The notes below the pieces were generated by a model. The model saw only the letters and a program-made list of their open reading frames with translations, was not told the DNA's origin and did not search any database. Shown here piece by piece: positions 1-64,000 of a stretch of 64,000 nucleotides of DNA. Source of the DNA: Asterias amurensis (Eukaryota). Location: contig NC_092661.1 in NCBI RefSeq assembly GCF_032118995.1, forward strand, positions 19,590,621 through 19,654,620. The letters are read 5' to 3'. Numbering within the stretch: position 1 is the first letter of the stretch; every line of letters starts with the position of its first letter. Both the position numbers and the translations under genes were made by a program.

Positions 1-3000
1 TGGAGGGTATACAGTTGATGATCTGAGACATATCAAGTGATAAGGATGCACCAGTGCTGCTGGACCCATTAGAGGCACCATAGATATCACTATCGTCACT
101 CTCTGCTGGACCGTCACTATCACTGGGGGGTATGCATTTCCTCTGACCTGGTGTGATATAAGACAGTGAGTCAGTACCTCCGCTGTTGATGATCTCATCA
201 TCTGATGACAGTTTTTCATCCTTAAATTGAAGAGAGTGATCAGACCTTTCAGAACGTGTGTCTTTCAGATCATCAGGCTTAGTGTGAGTGCTACTCATGA
301 TATCATGAAGAGCTGTAGTTGGTTGACTTTCATCATCTGATGAAATTTCCTCATACTTCATTTGAGGAGAATAAACGTGAGGGCAAGACAACATGGATGA
401 TGATTCTTCAGGAGAAAACCTTTTGCAAGATACTTCTGATTCAGACTGACTATTAGCATCTTCATCTTGGTGACTGTCCTTCATCTTCTTAGAGAAACTC
501 TCATCATCTGATGACCTTTCTCCATATTTTGTTTTATTGCTCGACAGTGAAATAACTTCTATTGCAGATTCCTCTGATCGTTTACTAGGTGATTCTCTCA
601 AACCGTCTGACTTTAAACTATAACTACCGACATTCTCTGCATAAAGCTTCTGTGTCTCTCGAGTGATGTTTTCCTTAGGATTGTCCTTTTGAGACACACT
701 TTGTGTAGGAGCAGGAGAAGGGCTTAAGGACGTACATGTATCTGTGCCAGTATCTACTATGAGTGGCGGAGTTAAGACATCTTCTATGCTTGTAGAAACA
801 CTGCTTTCAAGATCCATATCACCAGCCAATGTGCTTAGAAATCTCTGAGCTGATGGTAAGTTTGATGATGGTGCATCTAAAAAGTCACTTTGTGTATCAT
901 CAAGTAGAACTTGACTTAGATCTTCAGATTCATAGTTGGTAGTTTTCTCTTTGTGGCTTGCAATGTTACAAGTAGAGGCGGTAGAAATACTGCTATCGAG
1001 ATTCGCATCACCACCCAACATGCTGAGAAAATTCTGACCTGATGACAAATTTGACGATGATGCATCTTCTAGTGCACCTTGTGTATTGAGAAGCAGGACA
1101 GACTGACTTAGATTGTTAGATTCAGAGTTGCTTGTTTTCTCTATGTGGCTGGCAAAGTTACAAGTAGAGGCTGTTTTCCCATCATCTCTAGACCTGTTAC
1201 ATATATCTCTTGATTTTTGAGATGTTTTTCTTTTAGGGAACTTGTCTGAGAGTGAAAACTTGAACAAAGATTGGACTGAGGTGGTGCTCTCTGCATCCGC
1301 ACTTATATCAGCATCATCTTGCTGTGTGTGATTACTTGATTGATCATCACTTTGGCTGGATTCATCTTCACTTTCAAAATAGCGTTTTGATTTGGCAACA
1401 TTGGTTTCATCCATCGATAGAGTAGCATTTGTTGTCTTGTCATGAACACCACCAACCTCAGAGTCACCAAAACTACTTTTGTGTTTTGCCTCGTTGAACT
1501 GTCTACTTGTGATTCCTGTCACATTGTCTATTCTTAATAATCCAGTATTGCACATTTGTTCCGACAGTGAACCATTTCCGTTTCTAGAGGTATCAACATT
1601 TATCAGCTGCATATTTGTCCCATTCTCTCCTTCTTGCCGGGAATTCTCATCTTCGCTCGTTGAGCCAGAGAATCTGTTCCCCAATGTCTCCATTTTATTG
1701 CTAAGGTTGTGACCCATCCTGTTTGACCTTTCTCCATTCTCACGCCTCTGATTTTGAGTGAGATTCTGTTGGAACCCTTCTCTCATACTTGAAAATAATT
1801 GTCCACCTTCTTCACTTGGTGACCAGCATCTTGGAGGAGAGCCTTCTTTCTTTGTTTTACGTGGTGAGAAGTATCCCAAGTTCCACATTGCATCCCGATA
1901 TAAAGTAGCTTCTGAGTTGGTGTCTTGGTAACTGGTAAAATGACCATTGACTGCAGGTTGATAATCTGAAGCCCTCGGACATGACCCATTATGTGGTTCA
2001 CTCAGTGAGACATTGCTATGCGTGTCCTCATTGATTCTTGGACTTGCTGTAGTGGTCCTGTAGGTAATAGGTCCATACATTGAGCCATGAGTTGTAGAAA
2101 CAATAGACTGGTTTAGGTTTTGGACTTGTTGCCTTTCAGTTGTATCTGTTTTAGATGGGCTGTTTATACTTCTACCATTATGCAGCATGGAGTCAACAGT
2201 AAAAGACAATTGAGGCTTAGGTCTTGAGGGACTACTCTTTTTGTCTTCCTTCTTTGCAGAATGAGATCCTGATTTTAACAGTTTAGATTTCTTGTTTTTG
2301 CTTCCAGGGGGTCGCCCTCTTTTTTTCTGAGGGCTCCATGGAAATCCTTTTCCAGCTTCAGTTGTTATGTGACTTGATTCAGTGACACTTCCAGCTTGCT
2401 TTAGCTCAGACATTGAGTCAACTGCAGTGTTTGCAAAAGCAGAATCTACTACCTCCTCTTCATCAGACCAACACAAAATGTCAAAACCAACATCTGGAAA
2501 GTCACCATCATCATAACTGATTCTTTCCCTCTTGCGAAAGCCGTATGACTTATCTAGAAGTTTCTCATGGTTGGTCTCATCCATACTTCGTTTTCGTTTG
2601 TTGCTCTGACACTTTTGGCTGCCTTTATTTTTTGCCCAATCATCACTGTTACCGCTTCCATGCCGTTTCTTTATCCCTGTACTTTTCTTCTTAGACTGAT
2701 AGATGGTTCTAGGAGGGCTGGTATTGTTGCTTGGGCTGGGTGTTGATTGCATGCTAGTTGACTGAACATCACTTTGCTTTATGCTCCTGCTAAAGCTTGG
2801 AGAGCTTTCTAATATAGATGAAGTCAAACTGCTCTCAGCTGTTGAGGTAACTATTTTGGGGTCAGTGTTTTCTGCTGTAGATTCTCCCTTCAGTGTGGAC
2901 CCTTGTGTTGATTCATTCATCATTTGTTCGCTTGACAAGCCCAGTTTGTCAAATGTTTGAGACAGCATTTCATACGTCTTGTCATCTCTAGGTTTGTGAT

Positions 3001-4347
3001 GTTTGACTTTTGAGACACTACGGCTCAATTTATTTTTCTTAATTGACAGTTTTAAAGTTTTTGTGTATTTCTGTTGAAGAATAGCCTTTGTCTTAGTAAG
3101 ATGGCTTGATTTTTTGGTGTACTGTCTTACAAAGAGATCGTCTGTGTGTTTCACTTTCTCCAGGATGGGCATTTCTTGATGACTAAGGTCTTCAGACTGA
3201 ACAGTTAACAATGAGCTTGGCTTCAACTGTGTGTGCTTACTGATGGATTCCAAACATGGTGGCTCCATGGCCAAGTCTAATGACTTGTTAGTTTCATCCA
3301 TTAGTGAAGCTTTCTCTTCTCTCACCTTGTCATTTCTTTCTTGAACCTGCTTTTGTTTAACACCAGTGCATCCGTCCATACTTGGAGTTGAAGACTCTTT
3401 CTCTTTATACTTGGCTACTTTCATAATCCGACTCATCCAGAATTGTTCATCCATGAATCGCTTTGGTGGCTTAATCTTCCTTGAGAAGCTGCTTCGTCTT
3501 CCAGGATGAGCTTTGAGATTATCCTTCCTGATGCGTTCTAATTGCTTACGTGGCAGACTAGTTCCTGAAAAGCTAATCTTCCCCTTTGCGTCAGTCTCTA
3601 TTGGGCACTTGATGAGCATTACAACTGGGTTCCACATGGGGTCTTGTTTAACCTTATCTAGAGAAAGCTTACAAACACTTTCCAGCTCTTTGCACACTTT
3701 GAGGCGGAATTCCTTTGAAGTTGATGGAACCTTTTCCAATTCCTTGTCCGTGTTTGGTGGATGTGATGAGCCTTCTAATGAATATCTGTTTTCATCTGAT
3801 GAATGAGATATGACACTTGTTGATGCCATGGCAGGTACTGATTGGTTTTGGCATGCTGGAGTTGTGGTAAGGCTGTTGAATGAAGGCAAAGTTGCGGATA
3901 GTTTTTTTTCTGGAACGGTTTCCAATGATCCTGGCTTTGCTTGATGTGTTAGACTAAGCGACTTTTGAATAGCTTGAGTTTGATTCCCAATCATTTTATT
4001 TTGTTGACTGGACTTTGGCTTTTGATTTTGAGAATGTGGAGCCTTTCCCTGACAGCTAATCATTTTCACAACATGTGGTTTTGACTTGAACTCTATTTTC
4101 TTCTTGATAGAGCTGTCGGAATTCTTGACTTTTGCAAAGATGGCTTTCTGTAGGTCTATATTGGCTTGATCGCTGGAAATGTTCTGTGTAGCTTTAACAG
4201 GGCTCGTCATTATCAATCTTTTGTGGCTGGATGGACCGCTCTGAGCAGCAAACTCTGTCAGTTTACCCAGCAGAGTAGGAGGTAACTTTGGGGAAAGGTT
4301 GGGGGCTTTTCTTCTCACTCCAAGTGTTTTCTTCTTACTTGGATGTG
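1..4347 (-). CDS. REV3L: REV3L giant central exon (open at least 1448 codons; runs off the window at position 1)
   Basis: Acceptor tttttatttacag|CACATCCAAG. Hand translation of the minus strand shows no stop across about 4.3 kb. The product is Ser/Asp/Lys-rich and disordered, with an AT-hook (KKRGRPPGSKNK, plus-strand coordinates about 2296-2330) and repeated SSDDE casein-kinase-like motifs. Vertebrate REV3L has a comparable exon of about 4 kb. The ORF track omits it, probably because it never reaches a stop inside the window. Confidence 0.8.
780..1170 (-). repeat. in-frame tandem duplication (about 190 bp / about 63 aa, two copies) inside the REV3L giant exon
   Basis: The peptide copies are ASTCNFASHIEKTSNSESNNLSQSVLLLNTQGALEDASSSNLSSGQNFLSMLGGDANLDSSIST and ASTCNIASHKEKTTNYESEDLSQVLLDDTQSDFLDAPSSNLPSAQRFLSTLAGDMDLESSVST. 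Confidence 0.7.
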
Positions 4348-4650
4348 CTGTAAATAAAAATAAAAAAAATAAAAAAATCAAAGTACATTTGTAAAAATGA
4401 AACTTAAAAAATTTAACATTCCAGTCAAAGATAAATTTGATTTGTATCGAACGGAAGACATGAAGCAAATTCAAATACATTAAAAGTGAGGAAAAAAAAT
4501 CAGAACACAACACCATTGGATGCAGAAGATTTGCAGAGAACAGATGCTTTTAACTTGATTTAAAACGGTCGAGTGATCTGATGTTGAATTATTCCCCTGT
4601 GAATGTTTGATCATTCTTAAGAACAAGTAATATGGTAAATATGAGTTTAC

Positions 4651-4745
4651 CTGGTTTGTCATCTGAGCTGCCATCTAACTGTGGAATAATAACCTGGCTG
4701 CCCTGAGTATTGTCTTCACTAGATGATACATCATGAGTTGTTTGG
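4651..4745 (-). CDS. REV3L: REV3L coding exon 13
   Basis: Acceptor ttttattcag|CCAAACAAC, donor AAACCAG|gtaaac. Encodes (S)QTTHDVSSSEDNTQGSQVIIPQLDGSSDDKP. Confidence 0.65.
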
Positions 4746-5294
4746 CTGAATAAAAGATGGATATCATATTGTTAGCCAGGCTACCTTAACCATCAGTAGC
4801 ACAAGAGACATTTTTTCTACTAGCGCCTTACTATACCTATAAATGAATGTAACCTTACTATTACAGAATGTGACAAATTGAATCGTGAATGTTTTTCCCT
4901 CTTTGCGATTGCTTGTGGAATCTGTCTCCATATCAAGCTTGAGTGTAAGTATAATGCCACAACAACATGAAGATTTTAACTACTTTTAACCCGAGAGTTG
5001 ACAACCGTTCCACAATTTGTTTCAGTAACCTCGGAAACATGGCAAAAGCATTCCGCACTAATGCTTAAAATAGAAGTTAAGTACCCAGATCAAATTTAAC
5101 TAGCGGGCGTCTACAGCCAAATTGTATCTTACTCGCAACTAACTACACTACTAGTGCAGTTTGGCGTGTCGATGACGGAGTGATCGCGTAGGTGGTGTGC
5201 CATGTTTGTCTAACAGCTGGTTATTTTAACAGAAGTGATGTCAGTAGTGTGGGGTGCTATTGAGGCAATTTATCCATTGATTGTCTTGGTGTAC

Positions 5295-5496
5295 CTTAGT
5301 TGAGTAGGTGTCTCATCATCATCATCATCGTCTCCATCCCAAACTTGAGACATCTCTAAGGATTCCTTCACATCCTCATCTACACATCCTTCCTTTTCAT
5401 CCTCCGTCTGCTGACTAGAGAGAATACTTCCATCTTCAGCAGTCTCTTTACCTTGAGCTAAGTCTACAAGAAGCTGAACCATCTCTCCATCTTCAT
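5295..5496 (-). CDS. REV3L: REV3L coding exon 12 (contains a coding GAT repeat giving Asp6)
   Basis: Acceptor tttatcag|ATGAAGATGG, donor CAACTAAG|gtacac. Encodes (D)EDGEMVQLLVDLAQGKETAEDGSILSSQQTEDEKEGCVDEDVKESLEMSQVWDGDDDDDDETPTQL. Confidence 0.65.
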
Positions 5497-6025
5497 CTGA
5501 TAAATAACAAACGCATTCAAGTACTCAGAATTGCTGTTTATTGTTCAAATGGAATTTATGTATGAGTGAAGGTACAGGGGCTGATTTCACATAGAGCTGA
5601 TATTGATCTTACTTGTAAATAAATCGCTGTTGCTAAGTAAAGTGTGATGTCACAATACAAATCACTATTGTGATACTGATAAATTGTCTTACGATGGATT
5701 TTATTACTTTGTGAAATCAAGCCCTAGGTACTGCGTAAGGTATTTTTCAGAGAGCATCACGTCACAATATTCAAGTTCCTGCCGATGAGTCTACACAAAC
5801 ATTTTAAAACTAAGATTCAATTAGTCAAATTCTCTCTACTTGGTTCAAATCAATTACTTCAAGACCCTGGCTTTGACCTCAAAAGGAATTAAGAATGAAC
5901 AGGTCATAGACACTGCTGACACTCGTCAAAATAGACTGTTTATCAATCACATTTTGAAATCTTACATTAGAATCCCAGGTATTCACAGAAGTTAAACTAC
6001 TTGCACAGGGTCTGAGTAATCTTAC

Positions 6026-6139
6026 CTGCCATTTGAGAGAATTGACCGCTATGCTGAGATGCTTCAACCAGTGACTGTACTAATTCCTCATCAATGATTG
6101 GCTGTGAATCTTCTGGTGTCACAATGGAGCTCTCATCTC
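6026..6139 (-). CDS. REV3L: REV3L coding exon 11
   Basis: Acceptor ttcatgttcag|GAGATGAG, donor ATGGCAG|gtaag. Encodes (G)DESSIVTPEDSQPIIDEELVQSLVEASQHSGQFSQMA. Confidence 0.65.
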
Positions 6140-6751
6140 CTGAACATGAATTAAAACAAACGAACCCAGACTTGACAATTTGACAACCGAATGAAGAAAA
6201 GTATGCAACTAAAAAATTTTATGATTAAGGCCACACCTTAGCCAAACTGCCAAGTCTGTGAGGGTATTAATATAATGTTCATAAAAAGGAAGGCGGCCGG
6301 TACTACATGTACTACTTTCACATATGCAGGGGTTAGAGTCATTACTAACGAAAAAGTCTGAAACTTGGAAACAAATTCAAAGGTCTGTTGAAATAATGCC
6401 ATTTCTACCTTTGTGTAACCCCTGGGGTTATAGATTCCAAGGAGCTTTTGGAAACAGTATCCAAAGCACTAGAGAAGTAGACCAATGAGCAGGATTTCTT
6501 TAATTGTGGGAAAAAATATTGTCTGATTTTCTTCACCAGGCCGACATAAAAAGTCTGAATTCAGCCAAAAGTCTGAACAATCTCATCCCTGCATATGGGA
6601 TAAAAGGGACTTTTTATTATTAACTAAACTGCCTCAGAGTAAATTCTTAATATTGGTCCCAACGTTTCATCTAGTTAGCTCTACTTGAAACTAGGAGACG
6701 TTGAAACTAGTTGAAACTGGGAGATGTTAGGAGACTGTACAATCATCATAC

Positions 6752-6873
6752 CTGCATATTGGGAATCATGTTGAATGATTTGACTAGCAGTCAGTAATGG
6801 CTCTGCCATGGTGTCATGAAGCTCACTATCATCTTCGTCTTTGTCTTCTTCATCTTCTCCAACCATTGCTCTC
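6752..6873 (-). CDS. REV3L: REV3L coding exon 10
   Basis: Acceptor tttattag|GAGAGCAATGG, donor ATGCAG|gtatga. Encodes (L)RAMVGEDEEDKDEDDSELHDTMAEPLLTASQIIQHDSQYA. Confidence 0.65.
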
Positions 6874-7514
6874 CTAATAAACAAACATTGAATACCACAA
6901 CTCAACAACTAAACCAGTCAAAAGTAATGCAAGCCTATAGTATATGACAATAATTTAATAATGGCTTTTGTTATAACGCACAGACCCATCTTTCAGTGAT
7001 GCTTATGGCGCTCTAACATTACTAACCCTGCCCACTGGGCCATATATTTCACAAACAATTTCAGCTCCCTTGTGAGTGTACTAACTGTGCTGCCAAATAT
7101 GTAGCGCACAAAACTAAATCAATCACAAGAACCATCTCTGCCCTCACAAGTACCCATAAGGGTGAAGAGAAGCTCATAGTTAAGCCTCTTGATTAATGAC
7201 ACTAGATTCGGGATTCATGACCGGGATTCAAACCCATACGTGTACCCTAATAACTGAACCACCAGAATGCAAGTTCGATGCTCCAATGAAAAGGTTCTGC
7301 CAGAAACCTGCCTTTATTTATCTACCCTTCTCAATCAGTGCACATACTTTTAAATCAAAATTATTTGCAATTCATTTCATCTAATTGAGTCATTATGAAC
7401 ATGTGATGGTACACCTCTAAACCCACTGCAGTTTCAATGAACCATCTTTGAATTTATCTTTCAATTTGTGACACATTTGTGAGAACATCTACACAGTCTG
7501 GTACCTGTACTTAC

Positions 7515-7599
7515 AATTCACTGAGTTGCTTGTCAATGATGTCACTTAGTCTGGCCTTGCCATGCAGTTCACTGTCTGTGTCCTCTATTACCCCACGTT
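7515..7599 (-). CDS. REV3L: REV3L coding exon 9
   Basis: Acceptor ttttttgacag|AACGTGG, donor TGAATT|gtaagt. Encodes (E)RGVIEDTDSELHGKARLSDIIDKQLSE. Confidence 0.65.
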
Positions 7600-8059
7600 C
7601 TGTCAAAAAAAGTAACGTCATATGTCAAATATGTTGATTAAACAATGGCTGGGCCGAAGGAATGGAACAAATTACCCAAACTCATCAGGGAATCATCTTC
7701 AACTGCCATTTTCAAAACAAAACTCAAAACCTACTTCTTCAGTCAGCCTCGTCATTAATCCTTTGTTGTTTTGTTTTTCTCTCCGTTCTCGCTTTGTTCT
7801 TGTTTTATTCATTGTTCAGCGCTTTGATCTGTGTTAAAAGCGCTTTGATCCGTGTTAAAAGCGCTATATAAATACCTATATTATTATTTCTATTATAAAA
7901 CAATCTTTGAATTTCTTTTAATTTGTTTTCTCTTTCTTAAAAGTACATTTCAAATTAAGCTGAACCTTTGAGTTTTAGGTCTTTTTAGAATCTTAAGATG
8001 AGGATCATAGCATTGATGCCATTACAGGAAGCACTTTGACTGTTAATTACAAACCTTAC

Positions 8060-8164
8060 CTGGTGAAGATGGTGGGTGGAGGTCATCCATTTGACCTTTG
8101 ACCTCTCTCCTCTCCCTCTCATCATTATAAATAGCAAGGAGTCCAGGGTTCATTTCAGTATTTC
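8060..8164 (-). CDS. REV3L: REV3L coding exon 8
   Basis: Acceptor tttttag|GAAATAC, donor CACCAG|gtaagg. Encodes (G)NTEMNPGLLAIYNDERERREVKGQMDDLHPPSSP. Confidence 0.7.
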
Positions 8165-8257
8165 CTAAAAACAAAACCAAACAAGAACAAAACGCATTTG
8201 TTTTTTCTCCTTTCAAATATTTTGCATAAACAAACAAAACAACTAAACAATAATTAC

Positions 8258-8325
8258 CTTGTAATTCATGACGATTTAAGATATCCGTGGCAACAGCATC
8301 CACCTCTAGTTCACAGACACTCTGC
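8258..8325 (-). CDS. REV3L: REV3L coding exon 7; an alternative AG two nt upstream at 8327 is possible
   Basis: Acceptor ttcagag|GCAGAG, donor TTACAAG|gtaatt. Encodes (R)QSVCELEVDAVATDILNRHELQ, matching the conserved REV3L STCELEVDAVAADILNR block. Confidence 0.7.
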
Positions 8326-8793
8326 CTCTGAATGTCAGCATCAAGTAGTAAAGCACTTCAACAAAATGAGGACAAAAAACATGAAAGTCATTTCAAGTTT
8401 GCAGGCATATAAATTGGAAAGCTTCAACCATACTTGATAACTTGAAGGAGATATTTTCAGTATGTTTACATCATGAAACACAAGCAGATCTTAGTGTTCA
8501 TTTATCTACAATGTAAGTATGGGATTGTAATTAACCAATGTCATTTCACTGACTAGATTATTGACATCTGTGATATTCATCTACTGACCCAAATTCACCT
8601 TACATGATCACCATGATTAGTTGCTCCATCTTGAGAGTCAATGTTCCAGTGTGTCATAAAAAGTAATGTACATTTTAGGAGACGGTGTGTTTTCGCTTAC
8701 CAAAATGGCGAGTGTGGCAGACAGGAGCTGCGTCTACATTGGTGGAAAGGGTCAAACAATTGAAGTACATCTTTTGCAAACTGTGATACATAC

Positions 8794-8899
8794 CTTGTCA
8801 TGTTGTCCTTGTTCCATTTTTGTGAGCTGATAGAGTGGCTAGACTGGGCAGACCCGATGCTGATTGGCTGTGTATCTTGTGAGCGAACTTCACTATCCA
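8794..8899 (-). CDS. REV3L: REV3L coding exon 6
   Basis: Acceptor ccgaag|TGGATAG follows an in-frame stop. Donor GACAAG|gtatgt. Encodes (V)DSEVRSQDTQPISIGSAQSSHSISSQKWNKDNMT. Confidence 0.6.
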
Positions 8900-9168
8900 C
8901 TTCGGATCATAAACCAAACAAAATTACTTATTATTTGCTCCCAAGATGTTCATAAATGACACTGCATCATCAAGGACATTATGGAAGGTTTGTGGTAACA
9001 CCATGTAATGACTATCTCTGAATGAGTTGGGGTGGTTCTGAAAAGAACCATTGGTTTCAACTCGACGTTTGGTATGCTCTGATTTTCTTCTGGAGAAAGC
9101 TGGACTTTTTTTCAAGGACATTAAATGATGTAGGAGAATCACTCAGACATGATGGGATTCCAACTTAC

Positions 9169-9250
9169 CACTTTGTTCTTGACCGCAACGGAACTTGACT
9201 GCGGCTAGATGAATCAAATTCATCCCAAAGAGATTGTAATCGATCAAGAA
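9169..9250 (-). CDS. REV3L: REV3L coding exon 5
   Basis: Acceptor cattggcag|TTCTTGATCG, donor CAAAGTG|gtaagt. Encodes FLIDYNLFGMNLIHLAAVKFRCGQEQS. Confidence 0.75.
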
Positions 9251-9344
9251 CTGCCAATGAGAAATGAAAATTATCTTCAGTAAAGACCATTATTTAGGAA
9301 AAATACAGACTAGGGACTAAGTTCATATTACCAATCTTATTCAT

Positions 9345-9660
9345 GGATTCTGTTGATCCAAAATGTGTTGAGGCATCGCAGGTGCAAGACAAGTGGAACA
9401 CAAGACACATTCTTGGATGAAAAATATGGATTTCATAATGTGAGGTACAGTACACTATTTTGACCAAACAACTGTATCCCAGTTAGACTAGATATACAGT
9501 ATACTTGATCCAAAATGTGTTGAGGCATCGCAGGTGCAAGACAAGTGGAACACAAGACACATTCTTGGATGAAAAATATGGATTTCATAATGTGAGGTAC
9601 AGTACACTATTTTGACCAAACAACTGTATCCCAGTTAGACTAAACATACGGTATACTTCA
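9345..9660. repeat. tandem duplication of about 160 bp (2 copies) in REV3L intron 4
   Basis: tgatccaaaatgtgttgaggcatcgcaggtgcaagacaagtggaacacaagacacattcttggatgaaaaatatggatttcataatgtgaggtacagtacactattttgaccaaacaactgtatcccagttagacta occurs twice in tandem. Confidence 0.8.
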
Positions 9661-9767
9661 AATTTAGAACATTTGTATGAGCTTCAAACTACTACAATAT
9701 AAGAGTAGCTTATAGACTAATACCTTAAGGGTCAATACTAAGTGATTAAAAACAAAAGGCATCTTAC

Positions 9768-9849
9768 TTGCAGGATGTATGGAATGTGAGCTTCATGAGG
9801 TTGGAATACTTTGTTCATAACAGCACCACTCTGCAACAGCTCCACAGCC
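9768..9849 (-). CDS. REV3L: REV3L coding exon 4
   Basis: Acceptor aattgacag|GGCTGTGG, donor CTGCAA|gtaag. Encodes (R)AVELLQSGAVMNKVFQPHEAHIPYILQ. Confidence 0.75.
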
Positions 9850-10290
9850 CTGTCAATTAAATCAATTCAACATTCATGCTTTATGTCATCTTTAAACTTT
9901 GCTACTGTGTTAACATTTTCCAGTCAGTTGATCAACCATTTCAAACCAATTACATGGTACAATAGCACACATGTTAACCAAGTTATATGTAGGATTTGAA
10001 ACTTTGCATGGTGGAAATACGGTATAGAAATGTTTGCAGTAACACCATGTAATGACTATCACTAATGAGTTGGGGTGGTTCTGAAAAGAACCATTGGTTT
10101 CAACTCTCAAGTTATATGTAAAACTTATACATTGCATACATTTTGCAGAATGACATTTTTTTATATCATTCCAAACCCAGTGGATGATATTGAATGGTCA
10201 GACAATAGGTGGTTTGACTGATTGAGTAGATGCATTCAACACATGATATTTTGCAGGTTCAAGTGAGGTGTGCGTTAGCAACATGTGTAC

Positions 10291-10456
10291 ATCTCTTTTG
10301 AGTCGCCGCCCAACTACCAGTTAATCTCCAAAGCAATACTTAAGCAGCATCCAGCAACCTCCTAAAGACAATCAGAACATACTGATCGAAACATTGAGTT
10401 GTCATCCACCAGTTCTTCTCAGAACCAACTCTACTCAAAAGAGATTTACACATGGT
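10291..10456. mobile_element. small hairpin MITE (TIR catgtgtacatctcttttgagt...actcaaaagagatttacacatg) in REV3L intron 3
   Basis: 22-bp inverted termini read directly. The related motif aaaagagatattcacatggtgttactgcaaa appears in the 21769-21875 hairpin. Confidence 0.55.
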
Positions 10457-10630
10457 AGTTTGTCAATCAATCAAAATGACTGTGGATGACATTGAATAGT
10501 CAGACAGCAGGAGGGTTAATACTTGTTCCTCTCATAAAATCATGGCGGGCTTATAACTTAACTTCTTTCAAATTTTATCTTCATAAAACATGAACAGAAT
10601 TAATATTTATGACAAAATGTAATTACTCAC

Positions 10631-10705
10631 CTTTTCACCATAAATGGGTTATAGAAATAAACTTTGAGAAACCTCCTGGATCTACTGTGATATCCATACA
10701 TCGGC
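10631..10705 (-). CDS. REV3L: REV3L coding exon 3
   Basis: Acceptor cttcacag|GCCGATG, donor GTGAAAAG|gtgagt. Encodes PMYGYHSRSRRFLKVYFYNPFMVK. Confidence 0.75.
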
Positions 10706-11237
10706 CTGTGAAGTAAACAAAAACACTACTTTAGGTATTTATTTATAACAACTGTCTACAAAGGCTGTCATATTTTAGGAATTGTGTTTAGCTTAGCTGA
10801 TTGAGAGGTTATCTCAAAGATTTTTTTTTAAACAAACCGAAAATTGGCTCGCCCTATAATTTATATTTTATTCATAAAGACTTGGGACAGTTGAGAAGGG
10901 ATCACATGACACATGTTATGTGATATAAACAAATTGAGAAACGTTTAAACAGCGGTTTTAAACCTTGCAGGGTCGTGGCCGTGGGATAATGGACCAATCC
11001 GAGGTGCTTTATTGCAAGGCCATGACCCTGCCAGTTTTACATATATGGCTCTTTAACACCTTGTCGCCACTCTTTGTTCCCTCATTTAATCTTCCAACAC
11101 CTTGTCGCCACTCTTTGTTCCCTCATTAAATCTTCCAACAGGCAGACTGATGTAATAACTTATTTACTTCCCCTTGACCTTGAACCTCCTTGTAAAACTA
11201 GCAATAAAGAAAGGGATAAAATCTTCCTTCAACTTAC

Positions 11238-11427
11238 ACTGCTTGTACACATATGGCTTTGAACACATGATGTGTGTTACCAGACGCCTTTCCCATAGAC
11301 ACCTGTAATGCAAGATCTAGACTGGTGGCAAACTGAAGAAGTTCCTTGTCAGTAGTGAAGTCTTGAGGAGTACAACCAATGTAGATGTACGGGAACACAC
11401 CATGGATGTGCAGACATGTCTTTTGCC
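11238..11427 (-). CDS. REV3L: REV3L coding exon 2
   Basis: Acceptor ttcaag|GGCAAAAG, donor GCAGT|gtaagt. Encodes QKTCLHIHGVFPYIYIGCTPQDFTTDKELLQFATSLDLALQVSMGKASGNTHHVFKAICVQA. Confidence 0.8.
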
Positions 11428-11568
11428 CTTGAATTAGAAAAGAAGAACACTTAATAAGTCTCAACAGTCTTCATATGGATCTTTGGAATGTTATTAAGAA
11501 AGGAGATTATAGATGAAATGAAAACCTAAACATAAAAGTGCATTTATGTTAATTCTTTGACATCATAC

Positions 11569-11707
11569 CAGCTGGAGTTGCTCCAAATATACGGAGAACT
11601 GGAACCTGCTTGACCTCTGACCCTCGGAAATCAGAGAAAGCAACATCGAGGTCCCTGATTGGCTGACCCTGATAGTAGTTGACTGTCACGATCCGAACTG
11701 AAAACAT
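11569..11707 (-). CDS. REV3L: REV3L coding exon 1 (start codon 11707-11705); the exon may extend to an acceptor at 11757 with 5'UTR
   Basis: ATG in aaaaccATGttttcagtt. Encodes MFSVRIVTVNYYQGQPIRDLDVAFSDFRGSEVKQVPVLRIFGATPA(G). Donor CCAGCTG|gtatga. Confidence 0.8.
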
Positions 11708-11721
11708 GGTTTTGATGTTCT

Positions 11722-11742
11722 CTACTGCAAGGGTTGGCTCAT
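11722..11742 (-). other. uORF in the REV3L 5' leader (ATGAGCCAACCCTTGCAGTAG, MSQPLQ*), out of frame and ending 14 nt upstream of the main ATG
   Basis: Read directly on the minus strand between the acceptor at 11757 and the main ATG at 11707. Confidence 0.5.
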
Positions 11743-13949
11743 CTTGTCGTTTTCTCTCTGTAATAGAATTAACAAAATAGGAAAAATACTAAATTAAATA
11801 TGATAATGTTAGCGTGAATGTTCATTTGTGTTGATAGTAAGATACAATTTAGGTAAACCTTTGATCACAACGGTGAAAATGTTTTCATACCTGACATTTG
11901 GACCGACACTTTGGTCTTCATCAGCAGGATGATGCTGATGTTGATTCCGTTACACACGATGAACATTACTATATTTATTATTATGTACATTACTGAAAAT
12001 ACTGTGTATGCTTCATAAATATGCGCATAACATTTGTGGTGTTATAGTCTTTCTGATTAAATTAATTAAATCCTAACACATGGTGCAACTATTTTTGTCT
12101 TTCAATTTTGTTGTGTTCTTTAAATGAACATAAATCAGGAGAACTTGCAACCAGCACTCTGTAGCCACGTACATTGTATTATTTAAACACGCACTTAACC
12201 CAACCCCTTTATCCATCTACGAACATACTTTCCCCAAACTAAAAAAGCTATATCGGTACAAAGTGATGAAATGCATTACCAACAAACCTGCCCCTTACAG
12301 TAGCAACAAGATGTGTTGTGTACTGCCCACTAATTATTCAAGCAGATTATTGATTCATTAAATTATTGGTTTGATAAAATATTAACAAAAAAATGCTGGT
12401 AGTTTTAATGAACACTTTTTCCATAGTTGACAATTGATATTATTTTAGTTGACACTACCACTTTACTATCTATTTGTTAAACAGGTGTTGACCACTCCCT
12501 TGCCAAACACTCATCTATACTGAACATCACTAAACTACAAAGATCAACATAGGCCTACCTCTTGAATGAATATCACAATTGCACTTAAATATCTAACCAC
12601 TTCCAATTAACTGCTCTCTGCTAACTCAATACATTGCTGCCGACTTGATAAATTCAAGATGGTTTTCCTTGATTGCTCCATACATTTAGATGTAAACAGT
12701 TTAACATGCAGAACTCAGCAATAAATTAACCCAGACAAGACAAACAATTCCTGTGTCGTTGTCTTGCTTCAAAGATTCCTTTTCAAAGCTACAATAGTCA
12801 TTGAAGGTCATGTGTGTCAACCTTTACAGCTTCATGTTCAAATGCTGCATAGAGACAATCAATCCAATGGAGGTACTAATTCATCACTATTTACAGCATG
12901 ATTCTAGTCTGTCACTTGGCAGTATGTACACATTGCTCCAAGATGTCATCCTATGACTCCACTGTTTACACAATAAAGGGTCTTTCAAAACATCCGGTTA
13001 TTCTGTCTTTATCGATGTAATTATACGGATGTCATGGCAACTGGATGACCGTAGCTATAAACTTGGGTGAAATAAATTCTTAATAGTAATTGTGGGGTGG
13101 GCTATTAGCGCTGCCAAACACTACAGGTATAAAATACTGGACGTCTGGTGTTTCTACAAGAACCTCTGTTACCATGACAATGCTTTATCAGATCATTAGG
13201 AAATGCATCCATATATTATTATGTGTACATCATGGTAGGTTTGTAACTATGGAAACCCTTAAGTACGGTATATTTTCTGGTTACTTTTCACATTGTTTGT
13301 TTATAGTGAGAAAAATATATAGGACCTTAAAATTTATGACATCATTTGGCAGACATATTTTATAAAGCATTGACCAACAAAATTTTAGTTTTATAAAATC
13401 TTATGCACAGAACTCTTAACTAAACCAATTTGATATTGTATAATGCAACAATGTGGTTCGAATTGTTAAAACAAATCTTAAATATTTTTGCATTTGACAT
13501 CACATGTTCTCTTTTTCTTCAGGAATAAACTCAATATTTTGTTTGAGGAAAGTATGGTCTGAGGAAAGGTCTAAGCACATTGATGCCAGTTTAAAATGAT
13601 ATGTATACATCATAAACAAGTATGAAAAGGAAAACTAATAATTATGTATATTAAATGTTTTTGTAATCATGGCAAATGCATCGCAAAAACCTAGCTGTAT
13701 AGATTCCTGTGCATGCATTATACCCAAACAATAAATATTTGCCAATACAAAAAAATAATTCCACTACTGATCCATCTACAGTTTGGTTTATTTTAATGGA
13801 TGCAAAACTGTTTGGGTACATGTATCTCTCTGTGCCTTTTCAAGTTTTTTTTGTGACATTATTTCCATGAAACATACTGTATCTTGTTGTGTATTTAAAA
13901 TCCAGAATAGACAATTTATATTACTTAACCAAGGAATTTTGGATGGAAC

Positions 13950-14030
13950 AAAGAGTCAGGAATGGAACCTGAAGGTCTCCAAATTAATGAGCCAGCACTC
14001 TACCAACTGAGCTATCTATCCCCACCTCCC
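13950..14030 (-). mobile_element. tRNA-derived SINE head (reverse complement reads gatagctcagttggtagagtgctggctcattaatttggagaccttcaggttccattcc)
   Basis: A- and B-box-like tRNA structure. Similar tRNA-like SINE heads lie at about 22900-22985 (-), 26098-26230, 28618-28690 (+), 31190-31295 (+), 32688-32770 (-), 36120-36250 and 15105-15330. Confidence 0.5.
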
Positions 14031-16743
14031 TGTTTTTGTCAGTATCTTTGTTTGAAATTATGCACATAATTTTTTTCACACATACATGACATTCACAAGA
14101 ATTTGTTTTAGACTCCCAGCCAGAGTTCTTTGTTATTGCAAGGTGTACTAAATTATTAAAAACAGCAGACCATGCCCAAACACAAAATGGTTTTTGTTTA
14201 CCAAGGCAGCAAATTACTAGCCTTTGTTCTCAAATTGTGCGTGCATGATTTATAAGCAACATGGTTAAAGAGTCTTGCACACACTTATTTATAACTGATA
14301 ACTTGTAAGACACAAATTTATAAAGTGGTTGGATATACGTTATCTTGAACATGCAAGCCAATTGAATTTCAAAAAGGGAAAGCTTTGTTCTTTTTTTTCT
14401 GCCTTTAAAGCATGATGCTCACATTGTTTAAAAGACAGCATTAAATAAAAGCACAATATTTTTTTTTGCTTTTATAAATGTTGTATTTCTTTACATCAAT
14501 CATTCAGAAGGAGCAAACTTGTAAGAGAAAATTAACATTATCAAATTAAGTGAACTTCTTACATGATCTTTCAAAGTAAGGTAGGTGATTGCATAGGTTA
14601 TGGGAGTGCAAACAAGAGAGAAATAAGATACTGCTATTCCTTGAAAAGTGTTCTTCAAAGTGGGGGTAAAATGCGATGAAGAAGAAAAGAAACAGCTAGG
14701 AATGAAACTAAACCTATATGGCCCAAAACAGAGCAAACTAGAGCAAGCATTGCAGCCTTAGGGACCACTCAGTCCTATGAGGGGTACATGTGTAGGTGAA
14801 GATGAAGTGGAACACCTTTCTGGTTTATGTTAATAATATACACAAACTTGAGGCACTCTATCTACAAATGCATTCAATGACTAAACATTTCTAAAGTGTT
14901 GGTTCTAAGGCATTAATTCCCAATTCAAATAGGTGTAACAGCCTCATGTTTCAATCCTGTGTTTTACAGTCTATAATAGAAACAAGCACTGTTCAAAGAC
15001 AGTTATATTCCAGAGGATTAATTGATAAGTTGTATCATTCCTTATTCATATTATTCATCAAAATCTCTTTTCTCACTATGATTTCAAAAAAACTCATCAA
15101 ATTCATATCGCACGGTGAGCGTGTTGTGGCAGAGCAATATAGCGCACCAGAGTCAAGCTCTGTGGTTCTGATCAGCAGAGTGTAGGTTCAAGTCCTGCTC
15201 TTTACCATGTAGGTTCCATGTTCTTTCTTGACTTCTGGCAAAGAGAAGGGGTTTTGCCCTGCTGTTTTTGGCATGATTAGCTCTATGGATTGTGCTGTGA
15301 TCACTTTGTAAAACCCTACAAGGTCCCATGTGAATGGATCTCATAAGTCTTTAAGAAACCGTAAAAACCCCTCTGAGACACAAGCTTTAGTTAAAGCGCA
15401 GTAGGCCTATAAAACAAACTCAAATTAACAAATCCGTAGCAATTTTGATGCAAATGGAGCCCTCTGTCTTGTTAGTATGAAACATTATACTCCTGTGTAC
15501 ATTCTAAAAACAATGAAGTTTCTTTTTAAGTGTACACAATAAAATATAGATAATGTGTTTGACAGCTCTTAATGATTAAATTAGCTCCCAACAATGTACA
15601 TCTGCAACTCATTCAAGCACAAAACATTTCATACAGTGTACAAATAAATTGGAAGACATTTAAGGTATATTTGTTTAAAAGATTCCCAAAGCATGATAGA
15701 GGCATTTGATAAACTACCAGCCAAAGATACAAAACTGTCAATAAACTAAACATCCATCTGACCCAGCAGAAAAAAATTAATGATTAAAATTAAATACATT
15801 GCGATTTAACTGCAGAATTCTCCATAAAATTAAATGAAAGCATTCAGAAAAAAAATTCCTCCACTTTAATTACAAATTGATTTTAAAGTGAATTGGCAAA
15901 CTTGCTGTATTTTTGTTATCACCTAACCCACTATTCTCCCAATAAACAGTCATGACGGGAGGATGGCGGGTTAAAATAAATGCCACGTATTGTAGAAGGC
16001 TCATAATTTTAGTAACTACATGTACTACTGGTTGCTCAAGAGAATTTTTAATAAAGGAAATGAAGTCTAACATTAATCAAACAGCAATCTCAACAAGTGG
16101 ACGTTGTTATTTGTTTAGTAAGTTCTGTGGGCAAATTTTGGAGTGTAAGAATGCCTGAATCTAATTGAAAATCACTTTTGCGGCGTGAATTTTCTAAAAT
16201 AATTTAAAGTTCAATGAGAGTACGAAAAACTTTATTGGCTACCAATAAGAGAACGCATCCATTCTTGTTTTCCCATGTTTGTTTATAAATGCTTGAACAA
16301 CACTACACCTTGTTATGATACTTCCACTTTACTGTCACATTACACTCCTCCACGATTACTTCGACCCACACTTCTCAACACTTGCATCAAATTTCTAGGT
16401 CAAAAAGCTTTCAGTTTGATGTTAATTTGTTTTTTTACACTGTGCAAAGTTTCTCAAATTTTACACTCCTTAAACTGGTTCTAATCTCACATAGTCCATG
16501 TTTTATATTATTTCTTGTTTAAGCTGCCAACTTTAGTGTACATAGACATGTTTTATTTATAGTTTACTTTCCCATCTCTTTGTACATACATTGTTTAATA
16601 CATATTTTATTACTCATTTTATTTGTACATTACAACCAGATGTGGGGAGGCAGGTCTATGGACCACAGTAATTATTTTGCTTTTGTTTCTCCTAGCCCAT
16701 CTGGAAGTATTTGTTGTATTGTCATGTATTGTTGAAATGGCTG

Positions 16744-16759
16744 AATAAATAATAATAAT

Positions 16760-16790
<31 letters not shown>
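16744..16790. repeat. (AAT)n microsatellite
   Basis: aataataataatattaataataataataataataataataat. Confidence 0.9.
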
Positions 16791-16794
<4 letters not shown>

Positions 16795-17859
16795 AGACAG
16801 ACTTAAGATCCTCAAACTACCATCACTAGCATATTTCAGACAGAGGGCTGATCTTCTTCAAGTATACAAAATCATGCACGGATGAGGCTATAGAGAAGCA
16901 TGATATGTTTGAAACAATTGAAGAATCCACAACAAGGGGACACAGGCTCAAAATAAGGAACCCCACTGCAAATCTAAGTAAGATGAGGCAGATGTGTTTC
17001 TCAGAGCGGAGCATAAAGAGTTAGTTGAAATAACCTTCCTGAAGTCGCCATTAATGCCTAATCAATCAATAAGTTCAAGTCAGAACAGTCAGAACATGAA
17101 AATCATTGAAAGCACCACTCGCTAAAATACTGCCCTTTACCAACGTGAACCCAACGCAGTAAAGAGGGGCACATAAGCTGAACCTTCAAGCCTAAACACT
17201 AAAGTAAACCAAAGTATTGTAGCCTGGGATATAGCAAACTTTTTAAGACACACTCTGGGAAGCCACTGCAGAGGGATTACTTTAAAGGGAAGGTACACGT
17301 TTGGTAATTACTCAAAACAAATATTTACTTAAAAACTGACTAGCTGTTGATAGTATAAAACATTGTGGGAAACGACTCCCTCTAAAGTATTATGTTTTTT
17401 GAGAAAGAGGTAATTTCTCACTAAAATAATAAAAGACTTCCTAGAAAGTAGTCCTTTATTCCTATCTGAAAGCACACAAATTCGCCCAACAGGGGTGTTT
17501 TTTCTTTCATAGTTTTCTTCAACTGCGATGATCTATTGAGCCCAAATTTTCACAGGCTTGTTATTTTATGCTTATGATGGGATACTCCAAGTGAGAACAC
17601 TGGTCTTTGACAGTCTTTGACAATTACCAAACGCGTACAGTGCCTTAATAAGGGGAGGTGACTTTTTAATTCAAATACTTATAAACCAAGTTGCATTCTA
17701 TATGGGAGGGTCAACAGTTTAAAACTAATATTAATGTCACTTACTTATAAATAATACCTCTTAGCTGCAGTCAGTGCTTTAGATATTTAAATAAATAACC
17801 TTTTTAAAGTTGATGTGTAAAAAATAATATTTTGTCAACTTCCTTCATTATCGTAGCGT

Positions 17860-18260
17860 CATGCGTTATCGACCCTCCTGTTTTCGAACCCCAACTTTTA
17901 TTTCCGTTTACCGCGAGATTGTGCAAGCTGCACCAGTGACAGAAGCTATGCAGCCATACTAGTTTCTGAATATTCAATAAAATAAAAAAACCTGGACTCA
18001 CACAGTCACACCTTTCCATTGATGCGCCCACTGGCATGAGGAATAGACCTTAATGCATTGACGTCATCCAGCGGCCATCATTCATAGTGGAAAAACGATG
18101 ACGAAACAATCGAAACGCACAGATTTGTATGCGCGGCGCACAGGATCGGCCAATGAACAAGCTCCTCGGCCAATGAACAACCTCCTTTTGACCTCTAGGT
18201 GAGACGCCCTACTGAAATGACGTCATTTGCATAAGGTCTATTGAGCTAAACACTAAAAAC
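17860..18260. promoter_or_regulatory. CpG-rich putative TATA-less bidirectional promoter with two tandem CCAAT boxes and two CRE/ATF palindromes
   Basis: The direct repeat tcggCCAATgaacaa occurs twice (CCAAT at 18150-18154 and 18170-18174). TGACGTCA lies at 18059-18066 and 18218-18225. This is the only CpG-dense patch between the divergent REV3L (-) and PARP4 (+) genes. Candidate splice donors for noncoding first exons lie on both sides: the minus-strand donor GACTGT|gtgagtcc spans about 17990-18004 (boundary near 17997), and the plus-strand donor AAATAG|gtaaaa is near 18296. Confidence 0.4.
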
Positions 18261-19254
18261 AGCTAAACAGGGAAACTGAACCAAATAAAAAAATAGGTAA
18301 AACTAAATTAAATGAAATAAGCAATATTTACACAGTTAATTTATCTCAAGAAACATCAGCAGATTGGACCAAATATAGAATAACAGTAAAGTAGATATAT
18401 TACCTTTTAGGAAATGCAACAGATCATCAAAAATCACAAAGTTGCTGACATTTTTTCAGTAGAAATTGAGGATAATGTCGACACACCTCGCTAACTTCCC
18501 TGAAAAGTTGTTGAGAAGAAATGCATTTAATAAACAGTCTGTGCCTGTGAAAAAAGGGTTAAGAATTATATGCAACTCTATGAGGAAAAGACACACGATT
18601 GCAATTTTATGCATTCTTTTGGGACTGGGTGCCAAACTAGCAAACATGGCAAAGAGGGCGCCCTAACCAAAACAAGGTCTTTAAAACATAAATTTAAACT
18701 TCATTCAGTCTGCTGTGGTGTTTGATACCGCCACAGAATCTCAAAAACACTTTCCTTCTACTTTTTGTAGTGAATGTTAGTTGTATTAATGAAATAATTA
18801 ACTTTGATTTTATTTGTAAGCTCTTTTTTTTGTAACAAAAAGTTTATTTAATTACTTTATCAACTAATTTAAAATATATAAATTTGAACAAACTACTTGT
18901 GTTGCCTAAACTTGTCTAGTTCTAAATACGGATCAACACAAATAACAGGCGTAACGTAATGTCTTAAAATATACCACAAGAGTTTTACTTTTTAATACCC
19001 AAACCCTAGCTTTTCAGCAATGTGCTTCCTCCTCCCCCTAGTTTGAACTATTCCCTGTTGTAGTTCTGATTTGTACACAAACCTGGCTGTGGCTGTTGGA
19101 CTGTGCCTGTCAGTGAGAGACTGAATCTGAAGCCGACATGCAAGGGTAAGGGAAATGCTTGCCCTTGGCTTGGCCTTGCTTGACTTCTTGAGTCAATGCC
19201 TAGCCCTAGCCCTGGCGGCCTTACACTTTCGTTTTGTACTACAGTGACGTCCTG

Positions 19255-19865
19255 GACATCAGGGTACATTTCTGGGGCGGAAAATTTTCACAGCTTCATA
19301 ACTGAAATCTTACCTGCAACAAACCACTATTAATTTCAACAGATTCACACTCCATGGCAGCAAATATTTTTCTGCGGTGGGTTTTGATCGCCATATATTC
19401 TTCATATAAATCCGTCATTTTCATGAAATAATGCAGCTCCCAACGTTAAGAAATTCAATTTTGTTTTTGACTCTCACAGTGTCGTGTGTACGCAAGACGC
19501 ACGATGCGCAAATATTTCGTTTGCGTTTGCGTGTTTACGCTTTGCAGTCAAGATAATGGTGACCAAGAATTCATGAGAATGCGTCTTGCATCATGCGTCT
19601 TGCACGCGAATGTATACGCGTACGCACGGCAACAGACAACACTGTGAGGAAACGATCAAAACGGGAATTTGTTAACGTTGGGAGCTGCATTATTTCACGA
19701 AAATGACGGATTTGTGAGGAATATATGAGGACCAAAACCCACCTCAGAAAAATGTATGGCGCCATAGAATGTGAATCTGTTGAAATTAGTGGCTTGTTGC
19801 AGGTAAGATTTAAGTTATGAAGCTGTGAAATTTTTTCGCCCCAGAAACGGGCCTCAATAGTTAGG
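19255..19865. mobile_element. large foldback element (inverted arms of about 200 bp each) with a CpG-rich repetitive core
   Basis: The left arm (tctggggcggaaaattttcacagcttcataactgaaatcttacctgcaacaaaccactattaatttcaacagattcacac...) is the reverse complement of the right arm (...gtgaatctgttgaaattagtggcttgttgcaggtaagatttaagttatgaagctgtgaaattttttcgccccagaaa). The core at 19470-19670 carries gcgtttgcgtttgcgtg / cgtcttgcatcatgcgtcttgcacgcg sub-repeats. Confidence 0.7.
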
Positions 19866-19899
19866 ACTTGATGATGCCGTGTATTTATATGGTGCATCA

Positions 19900-20560
19900 G
19901 ATCTAGTTGCGATAAGGTAATCCTCATGCCGATGGCGTAGCCAGAGGCCTGGCGGCCGTCGGCATGGTTGGGGGGGAGGAGGGTTACGTTATAATTGCAA
20001 CTATATCAGATCATGATTCATGTATAAAAAATGTCGTAATAGTGTGTAAACTTAATAACCACTATAATTTTGGTGCAGACTTCTTTAAAAAAACTCCACC
20101 AAAATTACCTTTATTCTAATCTAATATTAATAAACAGTACAAATCAGTATTGGCCCAATCAAAACTTGTGTTAACAATAAAAAATGAACATGCATCATAA
20201 CAACATCCACATCGATTAATTAATTAATTAGTTATAATGAATTGGGCAATTGTTGCTAATTTAATTCTGCCAATCGAGCACGCTGATTGCAAACACTCGA
20301 CCATTGTTCGAGGTAGTGGCTGGGTTTATTACCGGCACCCACTTTTTACGAAAAAGCCACCAAATCTTCTAAGTTTTAGCACCTACTTTTTGACGTGTAT
20401 ACTTACAATACTAAGGCCATGTCCGAATTGGCGGCTACAGATATGCGTTGAGGTATAGGTCGTCCAATAATTGTAACCATAGTAGTTGCGATAACGTAAC
20501 CCTCCTCCTGACGGCGTAGCTTCACCATCGGGAGGAGGGTTATGTTATCGCAACTAATGA
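19900..20560. mobile_element. pair of related about 80-100 bp hairpin elements (19900-19998 and 20487-20560) flanking an AT-rich segment; possibly the termini of one about 660 bp nonautonomous element
   Basis: Both are internal palindromes sharing tagttgcgataa(g/c)gtaa(t/c)cctc...ggaggagggtta(c/t)gttat(aatt/c)gcaact. Confidence 0.45.
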
Positions 20561-20716
20561 CCTTGCTGATGTCATTAAATGTGGTTTTGAAGTCAACGCC
20601 AAGAACAGACATTGATTCAGCTAGAAGAAGTCACTGAAGGGTTCTGTGGGTGCACAGGAAAATTTAGACAACCGTGGGTAATTTTCTGCGCTTCATTTAT
20701 GATTTTTTTTTTGCAG

Positions 20717-20848
20717 ATGGGTTTGTTCAGTCAGCATCAGTTTGTTCTGGATTTAGACTGTACTCAATTCCCTTATAAGAAAAAACAACAACTCAGGAAA
20801 GCTGTCACAGATAATGGAGGAGTCATCTCATATATCCTCACCAAGAAG
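20717..20848 (+). CDS. PARP4: PARP4 exon 1 (start codon, BRCT N-term)
   Basis: ATG follows ttgcag. Encodes MGLFSQHQFVLDLDCTQFPYKKKQQLRKAVTDNGGVISYILTKK. Donor AAG|gtaaga. Confidence 0.8.
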
Positions 20849-21264
20849 GTAAGACTAGAGTAATATCTTATTGAGCTCTTGTAAAGAGCTTCAGGGGACC
20901 CACAACGACTCTGACCCGTCATAGGTTGAATGATATATGTGGAGAGAAGATGATGAAGAAATGCCCGTTTGATTAGTTTTGTGGGAGGAAAACCAAACAA
21001 AAGTAGGACTATAAAATATACTTTCTGCTGAGATTAAGAAACAGTCGTTTACAGATTAAATATATTCATATTTTTACAATTATTTTGTCATGCACTTGTG
21101 TACATTATATGGAATGGGCGCAATATAAATGAATAAATCATTATTAAATGGATAAATTATAATTTTTTAAGGAAAGGGGGATGGAAACTTCTTTATTACT
21201 TTGTACGCATTGCATTGACTGTATTTAAAGCTGAACCTTTTCCACAATCTTATTGTCTTTACAG

Positions 21265-21463
21265 ACATCCTTCTTAGTTGCCAGCAATGGAGCCAAGACA
21301 GCTGACTCTTATAAAGGTCGCACTGCCCAGAAGCAAGGGGTTCCCATTGTTGGAGTCAGCTTTATAGAGAAATGTGTAGAGGAGGGACGCTTGCTGGACA
21401 AAGATAACTTCCTATTGGTTGGCACTACTGCAAACATGCAGTTTGGCTCAGGCAAAATCACAA
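21265..21463 (+). CDS. PARP4: PARP4 exon 2 (BRCT)
   Basis: Acceptor tctttacag|ACATCC, donor ATCACAA|gtgaga. Encodes TSFLVASNGAKTADSYKGRTAQKQGVPIVGVSFIEKCVEEGRLLDKDNFLLVGTTANMQFGSGKIT. Confidence 0.8.
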
Positions 21464-21618
21464 GTGAGAAACACTGCTCCAAATTATTATCTTAAATACT
21501 GTAACAACTGATATCTGTTGAATACTTGAGAATGTTGTTTGGTCGAACTGTCAAAGTTGTATCTCATCAGTTTCGCTTTTCTAATCTTTGTTACTGGTTT
21601 TATTTCATCAATCAACAG

Positions 21619-21685
21619 CAACCAAGACGCATCATGAAACAAAGAAGCCAGTCAAAATATCCTTTTTCAACATCAACAAGTTCAA
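21619..21685 (+). CDS. PARP4: PARP4 exon 3
   Basis: Acceptor atcaacag|CAACC, donor TTCAA|gtgagt. Phase-consistent with neighbours. Confidence 0.65.
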
Positions 21686-21768
21686 GTGAGTATACTTGTC
21701 TTTGATTAACACTTAACCAAACTTGTTTAAATACAAAAAATTATTTGATTTAACTAAGAGAGTTTTGC

Positions 21769-21875
21769 AGTAACATCATGTGAAAATCTATTTTTAATTG
21801 TGTTGGCTCTGAAAAAAAGGTTACTAACACTACATAAAAGAGATATTCACATGGTGTTACTGCAAACCTCTCTTA
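21769..21875. mobile_element. hairpin MITE (ttgcagtaacatcatgtgaa...ttcacatggtgttactgcaa) in PARP4 intron 3; the same terminal motif occurs at about 8995-9065 and about 10036-10110
   Basis: Inverted termini read directly. The shared aacaccatgtaatgactatc(a/t)ctaatgagttggggtggttctgaaaagaaccattggtttcaactc block creates identical pseudo-ORF peptides (VETNGSFQNHPNS) at the two REV3L intron sites. Confidence 0.55.
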
Positions 21876-21959
21876 GTCATTCTTTCACCATGCAAAGTTT
21901 CAAATCCTACTTATTTTATTAAGATATTTATTGATGCTGATTTTCAATTTATTGCTTAG

Positions 21960-22038
21960 GGTCTGGCAGTGGGGAAACATCAATTCACCAGCTTTCCTTG
22001 AGGACAACTATGAAGTGGCTAAAAGTGTTCTTTTTGAG
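21960..22038 (+). CDS. PARP4: PARP4 exon 4
   Basis: Acceptor ttgcttag|GGTCTGG, donor TTTGAG|gtaaat. Encodes VWQWGNINSPAFLEDNYEVAKSVLFE. Confidence 0.65.
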
Positions 22039-22445
22039 GTAAATTAAATATGAAGTAATTTACATCCAAATAATTTTATACAATTAGATATCTAACTTCT
22101 TAGGCAAGACTACGCTCTCTGACAATGAGAATAATTTTCAGGGCTACAGACAAACAATTACAGTGGAATGGAATATGTCTTGTTTTGGCCAAAATGTGCA
22201 AAACAGTTTAAATTATATTTGCACTTTTGCTTTATTTGTCATTAACCAGTGAGATCAGGGTTGGCAGACCCCTTCCTCAGACACCCTCCCCCCTCCCCCT
22301 CAAAAAATGAAACAAAAATATGCAAAAATAAATAGCTCGATACATTAACTAGCCTGCTTAGATGATGTCTTTACACTGCTCGCTCCCCCCCCCCCCCCCA
22401 ACCAAGTGAAAATGGTTATACCACTGTAATTTATGTTGTTTCCAG

Positions 22446-22604
22446 AAGAAAGAAGTCCGAAGCCAAGAGAGATCTTTCTACCAGCTTGAGTTACATGTCA
22501 TTCCTGATGATGTGTTTGATGGAACTTCAACAGAAATTTACAACGATGAATTGAAGTATAGATTCAGGGTGTTCATCCATAGAGGGGATCTACATGATGT
22601 GATG
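22446..22604 (+). CDS. PARP4: PARP4 exon 5
   Basis: Acceptor tgtttccag|AAGAAAG, donor GTGATG|gtaggt. Encodes KKEVRSQERSFYQLELHVIPDDVFDGTSTEIYNDELKYRFRVFIHRGDLHDVM. Confidence 0.65.
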
Positions 22605-23769
22605 GTAGGTAGCTTTAATGCAACACGCCCATGAGGTCCATAAGAACATAGCCAGGTGGCTGGGGGTTTAGGAAGGAGGTAGTCCTGAACCACTACCTGA
22701 ACCTCTCTCAGCATGTGTCTTCTTAATCCCAGAAACAAATGTTCTCCCTCTCTGCTGGGATCATGTCCCAGTTGGGTTTGAAAAGTGTGGTTAAAAATAT
22801 TGCTACGGAAGGGTGGCAGCTAATACATGTAATAGGCAAAAAACTCAAGTGTTTTGGTGTTTCCCAGAGTGTTAACATATTTTAGGTAACTGTAAGGGCA
22901 CAAGTGTCATGACTGGGTATCGAACCCAAACTCTAATGCTGACAACACCAAAGCTTGGATCTGGTGAACTATACCACTTGGCCATATCATTGTTGAGATT
23001 AAGACATAAACTATGTCGATGTTTTTTTTTATATAGAATGAGGATTCCGGCATTCGAGAAGTCATGTATTGTGAGTCAAGTGAGTCTGCAGTGGAGTTAT
23101 ATAGCTTTCTTTATAATCAGCGTCTCAAAATGAAAAGGAGTAAGAGGCTAGCATCAAGATGGATTGGATCTCCACGATACAGACAGGTGATTTAAGATTT
23201 CATTCTTATCAAGATGTATGTTGCTGGGGGGGGGGGCCTTGGGGAGGCACCTACTAAAACAAATATTGTTGGTTTTGTTTTGTTTTTTACTTACTTTCTT
23301 TTACAATAATGGCAATCTTGCCATGCAAGTGCCCTATGGCTATTGCTAAAACCACATAAAAAGTGCTGAGATTCTCAAAAGCAATAAAGTGAGTGAAGAT
23401 ACACTATCCTCTAAGCCTGTCCTTGGGTACCATGGACACCACTTTTGAGATGAGTTCAGTTTTTTCAATTTAAGAGCATCACAGTCCGGGTTTAGTTTTT
23501 TGGCTGCATTTTGATCTTCCAGAGCCTTTGAATATTTTGAAAACCACAAAGAGGCTGAAAATGCCTGATTCATTGATATTGGTACATGTAGATCAAGCAA
23601 GGCTTATCAACTGGAGGATGAAGGTTTTTCCCCCTGTTCTGTTTCATGCTCATCCAAAAATATGCTTACTTTAAGCTCAACTGAAAAAGGGAAGAGAGTG
23701 ACCCCATTTGGCTATTTAGAGGCAGACTTAAGCCTAAACCACATTTGTTCTTACTTATTTTTTGTTTAG

Positions 23770-23910
23770 AATCAACTAGCAATCTCAGGAGATTGTGACG
23801 GAGAGATGAGCCCAGAGGTTGCTTCACTTGTGGAAGGTTTATGGAAGGAGGTCATAGGTGAACTAGAAGATGTCTTAGCGGTAGACATCAAGACTCTTTC
23901 TGCTGAAAAG
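23770..23910 (+). CDS. PARP4: PARP4 exon 6
   Basis: Acceptor tttgtttag|AATCAAC, donor GAAAAG|gttcgt. Encodes ...SPEVASLVEGLWKEVIGELEDVLAVDIKTLSAEK. Confidence 0.7.
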
Positions 23911-24633
23911 GTTCGTCAGTGACATCAAGGGAGAAAAGAAATTTAGACAATTATAGCTTAGAGAAGAGAAGTCTGTTGTAATTCTAATGGGTTTGATTTG
24001 CAGTATGAAAAGTTTAATTCAAGTATTTTGTTATATAGTTTTACTTATACCATTGCCTATTCAATTGTGAGGAATTCCACCTTGCTACTTTCAGTGACCA
24101 ACTTGTTCCCTTTTTGACAATATTACCACCTTGCTGTGAAGATATGACATAAAAGAAATACATACTATGACTTCTATGTTTCAAGAAGTTGTATTTTGGA
24201 TATGTTTAGATGGAATTATCGCACAGTTGCTGTAGGACTGTACTCTTGTCAGTTGGCAGGTTGCATAAAATTTGCTTCAGTCGTCAGTTTGAGTGTTTTC
24301 TAGGTCTCTCTGTTTGTCAGCCAGGGAAAACACTGTCGTAAACCACATATCAATCTTTCTGTTGGAAGAGATAGAGGCTCAGAAAAGAGTTTGTAGAAAC
24401 ATTCTCAAAGTTTGGTTCAAATGTTCTCATTTAGCTGGCTGTGTATTAGATGAATTTTCCAATGTTCATCTAACTTACTTGTCACATATCATTACATGTA
24501 GGTACGGTCAGTCATTGGTTTCTTAAAATGCTTGAATTAATGTGTGCACACCTCTGCAATTCCAGCAGTTAACATCAACATTTTCAAGACCTTATCCCCT
24601 GCATTATTACAATTATATTAATTTTTGTAACAG

Positions 24634-24828
24634 GTGACTAAAGCAGAGAGCATTCTTCTACAAATCAAGAAAGCACTGGATGCTGAGGACACTGATGATG
24701 AGAGTGGATCTGAGTCAGCCATTCAAGAACTGAGTCAGGAATTCTACAGTCAGATACCACACAAGATGCATCATAAAGAAGACTTTAAGACAAAGAGTGT
24801 AATCGCTAAGAAGCAAGACCTCTGCCAG
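24634..24828 (+). CDS. PARP4: PARP4 exon 7 (PARP regulatory/helical domain)
   Basis: Acceptor tgtaacag|GTGACT, donor CTGCCAG|gtaata. Encodes VTKAESILLQIKKALDAEDT...QEFYSQIPHKMHHKEDFKTKSVIAKKQDLCQ. Confidence 0.8.
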
Positions 24829-25143
24829 GTAATACAAATTACCATTAATTACTCTCCACCTGATTATACAAGTGAGGACATATGCGGTTATTACGTCATC
24901 ATGAGAAGCATAAAACCATGCTGTAAATTATGGGCATAGAAAGTTTACCTCTTGGCCAGACAATTTTGAGAAGGAAATTTAATCGAAATCAAAAGACAAT
25001 CTAAATTTAAAAAGACTTTGCCTACCAACAACAAAAATCTCAGATTTGTGGCATTTCGAATACTTTAAATGCTTTTGTTACTTTGTTCTCGATGGTTAAT
25101 AAGAAGTGTAATTTTAATTTTTTTATTGAATGTTTCTCTATAG

Positions 25144-25301
25144 CTTATTAAAGACATTGTAAGTGTGAGTGAGACAACCAACTGGTCGAAGCGAAGCAGT
25201 GTAGAGTCCAAGTATAGAGCCCTGCGGTGTCACATCAGTTGCCTTCCTGTCAATCATCCTGAATGCAATGACATTAAGAACTTAATACTCTCTACACAAG
25301 G
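25144..25301 (+). CDS. PARP4: PARP4 exon 8
   Basis: Acceptor tctctatag|CTTATT, donor CAAGG|gttagt. Encodes LIKDIVSVSETTNWSKRSSVESKYRALRCHISCLPVNHPECNDIKNLILSTQ. Confidence 0.8.
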
Positions 25302-25903
25302 GTTAGTCTTTGGCTTTTACTTTGCAGAAAAGTTCACTCATTAGATTTTTAAGCTTCTCCAACATTGGGCACATTCTGTGCAATACGTTATGTTCCTGTA
25401 GGCATATGGAATATGCTAGCAATCCAGAAAAGCACCAGAATGCTGAGCATGTAGCATTTTGCAAAACTTCAGGAACAAAAGTGACCTTGAATACTTAACC
25501 GTTTTGTTAAGAACGCTCCTACCATTCAGACTTTAGAGAACACTCCCTGACTGCAAAGTTAATGAACTATTTTTAACTTCTCAAACTAAAATGTGTCAAA
25601 TTTACAGTTGCTTTATTGTTGCTGACCAGGGCCTTGACTTAAACACAATAATATTTGAAACCTCTTGTAGGCCAACTTTTAGTTAAGTTTTTCTCCAAAA
25701 TGATTTAACCCTCACACATTATAGCGACCCTTTTCATCATAATCTTAGTATTTGGAAGTTGACTGCTATGGAGTTGTAATGTTTTGTCTGCCCTAATTGG
25801 ATGGCATGTGATAAATGGTTTCTTGAAAATAACTCAATTATTGTTAAAAATCGTCCAATAACTTTCAGTATTCTCATTTTGAAATTGATTTCCCTCCCCA
25901 TAG

Positions 25904-26044
25904 GAAGATCTGGCCAGTTAAGATTTTGAATATTTTTGCCGTGACCCGCCCTCTGGAGTTGACTAGCTACAACACTAAGCTTCATAATAGTCAACTGCTG
26001 TTCCATGCATCAAGACCAGCTAACTTTGTTGGTATTCTGTCTCG
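25904..26044 (+). CDS. PARP4: PARP4 exon 9 (catalytic domain, H-A-S motif)
   Basis: Acceptor ctccccatag|GAAGATC, donor TCTCG|gtaagt. Encodes KIWPVKILNIFAVTRPLELTSYNTKLHNSQLLFHASRPANFVGILS. Confidence 0.85.
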
Positions 26045-26342
26045 GTAAGTCAGTTATCCGTATATTTTTTAATACATGTAAATGATCTCATTTTACTCCC
26101 AGTGGAGTGACAGAGTGGTCTAGTACCCCAGACTCTAGCCCTGGTGTTGTCAGAGTTGGAGTTGGAGTCCTGGTCACGGTGTGTCATTGAGCGAGACACT
26201 TCACCCTAAATGGTTCATCCCACGGATGGGACATAAATGACATGTAGCAGCACACATTGGCATGGCTTCTTGGACCAGAGAGAGAGAGAGGCAAATGGAA
26301 GTTTTATGAGAGGTGCTTTGACCAATAGGTGGACAAACTGCA

Positions 26343-26425
26343 GCCTTGATTTTGATGATGATGATGATGATGATAACGATGATAATGATGATGATGATGA
26401 TGATGATGATGAAGATGATGATGAG
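26343..26425. repeat. (GAT)n / (GAT,GAA,AAC) microsatellite in PARP4 intron 9
   Basis: gatgatgatgatgatgatgataacgatgataatgatgatgatgatgatgatgatgaagatgatgatgag. Confidence 0.9.
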
Positions 26426-26459
26426 CCAAGTTTAATTTTATTTATTTGTTTGCAAACAG

Positions 26460-26558
26460 GGGTCTTGTTCTACCTAAGGTAGTTGTGGATGATTTTGGAG
26501 GTGAGAGGACCGATGCTGGAATGCTGGGAAGTGGAATTTATTTTGCTGATAGCTTTGG
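26460..26558 (+). CDS. PARP4: PARP4 exon 10 (catalytic)
   Basis: Acceptor gcaaacag|GGGTC, donor CTTTGG|gtaaag. Encodes RGLVLPKVVVDDFGGERTDAGMLGSGIYFADSF. Confidence 0.85.
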
Positions 26559-26914
26559 GTAAAGAAAACTATTATTTAACTTTGAAATTAAAATTAAACC
26601 AACTACTCGCTGACTAACAGTCCAACTGTCATTTGTATGACTGACGCTCTGTATTTTAAGCAGAGGACGTGTTTTTGGACTGAATATTTATTTCCATGCA
26701 CAATCCATAAAATAATAGGGTACCGGAATGAACAGCAACAAATATTAAAGTTTGCTGATGGAAGCAAGGTCCAAGAAAACTGAGGCCTGCAGTGGCTTGC
26801 CTTTGGAAAACCCTTTGTGTATGTAATCATTGCATAACATTGGCAATCTATGTCTACATTGTGTTTATCAATAACTAACTGTTTCCACCATTTAAATGAA
26901 TGTTGTTGTTACAG

Positions 26915-27098
26915 TACAAGTGCCAAGTACTCCCACATTAGCCAAACTACAGGAACTCGACTCATGGCAGTAAACCAAGTAGCACTAGGAAACTGTCATG
27001 ACACAACGGTCTACCAGAAAGATCTCCTGAAGCCACCTGATGGATTCCACAGTGTACATGGCGTCAAGCACAATGGCACCAACCATTCAGACTTTAAG
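26915..27098 (+). CDS. PARP4: PARP4 exon 11 (catalytic)
   Basis: Acceptor tgttgttacag|TACAAG, donor TTTAAG|gtatta. Encodes TSAKYSHISQTTGTRLMAVNQVALGNCHDTTVYQKDLLKPPDGFHSVHGVKHNGTNHSDFK. Confidence 0.85.
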
Positions 27099-27283
27099 GT
27101 ATTATTCATTGGAGTTTTAAAAGACTCATGTCAATGTGTGAGGAGTTGAATCGAGGAGTTAGTTTTTGTTCTTAGAGTTGGAATGAAATGCTACTCCTGA
27201 GAATTTCAACTTTTATAATTTATAAGGTACTACTCCATCAAAGTGAAATTAATGTAAAATTCAAATGGATATAAGTGAGTCTT

Positions 27284-27674
27284 AAAGCCAGTGGACACTA
27301 TTGGTAAATGTCAAAGACCAGTCATCTCACTTGCTGTATCTCAACATATGCATAAAATAACCAACCTGTGAAAATTTGAGCTCAATTGGTCGTCGGAGTT
27401 GCGAGATAACTATGAAAGAAAAAACACTCCTGTCACATGCAGTTGTGTGCTTTCAGATGCTTGATTTCGAGACCTCAAATTCGGAACTAATGAGCTAGGT
27501 CTCGAAATCAAATTCGTGGAAAATTACTTCTTTCTCAAAAACTACTCCACTTCAGAGGGAGCCGTTTCTCACAATGTTTTATACTACCAACCTCCCCCCA
27601 TTACTCGTTACCAAGTAAGGTTTTATGCAAATTATTATTTTGAGTAATTACCAATAGTGTCCACTGCCTTTAAG
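27284..27674. mobile_element. MITE family A (about 370 bp, TIR ...ggacactattggtaatt / aattaccaatagtgtcc...), in PARP4 intron 11
   Basis: Terminal inverted repeats read directly. The same element recurs at 46300-46665, 52171-52549, 53886-54260 (inverted) and 54380-54745 (inverted). Partial copies lie at 17285-17430, 17560-17650 and 48706-48870. Confidence 0.8.
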
Positions 27675-27918
27675 AGCTTTGTTAAATAGAGATAAACAGA
27701 TTCCCTAATGACAAGAGGAAGATTGTTCCTAATTATTTGTGAAGTTTACACCAAATGGTTTTTGACCCATAAATTTTGTTACATTAGGAACATTCGAGGT
27801 GGTTTTCAGGTACTTGACTATAACTGCTATTTCTACTTATTCTATTTCCTGTCACTAGGGTTTTCTTTTACTTATTATACTATTCCTGTCCACAATGGTT
27901 CTTCCTTTTATATGACAG

Positions 27919-28093
27919 GACGATGAATATGTTGTGTACAACACAAATCAACAGCGACTTCGTTACTTGATTGAGTTTTCATTACCCGATGATAAACCGA
28001 CAACCTTACCTGTGTGTGACAATGAGGGCGCTAAGGATGTCGAAGAAGATGTTGATGTGGATAACATTACAGAAGATCTATCAACTCCCATTG
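27919..28093 (+). CDS. PARP4: PARP4 exon 12 (catalytic Glu in DDEYVVY)
   Basis: Acceptor atatgacag|GACGATG, donor CCCATTG|gtatat. Encodes DDEYVVYNTNQQRLRYLIEFSLPDDKP... Confidence 0.85.
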
Positions 28094-28411
28094 GTATATT
28101 TGATTGTACTATATTTCTTTTGCATTTGTTTGATTTCAGCGAGAATTTTAAAGATAATCATAACTTGTTATGGTGAAGTTTAGGGTCGCATCCTGTAATA
28201 TTTCTTTGATGATTGTTTGCAGGCGGCCATAAAAAATTCTTTACAGCCAATAATTCATAAAGGGATATTAACATGATTATGTGAGTATTTGAATAACAGT
28301 GACTTGCAAATTACACAAGCTGGCCAGAGATCAATCACGTGTAACATTTAAGGTCGTTTCTAAACCAACTATCATGTTTTAACAATGATCTTATTCCTGT
28401 TTAACTCATAG

Positions 28412-28542
28412 ATCTCAGCGATGTGCAAAGTGTAGAGAATCCTCTAACCAAGATTAAGCCTGGTCTTCTCTCTAATGCTGATCAACCTATACCATTGAAA
28501 GCTGTCCATGTAAGAGCCAGGCTACTAGACTTGGCTGCTCAG
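28412..28542 (+). CDS. PARP4: PARP4 exon 13 (VIT domain start)
   Basis: Acceptor aactcatag|ATCTCAG, donor GCTCAG|gttagt. Encodes ...PIPLKAVHVRARLLDLAAQ. Confidence 0.75.
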
Positions 28543-28617
28543 GTTAGTCCACTATTGGAGCGAGCAAAGAAACGTTTACTAGAAATTAACAAATTAACCA
28601 TGCCACCAACATACATG

Positions 28618-28690
28618 TAAGCGCTAGATGGTTCAGTTGGTAGAGCGCCTGACCGTTAATCCAGAGGTTGCAGGTTAAAATCTGTTCTAG
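28618..28690 (+). mobile_element. tRNA-like SINE head in PARP4 intron 13 (gcgctagatggttcagttggtagagcgcctgaccgttaatccagaggttgcaggttaaaatctg)
   Basis: Cloverleaf-like with an imperfect B box (gcaggttaaaatc). Not called as a functional tRNA. Confidence 0.45.
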
Positions 28691-28734
28691 TCAATTTTTC
28701 TCTAAATTAGAATTTAAGTAGTCGGTTTTCTTAA

Positions 28735-29110
28735 AGGAACACGTTGCCTTGGATCGGATGAGTTGGTCTATGAAAAATGTTTGTAACCGTTTTTTATAAA
28801 ACGCATATGGTTGGAAAGATGTTTTAAAAGTAGAATACAATGATCGACACAAATTTGCCTAGAAATTAAATGGTTTTCCTTTTACTCTGCGAACTAACAC
28901 GATCGACCATTTATGGGAGTCAATGACTCCCATAAAGGCCGACCGTGTTAGGCGACGAGGTAAAAGGAAAACCGTGCAATTTAGAGGCATGTTTGTGTGG
29001 ATCATTGTATTCTACTTTTATAACATCTTTCTACCTATATGCATTTTATAACAAACAGTTACAGCAGCTTTTCAAAGACCAACTCGACCGATCCAAGGCA
29101 ACGTGTTCCT
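28735..29110. mobile_element. foldback MITE in PARP4 intron 13 (arms ggaacacgttgccttggatcggatgagttggtc...gaccaactcgaccgatccaaggcaacgtgttcc)
   Basis: Terminal inverted repeats of about 33 bp read directly. The interior is also partly palindromic. Confidence 0.7.
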
Positions 29111-29305
29111 TTAAGGTTTGTTAATTTACAATGATATGATTCAGTTTTTCCCTTTGTCAATGTGGGCTATACGCTGTGTACTGGTCGCTTTTCCAGCTTA
29201 CTTCTGCAGAAATAAAATTGTGAATAGATTACAAAACATAACAAAAAATACTTGGACCAGTGTTTGTATGAATGTTTGATGTTCTCATGCTCTCTACTTT
29301 GGCAG

Positions 29306-29524
29306 GTTGTTGTTCTCCAAGTCTATGCTAATGATAGTGACATGCCAATAGAAGCCAAGTATGTATTTCCCCTGGATGAACAAGCTGCAGTGTGTGGTTT
29401 TGAAGCATTCATTAATGATAAACACATCGTGGGTGAAGTGAAGGAGAAAGAAACTGCTCACAGGGAATATAAAGAAGCAATAAGTCAAGGTCATGGAGCA
29501 TACCTCATGGATGAGGAGAAACCG
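29306..29524 (+). CDS. PARP4: PARP4 exon 14 (VIT)
   Basis: Acceptor ctttggcag|GTTGTTG, donor AAACCG|gtaggt. Encodes VVVLQVYANDSDMPIEAKYVFPLDEQAAVCGFEAFINDKHIVGEVKEKETAHREYKEAISQGHGAYLMDEEKP. Confidence 0.85.
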
Positions 29525-30130
29525 GTAGGTCATAGTTCAAAGGTCAATTGTTGCACTTGTAGATGGAGTTTTGAGCGAGTTGAAGCGAGGGAGTTCAAAT
29601 CAGTTTATGATAGAATTGTATGAGAATTCCAACAGCTTAGCCACTGAGTTTATCCCATGAAAAACAAACACCAAGTTTTACTTAAATTGATTTGTACTTT
29701 TGTTACTGGTTGTGATAGGTTCACCTCCAAAATCTGACTGTATGAATAAAACTGTCCCCCTATTTACTTGGTGCTAAAAATCCAAACACAAGCAATCATG
29801 TCCTGATAGTTTACCCAGGGAGGCCATCCCTCCCTCCCTCCCTAAAGCGATGGAGTGAAAAACAACAAGCAACTCCGTGCTGCAGGAGCGGTTTGGAACA
29901 TTGATTGAAATTGCTGACTGATCTGAGATAAATGTGAAATTCATCTTATCTGCTGCTTTGCAAGCTGCAAGCAAACATAAATAAATTGCAATAAATGTTG
30001 TAATGATTATAAGGTAGACTTTTTATAGGAAAACACAAGGACTGATTTCTCTGTCAGAAACTATTGGAGTTGTTGTAGACTTTTTGTGATTTTCTTTAAA
30101 TAATTGTTCATTGTTTAAATTTCTGTCAAG

Positions 30131-30336
30131 GATGTTTTCACTGTGAGTGTTGGAAATCTCCCGCCACTTACGACTGTTGTCATCAAGATAACCTACGTTG
30201 CTGAGCTCGCCGTTGATGGGGATAAGATTCTCTTTACGTTACCAGGAAGTGTAGCACCATGGAGGAAAGACGACGCTTTAGCTCAGGAGACTCAGACAGA
30301 TGTTAAAACAGTCAAAGTCAATTCAGACACAAAGAG
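30131..30336 (+). CDS. PARP4: PARP4 exon 15 (VIT)
   Basis: Acceptor ttctgtcaag|GATGTT, donor AAAGAG|gttagc. Encodes DVFTVSVGNLPPLTTVVIKITYVAELAVDGDKILFTLPGSVAPWRKDDALAQ... Confidence 0.85.
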
Positions 30337-30508
30337 GTTAGCAATATTCTGATCAGGAAATATTGACTGGGATTGGCTTTTTAAGTCACTAATCTTGAAA
30401 TTTGTTGAAAGAAAAAAAAAGATAACAGCACAACAGTAACATGATAGTAAGATCTTTTAAAATGTGTAAATAATGTCTATTCACTAAATTGTCTTTGATT
30501 TGTTTCAG

Positions 30509-30590
30509 AGCTTTATCAGTTCATGTTGCCGTGGAGATGCCCTATGACATCCGAAGCTTGGAGTCTCCAACTCATCCAATCAAACAAAAG
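30509..30590 (+). CDS. PARP4: PARP4 exon 16
   Basis: Acceptor tgtttcag|AGCTTT, donor CAAAAG|gtgaga. Encodes ALSVHVAVEMPYDIRSLESPTHPIKQK. Confidence 0.8.
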
Positions 30591-30704
30591 GTGAGAGGAA
30601 AAAATATTTTCAAAGCTTCAGATCATTTGGAAATTTATTGCCTTCTGAAAACTACTTTTTTTTCTCTCCCTTTTTTACATGTGTGTTTATTTCTTTGTTG
30701 ACAG

Positions 30705-31035
30705 CAAACAGCAGCTAAAGCAACTGTCTGCCTGTCAGAAAAGTGTAGCGGACTTGATGATGGATTCCAACTTCTGATTGGCTTAGCAGAGATTCATGTT
30801 CCCCGAATGTGGGCGGAGAGACACCCCACAGAGAAGGACAGCCAAGCATGCATGCTGACCTTCTACCCTGAGTTTGATGCTAACAGCTCTAGCCAATCAG
30901 AAGTGGTGATTCTTTTGGACTTGTCCAATTCAATGCGAGGAGGAAGCAATCTGCAAGATGCAAAGAAACTTGTGATGTTGATCCTTCATCATATGGCCAA
31001 GGACTGCAAGTTCAATATCGTTGTTTTTGGAACAG
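30705..31035 (+). CDS. PARP4: PARP4 exon 17 (vWA N-terminal half with the DLSNS MIDAS motif)
   Basis: Acceptor ttgttgacag|CAAACAG, donor GGAACAG|gtaatt. Encodes ...MWAERHPTEKDSQACMLTFYPEF...EVVILLDLSNSMRGGSNLQDAKKLVMLILHHMAKDCKFNIVVFGT. Confidence 0.85.
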
Positions 31036-31614
31036 GTAATTAACAAAGAAAACAGTTCCTTTATTCTTTAGAATGAATATTGTTTTTACTTCTACGATTT
31101 CAAGATTGGAAACTGGTCTGGATTTCAGAATGAATCGCTATTCCTATCATGTCATCAACACAAACTGTGGTTTTCATTGTCGCAGTGTGACGAGAAAATT
31201 AATTTCAGTCTACTGGAGTGTCATGGCCGAGCAGTCTATGTGCACTATGTTGAAGCTCCGTCCTTTACAGAGTATGGGTTCGAATCCTGACCTAGTAGTT
31301 AATAATGATGCGTTAGTCTTTGAGCAAGATACGTATACAATATTTGAAGGGACAAAATGCTCTAGATCCAATAGATTGGTATGCACATAAAAGAATAACA
31401 AAACATTTATCTCGGTTGAGAAGGGGTTTACCTTGTGGTTTATCCAAGCACCCTTTTCTACAGGTTTCCTCAGACATCCAAGTTACAGTGATATATTTAC
31501 TTTTGAAGCATTCTTTGTTTCATTACTTGAAATTAAAAATGTTAATAATAACTGTATGTTTATTCACTTCCCTGGATTGTATTAATGCACACTGATTTCA
31601 TCTTCCTTCCTCAG

Positions 31615-31873
31615 ATTTTGAAGAGTTGTTTCCTCAAAGCAAAGTCATGAACAAAGAGACAATGAAAACAGCTCAGAACTTCATGCAAGGTCTTTCAGCC
31701 ACTATGGGCAACACAGATGTCTGGCGCCCTCTTAAGGCATACTTTATGCTGAAAACTGGACAACTCAGAAATATCTTTTTTATATCTGATGGTCATGTCA
31801 GCAATGAAGAAGCCACGCTGGAAACGGTTCGTAAGAACTGTCGTCACACAAGGGTCTTTACATTTGGTATCAG
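31615..31873 (+). CDS. PARP4: PARP4 exon 18 (vWA)
   Basis: Acceptor ttccttcctcag|ATTTTG, donor GTATCAG|gtattc. Encodes FEELFPQSKVMNKETMKTAQNFMQGLSATMGNTDVWRPLKAYF...FFISDGHVSNEEATLETVRKNCRHTRVFTFGI. Confidence 0.85.
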
Positions 31874-32452
31874 GTATTCGTGAATTTCTCACTCATTAAT
31901 CTGGATGAAAATTCCTTTCATATCAAAATCATTTTATCCGTCCAATTCATACATTAACAAGAAATAACACTTTCACTCAATATTTTATACAAAGTAATGG
32001 GACTATGCTTCTCACATTATTAAATTATACTTCGTGTCTTTCAAAGAGTTGTTGTTCTTAGGGTCCTGAGCATTCCTTGAACCATCTCAACTCCTTAGAA
32101 GTATGCACCAGCAGCATAAGTCACTCCTTGGTGATGAGAAGCAACTAAGTGTTTTTAAATAATAATAGAAATAATAAGATTTTCTCAAGGACACAAGTGT
32201 GATGACTGGCACCCACAATTGTATCTCTTTTCTAATACATTTGTATTTGTTGCTCAAAACCAGTTGATAACACTACGTAGAAAAATTGCAAAAACTAAGT
32301 ATACTATTTTTTGATGGAAATGTTTATGTAAAATCACCTCATCTTACAGAGCTCATATTAATAAGCAAGAATCAGGAATCCTGTACCTAATACATCATAA
32401 TAATACAAACTGCATTCAGTTTAATTCTTGTTGTGGTTAATTTGATTGACAG

Positions 32453-32552
32453 TGCTACAGCTAATAAGTATCTCCTACGTGCAGTGTCCAATACTGGAGC
32501 TGGTGCCTTTGAGTTCTTTGATAACAAGACCAAGTCCAAATGGGAAGGCAAG
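32453..32552 (+). CDS. PARP4: PARP4 exon 19
   Basis: Acceptor gattgacag|TGCTAC, donor GGCAAG|gtatgt. Encodes (S)ATANKYLLRAVSNTGAGAFEFFDNKTKSKWEGK. Confidence 0.8.
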
Positions 32553-33105
32553 GTATGTATTTAGATGATCATAGCTAAGGATGGGGTTTCTTCAGCTGAA
32601 GGATGTATATTAATTTTGGTTACTACCCATACACCGATATGTGTTAGCACTGTATACTCAGTACTTTCTCGAGTCCTGTGAAAAAATATCGCAGGCATGT
32701 TACTCGGGTGGGATTCGAACCCATGACCCTTGCAATTCTAGAGCAGTGTCTTACCAACTAGACTTAAGCCATGTGCAATTTGTGTGTGATTTGTCTTAAT
32801 AGCCAAAGCATTTTTTTTGGTTTTTATTAGATGTTGACCAGTTTTCATTATATCAGGTTTTTGACAGTGATACTTAAGTTAATTAGGGCTCAATGTCATT
32901 AGATACTAATAACAAATTACAGATTGGAGCTTGCAGATAACCTTTATTGTTCAGCTACTAAGCAAGTTTTATTCTGTGCTTCACATACATTTTTGCTCAG
33001 TGAATCGTCGAACAAGGATCATTCCAACAGATCAGAAAAATTGCAATTATGTTAAAGAAGTGTTTAAACAATGTTTGATTTCATCTTGCTGATTGCTTCT
33101 TACAG

Positions 33106-33276
33106 GTCAAGACACAGTTAAGTAGAGCCTCAGAGCCGGTTCTGTCGTCTGTCAACGTCAAATGGTGTCAGTTTGACGATGATGCTCCAACTCCGATCCA
33201 AGCACCCAATCACATCACTTCATTATTCAGTGGTGCTCGGCAGGTTGTTTATGGCTTTGTACCGTATTGCACTCAG
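33106..33276 (+). CDS. PARP4: PARP4 exon 20
   Basis: Acceptor gcttcttacag|GTCAAG, donor ACTCAG|gtattc. Encodes VKTQLSRASEPVLSSVNVKWCQFDDDAPTPIQAPNHITSLFSGARQVVYGFVPYCTQ. Confidence 0.8.
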
Positions 33277-33514
33277 GTATTCAAACAAGCTCTTAAATTC
33301 AAGTGTTTATTTTATTTTTTAAAGATAATTATTGAAACTTAAAACTTTGCTCTTTTTTTTAAATGTTGTTGAAATTGTATATCATCGTAACAAGGTTAGA
33401 TTTTGTTTTTGTATGGGTTTTTCTTGATACCATATCATCGGTTTCCAGATATATTTAGACATGATTGGAAATTGTCATAATACTGCATGAAGATTATTGT
33501 TATTGATTTTCCAG

Positions 33515-33595
33515 GCTACATTAACAGCAACAATTAATGGCCATGAGGTATCTACAATGGTATCAACTCATGAGCTTAGCATCACACGTGGAAAG
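33515..33595 (+). CDS. PARP4: PARP4 exon 21
   Basis: Acceptor gattttccag|GCTACA, donor GGAAAG|gtaagc. Encodes ATLTATINGHEVSTMVSTHELSITRGK. Confidence 0.8.
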
Positions 33596-33957
33596 GTAAG
33601 CACTTTGCAAAACGTTAGAAATACTTAACATGCCAGAAATACAGGCTCAAACCCCTTCTCTTCTTATTAAGTCTAACTTGGTTCTTTTGCATGCATAAAG
33701 TAACATGGCTTTACGTCCCTTAGGAAGGACGGAGCAATAATGGTAAAGTATCTTGCCTAAGTGCCACGACCAGAACTCAAACCAACTTTCCACTGTAATA
33801 TTAGAAACACTAGAGATTCTGCCCCATTGCTCTTAACCGCTCTGTCAAAACATGCCACTATGAACTTACTCCCTCAGTATTGTCTGTTTTTAATTGCGTG
33901 TTCAACCAGTTTTTACTTTTAATTTTCCATTTCCAATTGATTGTTTTCTGTTTCTAG

Positions 33958-34140
33958 ATTTTGCATCAGTTGACAGCCCGCAACATCATTCGTGATTGGG
34001 AGGAAGGTTCCTTAGCAACAGATCACACCCAACATGAGGCAAGGAAAGCTGAGCAGAAGACGTACATCGTCAGCTTGAGCAAGAAGTATTCCATTGTTAC
34101 TCAGTTTACTAGCTTTGTGGCTGTGGAGGTCAGAGATGAG
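33958..34140 (+). CDS. PARP4: PARP4 exon 22
   Basis: Acceptor tgtttctag|ATTTTG, donor GATGAG|gttagt. Encodes ILHQLTARNIIRDWEEGSLATDHTQHEARKAEQKTYIVSLSKKYSIVTQFTSFVAVEVRDE. Confidence 0.85.
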
Positions 34141-34745
34141 GTTAGTGAAGCTTTCTGGGTGTGAAGTTGCCTGGTTTTGCTCCTGCGATATACACACATG
34201 CACAATACGCTAGAGTTCATGCAGACAGAGGTGTGATCTGAACTCAAGGCCTTTGCAATGCTAGAGCAGATCCACTTGACCACCAAGCTAGCCCAATACT
34301 AGAGGCAGCTCAAATCCTTAGTGTTAGCGATGATTTATGAGATGTTACTTTAGTCAGACTTGTTCTCAGCTTTCAAAATTTTGTTGATGTTTTTCACAGG
34401 AAGGTAATGTACTACAAGAGTGGTGACTCAGTCTTTAAACTTTGAAGGGTTGTGGCCATGTGGCTATCGCACAGCATGACCCTTCCAGTTTTAAACAGCA
34501 TTTATAATAAGACCTCATCCTCCTCTTTTATTCCCTCATTGAAACCTTGCATCAATAGGTCATAATTCCTTGAGCTTCCTACATACTGCGCTGACTGGCT
34601 GCTGAGTAATAATAATGTTATATTGTAAAATGATGTTCATTTTGTAAGTCATCAACATTTGGTATTGTTTAATATATTTGACCAGGGTAAAGATGAATGC
34701 GTGGAGTCTGTCAACTTTTCAGTTAATTTTTGTTTCTTTTGTTAG

Positions 34746-34871
34746 AATGAAGGTGAAAAAGTGAGGTCAGGGGTCAATGTAACTGATCTATTGAAGGAGG
34801 AGGAAGTTGATTCTTTAAAATATTTGAACTGGCAGAATGATCATTCCCAAGATGCACCTGAAGAAACCATG
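34746..34871 (+). CDS. PARP4: PARP4 exon 23
   Basis: Acceptor ttttgttag|AATGAAG, donor ACCATG|gtaagt. Encodes NEGEKVRSGVNVTDLLKEEEVDSLKYLNWQNDHSQDAPEETM. Confidence 0.7.
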
Positions 34872-35318
34872 GTAAGTACCAATATCAGTGTTCATCACAA
34901 AACCTTTAAGACGCCCTAGCTGTAAAGAATTTGTCCATGTTAGCTTGTCTAATAATAATAATTATATGGATTTATAATGCGCACTTTTCCAGAAAACCGA
35001 TCAAGGCGCCTACACAAGGTCTCCCTTTGCTTCAGCCACCTGGGCCCAGCCCAGTTTTATTTGCTTAAACTCCAGAAGTGATTCGCGCTTGGATAAGTTA
35101 GTGAAGGAGATTGCTTTACTGTCTTTGGGTAAGGGGGATTGATGATTTGATGAAAAAAAAGGATGCAACTTTCACATCCATTGTCAGGTTATTATTAATT
35201 ATAAGTCACACTGCAAAAAAAGTTGTTATTTTCAGTGTTTTTCTTTCTCCTTAAACCTCTACTTTGTTTTTCTTTTGCATCTGGTAACCTAATATATACT
35301 TTTGTTTACATTTTCCAG

Positions 35319-35424
35319 ACTATAGGGCAACTTGAGGATTTCTATGCCATCGAGCAGTGTTATGAAGAATGTTATGAAACATTTGAATCCAACAACGTTC
35401 TGGACAGCATGGACAATGAAGAAG
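35319..35424 (+). CDS. PARP4: PARP4 exon 24
   Basis: Acceptor cattttccag|ACTATAG, donor GAAGAAG|gtacat. Encodes TIGQLEDFYAIEQCYEECYETFESNNVLDSMDNEE. Confidence 0.55.
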
Positions 35425-36543
35425 GTACATTTTACTAAACTTTTTGGCCTATTGTTCTTTCACCATTTCATACATGTAGTTTCAATGCATATTCTCTCTC
35501 ATTACTTCATATTGAACTTTAGTGTTTGTTATTAGTAGTGCATGAAACTGAAGAAAGCTTTTTTTCCCTGAAATTTGTTCATCACTTGTTGCTTGATTCT
35601 GTGATGTGTACACTGTGACCTGCTGGTAGTAGTATAAAAATATCTCTGAACAGCTGTAGAAAAAGTGAAAGGTACGTTACAGAATCCGTAAGAAAACAAA
35701 ATCGTGAAGATCACAGATTTACATCAAACTCAGATGGTCTAATGATGATGATAGTAAAAAACATCCCATAAAATATTTCTGCCTAAAATGCCATATTTGA
35801 TGAGAAATAAACAATTTTTCTTTGTGTTTGGAGTTTATCGCTCAGTGAGCGTTTTATACATTTTTTTGTTTTGTTTGCATCAATGTCATGCAAAATGTGT
35901 CATCGGATTTTCTCATGACCCATATAGCTGAACGATCTCAAACTTCTACAGGTTTGTCAGTGTATATTTTGAATTACATAAAGTGCTTACACTGCCAGCA
36001 ACTGTTTTGTTAGCAAAAACCAATTCTGTAATGTTCCTTTAAGAATCATAATAAAAAATTGTTGATAAGGGTACTTTTTGCATTATTTCCCATCCTTCAA
36101 TATTTTGCTGTTCCTGAGTGCATATCTCTTTAGATACAACTGCAACTTCTCTAGGAGGGGCACCTTGAGTTCAAATCCCACCGAGAAGTGGGACGTAGTC
36201 TGGGACTGTTTATCCCACACGACTAAATAAAGCACTGAGTATGCTAAGCTTCCCATTCTTCAGTATAAGGATAATACAAATTATCCCAATTATAATAACG
36301 TTCACAATTTTTCACCAAAATTGAGTTGAGCCTGCCGAACTAACTGCTGGGCTACGGTTAGTCACAGCGCGTAATCTATTCCTAAGCTATTTCTCTCATA
36401 GCAAACTGGATTTACACTAGTTTTCTCAAAAATCGAACACTTGTGATAACATTTCGTCTTAACTAACTGCTGCAACCTTCCACTTATAAATGTTTTAGTT
36501 TATTGATAATTACTTACAAATTATATAATTTCTTTTTGTAAAG

Positions 36544-36597
36544 ATTATATGTGTGCCTATTCAGCTATTGACATGGGGTATGAAGAAGTTGCAGATG
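36544..36597 (+). CDS. PARP4: possible alternative 54-nt micro-exon of PARP4 (frame-neutral)
   Basis: Weak acceptor ttgtaaag|ATTATATG, good donor GCAGATG|gtaagt. Encodes (D)YMCAYSAIDMGYEEVAD. Including or skipping it both preserve the frame. Confidence 0.25.
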
Positions 36598-37574
36598 GTA
36601 AGTAACACTGGTAGTAAATTGGTTTGTGTAGGGTGGGGGTAGATATACACAGGTGGCCATAACAAAAGGGGCAAGAGGTCCACAGTCTGCACAAAGGGAA
36701 AACAATTCCACAGTGGAGTTTGACGTACTAGGGTGATCCACAAGGAAATTTGTACACAAAGTCTATGTGGGTTCTTAATTACAGGGAAATGCAGACAATG
36801 GGAGAACAAAGAGAATTCCTCGGTACACCATGAATATACATGTTTGTGTGTGTGTATACAGCCCATATTAAAAGCTGATTGAAAACTGCTCACCAACTAA
36901 AATAAAGTGAGGTACAAATGCAAATGCAGGTAACAATTGTCAATCGCCAGACACATCAAACTTAGCGGAGATTTTCTAATTAGCTTAATGAAAACTCACC
37001 ACACAAGCACACTGGTGTAACAGAAGAGGACAAGGAAATACACTCGGAAGAGGTATAAGATGAAAAAAACAACAGGAAGGGGGATTGAGATGGAAAGTTA
37101 GTGGTTACCTTTGGTAGATATATATCACATCCCAATTACACAGTAAAAAAAAGTGCTTTGAAAGTATGGTTTCATTTTTATCAACAATGTGAGGTTTCTA
37201 AGGAAATTAGGCACCACAAAAGAAATCCCTTAGAAAACAGAACACCACACAAACCTGCATGTTTAATGTATGAACCTACTCTATGGCAGGATAGATTTTT
37301 AACATCGTTACTAAATAACAATAAATAATAAATCCTTCTTGTAAAGTGCATTCTGGCAAGGCCCCAATGCACTGTACAGGCATGAAACTATTTTAAAGAA
37401 CACAAACAAATTATTCAGCTACACATTGTTATACAAAAACGCATAAATAGAAATTTTACAAGATAAAGAAAAACAACTGGCAGGAGAAAATGTTTGACAA
37501 GTCACATGCTTAGCAGATGTGTTTTAAGTGAACTCTTGAACAAATCTTGTGTTTCTTTTTTTTTTTAACTACAG

Positions 37575-37742
37575 CTATATCTCAACCCCTAGAAGATGAG
37601 GATATTATGGACACATATTCTTTAGGACTCCCTGAGGTGGAAGGGGAGTACGAGTTTCCAGTAGAAGCTCAGCAAGCAATGTCAAAGATCAGACGTCGCT
37701 TCTTTTCATCAGAGGGGGGTAAAATAAAGGGAGAAAAGAAAG
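37575..37742 (+). CDS. PARP4: PARP4 exon 26
   Basis: Acceptor ttttttaactacag|CTATATC, donor AAGAAAG|gtagga. Encodes ISQPLEDEDIMDTYSLGLPEVEGEYEFPVEAQQAMSKIRRRFFSSEGGKIKGEKK. Confidence 0.55.
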
Positions 37743-38265
37743 GTAGGATGTAAAACATTAGTTTAATTATACTTCAGTTGAAATGCATTGTTGGGGACTA
37801 ATACTTCTTTAGCCACGTCCATAAAAATTGTGTCCATCCACGGTTTTATTTTTCAGAGCGTGTTAGAGCTTCTTGAGTAATTGTTTTATTTAGTTCCAGG
37901 ATTTCATTTCGTCACATGAGAAAATTGAGTCGGCATCACTGTGATTCACAAAGCCATGAACCATGGCAAAAAATCTGACTTGACCAACATAAATACTCTC
38001 TTGGAAACTATAACTGTGTGTGTCAAATCAGTCTTATTCATATATCACTTCCATAATTTACATTACAGTGTTAGAAAAAATGCTTTGAAAATAATTATGT
38101 GGGGTTCTTTAGGAAAGTAACTGCTAAAGAAATCCCTAGAAAACAAAGACATCTCAGAAAAAAACACCTGGCATCTGCATCTCGAATTCAACAATGGTGT
38201 ATTCTATGAAAGATAGTATGTTATCATTGGTACTTTGTATTAAACTACAGCTGTATTCAGGAAAG

Positions 38266-38442
38266 AAGAAAGTGACTCTGAAGAGGATATGTATGATGGA
38301 TTCTGTGCTGATAATGAGATTAAAGAGATTAGTGCAGACTACGATGCGGTACAAGTAGAACCAGAGCAAGAGAAACCAAGAATCATAACCAAGAGACACC
38401 TTAGGGGAGCTGTAAAAGGAAGTATGAGGATGGATCATCCAG
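38266..38442 (+). CDS. PARP4: PARP4 exon 27 (an alternative acceptor at 38261 is possible)
   Basis: Acceptor caggaaag|AAGAAAG, donor CATCCAG|gtaagt. Encodes ESDSEEDMYDGFCADNEIKEISADYDAVQVEPEQEKPRIITKRHLRGAVKGSMRMDHP. Confidence 0.5.
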
Positions 38443-39165
38443 GTAAGTTCAATTATTCTACAATTGAAATGCAGCTTTAGGAATGACACTTATTTAAGAG
38501 TACGGTACCTACCTTTTGAAACATCAAGTCCCATGTGTCATGTCAGTCTCAATCAAATTTGGTGAGTTATTCACTCACTCACGTCAAGTTGCCAGCTTGT
38601 GGTGATGATCTGTTGCTGACATTGCACACATCTCTGCCCCGAGCAAGTTACAACCTCTGCTTAATGTTCTCTTTCCAGTATTGACCAGTAATGGCCAGTA
38701 TATGTGGATAAAGGTCAATTGCTTACAATTCACTGGCTCGTCTGCCAAATTAGTACAATAAGCAGAAAGCATTTTATTATTGGGCATCAATGCACTTGGT
38801 ATTTTAAAACCATTTCTCTTTTGTGATTTAATTGCTTGCGTGTCGATTTCACAAAGATAGTCTTAGGAGTTATTAAAAACTCAAGGCTAGTCCTAAGTTA
38901 GGACGAGTAACTTGACCTAACTCGAGATGATACTAGTCTCAACTCTTTGTGAAATCCACCCTGGTTCTTTAATACGCATACACTACATATGGGACCATCA
39001 GCTTTGACATCCCACCTGAAGGACAAACCAATACTAGTTTAGTGTCTTGCGTATGAACACAAGTGTCATAACCGATAAACTAAACCAGTTGACACAACTT
39101 TGACATGACTTATTGTAAACAATAAACAACACTTTACCATCATCCATACAAATTTATTCTTTTAG

Positions 39166-39287
39166 AACATGTTAAATTACCATGCCCACTCAAAAAGAGG
39201 ACACCAGCAGTTGGTGCGTTGATGAAGGAATCGAATGAAGAAGATTTTAAGAAAGTCATGCCCATTTCTTGTGGGTTCTCGACAAAG
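39166..39287 (+). CDS. PARP4: PARP4 exon 28
   Basis: Acceptor ttattcttttag|AACATG, donor ACAAAG|gtaaac. Encodes HVKLPCPLKKRTPAVGALMKESNEEDFKKVMPISCGFSTK. Confidence 0.5.
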
Positions 39288-40267
39288 GTAAACAGCTTTT
39301 TATTATAACACCCTTTCAAAGATTCTACCTTGTGATAAGTTGAGAACACATCACATGTCTTATTTTTTTTTGAAAGCCACAAGCTATACTCTAAGCAACC
39401 AATTGTTCTTCACCCATGGAAATGAGTGTATTACACCTACAGCAACCAGTCTTCTACACCCATGGAAATGAGTGTATTACAGCAACCAGTGTGCTAGCAG
39501 CAGTAGCTTCGTGGTAACCAGATGTCAAGGCACAATGTTGACCCAACTCACCTGACGCCATGTTCAGAATAATCTTGCATACCCCATATTGGTTGTCAAT
39601 GTCATTGTGTGTTATTCAATGAAGTGCGCATTTTAGGCAATGCGGCGTTTACACGTAAACCTATTGCGAACCAAAATGATGGCACAGTCGCCGCGTATAA
39701 CTTGCGTGGAAGGGGTCAATATGTATGGGGTGTTAAAAAACAAATGTTTACTGCTTTTACTGTGCATGGTTTAAACTACCACTAATCAGTGATATCTTTG
39801 TTCAGGACCTTGTCACTAGAGATTTACCCATTCAGTTCCCCTTGCAATCTATTGCTTGATATCTGAAACAAAAAGTTGTATCATCTTAAGGTGATGTCCC
39901 CTGGCTTTCCAGGCTGTATCGTAAACTTGGGTGTGATCCCTGATATTTGTTTTAGTATGTAAGTTCTTATTTATGAAATCAATCTTGGTTTCCAAGTGAG
40001 ATTTCACAGAAGCCTCTTCTTAAATATTTTCTGACTCATTATTCAATTGTGGGTGGTAAAAATACATGATTTGAGAAGTGTCTATATTTTGTCCTTTCTC
40101 TGCTTGCCACAACCCTTCAATGAAATTTGTATTACATGGAAATTTGTATTTAGGTGGAAAAACAACAACAGCAACAGCAGCAAGCTGTTGATGTTAAGCA
40201 GTAAATAAATGTAAAATTTTTGTAATTCAGCCTTTTTGCTGTGAGGACAGTTTTTTTAATAAACCAT

Positions 40268-40270
<3 letters not shown>

Positions 40271-40316
<46 letters not shown>
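40271..40316. repeat. (ATCT)n microsatellite (about 11.5 copies) forming the polypyrimidine tract of the PARP4 exon-29 acceptor
   Basis: tctatctatcta...tctatcag|ATG. Confidence 0.9.
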
Positions 40317-40318
40317 AG

Positions 40319-40528
40319 ATGTTGTCAAGCATTCAATCAGAAGTTACATGTGATGAAAAAAGTAAGAAGAAGAAGAAGAAGAAGGCGGGACCCAAGTTGG
40401 ATGAAGATGTCAGAACAGACTCTTGGGAAGCAAGTGAGGTTCAACAACAGCCCATGTCTAACATATACAGCATTTTTCATTTAGATTTATTGCCTGAATT
40501 GAAAAGTGTCGATGAGACTATGCCTAAG
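40319..40528 (+). CDS. PARP4: PARP4 exon 29 (the acceptor's polypyrimidine tract is an (ATCT)n microsatellite)
   Basis: Acceptor (tcta)n tcag|ATGTTG, donor CCTAAG|gtaagc. Encodes MLSSIQSEVTCDEKSKKKKKKKAGPKLDEDVRTDSWEASEVQQQPMSNIYSIFHLDLLPELKSVDETMPK. Phase 0 to 0. Confidence 0.55.
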
Positions 40529-40835
40529 GTAAGCATTAATTATATCAGTGAGGGCCTACCATTATTTGTGTACCCCTTTGACATCAGTTTCAGTGACTTT
40601 CACATACAACTAAATCTAAAGTCAATACGATTTGCCTGTTAATATTTGTCAATGTAAGAACAACTAATTTATGAAAACTTTTGTTTGTATTGAGTGGGAT
40701 TAAACAAGTTGTTAGAACCATTGATGTTAGTATACATGTATGCTAGTTTGGGAACTAATTTTGTTTGTAAAAAGACAAACAGTTTTCTTGTTTACCATTG
40801 TCTAAAAGCTTGTGACTATGTTTTTTTTTTCTCAG

Positions 40836-42147
40836 GGCTTTGAGAAATTCAAAAAACAAGTGGAAGGTTCAAATAAAAAGAAGGAAGTAACAGCTGGTTC
40901 GGAGGCAGTATTTGACAGTTCAATGTCAGAAATACACAAAAGCTTGTTGTCTGGACCTAAAGCTTCCCGGCAATCACTGCCACATCTGTCACTCATGTCA
41001 TATGCATTAGGATCATCTGTGGAAAAAGGACCTCCATCACTACCATCCCCAATCCCAAGTGCATCTGGATTATCTGTAACCGATAGAGGTGAGTCGCCAG
41101 TCAACACAACATTCCAAGCAGCAAAACAAACTGAGGCATCTACATATGGAGAACTTGGTTTATCTCAGCAGCCAGCTATGTTTAAGGGACTTCCACCACC
41201 CACACCACTAGCACTTAGAACTGGATCAGTGGGATTTGGAGAAGCCAAGGCTGGTTTGTTTGGTGGACCTCCACCACCACCACGAGCCATTGTGTCAGTG
41301 GGATTTGGAGAAGCCAAAGCAGGTTTGTTTGGTGGACCTCTACCACGACGACCAGCACCTAGGACAGGGGGAATTCAAGACACCAATGCAGGTTTGTTTG
41401 GTGGACCATCACCACCAGCACCTAGGGTAGGGCGATTTGGAGAAGCCAGGTCATTATCGTTTGGTGGACCACCACCACCACTAGCACCACCACCTAGGGC
41501 AGGGCGATTTGGAGAAGCCAAGGCAGGTTTGTTTGGTGAACCTTCACCACCACCACCTAGGGCAGGGCGATTTGGAGAAGCCAAGGCAGGTTTGTTTGGT
41601 AAACCTCCACCACCAGCACCACCACCTAGGGCAGGGCGATTTGAAGCCAATGCAGGTTTGTTTGGTGAACCTCCACCACCACCACTACCACCTAGGGCAA
41701 GGCGATTTGAAGCCAATGCAGGTTTGTTTGGTGAACCTCCACCACCACCACTACCACCTAGGGCAAGGCGATTTGAAGCCAATGCAGGTTTGTTTGGTGA
41801 ACCTCCACCACCACCACTACCACCTAGGGCAGGGCGATTTGAAGCCAATGCAGTGTTGTCAGCACCAGCACCACCGCCACCACCACTACCAGCATCACCA
41901 CCACTGGCAACACCTATGGCAGTGGTACTTGGAGTGGTTGGCAAGAATCCCCTACAAGAATTACGATTACATCCTCAAAGAAGATCTGCAACTACTAGTA
42001 CCTCTAGAAGATCTACTAGTACCTCTGAAACCTACAAAGCTGCAGGGGAAAGGAGTACCTCTGGAGCAGACCGTACAAACAGTGCTGATAAGTTGTTGAT
42101 GGCCTTGAGTACCACTTTTGAAGACAGACTCTGTGATATTGACAAAG
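40836..42147 (+). CDS. PARP4: PARP4 giant C-terminal-region exon (437 codons) with a Pro-rich tandem repeat array
   Basis: Acceptor tttttttttctcag|GGCTTTG, donor GACAAAG|gtaaga. Single ORF: GFEKFKKQVEG...SVGFGEAKAGLFGGPPPPPRA...(RAGRFEANAGLFGEPPPPPLPP)xN...TSTSRRSTSTSETYK... This parallels the S/P-rich low-complexity region of vertebrate PARP4. Confidence 0.7.
41225..41910 (+). repeat. coding tandem repeat array inside the PARP4 giant exon (unit about 63 bp / 21 aa, about 10 copies)
   Basis: The units read (A/G)GRFGEAKAGLFGG/EPPPPPxPP. The last three copies (about 41640-41830) are near-identical at the DNA level (ccaccaccaccactaccacctagggcaaggcgatttgaagccaatgcaggtttgtttggtgaacctcca). Confidence 0.85.
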
Positions 42148-42405
42148 GTAAGAATATAATGCCTCATTTCAATGTTGTTAAGTTTATGGTTTGCAATGAA
42201 GAATTACTGTAACTACTGTAAAGAGCTCAAATGCATTAGAGCCAACTCAAATAAGTATCGTTCATTAGGAATGTTTATCATTCCTCAATATGTTGTACAT
42301 GTACATTTAAAATTGTTATACCTTTTGATTTTCCGTTATGGAAATTCTGTTTTGACAGTAATGTTTATCGTTTTTGATGTTTTTTCTTTTTTATTAAAAA
42401 TGCAG

Positions 42406-42491
42406 ATCTGGACATTGAGACCAGTGTTGGGATTAGTGATGGTAGAACTAACATCGATGTAGTTATGGTTCTTCTTACACAACAAAGGAAG
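42406..42491 (+). CDS. PARP4: PARP4 exon 31
   Basis: Acceptor aaaaatgcag|ATCTGG, donor AGGAAG|gtagga. Encodes (D)LDIETSVGISDGRTNIDVVMVLLTQQRK. Confidence 0.55.
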
Positions 42492-42981
42492 GTAGGATAC
42501 CATGGCGGCTGGCTTCTTAAATGTAGGTTATAAACACTTACAAATGCTAGTCCTGGCCAATAAGTGGTCTAGTGTATCAAACTCAAGCTCTGGTGTTTCT
42601 GATTAATCTATGTCCTTCGAAGATCATATGTACAGAAGAACAGGCGATGTTGGAGGCTCCGATCAGTAAAAAACGGGAAAGAAAGTAGACATAGAGAAGA
42701 AACGAATAAGACGTCTACCTGTCAGGCGCCCTCAACGTCCACTTGGAAGTTATACGAAACAAATAATGAATGTTTTAACGAAAATATTTTCATTTGTTAA
42801 AAGATTGAATGTTGCATTCAACTCAGCTCTGCCTCGTTGAATAGAACATTCCATCTTTCAACACACATTCGCACCATTGCACTCATAAACATTCATTATT
42901 TTTGTGTATTAGTGTATGAATAATTACAAATTAATTACACTTTATATCTTCTATTAAATCTACTGTAACGCTTTTTTTCAG

Positions 42982-43081
42982 GCTGGATTTTGGTCATTGG
43001 GGTCTGTTTTTGAGTCAGTTGTGGGGGTGAGGTGCTCATACATTTCACAGATGTTGATTGATGCTGGTGTAAAATCACTAG
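42982..43081 (+). CDS. PARP4: PARP4 exon 32
   Basis: Acceptor ctttttttcag|GCTGGA, donor CACTAG|gtaagt. Encodes AGFWSLGSVFESVVGVRCSYISQMLIDAGVKSL, like the vertebrate PARP4 DGFWKL...KGIQSLG block. Confidence 0.65.
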
Positions 43082-43120
43082 GTAAGTAAGATCACTGTAT
43101 GATGAACAATTATCCTCTAC

Positions 43121-43496
43121 TTAAAGCCATTGGACCCTTTCGGTAAACAGTATTTTCCAAGGCCCACACTTCGTGTATCACAACTTCTATATACAATAAC
43201 AAACCTGTGAATATTTGGACTTAATCGGTCATTAGAGTCGGGAGAAAATAACGGGAAAACCCACCCTTGTTTCCGCACGCTTAGCCGTGTCATGACATGT
43301 GTTTAAAATAAATCCGTAATTCTCGTTAACAAGAATTGATATTGTTTTACTGTTTTCTCAAAAAGTAAAACATTTCATGGAATAATATTTCAAAAGAAGT
43401 ATTTCACCACTACCTTCTGTAAACCCTGTAAGTTATTTGTAAATCTGTGAACTTTTTTGTTTTTTTCTGCACCGAAAGGGTCCAATGGCTTTAAAT
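43121..43496. mobile_element. MITE family B (TIR ttaaagccattggaccctttcggt...accgaaagggtccaatggctttaaa), inserted 39 bp downstream of the PARP4 exon-32 splice donor
   Basis: Perfect terminal inverted repeats of about 25 bp. A second copy lies at 59331-59700 in the opposite internal orientation. Confidence 0.8.
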
Positions 43497-43544
43497 AGAT
43501 CAAGTTAAAGGGGCTATATAACTTTTGTAGGACAAAAAACACAA

Positions 43545-43870
43545 TTTCCACAGATTTACACTAAACTTACACAGTTTGAAGATAATAGTAGATAGAAGAA
43601 AGCTTCCCTGAATATAATACATGCTGAGGTGCTGTAGTTTTGGGGAAATTAGTTTAAAAAAATCATGAAAATAATTTTCGTCTCATGAGATGAAAATTAT
43701 TTTAATTATTTACAAACGTATTTTCATGACATTGTTTTTACTCATTTCTCAAAAACTACAGCACCTCAGTTAGTAATATTTGAAGGGAAGCTTTCCACTA
43801 TCATTATCTTCAAACCCTGTAAGTTTAATGTAAATCTATGGACATTGTGAAAAAGTACCCAAATCCTTTA
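43545..43870. mobile_element. foldback/hairpin element (long inverted arms cacagatttacactaaacttacacagtttgaagataatagtag...ctatcattatcttcaaaccctgtaagtttaatgtaaatctatgg)
   Basis: Near-perfect palindromic arms around an AT-rich centre (tcatgaaaataattttcgtctcatgagatgaaaattatttt). Confidence 0.65.
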
Positions 43871-44465
43871 AGAGTCTTCAGGCTGTTTAACAAGTTGTGT
43901 TAATATCGGCCTTCAGTCAACCAAATTAAAGTTCCTGTGTCAAATCAGTGTGATGTAGTTTTTAGTAAACAGTAAAGTTATAAGTTTCGCACAGCTTTGA
44001 GGAAATGTTAGTTTTTCTGGTCTTCTTATTTAAAAAGTCTGTCTATGCAAGACCATGCTGTCACCTTGTCTTGCTCTCAACAAGCTGATTGGACAGAAGT
44101 TTCATTCATAGCGCCATTTCCTTAGAGAACAGTCTTCCTATCTCTTTTGTTTGCAGCATTCCTAAGGAAAGGATTCAATCTTTCAAATGCTTCATGAACA
44201 CCTTACATAAACCAGCAAGGTGATTCTTAGATGCTACTTTTATATATATCGCTGTTTTCTTGTATTCAGCAGTTCTTGAGTCCCAGAGAACCAGGTGATT
44301 AGCCAATCAGAGCTCTTCGTTCAAGGGCCTTTAGTGTGGTTCTATTTTTCTTTCTGTTCATTTATATTGTTATATCTTAATAGGCTATTGTTCACATTTA
44401 CTCCTGATATTAAACAACAAGCATCTACCGAATCTATGTGCACTAAACAACTTGTTTTATTACAG

Positions 44466-44711
44466 GGAGAGACGTGGCTCGACTTCTTGAGCAGCTTGTA
44501 ACAACATACCTCGTCATACTCTGCCTAAACAAGGTTCTGAACCTCTCCTCAACTCGCCACTTCAATAGCAAAGAAAGAGAGAGTACTGTAGAAGCGGTTG
44601 TGAATGCAGAGAGATGGGTAGCCCAGGTCGAGAGGGATCACCCATCCATGGCTCGACGCCTTGAACTTGGAAGTAGTTGGCATGAGGTCTGTACCAACAT
44701 CTTTAATGGAG
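44466..44711 (+). CDS. PARP4: PARP4 exon 33 (MVP-interaction-region homologue; one or more terminal exons not found)
   Basis: Acceptor ttttattacag|GGAGAGAC, donor AATGGAG|gtaaat. Encodes RDVARLLEQLVTTYLVILCLNKVLNLSSTRHFNSKERESTVEAVVNAERWVAQVERDHPSMARRLELGSSWHEVCTNIFNG, like vertebrate ...ICPRLELGNDWDSATKQLLG. Confidence 0.7.
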
Positions 44712-46299
44712 GTAAATAGGTTGCACAGGTGGCGATTTGAACCAAGACAAGATTAAAAGGATAGTTACATGATTAAAGGCAGGGTGTACTTCTGGTAATC
44801 TTCAAAGACAAATATTCTCACTTGGTGTATCCCTGTATATGCATAAATTAAACTTGGGTACAATTGGTTTTTAAAGTTGCACAAATATAATTGAAGAAAA
44901 AACCCACCACCATTTCATAAAAGTGTGTGCTTTCAGATGCAAGTGAAAAGGGTTTGTGAAAACTACCTCTTTCTCTAAAACTACATTTCTTCAAAGGGTG
45001 TATTTCAAAATGTCACCACCCAACAAAATGAACTAGGACACAGGTTGAATTATTGTGGTGTATATTGGATAGCAGAGGAGAGCAACTATTTGGCTCCAAC
45101 ACCAATCATAAAGTATCTTGTCAGACCAATTAGGAAACCAATGAAATAAAAATCTTTGACTTGATTCAGAATAGTGCCAAGAGAAAAAAACAATCTGTTT
45201 CCCCCAAAACACATCTAAACAAGAAAAACATTAATAGACAGTGTGTATATTTTGCTGTGAGATAAAGCTGTCCCCTTGTATATTTGATCCCTTTTTCTAT
45301 CATTTTTATTTTCATAATGAAATCCGTTATTGTCTTTCAAAATTAACAACAGATTATAAAGAACAACTCAATCTTATGTAAACAAGAATAATTTTGTGAA
45401 CAAATAAATTGTTAGAAATATAAATATAATTGACCCTTTGCATACTGCCAACAAGAGTTAAACAGCGCCCTCACTCAGTCTAAATGAAGGCCTCTCATTG
45501 GCTGATAGTTTTGAATGGAGCGTATACTTTTGCATGATTCCATTGTTTGACCTATGCATTGGTTGGCCTATGTAAGGGGCATGTGTATAATGTGGATGTC
45601 ATTTATATTTTTTTATGAATGCAGATAATGTATTACTATGGATACATAACAAATGGTAGACTGTACTTTTTTTATCTTACAATATTGCTATTCAGGACAG
45701 TTCAACCATTTAGAATAATATAGTGTTAAAAAAGAGTATGCTAACATTTAATAAGGCAAATTAGATACATTATAGTCAAGCCAATTTTTTACATATAATA
45801 AAGCAAATTATATGCAATAATCCCTTTCCACTCTTTTTTTCTATAAATGGATATGTATTTGTTTGTACTTGTTTTATGCCTCTGAAGAAGGTCCGGTTTG
45901 GATTGGAAGCTAAGGCCACCTACCCTATTCATTATTAATAATGCAAATTAGATACATTTAATGTAAATTAGATACATATATTACTGATAATTAGGTACAT
46001 ATAATTATGCAAGTAGATACATATAACGCAAATCAGAATTACCATAATCATTGAGACAGTGTGCCTTGTTTTCTAATTGACGAAACAACAGCTATAATTG
46101 GAAATATATAATATTGCCCTTACTGCTCAAAAAAATAATATGAAAATTTGACTGTTCAGTCCGTATCCATATTAAAATAAAATGTGTTTATGGTTAAAAT
46201 TGTTTTTACAAACAACTCGTTCAGCTTCATAGGAGTAAGAGATTGCCTAGTTTAAAATGTTATTAGATTGTTTCTCGGGTTTGATAGAACCTATTTTAA

Positions 46300-46665
46300 A
46301 TACAACGGACACTATTGGTAATTGTCAAAGACCAGTTTTCTCACTTGCTGTATCTTAACATATGCATAAAAGAACAAACCTGTGAAAATTTGAGCTCAAT
46401 TGGTCATTGAAGTTGCGAGATAACAAAGAAAGAAATAAACACTCTTGCCACACGAAGTTGTGTGCTTTCAGATGCTTGATTTCGAGACCTCAAAATCTAA
46501 TTCTGAAATCAAATATGTGGAAAATTACTTCATTCTCGAAAACTAGTACATTACTTCAGAGGGAACCGTTTCTCACAATGTTTTATACTATCAACCTCCC
46601 CCAATTACTCGTTACCAAGTAAGGTTTTATGCTAATAGTTATTTTGAGTAATTATTGCCTTTAAA
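46300..46665. mobile_element. MITE family A copy
   Basis: Near-identical to 27284-27674, including the internal ...ttactcgttaccaagtaaggttttatgc... block. Confidence 0.8.
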
Positions 46666-47690
46666 ATGGTTTGATATAGTTTGTTTTAGATAAACTACAG
46701 GTTCTAAACCCAAACAGTCTAACAACCATTATTGACAAATAACTATGATTGTTTTATTATTATCATGAATTTATGAATAAAATTACTATCCCAGGATGAA
46801 ATAATATGGAACCATGTGACTTAACCTGTTTTAACATTATATAGGGGGAAAGGGCCAAATGAGAAAGTAATACAAAGCTCAACAAGTGCGAACATCAAGG
46901 CTATTGTCCATGGATAAATAATAACAAAAGTCTTATTTATTTGTTTTGAATGAACTGTTTTAGTTTGCACACCCAGCCCCTTTAAAAACCATACACAGTA
47001 AGAAAGACACAAATACAAAGTTTCCTTACTTGCAAATAATAGCCACGGCTAGTTTTAGTTTGAACAAAATAACAAATAAATAACAGAAATTAATTATAAA
47101 ACAGAAGCTATTTTATTCAATTTGAAAAAGTGAATAGAACTCGCTTTAAAAGTATCATACATAGGTCTTCACACTCTCAAAATACTTATTATTAAATTAG
47201 TTTATTATTAATCTTTTTAATTATTATCAATAGGTGATACAGGAATGTTTGTAATATTATTTACTCAGTGAGCATAACCCTTCCTTCTCCAAATGAATCG
47301 CGCAAAAGTCAGTAATTCAGTTGTCAATGACTACACTGGAATTATAATGACATTTTCTTGAAATCAACAAGGGCAAACCGCCAGCTAAAATCCCTTTGTA
47401 GTTATGATGAATACATGGAAGTGGGGGCAAGCCAAGCCACAATTCCCGTCAATGTTTAACTACCCAGGACTGTTATAGTCAATAAACGTACTATTTGCAC
47501 TTTCGCTGTTACCTCTCAAATGAATCATGAGTGTAATTTGATAAGGTGTGATGATTGAAAGTGATTGATAGAATTAAAGTTGGGTTTTTGTTGCTTTCTG
47601 GCAATATAACCAATGACCAATCAAAGTGCATTGCGTTGTATTCCGTAGGCCTAGCGATACACAGTATCCGGGAGAGGTTGTTATGCGGTT

Positions 47691-47697
47691 TATATAA
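47691..47697 (+). promoter_or_regulatory. TATA box (TATATAA) about 190 bp upstream of the C-type lectin ATG
   Basis: ggtttatataaaccc. Its position suits an intronless gene with a short 5'UTR. Confidence 0.45.
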
Positions 47698-47888
47698 ACC
47701 CAGGACTGGTCAATTTAGATACTACAGCCTTGTGGCACTAGTGCGCGTGCAGCTATAGATGTATGCTCTATAAAACTTGTTGAGAAACATCTTACGTTTC
47801 AATCAGTTGATGTTCCTCAATACAGGCCATTAATTTGTGTGCTGGACAAACCAAACTTTTTATGGTACAGAAATCTTGGGACAGAACA

Positions 47889-48395
47889 ATGAGTTTTCTC
47901 AATGTCTTAATGGCAATAATGGCGGCCATGACTGGAATGGGAGTAGATGCGGAATGTGCCACGCCCTACTGCCCACCACCATGGCACGGCTTTGAAGGCA
48001 ATTGTTACCAGTTTATTGATCTTCAGAAGTCATGGCTTGAAGCTGAGAAATACTGCCAGATGTTATCCCACCCAGGCAAGATGGTTCATCTAGCATCCAT
48101 TCACAGTAGCAAGGAGGATGCCTTCATCGGCAGTTTGGTCAAGTCTTTAAAGCATTCCAAGAAAACGAAGGCAGATAAGGGCGAGTCTTATTGGATCGGT
48201 TACCATGACATTGGACACGAGAGTGTGCATCAATGGGTTGATGAGACGGCTGCTGTCTACTGCAATTGGGCTACAGGCGAACCTAATAACAACCCTGAGA
48301 GTGAGAACTGCGTGGAGAAGTACAAACAATATGCATCTCAAAAATGGAATGATTTTGACTGTAACGCAAAACGACAGTTTGTCTGCAAATTGTGA
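47889..48395 (+). CDS. secreted C-type lectin (single CTLD, Ca/mannose-type EPN...WND motifs), intronless
   Basis: The ORF begins MSFLNVLMAIMAAMTGMGVDA (signal peptide). CTLD cysteines and landmarks follow: CPPPWHGFEGNCYQF...WIGYHD...CNWATGEPNNNPESENCVEKY...QKWNDFDCNAKRQFVCKL. The caller's upstream start at 47835 is less likely than the ATG at 47889. Confidence 0.8.
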   Translation: MSFLNVLMAIMAAMTGMGVDAECATPYCPPPWHGFEGNCYQFIDLQKSWLEAEKYCQMLSHPGKMVHLASIHSSKEDAFIGSLVKSLKHSKKTKADKGESYWIGYHDIGHESVHQWVDETAAVYCNWATGEPNNNPESENCVEKYKQYASQKWNDFDCNAKRQFVCKL

Positions 48396-48959
48396 ACACT
48401 TGCGCCGTATCATCTCCCGTTGATGATGAAACGGTGCTCATCACTACATGTACTAGAACTTGTCTGCATTTCTATTTGTGACATAAGAGACGTAGGTCTG
48501 AATGTGCAATTCATTACCAATATTTATAGGGAGTTGTAGTTTATTTGCTGCTTTGTTAGTAATTTTTGTTTTGAATAACGGGAAATCCGAAAAGAGTGCA
48601 ATAATTTTTGTACAAAGTCGCACTTCACGAAATCAGAACCTAGTTATTATTTTAAAGCAAACACCTCTCCCGTTTTCACATAGACCAAAATTTTGTGATC
48701 TCACTTAAAGGCACTGGACACTATTGGTAATTACAACAACAAAAAAGGAATAACTGTAAGCATAAAATCTTACTTGGAACAAGCAGAGAGCTGTTGATAG
48801 TATAAAACATTGCGAGGAACGGCTCCCTCTGAAGAGTAGTTTTTGAGAGAGGTAATTTTTGATTTCCCAACATTAAAAGTTTTTAGGTGTGAACCCCTTT
48901 TTAGGCTTTTACTCAAGGAAGAGCAGCTGCAAGATTAGTCGGTTGTTAGACTTCGTACA

Positions 48960-49406
48960 GCATGGCGTTTGGTCTTGTTTTCCTGTTGAAAGTTTGGTCA
49001 CGTGTCTCAAGCCACGCAATGTGGAACATTTTGTCCAACATGATGGGTCACCTTTGAGGAGTACTATGGATGGGCTCAACAAAGCACTGAATTGGAATTA
49101 TGCTGAGCGATATTATCACACATTATCACAACCTGGTAAAGATGGTGAGTCTTGCATCTAACCACAGTAGAGGAGAAGATGACTTTATTGCCGAGTATGT
49201 CTACTATAGTGTCTGGACTTTCTACAACTTCAGGCTTCTGGATCAAGTTCATGGCGTAGAAAAGGAAGATGTATCAATTCAAATGGACGCATTCTGTGGC
49301 AGAACTAAATAATCTTAATGAACACTGTGTAGAAAGGTTCGTGTATGTCCCGGGAGTGGAATGATATCTCATGCAGCCATACATTGGGATTTGTTTGCAA
49401 AACGTA
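48960..49406 (+). pseudogene. degenerate tandem duplicate of the C-type lectin (CTLD pseudogene)
   Basis: CTLD blocks sit in three different frames: ...NWNYAERYYHTLSQPGKDGESCI*, then MVSLASNHSRGEDDFIAEYV, then ...EWNDISCSHTLGFVCKT*. Frameshift and stop occur relative to the intact copy (ccaggcaagatggttcatcta versus cctggtaaagatggtgagtct). The EPN motif is lost. Confidence 0.5.
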
Positions 49407-49519
49407 AATCCATATTTACAACTTTTGTCATCATAAACATTGGTGGCTGCCTCAAAACAGAGGTTGGCCAGCCTACTGAAACAGGACTCATACACGTTAA
49501 TTAACCACATGGCGCCGGT

Positions 49520-50070
49520 GTCGCATTTAATTATGTCCTCTATGCAATACTATCCGAAGGACATTTTTGCATATGCAATAATGTCCGCCCGGACGCTGCT
49601 GCATATTGCAATTGTGTCCGCCCGGACACATTTGCATCTGCAGTTGTGTCCGCCCCGTGCAAAACCGTCCTTGCAGTAAATTAAACGCCCTTGGTCGACG
49701 GAACACGCTCGCCATTTTTTACCATCTAAGTGCATGGTCATGAATGACATGGGAAATGTTCGGCCGTTGGGTCATGTACTAGACTTGATTCAAGTCCCAT
49801 TCTCGTACGAGAGTTCCTTAAGCATAATGCGCGCTCGCCGTCAAAATATGGTCCCGAGAATGCGGAACAGGTTTTGGAAAGCAGAACATCACAAAAAAAT
49901 AGTTTCCTGGGGATGGCACGGGATTGGGTAATTGGGACTTGAGTAAAGTCTGGTCATGTACATCTCCGCCGGACGGTTTTTGCATTATAACCCGGGACAC
50001 GAAGTATGCAAAAGTGTCCGGAGCGGATAGTATTGCATGGCGGAGACAATTGCATCTGACACCGGCATAA
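49520..50070. mobile_element. TIR element whose termini are built from subterminal tandem repeats (tgcatatgcaataatgtccgcccggac...), followed by a C24 homopolymer (50131-50154)
   Basis: Left end: atgcaatactatccgaaggacatttttgcatatgcaataatgtccgcccggacgctgctgcatattgcaattgtgtccgcccggacacatttgcatctgcagttgtgtccgccccg. Right end, reverse complemented: atgcaattgtctccgccatgcaatactatccgctccggacac... The interior has no ORF. Confidence 0.5.
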
Positions 50071-50761
50071 AACGTCTCGAGGTGGCGGTGAAACTTTCGT
50101 CTCAAACGTAGCCTTCACGTGCTGTGGAAGCCCCCCCCCCCCCCCCCCCCCATTCGGCAAGTTCCTTCAACCAAAGTGACTCTTTTATAACACTCCCGTG
50201 ACTTTCATGACCTGGTATTAAAGTTGCATGGTCTGATTTTCGCCGAATGAATTTTTACAGATGATGCTGTTTGCAAACGAAAAACAAACAATCTCTTTTT
50301 TGTACTAAGCCCTGTGCCACGAGCAACCACCCGAAATCAAGTATTTTGTTGATGTTTGTTGTTGTTTGTTAATGACCACTTTAATGGCGGATTTCTTGTG
50401 TGCTATTGAAGTTGAAGCAAGATATAAAAAATAAATAGAAATGTGTTTGAAACAAATTTAGGCCGATCTCTTCTAAAAATTAGTGACAAGTTGATCGGAC
50501 ATGAATCTCGGCTGATAGGCCCATGAGTGTATTTAGGAAGTAATTTAGACTGCATGTTATCTGGACTAGATAATACTCCTACGTTGTGGAGAGGATGTGC
50601 TGTGTTGACATTTTATTTTAAACCCCATGATCAAATGATCAAAGTTCAGATTGTGTATTGAGCAATGTGTGTACAATAAAATGTAACTAGTGCTGTCTGA
50701 TTAAACTCCATCCCAATTGGTTGTAAAGTGTTCTAAGAAAAGGTTTTTTATAAACACAACA

Positions 50762-51134
50762 ATGTTCACCTTCATTGTGGCAGTCTTAACAGCCTGTGTC
50801 AGCGGATACTGGCTTGGGCAACGGGTGATTGGATTTTATTTCAGAAAGCGCTTGGATCCATGGGGTAAAGCAGTTCTCGTTTCTGGTTGTGATACGGGCT
50901 TCGGTAACGCCCTGGCTAGTCGACTTCATGGTCTTGGATTCACCGTGTTTGCTGGGTGTTTGGACTCCAAATGCGAGGGGGCTCTAAAGCTGGTGAAGGA
51001 GGCTAAACAAGTGGAACGAGATGACGGAAGATCGAAAAGACCACGTATGAAGGTGATTCAGATGGACATTTGCAACGATAAGGAAGTCGCTGAAAGTGTG
51101 AGGACTGTTTCAAGTTTACTACCAAAGGATACAG
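50762..51134 (+). CDS. SDR (retinol dehydrogenase / 17beta-HSD-like, SDR9C family) exon 1
   Basis: Encodes MFTFIVAVLTACVSGYWLGQRV (N-terminal membrane anchor) ...KAVLVSGCDTGFGNALASRL (TGxxxGxG Rossmann motif)...KVIQMDICNDKEVAESVRTVSSLLPKDT. Donor ACAG|gtaacg. Confidence 0.75.
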
Positions 51135-51296
51135 GTAACGTATTATCCCACTCTCATTGTCTGTGCCTTTCCGTTGGAAATGTTTCAACATAATAACCCA
51201 AACACTCTAACAAACACAAATAATGGGAGGGAGTTTTCTTGATACAATACTCTTTTTCTTTTAAACTGATAACACTTGACCCTTTAATTCCTGCAG

Positions 51297-51449
51297 GATT
51301 GTGGGGTATCGTCAACAATGCTGGTCTGTCGACCTTCGGAGAGGTGGAGTGGTGCAATTTGGAAATGTTTCAACGTGTAGCTGACGTCAACATATGGGGA
51401 GGGGTCAGAGTGGTGAAAGCGTTCCTTCCACTCATCCGAAGAGCAAAGG
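51297..51449 (+). CDS. SDR exon 2
   Basis: Acceptor ttcctgcag|GATTGTG, donor AAAGG|gtgagt. Encodes [51 protein letters not shown] (NNAG motif). Confidence 0.8.
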
Positions 51450-51549
51450 GTGAGTACCAAATAAAAATACAAAAAAGAACTCAAAAAAGCTTGTGTTTTG
51501 TCTGAAGGTTTTGTTTCAAAATCAATATTTTATGTGTCTAACCCAACAG

Positions 51550-52016
51550 GTCGAATTGTCCAAATGACCAGTGGCCTTGCTCGTCAAGGTCACCCTGGAC
51601 GTTCCTGTTACGTCCTCTCCAAGTATGCCATGGAAGGCTTCTCTCAGTGTCTGAGGTATGAGATGCGGCGATGGGGTGTACACGTTAGTATCATCGAACC
51701 TGGAAACTTCATTGCTGCAACAGGGATCTTTACACCAGAGAAGATCCGGCAAATCGCCAATAAGATGTGGGATGGGATGAGTGAAGTGACAAGGCAAGCA
51801 TACGGCAAGGAGGCATTCGATGCTCAGGTGGAAACCATGAGTTATTATAGTGGAGTGGGAACCACAGACACCGCGCCTGTTGTAGATGCTATGGTGGCGG
51901 CATTAACAGATTCACAGCCCAGGATTCGGTACGAGCCTAAGGACTGGTACTGGAGACTACGGACTTTTGTAATGTCAATATTGCCTCAAGAAATTGGTGA
52001 TTGGTTCTACTATTAG
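51550..52016 (+). CDS. SDR exon 3 (catalytic YxxxK, stop TAG at 52014-52016)
   Basis: Acceptor cccaacag|GTCGAAT. Encodes RIVQMTSGLARQGHPGRSCYVLSKYAMEGFSQCLRYEMRRWGVHVSIIEPGNF...DWFYY*. Confidence 0.8.
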
Positions 52017-52170
52017 GTAGTATATTAATACTTTGAACGCATCGATAATCAGACATATATATCCCACAACCCACTCAACTCCGTTACCCCACACCTCACA
52101 ATACATGCCTAATAATAATGGGCTGGATAAAGACGGTGGGCTTGTCAATAAGACTACTGATTAATATAAA

Positions 52171-52549
52171 TTAAAGACACTAGACACTTTTGGTAATTGT
52201 CAAAGACCAGTCTTCTCACCTGGTGTATCTCAACATATGCATGAAATAACAAACCTGTGAAAATGTGAGCTCAATCGGTCGTCGAATTTGCGAGATAATA
52301 ATGAAAGAGAAAACACCCTTGTTACACGAAGTTGTGTGCTTTCAGACGCTTGATTTCAATACCTCAAATTCTAAACTTGAGGTCTCGACGCGGAAAATTA
52401 CTTCATTCTCAAAAACTACGTCACTTCAGAGGATGCCGTTTCTCACGATGTTTTATACTATCAACAGCTCCCCATTACTCGTTACCGCAAGTAAGGTTTT
52501 ATGCTAATAATTATTTTGAGTAAATACCAATAGTGTCCACTGCCTTTAA
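52171..52549. mobile_element. MITE family A copy (just 3' of the SDR gene)
   Basis: TIR ttaaagacactagacacttttggtaatt...aataccaatagtgtccactgcctttaa. Confidence 0.8.
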
Positions 52550-53885
52550 TTTATGTGGAAATGATAAGCAACACAAAATGTGTTACGTTTCATATACAAC
52601 TCATTGTAATGTGATAATTATAAAAAAAGGAAATAAATTGTTATTTTTTTAGCTTGAATAAAAATAATCAGCGTAGTTTGTTTTCTTTAGGGGGCCGCTT
52701 GACAAGGTTTGATTGACCACTAACTTTGAAATTATTGTGATCGACTGGTTCGTCTTGACTAGAATGGTATGGCCTTTATTTTACACTTCTTTTGAGCAAG
52801 ATCACGCACCACGTAGGCCTAAATAGCCCTGCCGCCTAAAATATCGCCTCATGGGGATTTTAATTATTGTCAACGTCGTCTGCTAATACACCGTTAAACT
52901 TAAAGAGCGCCCTCCATCGAATAGGATGTTGAGCCAGGCACTGAAAAACTACGTCAGTTGCAGCAGACCAATCATAAAGCAGAAAATTAAGAACTTTGTA
53001 AAAGTGCCTGTCTTATTTTTTTTGCGGACGATAATTTGTCCGTCGTCGTCGCGTCCGGCCGGCACGTACGCGCCATCGTCCATAATATCGTATCGCACTA
53101 GCTGGTTGAGTGGATTCAGTTGTGTGAAGCGAGCGAAGTGACGATTTTCCCGGTCCAAGGTAATCACCAACAGTGTCGCAGTGAGTAATAACAAAATGTT
53201 TATGATTATTTTACGCTCTTATTGTTTTCTTTCTCCATGACCATGAATGACAGTAGTAGCACCTCTCAGTTTACGCAGTACCGTAGTACTTCTAGTAGTT
53301 TGCTTGTACTGTAGACTGGACCGAGTGACAGTGTATAACACAAGCTGTTAATTTTAAGCGTAAGTGAAACAGTGTTGTTTGTTTATAAAGTCGCTTCATT
53401 TAACACAACATTTGTCACGTTTTGAACTGAACCCCCCCCCCCACATTATCTACTAAAACAAACAGAAACACTAGGTATAGTCCTTTGCCCTAGTTCTCAA
53501 CTTACATGTAGGCTAAAAAAACTCTATATGAATATTTTTATCACACCATTAAACTGCAATGTCGCCCTCATGCGACAGAAACTGAACGACTGAAAGGTTT
53601 ATCACATGCAGTCACTGTGTAACAGACCAGACAAGACTGCCGACTACCCAAGTGAAAGTATCACTGCAAAAAAAATAAAAAAAATAAAATGCTAACACAT
53701 CAAACGATAACCAATTATACAAGTAATGTTTGCCTTTATAGTTTCATGTGTGTTCGTACTCCTACTCCTTGGAATTCGGCATCAGACTATTTAGATTATT
53801 CTTGGTATTCTATATTTTTACCTGATTTTGAATCTGAAAACTCACTAAATTCAAATGACACAATAGAAATAAATAGAATTTTCTT

Positions 53886-54745
53886 AAAGGCAATGGACAC
53901 TATTGGTAATTACTCAAAATAATTATTAGCATAAAACCTTTCTTGGTGACGAGTAATGGGGAGAGGTTGATGGTATACAACATTGTAAAAAACAGCTCCC
54001 TCTGAAGTGCCATAGTTTTTGAGAAAGAAGTAATTTTCAACGAATTTGTTTTTGAGACCTCAGATTTAGAACTTGAGGTCTCAAAATCAACCATCTAAAT
54101 GCACACAACTTTGTGTGACACAGGGTTATTTTTCTTTCATGATTATCTCGCAACTTCGATGACCGATTGAGCTCAATTTTTCACAGGTTTGTTATTGTAA
54201 GCATGTTTAGATACACCAACTGTGAAGGCTAGTCTTTGACAATTACCAATAATGTCCACATCCTCTAAACCATCTACAAAGTCAGGTCCAGTTAATTAAG
54301 GCCCTTGGTAGCTTTGTTGGTGAATGGTGACTTAGCTTGGGATCCCCTTAAGACTGTAGTCTGGGGTCGATATCTATTAAAGGTAGTGGTCAATATTGGT
54401 AATTACTCAAAATAATTGTTGTCATAAAACCTTTCTTGATTAGGAGTAATGGGGAGAGGTTGATAGTATAAAACATTGTGAGAAAAAGCTCCCTTTGAAG
54501 TGACGTAGTTTTCGAGAAAGAAGTAACTTTCCACGAATTTAATTTCCGGACCTCAGACTTAGCATTTGAGGTCTCGAAATCAAGCATCTGAAAGCACACA
54601 ACTTCGTATGACAATGGTATTTTTTCATTCATAGTTACCTCGCAACTCTGACAACCAATCGAGCTCAAATTTTCACAGGTTTGTTTTTACGCACATGTTG
54701 AGATACACCAAGTGAGAACACTGGTCTTTGACAATATTACCAAGT
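53886..54745. mobile_element. two adjacent MITE family A copies in inverted orientation (53886-54260 and 54380-54745)
   Basis: Each copy is bounded by the ggacactattggtaatt / aattaccaat..gtcc TIRs. The internal sequence is the reverse complement of the 27284 copy. Confidence 0.75.
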
Positions 54746-55649
54746 GTCTTTAAAGCTGTGTACAACTAATAATCTAATAGATTTGCATTCACCAGCATAG
54801 TTAATGAAAATGTGCATGCAATGCATGCTGAAAGGCTATGGATATTGGCTGCAAGTCCTGCATAGCATGTACACATGTGCACTTTTCCATTGTTTTTTAA
54901 TTTTATCAAAGATAGCGATCAATGTCGCCATAACAATCCAGCTTGTTTTGTATTGCTAAGAAAAGTTTTATGTCACAACACAATTCACTATGCCGATACC
55001 GATATTGACAATTCAGCATTTAAGATTAACCCGAGTACCTTGTGAACTCGAGCCCAGGTCTTTGTTTCCACTCGGTGAAGGAGTTCATATATCCACAAAA
55101 TACAACAGAGAACATTTTCCCTCTCAAGGAATGTTTCAGTTGTCTTCAGTCAAAATTGATTACCCAACTTTTAAACGCAGTTTAGAGGATGGGAATAAAT
55201 CTACCCCCAAAACCAATAATATTGTATCCATCAAAAGCTCTCCAGTAGATTTGACTCAAGAGTAAACATTCACACATTTGTGAAAAAATTAGTGTGACAA
55301 ATGAATAACGTTTGATTTGAGTTGATATAAATGTTTCAGTATCTTTCAATTAAATGGGTGTCAAAAGATTGCAGTTTCTAAATCATCAAGAATCACACCA
55401 CATTTCACTCCAAGTTTCTTTGTAAGTTGAGATTCAATAAATTTTATTTTCAAAATTAATACAAAAAATTACTTTCAACTTCAAACTAGTTGGTTGGTCT
55501 TTATAAAAATACTAATCCTACAACTGTTCTTATCTTCAAGTACGCACTAATCCTCCAATCAGGTTGGCAGAATGGAGTGGTGATAAAAACCTATATTGCA
55601 CGGCTAATATCACTGTTCTAATGTCACGCGTCAAGTTTGCTTGAAGATA

Positions 55650-55800
55650 AATACGTTATCACACGCGCGCTCGTGGAAATATGGAAAATATAGCGCGTCT
55701 GCGTCCCATATCCAACTCGGCCTTCGGCCTCGTTGGATATGGGCACAGAAGCGCTATATTTTTCCGTATTCCACTCGCGCTTGTGTGATAACTTATAATA
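55650..55800. repeat. about 130-bp near-perfect palindrome (cgcgctcgtggaaatatggaaaatatagcgcgtctgcgtcccatatccaactcggcc ttcg ggcctcgttggatatgggcacagaagcgctatatttttccgtattccactcgcgc)
   Basis: Read directly. Overlapping ORFs on both strands are artefacts of the symmetry. Confidence 0.7.
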
Positions 55801-56404
55801 GCTGGCTTTATACTTATAGACTATGTAAGTCATGCGCATATTGGAACATATGGACCTGTAAAAGGTTGCGAGTTTGTTTCCTTCATGCCTTAAAGCACTG
55901 AACGTGTCACCCAATGGTCCCACAAATGTTTGAAAACAACCTAGTAGCCTATCTTTAACAAGAAAATACATTCAGCCTATATGTATGCACAAGGTTGATT
56001 GAATTCTCAAAACCCTGCATGCCTTTAAGAGCGTTGTAGACAGTCCAGTATTGCTCACTAAAACTAAGTGGACACTTGAATAACAGTATTAGGAGCCTCT
56101 TTATAATTTTCTCCTTACAAACCAATGACAACTGAGCGAATATAGGTTCTAAGCGCCCAAATAAACATGTGTAAAATTTAACACCCCATGGTTCAACTGT
56201 ATACAGTATATGTGCTAAGATTGACAATTTAAATGTACTAACAACTTACACAGCATCAAGATGCTCATGTAGGAAACTTCCCATTCACAGGCCTGGAATT
56301 TCATTTTTGAGTGAATTTCATCTTTTTGAGGGCAAGGCCATTTTTTAAAGGGCACTTCCTTTGGAAAATCTGAAAGTCTCTGGAAAACTTTTGAAGGAAC
56401 ACCA

Positions 56405-56510
56405 AGACAAAAGAGGCAAGCAATGGTCTCCGTGTCAATCCAGGCGTGCATGCTATAAGAGGCAAGCAATGGTCTCCGTGTCATTCCAGGCGTGCATGCT
56501 ATTTTATGCA
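56405..56510. repeat. about 52-bp tandem duplication (aagaggcaagcaatggtctccgtgtca(a/t)tccaggcgtgcatgctat x2)
   Basis: Read directly. Confidence 0.75.
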
Positions 56511-59330
56511 TGAAATGTTTTGTGTTTTTTTGAGAAATGAGTAAACAAAGTTTTGATCCTGCAAGTCTGAATCCTGATGTTTGAAAACCATGATGGAGTT
56601 TATACTATTGTAACATGACTTCGCTCTTGAAATTTCACGTTTTATGTTTAGTCACACAAACTACAGAAATTTGGTCTTTGACCCTTAAATATGTTGGCGA
56701 GCCTAGTATTATATCCATCCAAATTGACACCCTGAACTTTGTTATAAGATCAATCAAGTAATGACTAAATCTATCTTACAAATGGTTTTACAATGTGATG
56801 AATAATAAGCAATAGACCTACGGAATAATAAGCCATAAATGCAAACATTTGCAACACATTTTGATGATTATACTTGCCTGGTTAAAAGTTCATCATGACA
56901 ATTTTGAAATAATTTTGTGAAGATATTTAGCGGAAAGTTTCACCAAAAATAAAAGAAAGATAATACAAAAATTAAAGCTAATCAAATCATGACTTAGAGA
57001 TTGATTCAAACTGCAATTATATAAAAAACAGCAAAATATGTATACATGAACCAAGAATTTTCAACAGAAAAAAACATAACTATTTGTATCAATCCAAAAT
57101 ATACATTTAAATCAAAATAATAATAAAAAAGGAAAGATTTATTTTCCAATCACAAAATTGCCACTTAACTACACATTATTCATCAGATGACAGCCATTTT
57201 AAAATGGTTGTCTAATTAGGGTCAATTATAAAACAACACTCCTCATTAAGTAGCTTGCAAATTATACAAAGACCATTATTAAGTTGTATTTGCTATAAAA
57301 CTTGTGTAAAGCAACCGATGACTTTCAGAGATCACATGATTATTGTAAGAAATATACTGTATTTATAGACACTGACAAAATCAAAATGTGATATAAAAAT
57401 AACAACAGTACAGTATTGGTAAGAAATGAGGTTAATATTCATGATCCTTACTTAATTTGTTTGGAAAACAGCAATGTGAGTGACATCTGTTTATTTTGAA
57501 TCTCTGACTTACAGTGAGTTGTAAAGTTTTTGCTTATAACCCTTACAAGCACTGAATACCCAGTGCGTTCAAGGGGTCCATTCCTTGGCAAAACCCCTCA
57601 AATCAACATTTGGGAAAAACAAGTACAAAGATGAGCTGTTTTGCCATTAAACACAGGAAGAACCTGTAAAAGCTGAGATAGGACATTTACATTTAAACAT
57701 GCTAAAAAACATATGGTGGCAGTGTAAGCACTCTATGTAATCCACCATTACATAAACTGCCAAATGTGTAGACGTTTGAGATCGATCGGCCATCTGGGTC
57801 ACGAGAAAATAGTGAAAACCGATTACACATTTGCATGACATCCATGGAAGAAAAAAAAAATGAATAAAACGCTAACTGAGCGATAAACTCAGTTGGGATT
57901 ATAACCAGCAACCCTCACTTTATAGAGAAGATGCCTGACCTACAGTAGACAACATACAGTTCTTATCACAGTTAACACACACAATATAGTAGTCTTAAGG
58001 CCGACTTATAGTCGGTCCGGCGATGGAAATCTTGACGAGCGATTAAAAAAGACACAGTTTTTAGGCCTCAGCGATGACTATAAACTGTGTTTTTTAGGAT
58101 CGTGCGTCAAGAGATTCCATCCCGCGACCGACTATAAACCGACCTTTACATTCCCAATCCAATTACTATTAAATAATTTACACATGGATTTCAAACACAA
58201 TCAGTTATCATTGAAGATTGCTTTTTCATTTTCCACAAGTTTGTCTAATCAAAGAGACGAATATCATAAAAAATCCTGTTGTGACCCTTGACGATGTGGT
58301 CTTCCAATACGAGAACTAATTTACAAATACACCGTACCTGGAATACATTACTGAGGTCCGACTGTATGATCAGAGTGGTTTTACATGGCAATGTTTGAAT
58401 AAAATGTGCATAAAGGAATTTAATTTGATACAGAATACATGTTGCAACTTATATAGAAATTAACTCAAAGGATTGCTTGTCTAGATACAAAATTATTTTA
58501 CTCAAATAGTTATTTTTGTATATCATGCAATAGAGTAGTCAATCCAGCTTCAAAGTTCAGTTCAGTACAATTGCCAATTCCTCAATCAATAGCCCTATGA
58601 ATACAATGTTAGCAATTTGATACACAAAATGCAGGAAACTGAATATCAAAATGAGTTGTATGACATATGAGATGGAATGTTGATTAGAGATAATTAAGTT
58701 CCACAAATTAAAGACAATAAACTAATTCAATAAAATGAATCTTCAGATTAATATGGAATGTTCCTTGATAAACCAACCAACTTAAACCCTTCAAAATCCA
58801 ATTGCATGTTTTGTTTGATTCCATTGGACTGAGGATTGTACTACTAGTAATCTGATTGAATGCTTTCCTCATCAATGTCTAGAGTTAGAATATGTAATGA
58901 AGAGTGGTGCAGGATTCTACCAGTAGAAAATAATTAATGGAGCCATGGTTGATGCAGTTTAAGTACGATGATCTATGTACATAGAAAGTTTAATGCATTT
59001 AATCTAATATATAGACAGTGATTATTACAAAAACTGAGTTTGTATAGCTGCTGAATTCACATCATACTTAGAACACTACTGTAAAAAAATGTCTCTACAA
59101 CTACTGCCTAAAAGTGATTCAAATATTGAAATATATATTACTTTTCATGAATCTTCTGATTTGCTTAAACTGGAATCAGGAATATATATATTTCATTATT
59201 ATTAAAGGTTGTTTATGAAAATGTATGATATTTAATTCCTTTAATTTCTTACTTCGGATAAATCTCTCTGTTAAAAAAATACTTGTATGTTATACAATAT
59301 ATAAAAGCCTTCACTTATTCATCATAAACT

Positions 59331-59700
59331 TAAAGCCATTGGACCCTTTCGGTACAGAACAAAAAAAAGTTCACAGATTTACAAATAACTTACAGGGTTT
59401 CAGAAGGTAGTGGTGAAATACTTCCTTTGAAATATTATTCCTTGAAATGCTTTACTTTTTGAGAAAACAGTAAAACAATGTCAAATCTCGTTAACGAGAA
59501 TTACAGATTTATTTTAAACACATGTCATGACACGGTGAAACGCGCGGATACAAGGGTGGGTTTTCCCGTTATTTTCTCCCGACTCCGATGACCGATTAAG
59601 CCCAAATTTTCACAGGTTTGTTATTTGATATAGAAGTTGTGATACACGAAGTGTGGGCCTTGGACAATACTGTTTACTGAAAGGGTCCAATGGCTTTAAA
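59331..59700. mobile_element. MITE family B copy
   Basis: Same TIRs. The internal sequence is the reverse complement of 43121-43496. Confidence 0.8.
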
Positions 59701-60284
59701 ATGCATCCAAAATATTTACATTTTGTCTTGGTTTGATGTAATTTTGAAAATATGTCTTCACCAAAATTGGGCTGGAATACTTTTGATTAAATGGTCCTGA
59801 AAAATAATTGGAAAGTCTCATAAGTATAAAAAGAGTATCTGGTTTTTGGTCTATAATGGAGAGTTTTGTATCTGGGTAACAAAAACAGTAGTAGCTTATG
59901 CACCCAGTTTCATAAAGCTGCTTAAGCACACATTCTTGCTAAGCACAGAAACATCTTGTTTAGATGAAAACAGGTTACCAGCCAAACTTCTCTCAAGTTT
60001 GCATCGTTACAACTGAAGCCCATTAATATTTTGCTTAGCAAAGAAACTTGCTTAAAAGGGCATGTTTTCTGCTTTTAAACAGCTGTATGAAATTGGCCAC
60101 AGGTGTCGAAAACTCCAGTCTAAAAAAAACTTAAGTACTACAATGGTTTTGTAAAAAGTCTCACAGATGACCAATGGTAGTTTCCATATAAAGAAATTGA
60201 CGTCATGCATAATTACTGTACATGTGATATAAGCATCATGCGACAGTAAACTAACCTTTGATATTGACCATTTTGTACTTCCCA

Positions 60285-60430
60285 ACTTCCTGTTGAACTT
60301 AACTCCCCAAATTTCTCCTGACCTTTACTCCCCGACATTTTCCTGACCGTTACTCCCAAATTTCCTCCTGACCTTTACTCCCCATTAACTCCTGACCTTT
60401 ACTCCCCATCTTTCTCGTGACCTTTACTCC
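60285..60430. repeat. tandem repeat of about 24 bp (cctgacctttactcccca + 5-6 nt), about 6 copies, forming the start of the PKD2-like 3'UTR; the stop codon lies in the last copy
   Basis: Read directly: ...ctcctgacctttactccccgacattttcctgaccgttactcccaaatttcctcctgacctttactccccattaactcctgacctttactccccatctttctcgtgacctttactcccc. Confidence 0.75.
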
Positions 60431-60606
60431 CCAACTTCCTCTTCTGCCTCTCCTTCTTGCCAGTCTACTTCCTGTTTCTTGATGAGAGCTTCCAGCATTC
60501 CTTCAATACGATCGTTCTGAACTCTGAGCATCTTCAGTCGATATTTCACATTCTTTACAGTGTCTGTCAGATCATCTTGCTGCATTTTAATTTCCTCAAG
60601 CTTTGT
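60424..60606 (-). CDS. PKD2-like: PKD2-like terminal coding exon (C-terminal coiled coil; stop TAA at 60426-60424)
   Basis: Acceptor ttgttgtag|ACAAAGC. Encodes TKLEEIKMQQDDLTDTVKNVKYRLKMLRVQNDRIEGMLEALIKKQEVDWQEGEAEEEVGE* (heptad pattern). Confidence 0.6.
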   Translation of the reverse strand, partial: TKLEEIKMQQDDLTDTVKNVKYRLKMLRVQNDRIEGMLEALIKKQEVDWQEGEAEEEVGE

Positions 60607-61128
60607 CTACAACAAATGAGCAAGAAAATAATTTGATATCCACATCTTCTTTTCCCCTAATTCACAAAATTATCACTCCCTATGTATTGCTTATTTTGAT
60701 GGATGGGGTGCTGCAGTGAATAACAGGCAGATGCTTTGAATTACACTTGAGTCTATCTGGTTTGATGTTGAATTGATGGGTTCTTTGGTAATTGAAGGCT
60801 CTATGACCATAATATGGGTTAAATTGGTAGATCACAAGGACATCAATGTCAAGTATGCATCTTCCATAAAAATAGTCAGCACGATGCAAGTAACAACAGG
60901 TCTACAACCAATGGTGTTGCAGTTTAAAATATAGTCTTCAGTTAGCCCCAAAGCAGTATCCTCTCCAAGTACCAAGGCAACCCAGATTCTTAACTAGACA
61001 CAATTAATATCCTTACTGGAATGAACCAGTTGTTAGAATATAAATATACATCCCATGTAAACAACGATGTTTAACAGCTTTAAATACATGAGTTTCCCTT
61101 GGCATTTGATTACAGCCTGTTATCTTAC

Positions 61129-61314
61129 CATGGGTGGATTGAGTGCAGTGTTTATAGCATCACCAATAAGCTCTTCCCGTCCAGAATACCAATTATAGAA
61201 CTTTGCCCATATAGTTCTACTTTGTTGGTTTGGATAAACAGTCAGTTTCTTCATGATTGAACGTCTCCACATAAACATTGGTAAGGCTTCCTGTACCTCC
61301 ATGGCTAGATTCAC
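61129..61314 (-). CDS. PKD2-like: PKD2-like exon
   Basis: Acceptor gttggatag|GTGAATC, donor CCCATG|gtaaga. Encodes VNLAMEVQEALPMFMWRRSIMKKLTVYPNQQSRTIWAKFYNWYSGREELIGDAINTALNPPM. Confidence 0.5.
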
Positions 61315-61841
61315 CTATCCAACACACAAAATAAAGCTGATTTATAAACATGTTGAACATTCCAAAAGTAACAATAACACTAGTATAAAGGTAAAGTGAA
61401 TAATGTTAAAGGATGTATCCAGCAAATCAGTTCAAAATATTACATTGGTCAGTTTTTCTGAAATACAACTCATCTTCATGCTGTTGTTATAAAGGTGGTC
61501 TAGGTCACTGGACTCAATTTATTGTTGCGAAGTAGTCAGGGCATGGGATGATGACCATTATGCATGTGTCATAGAGCAACTTGGAGCAACACACTTCTCG
61601 TATTACTTTTCTTCACTCGGGGGTGGTACCTTTAAGGGTAGGTTTTATTGTATCAACTTAAGGGAGCTGAACTGGTTTAAAGGAATGAAGCAACTCAACC
61701 ATCACATGGTTATGGTGTTCACTTACCATGAGCATCAAACATCATGCAGAAACTAAGTTAATATTTCTAAAGAAAATAATTAATCTAGAAATCCAAAAAG
61801 CCACCAGTGAATTTGGGTATAATAAGGATCTGCTGACTGAC

Positions 61842-61910
61842 CTGCATACCAAGGCGTTGCAACTTGGCTTGTTCCTGGACTCCTTTGATGTCATCTACAG
61901 CCAGACCAAC
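61842..61910 (-). CDS. PKD2-like: PKD2-like exon
   Basis: Acceptor acatgtag|GTTGGTC, donor ATGCAG|gtcagt. Encodes VGLAVDDIKGVQEQAKLQRLGMQ. Confidence 0.5.
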
Positions 61911-62526
61911 CTACATGTATGACAGGATGAAAAAGTGTACATAAATTCCTGTTGTAGACTTGGTTTCTGATGGTGTCACACCATTCACCAAGTACATCCC
62001 AATTCTTTCTATTCAGTGGGTGTTGACTTTATGGGGTTTTTAAGGGCAAGGGTACCAATGCATTTTCTCCTTGGTGAAAGGTACCTCTGTGAAAAAAATG
62101 TTAGACTTCTGATGGAACATTTCAAGGGTCACAAGGCAATGACCTGGGGCCACAGAGGCAATTCTGAAGCCTCAACCTGAAGACTACCTTAACTTCTTGT
62201 TTTCTTTCAAGGATGAAATCAGCATTGGCATTATGTAAGTGGCCCTTAGATTTGTGACTTACATCTAAGCTGGTTATTACTGTCTTCAAGAAAACTTGAA
62301 TCCTTGATTCTCACTATATCAATCCATGGCAATGAGTTTGATACCTTACCATATTGCATGGTTCATTTCACATTCAGGGTATGTGCTATTTTAAGCTGTG
62401 CATCAAATATACACTGATAGAGAAATTTAGTACAGGGCACTATCCTCTTACTATGCCTTCTTACACTTTGAACCCAATTTAGATGTGAAAGATTCACAGA
62501 GAAAGCATATTATTAGAATTACTCAC

Positions 62527-62757
62527 CAGTAAGTTCATGACAATGATTGACAGTAGAATGACAAAGATGGTGAAGACAAAGTATGTAACTTCCTTGTAAT
62601 AAACCTCAGCCAAGAACAGCTCCTTGACATTGCCTTCATTTTCTTCCAAAGTAACGTTTAAATAATCCAGTTGGTGGAAGATGCCGTCAAACTCAAACTC
62701 TCCTATCATCATCACAAATGTCTTAAACAATGAGTAGTGAACACGATGAAAGGGTTC
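62527..62757 (-). CDS. PKD2-like: PKD2-like exon (pore helix and TM6)
   Basis: Acceptor ttcttttaaag|GAACCC, donor TTACTG|gtgagt. Encodes EPFHRVHYSLFKTFVMMIGEFEFDGIFHQLDYLNVTLEENEGNVKELFLAEVYYKEVTYFVFTIFVILLSIIVMNLL. Confidence 0.7.
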
Positions 62758-63192
62758 CTTTAAAAGAAAAATATTAATTACCTGTTTAGTTCCATCATTC
62801 TTACTATTAGTACATATAAGGATGAATCATAAAGGAACTTCATCACTGTAGCTTGTAAGCATGAGGAAACCTGTAAAAAACATGCTTGCTATCTAAACCA
62901 GAAGAAAAACCTAAGTCAATCCCTACTGCTCCACGATAAGTGTTTTAAAATTAGTTTTTTTGCGAGCACTTTATATAGCAATCCTCCTAGGGACCTAAAA
63001 TATAATGAATGACAATTAATTTTATGGAAGTAGTTTGCTCAAGGACACAAATGTTATGACCGAGACTCAACCACAACTCTCTATAAAAACACCAGAGAGT
63101 CTGGTGCTCGTAAAAGTTTGGCCACGACATGCCATAATCTGTAACCTTGTATCAAACAATACTTTTAACTGTACAATTTTAAATGATTTTAC

Positions 63193-63284
63193 CTGGTTCA
63201 TGAGCAAGGCATAAAAAGCCAGTCCAAAGGCGATGATGAACAGAAAGAACACAATGGCAAACTGGAGAAAGGTCTTCAACACAT
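63193..63284 (-). CDS. PKD2-like: PKD2-like exon (TM5)
   Basis: Acceptor tttttgtacag|ATGTGTTG, donor AACCAG|gtaaaa. Encodes (x)VLKTFLQFAIVFFLFIIAFGLAFYALLMNQ. Confidence 0.65.
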
Positions 63285-63339
63285 CTGTACAAAAAGATCA
63301 ACATCCATATTGCTAAGAACAAGTTAGGATTCATTACCA

Positions 63340-64000
63340 TGTGAGGCAAGATCCTAGTAAATTCCTCATGGGATCAGGCAATACCAACATACTCAGAGTC
63401 CAACAGTTTGTTGCTAGGTTACCATATGGTATTGGGTTTTGTTAGAATGAGGAAGAATCTTAGTAAATCACTCATGGGATCAGGCACACCACCATAATCA
63501 GAGTCCAACAGTTTGGGTGCTGAGTTACCAATGGTGTTGGGTTTTGTTAGAGTGTGGAAGGATCCTAGTAAATCACTCATGGGATCAGGCACACCACCAT
63601 AATCAGAGTCCAACAGTTTGGGTGCTGAGTTACCAATGGTGTTGGGTTTTGTTAGAGTGTGGAAGAATCCTAGTAAATCACTCATGGGATCAGGCATACC
63701 ACCATAATCAGAGTCCAACAGTTTTGGTGTTGAGTTACCATATGGTGTATGGTTTTGTATGAATGAGGAAGGATCCTAGTAAACCACTCATGGGATCAGG
63801 CAAACCACCATAATCAGAGTCCATCAGTTTTGGTGTTGAGTTACCATATGGTGTATGGTTTTGTATGAATGAGGAAGGATCCTAGTAAATCACTCATGGG
63901 ATCAGGCAAACCACCATAATCAGAGTCCAACAGTTTGGCTGCTGAGTTACTGTATGGTGTATGGTTTTGTAAGAGTGAGGAAGAATCCTAATAAATCACT
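63340..64000. repeat. satellite / minisatellite, unit about 120 bp, at least 5.5 copies, running off the window end
   Basis: The unit tcatgggatcaggcacaccaccataatcagagtccaacagtttgggtgctgagttaccaatggtgttgggttttgttagagtgtggaaggatcctagtaaatcac repeats with minor variants. It lies in the presumed intron upstream of the PKD2-like TM5 exon. Confidence 0.85.

Follow-up and report, generated by a model that had tools for sequence, protein, structure and literature searches.

The PARP4 gene and its linker exon

The window, meaning the whole stretch of 64,000 nucleotides of Asterias amurensis DNA that was analysed, carries on its plus strand a gene for PARP4 (vault PARP), and a single large exon of this gene contains a tandem array of ten proline-rich units. 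The features of the locus are:

21235 to 28173, plus strand: exons for the BRCT, PARP regulatory (helical) and PARP catalytic domains (Pfam)
29300 to 34871, plus strand: VIT, vWA and ITIH-like core exons of the same gene, 10 in the model (Pfam, relatives)
40836 to 42147, plus strand: linker exon, 1,312 bp, 437 codons plus 1 base (splice sites, frame, position of the vertebrate exon)
41086 to 41094, plus strand: internal donor-like site GAG/GTGAGT, exon end 41088 (consensus match only)
41217 to 41891, plus strand: tandem array of 10 in-frame units of 21-26 aa (Tandem Repeats Finder, codon parsing, unit HMM)
41375 to 41944, minus strand: Gly-rich antisense ORF of 189 aa, a by-product of the stop-poor repeat
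41628 to 41825, plus strand: youngest block of the array, units 7-9, 3 x 66 bp (pairwise unit identity)
42406 to 42491, plus strand: next exon, 86 bp, which completes the split codon and ends '...LLTQQRK' (boundary as at the end of human exon 30, '...LLSLQTE/DGFW')
42982 to 43081, plus strand: MINT-domain exon, 'AGFWSLGS...GVKSL' (human match, AlphaFold)
44466 to 44719, plus strand: terminal MINT-domain exon with the stop codon, '...RRLELGSSWHEV...GGK' and stop (human match, AlphaFold)

The gene was confirmed as a PARP4 orthologue. Pfam domains upstream of the array followed one another in the order BRCT, PARP_reg, PARP, VIT and vWA. On the successive plus-strand exons BRCT_2 scored E=2.8e-4, PARP_reg 35 bits and PARP 30.3 and 20.2 bits, and in the core VIT scored 88.8 bits and VWA_3 37.1 bits; BRCT_2 fell under its curated cut-off, the scanned sequence being no more than an exon fragment. 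The best relatives of the core were annotated PARP4 proteins of amphioxus, crinoids, sea urchin, molluscs, cnidarians and vertebrates, the closest annotated core among the matches listed being that of Branchiostoma belcheri (68%), with crinoids, oyster and sea urchin next (58-60%). The C-terminus matched residues 1576-1700 of human PARP4 (phmmer, E=1.3e-5), with equivalents of human R1689 and S1614 conserved in the alignment. AlphaFold modelled this MINT domain with a pLDDT of 85-97, and the top Foldseek match of the model in the PDB was 9bw6_B, PARP4 in the human vault (probability 1.00, target-normalised TM 0.70). Domain order, human match and predicted structure all agree with the earlier note on this DNA, which had traced the gene to PARP4. 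In sea-urchin vaults, bands have been reported that may be VPARP homologues (PMC550661), and the MVP residues that bind PARP4 have been argued to be vertebrate-specific (PMC12280208).

The exon at 40836-42147, the largest of those modelled from the VIT domain to the stop codon, is the positional counterpart of the 'largest exon' of vertebrate PARP4, human exon 30. The window junction 42491/42982 ('...QQRK/AGFW') aligns with human E1582/D1583, the 3' boundary of exon 30. Human exon 30 specifies aa 1223-1582, is disordered, has a dN/dS of 1.75 and is highly variable in length as well as in sequence; in mammals it combines positive selection with nine invariant residues (PMC4038475), and in primates, bats and other vertebrates it is the sole exon of PARP4 to show positive selection (PMC4038475, PMC10450202). 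The product of the window exon consists of 27% P, 16% G and 14% A. Most of it was predicted by AlphaFold with a pLDDT below 50, the 10-residue block means of the array being about 38-66, and the array was modelled as coil without secondary structure; the helices of the exon lie at its two ends only, outside the array. Across 35 orthologues the linker between core and MINT domain measures 3-1,036 aa. The lemur linker had no match at E<=1e-3 in the full-length human PARP4 chain (PDB), a result to which composition filters may contribute.

Coding status of the linker exon

The acceptor of the linker exon is an AG at 40834-40835, preceded by a T10 tract, and its donor a GT at 42148-42149, and the interval corresponds to the single 1.3-kb coding exon, with a product of 437 aa, described in the earlier note. 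An 18-exon model with canonical splice sites runs from the VIT domain to the stop codon without an internal stop, and in this model the repeat exon joins the downstream MINT exons in phase.

Over the repeat itself the three plus-strand frames contain 0, 2 and 17 stops. Since the repeat is stop-poor in two plus-strand frames and one antisense frame, a frame that is open over the array means little by itself; the 189-aa antisense ORF, already regarded as a by-product of the repeat, showed nothing pointing to a gene. The explanation that the interval is non-coding (intronic or untranslated) or an assembly artefact can appeal to this openness in several frames and to the donor-like site at 41088, which could remove the array in frame. 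However, the exon flanks are not repetitive, and across both of them a single frame is open (chance about 2e-4 and 1.4e-3). The GC content of these flanks is 44-45%, against 28-31% in the adjacent introns, with a step up at both predicted splice sites, and the phase runs on into the conserved MINT exons. Homologous large linker exons are, moreover, included constitutively, as human ESTs (PMC4038475) and each of the 8 scallop isoforms show. A non-coding interval or an artefact is, in our judgement, extremely unlikely. We infer that the array is translated as part of the PARP4 linker, in an exon that is probably used and constitutively included.

The donor-like site at 41088 shares its phase with the donor at 42147, and in principle could skip the array in frame. 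The AG inside each unit ('CCACCTAG/G') was also considered as an acceptor for this site, which would give isoforms with variable numbers of units, and was rejected after a phase check by hand: the donor leaves 1 base and the in-unit acceptor would supply 1, so that the phases mismatch.

Anatomy and age of the array

Codon-aware parsing resolved the array into 10 in-frame tandem units, and Tandem Repeats Finder reported a period of 66, 9.1 copies, 83% matches and a score of 706 over 41233-41841, in line with the first estimate of about ten copies. In array order the units measure 22, 26, 21, 24, 21, 23, 22, 22, 22 and 22 aa; the modal unit is 66 bp or 22 aa, rather than the 21 aa originally given, and every length difference is a multiple of 3. 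A unit HMM searched against the gene model found exactly the same 10 units and none further, and a 29-nt unit core occurred eight times with <=3 mismatches, always within the array, compared with 0 occurrences in 100 shuffles. The unit consensus is R-A-G-R-F-(G)-E-A-K/N-A-G-L-F-G-G/E-P4-5-(L/A)-PP; its GLFG/FG half, the source of the only Pfam signal of the array, was missed when the unit was first described.

Units 8 and 9 are identical at 66/66 nt, unit 7 differs from both by 1 nt (a G/A change), and units 5-6 share 92-94% identity with units 7-9, while units 1-4 and unit 10 show identities of 65-87%. The earlier note had placed a near-identical trio at the 3' end of the array: such a trio exists, but it is formed by units 7-9, and the 3'-most unit 10 is degenerate. 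The very recent duplication that it proposed is borne out by these interior units. A head-to-tail arrangement, a near-identical interior, decayed edges and in-frame length changes are all traits of a coding minisatellite undergoing concerted evolution. The array was read from one haplotype and, because identical units assemble poorly, the assembled copy number could be wrong. Unequal crossing-over or replication slippage would account for the origin of the array, whose interior units are homogenised (units 5-9 at least 92% identical, 8 and 9 the same) and whose edge units have decayed.

Differences between units were evenly spread over the three codon positions (22/24/24). There is thus no sign of purifying selection on the repeat peptide, and the array could be a neutral passenger.

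Linkers of other PARP4 proteins

An exhaustive HMMER search gave no match to the array or its flanks among the best 150 matches listed, and the non-repetitive flanks of the exon, compared with a word-indexed protein collection, gave 361 candidates, none at E<=0.01. The possibility, raised when the array was first described, that all PARP4 orthologues carry it can be set aside: the unit is absent from every PARP4 orthologue checked, and is lineage-specific. An amphioxus segment ('...ASFGKKSAGLVGGPPG...') was tried as a single-copy ancestor of the unit and rejected, as it gained 0.0 bits from an HMM of the non-proline half, which does not exceed what shuffled sequences obtained. Among related contigs, one from a near-identical organism (95% DNA identity) covers 37.2-38.9 kb, one from a related species (78-87% exon identity) ends at the exon near 34.8 kb, and one from a distant genome assembly likewise does not reach the array; an ORF of the exon from a second individual or species is not on record.

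That the exon has no detectable homologue, although a related species with 78-87% exon identity is in the collection, agrees with the linker being a host-pathogen interface, that is, a fast-changing target or decoy for pathogens which is diversified by repeat turnover, as has been proposed for mammalian exon 30. The confinement of vertebrate positive selection to the homologous exon (PMC4038475, PMC10450202) points the same way. However, a pathogen partner is known in no species, and relaxed constraint would also yield rapid divergence. We consider this explanation unlikely.

Tandem repetition of the linker was found to recur in the family. Strong internal periodicity was detected in 18 of ~45 long orthologue linkers (12/32 of those with both core and MINT domain, plus 6 others), with periods of 7-89 aa, and came from mollusc, cnidarian, sponge, fish, amphibian and primate, examples being Argopecten, Platichthys, Gouania, Hydra, Liolophura, Lemur and Sycon. 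Where unit sequences were read out, as they were for most of the periodic linkers, they were unrelated to the window unit, and many consisted of proline runs and (L/S)FG:

Argopecten irradians, XP_069141939.1: 27 aa x 7, proline-rich, 'PMLGKDFTSSGPPRPPRAPSAKPPPPP', shared by its 8 RefSeq isoforms
Platichthys flesus, XP_062257934.1: 18 aa x ~8, 'MPPPPPPPFALTSIQASP'
Gouania willdenowi, XP_028291259.1: 33 aa x 3, '...GLLFGATPPP'
Hydra vulgaris, XP_065649889.1: '...VLPPPPPPPRQSMYLFGAKQ'
Liolophura sinensis, XP_064611003.1: 'QTSGFGSAPA' x 15

Each PARP4 linker array is an independent expansion of its own lineage. The statement that such an array is not a described feature of vault PARP holds only in part. 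A literature search for PARP4 together with tandem repeats or FG repeats found nothing relevant, but the hypervariable disordered exon is already published (PMC4038475), proline-rich tandem arrays are co-located in the annotated PARP4 of scallop, flounder and Hydra, the lemur linker is proline-rich and contains a short duplicated proline-rich unit, and mouse Parp4 is already an inhibitor-sensitive match in a VASP-EVH1 pull-down (PMC9581539).

Short motifs and their possible partners

The 225 aa of the array include 8 GLFG and 14 FG motifs, 8 runs of at least 4 prolines (5 of them PPPPP), and putative SH3 class II and WW group II-III motifs (5 PxxPx[RK], 4 PPLP and 7 PPR). In the spacers, charged residues make up 18% (22 R, 5 K, 13 E, 1 D), and N, Q, S and T together 7%.

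The earlier note had read the array as an FH1- or verprolin-like module, in which PPPPP recruits profilin, SH3, WW or EVH1 domains and links vault PARP to actin or adaptors. The proline motifs just listed are in its favour, as are 5 LPPPP motifs in the lemur linker and a pull-down in which GST-VASP-EVH1 recovered mouse Parp4, along with Mvp, and an inhibitor of the FPPPP site abolished the recovery of Parp4, although the authors flag the result as unverified (PMC9581539). Against it, the exon product and downstream exons gave no formin match in Pfam, and Drf_FH1 did not appear even at E up to 10; the gene has no FH2 or WH2 domain, and the domain that follows the array is MINT. The longest run is PPPPP, with 0 runs of >=6 prolines, the [FLWY]PPPP core of EVH1 ligands occurs 0 times in the window linker (5 in lemur, 3 in Hydra), and the motif matches are short and degenerate. 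In human vaults, moreover, the linker sits in the vault lumen (PMC12280208), which would limit the access of cytosolic partners. An FH1-like module is therefore a rather unlikely description, and the cytoskeletal or adaptor function that was taken to be implied, while possible, does not follow from the sequence. The array may plausibly bind proline-recognition domains.

Across orthologue linkers (n=32, with shuffles as the background throughout) FG was 2.4-3.1-fold over-represented, with 122 observed against 39 expected after duplicates were collapsed; against local block shuffles the excess was 2.4-2.5-fold, and 0/300 shuffles reached the observed count. PP was 1.4-2.2-fold over-represented in the same linkers. 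Among the dipeptides enriched in PARP4 linkers, which come from many phyla, FG ranked first, and it usually stood within [L/G/S]FG[S/A/G]; no FG enrichment was found in the folded parts of the same proteins. No mention of an FG enrichment across the 32 linkers was found in the literature. The FG and PP enrichment marks both motifs as recurrent in the PARP4 family, and is no demonstration of function in the window.

Cohesive GLFG domains of the Nup98 type have uncharged spacers rich in N, Q, S and T. A linker resembling FG-nucleoporins, cohesive or able to bind transport receptors by virtue of its GLFG/FG half, would fit the density of GLFG and FG motifs in the array, the top rank of FG among the dipeptides of other linkers, and the units of orthologues, which include 'GFSFG', 'SLFGAS', the 15 copies of 'QTSGFGSAPA' and 'GLLFGATPPP'. 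It would also fit the sole Pfam signal of the array, Nucleoporin_FG (PF13634; 30.3 bits, E=7.6e-7), but this lies under the cut-off of 32.2, and for the exon as a whole the score is just 15.1 bits. [quoted passage not shown] The resemblance is quite unlikely to be functional, and just as doubtful are the outcomes that have been envisaged for it, a selective phase in the vault lumen or a link of the vault to nuclear pores.

Neutral expansion, by slippage or unequal crossover in a disordered tether of which only rough length and flexibility matter, the motifs being partnerless, is a more serious candidate. It is consistent with the lack of a third-codon-position excess among unit differences, the wide range of linker lengths across orthologues, the unrelated units from which the arrays of other species are built, and the tandem repeats and indels that long internal exons generally gather, for the most part where the protein is disordered (PMC12457776). 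On the other side stand the over-representation of FG and PP in independent lineages, which persists with duplicates collapsed and against local shuffles, and the positive selection and nine invariant residues of mammalian exon 30 (PMC4038475); together these argue for some function in the linker region as a whole. Wholly neutral expansion is quite possible, if somewhat short of an even chance.

Interpretation and significance

The array is probably a coding minisatellite specific to its lineage (66-bp unit, 10 copies), recently expanded within the disordered linker exon of PARP4. It is a commonplace instance of the hypervariability already described for this region, rather than a cytoskeletal module of a new kind. 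The linker exon connects the ITIH-like body to MINT, the C-terminal domain through which PARP4 is docked on the inside of the vault wall, and the array would lengthen a flexible, net-basic tether. It would at the same time multiply (L)FG and proline runs ending in PxxPxR or PPLP, both over-represented in animal PARP4 linkers. A multivalent surface for low-affinity interactions would be created in this way, its valency varying with copy number.

Taken alone, the array is one more tandem-repeat expansion in a disordered region, and its exon is already published as hypervariable. Its exon does show that a hypervariable PARP4 linker of the exon 30 type predates vertebrates, and repeat turnover is one concrete mechanism behind variation in the length of the exon. 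Together with the orthologue survey, the array brings out two recurring ingredients, (L/S)FG and proline runs, which give defined peptides to test. If the copy number of the array is polymorphic, it would provide a natural allelic series for the effects of linker length and valency.

A broader proposal, speculative and on present evidence improbable, is that the animal PARP4 linker is a multivalent scaffold of FG and polyproline on the inner wall of the vault, its valency tuned by lineage-specific amplification. Were it true, the scaffold could give rise inside the vault to an FG-like phase, cohesive or selective, or bring in partners of the EVH1/SH3/profilin or transport-receptor type, and the vault would gain a mechanism for cargo retention or docking to the cytoskeleton.

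Comparison with known systems

The array resembles formin FH1 domains, the (GPPPPP)n repeats of VASP and WIP-verprolin in combining short proline tracts with short spacers, and its 'GPPPPP' and 'EPPPPPLPP' are similar to profilin- and SH3-binding sequences. Unlike these systems, it has no FH2, WH2 or EVH2 partner domain, its tracts are of 4-5 prolines, its spacers carry GLFG and charged residues, and it adjoins a domain that docks in the vault lumen. With the GLFG domains of Nup98, Nup100 and Nup116 (PF13634) it shares a GLFG about every 22 aa, predicted disorder and a near-threshold Pfam match; it differs from them in its proline-rich and charged spacers, the lack of an anchoring domain and a Pfam score that is sub-threshold.

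The arrays of other PARP4 linkers are closer counterparts. They occur in the same family and the same linker, consist of near-identical tandem copies (and so are recent), and contain proline and/or (L/S/G)FG, but their units and periods are unrelated to those of the window, and the unit HMM scored them no better than shuffled controls.

The nearest correspondence is with exon 30 of vertebrate PARP4 (Daugherty et al. 2014, PMC4038475; Suskiewicz et al. 2023, PMC10450202), which occupies the same position in the gene, from the ITIH-like region to MINT. Like exon 30, the window linker is predicted to be disordered, is unconserved in sequence and variable in length, and ends just before the conserved 'xGFW' of MINT. 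It differs in having an extra intron of 258 bp (42148-42405), which splits off the last 29 codons. The studies of the vertebrate exon describe substitutions and length variation and no tandem-repeat arrays, whereas the window presents an invertebrate gene with a young array of 10 units.

Results

The gene that carries the array is a PARP4 orthologue, as the earlier note had proposed. This follows from the order of Pfam domains upstream on the forward strand (BRCT, PARP_reg, PARP catalytic, VIT and vWA, 21.2-31.9 kb) and from its last exons, which matched the MVP-interacting (MINT) domain of human PARP4 (residues 1576-1700, E=1.3e-5), were modelled by AlphaFold at pLDDT 85-97, and found their best PDB match for the C-terminal model in 9bw6_B, the PARP4 chain in the human vault (probability 1.00, target-normalised TM 0.70). 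Using canonical AG/GT sites only, 18 exons running from VIT to the stop were assembled into a model of 1,391 codons without internal stops. The repeat exon exits in phase 1, and 42406-42491, 42982-43081 and 44466-44719 then continue in frame. The array occupies the linker that connects the ITIH-like body to the vault-docking domain.

Predicted features of the repeat exon
40836-42147, forward strand: repeat exon (T10-CTCAG acceptor, AAG/GTAAGA donor)
41217-41891, forward strand: ten in-frame units, parsed in the long open frame
41375-41944, reverse strand: Gly-rich antisense ORF, 189 aa

The open frame of the array spans 468 codons. Stops over the repeat numbered none in the coding frame, two in the second forward frame and 17 in the third. 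The repeat itself is stop-poor, so the coding evidence rests on the exon flanks (137 codons 5' and 106 codons 3' of the array), where one frame only was open across both; at 0.060 stops per codon, the rate in the window, flanks this open would arise by chance with a probability of ~2e-4 (5') and ~1.4e-3 (3'). At 44-45%, the GC content of the flanks exceeds the 28-31% of the neighbouring introns. The antisense ORF had been put down to a by-product, and it is merely the stop-poor repeat read in reverse. A strong internal donor consensus, GAG/GTGAGT, lies at 41086-41094, 128 nt 5' of the array, and shares its phase with the real exon donor; if 41088 were spliced to 42406, the entire array would be lost in frame.

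Several other sequences near the exon were observed. Just 5' of it are a perfect (TATC)12 microsatellite (40269-40316) and an (AAG)7 run (40364-40384). Within a candidate small exon (40341-40528; the acceptor, 40341 or 40485, is uncertain), the (AAG)7 run would be translated as 'KSKKKKKKKAGPK', which resembles a basic, NLS-like segment found early in human exon 30. An intronic tandem repeat between linker exons (39390-39490) has 2.4-3.1 copies of a 46-bp (or 23-bp) unit. A 1.3-kb marine metagenome contig (ENA ERZ23498428, scaffold SOLA22-1...520918) matched 37235-38905 at 95% identity, introns included, and therefore derives from this species or a sister species. The contig has no counterpart of 37982-38451, which holds a predicted 192-bp frame-neutral exon (38251-38442); this exon may show presence/absence polymorphism, or may not be real.

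Neighbouring features in the window
2-4549, reverse strand: single 1,516-codon open exon of REV3L, running off the window start, without a Pfam domain
11552-11788, reverse strand: REV3_N Pfam match (47 bits)
47811-48392, forward strand: C-type lectin domain gene (Lectin_C, 74.9 bits), downstream neighbour
50705-52013, forward strand: short-chain dehydrogenase/reductase, at least two exons, downstream neighbour
62497-62826, reverse strand: ion-transport-domain exon, adjoining the next feature
63422-63775, reverse-strand frame: second coding-looking tandem repeat, ~three copies of a ~38-aa unit 'NTIGNSAPKLLDSDYGGVPDPMSDLLGSFHTLTKP', no Pfam match

REV3L, the DNA polymerase zeta catalytic subunit, is the upstream neighbour; its long open exon is reminiscent of vertebrate REV3L, which has a giant disordered exon.

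The approximately ten tandem copies originally noted are real, since codon parsing and the unit HMM (exactly these ten matches in the whole gene model) agreed with Tandem Repeats Finder (41233-41841, period 66, 9.1 copies, 83% matches, score 706). All eight occurrences of a 29-nt unit core at three or fewer mismatches fell inside the array (shuffles 0/100). The unit consensus is R-A-G-R-F-(G)-E-A-K/N-A-G-L-F-G-G/E-PPPP(P)-(L/A)-PP, and unit lengths (22, 26, 21, 24, 21, 23, 22, 22, 22 and 22 aa, in order) differ only by multiples of three nucleotides. Units 8 and 9 are the same at all 66 nucleotides, so the copy number in the assembly could be imprecise; unit 7 is one G/A change away, units 5-6 share 92-94% identity with units 7-9, and units 1-4 and terminal unit 10 show 65-87%. 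The near-identical trio reported at the 3' end thus exists, but consists of units 7-9, the last unit being degenerate. A homogenised interior with decayed edges is the usual signature of unequal crossing-over.

Differences between units were evenly spread over codon positions (22/24/24), giving no sign of purifying selection on the repeat peptide. This is compatible with relaxed constraint, or with positive selection as in the vertebrate exon. A serious rival to a functional account is that the array is a neutral passenger.

With the C-terminal 988 aa of the gene model as query, HMMER was run exhaustively against 1.84 billion representative proteins and recovered 523 relatives, the named ones being PARP4 proteins from sponge to primate. 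The array is not equally present in all PARP4 orthologues: none of the best 150 of these 523 matched either the array or the non-repeat exon flanks by BLASTP. A word-indexed search of 5.8 billion proteins with the flanks only gave no match, nor did a first such search, which saturated on poly-Pro words. On present public data, the repeat unit is unique to its lineage.

Discussion

The array is most likely a young coding minisatellite in a hypervariable disordered PARP4 linker of the exon-30 type. It would have arisen by unequal crossover or slippage, and its product would be a flexible tether, net-basic (+13), in which FG and proline-run motifs are multiplied; the use of these motifs is putative. 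In vertebrates, the largest PARP4 exon (human exon 30, residues 1223-1582) encodes an almost entirely disordered region of ~360 aa, present in all isoforms, 'highly variable' in sequence and length, and carrying all of the positive selection in PARP4 (human-rhesus dN/dS 1.75), as found in a study of primates, bats and other vertebrates (Daugherty et al. 2014, PMC4038475). In Suskiewicz et al. 2023 (PMC10450202), this segment is the intrinsically disordered connection from the ITIH-like region to the MVP-interacting domain. The last residue of human exon 30 is E1582 ('...LLSLQTE/DGFW'), and a junction in the window (42491/42982) falls at the aligned residue ('...LLTQQRK/AGFW'); the 1.3-kb repeat exon together with the 86-bp exon is therefore its positional counterpart, differing by an extra 258-bp intron that splits off the small exon. 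In the AlphaFold model, most of the repeat-exon product has pLDDT <50, and the array itself has 10-residue block means of ~38-66 and no secondary structure; Pro makes up 27% of the region, Gly 16% and Ala 14%.

The proline runs had been described as FH1-like, with a cytoskeletal or adaptor-binding function. Membership of the FH1 family is rejected: the gene has no FH2 domain, Drf_FH1 gave no Pfam match even at E up to 10, the longest proline run in the array is five residues, and the array contains no [FLWY]PPPP EVH1 core. It is possible that the array works like an FH1-type proline ligand without belonging to the family, judging from its five PxxPx[RK] sites (class-II SH3 consensus), four PPLP, seven PPR and five XPPPPP tracts. 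Such behaviour in the PARP4 linker is not entirely undescribed, because GST-VASP-EVH1 pulled down mouse Parp4 and Mvp from dendritic-cell lysate; Parp4 was lost on blocking of the FPPPP-binding site, and was listed by the authors as a new, unverified interactor (PMC9581539). Against a cytoskeletal role, the motif matches are short, and the human vault structure shows the chain on the N-terminal side of MINT reaching into the lumen of the vault (PMC12280208).

The FG half of the unit was overlooked in the earlier note. Nucleoporin_FG was the only Pfam signal for the array alone (30.3 bits, E=7.6e-7, just under the 32.2-bit cut-off), falling to 15.1 bits for the whole exon. The spacers (18% charged, only 7% N/Q/S/T) are unlike those of cohesive GLFG domains, and the gene has no nucleoporin anchor; the likeness is a resemblance, not membership.

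Linker length ranged from 3 to 1,036 aa across 35 orthologues having both the conserved core and MINT. Strong internal periodicity (periods 7-89 aa) was found in 12 of 32 linkers examined, and in six more long proteins; unit sequences were read out for most periodic linkers.

Repeats in other PARP4 linkers
Bay scallop: 27 aa x 7, 'PMLGKDFTSSGPPRPPRAPSAKPPPPP', in 8/8 RefSeq isoforms
Flounder: 'MPPPPPPPFALTSIQASP' x ~8
Clingfish: 'PPPTGFSFGSGEGFGSALPLSTPGLLFGATPPP' x 3
Hydra: '...VLPPPPPPPRQSMYLFGAKQ' x 2.5
Chiton: 'QTSGFGSAPA' x 15
Lemur: 'LLPPPPLPPLAPLPGSA' x 2, with 'CGLFGSFP' ~30 residues further on
Amphioxus: FG-rich zone, then Pro-rich zone

An HMM of the non-proline half of the window's unit found nothing above shuffled controls, and these units are unrelated to it. 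Eight RefSeq PARP4 isoforms of the nemertean Tubulanus polymorphus (1,885-2,154 aa), and many of very different lengths in Hydra vulgaris (numbering to at least X12), suggest that, in some lineages, alternative splicing at or close to the linker is extensive, whereas the scallop array is kept in all isoforms. The earlier view that such an array is not a described feature of vault PARP holds in part: the hypervariable disordered exon has been published (PMC4038475), but our literature search found no paper describing tandem arrays at this site. They are visible in annotated orthologues, to which the window adds an invertebrate case.

Across the 32 linkers, FG occurred 148 times against 45 expected from composition and, after collapsing of duplicated segments, 122 times against 39, the top-ranked dipeptide. 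It was enriched 2.4-2.5-fold over shuffles within 15- or 30-aa blocks (0/300 reached the observed count), and PP ranked second (1.4-2.2-fold). In the folded N-terminal regions of these proteins, FG was not in excess (52 against 67 expected). The cross-phylum enrichment of FG and PP is the more interesting by-product, a family-level lead that is not specific to the window. In essence, the window's repeat unit couples one GLFG, often accompanied by a further FG, to a single proline run, ten times over. In the PARP4-like protein of the sponge Sycon ciliatum (XP_065198502.1, ~aa 1582-1660), the linker carries 11 tandem 'PSYSPTS' heptads, which closely resemble the RNA polymerase II CTD heptad YSPTSPS.
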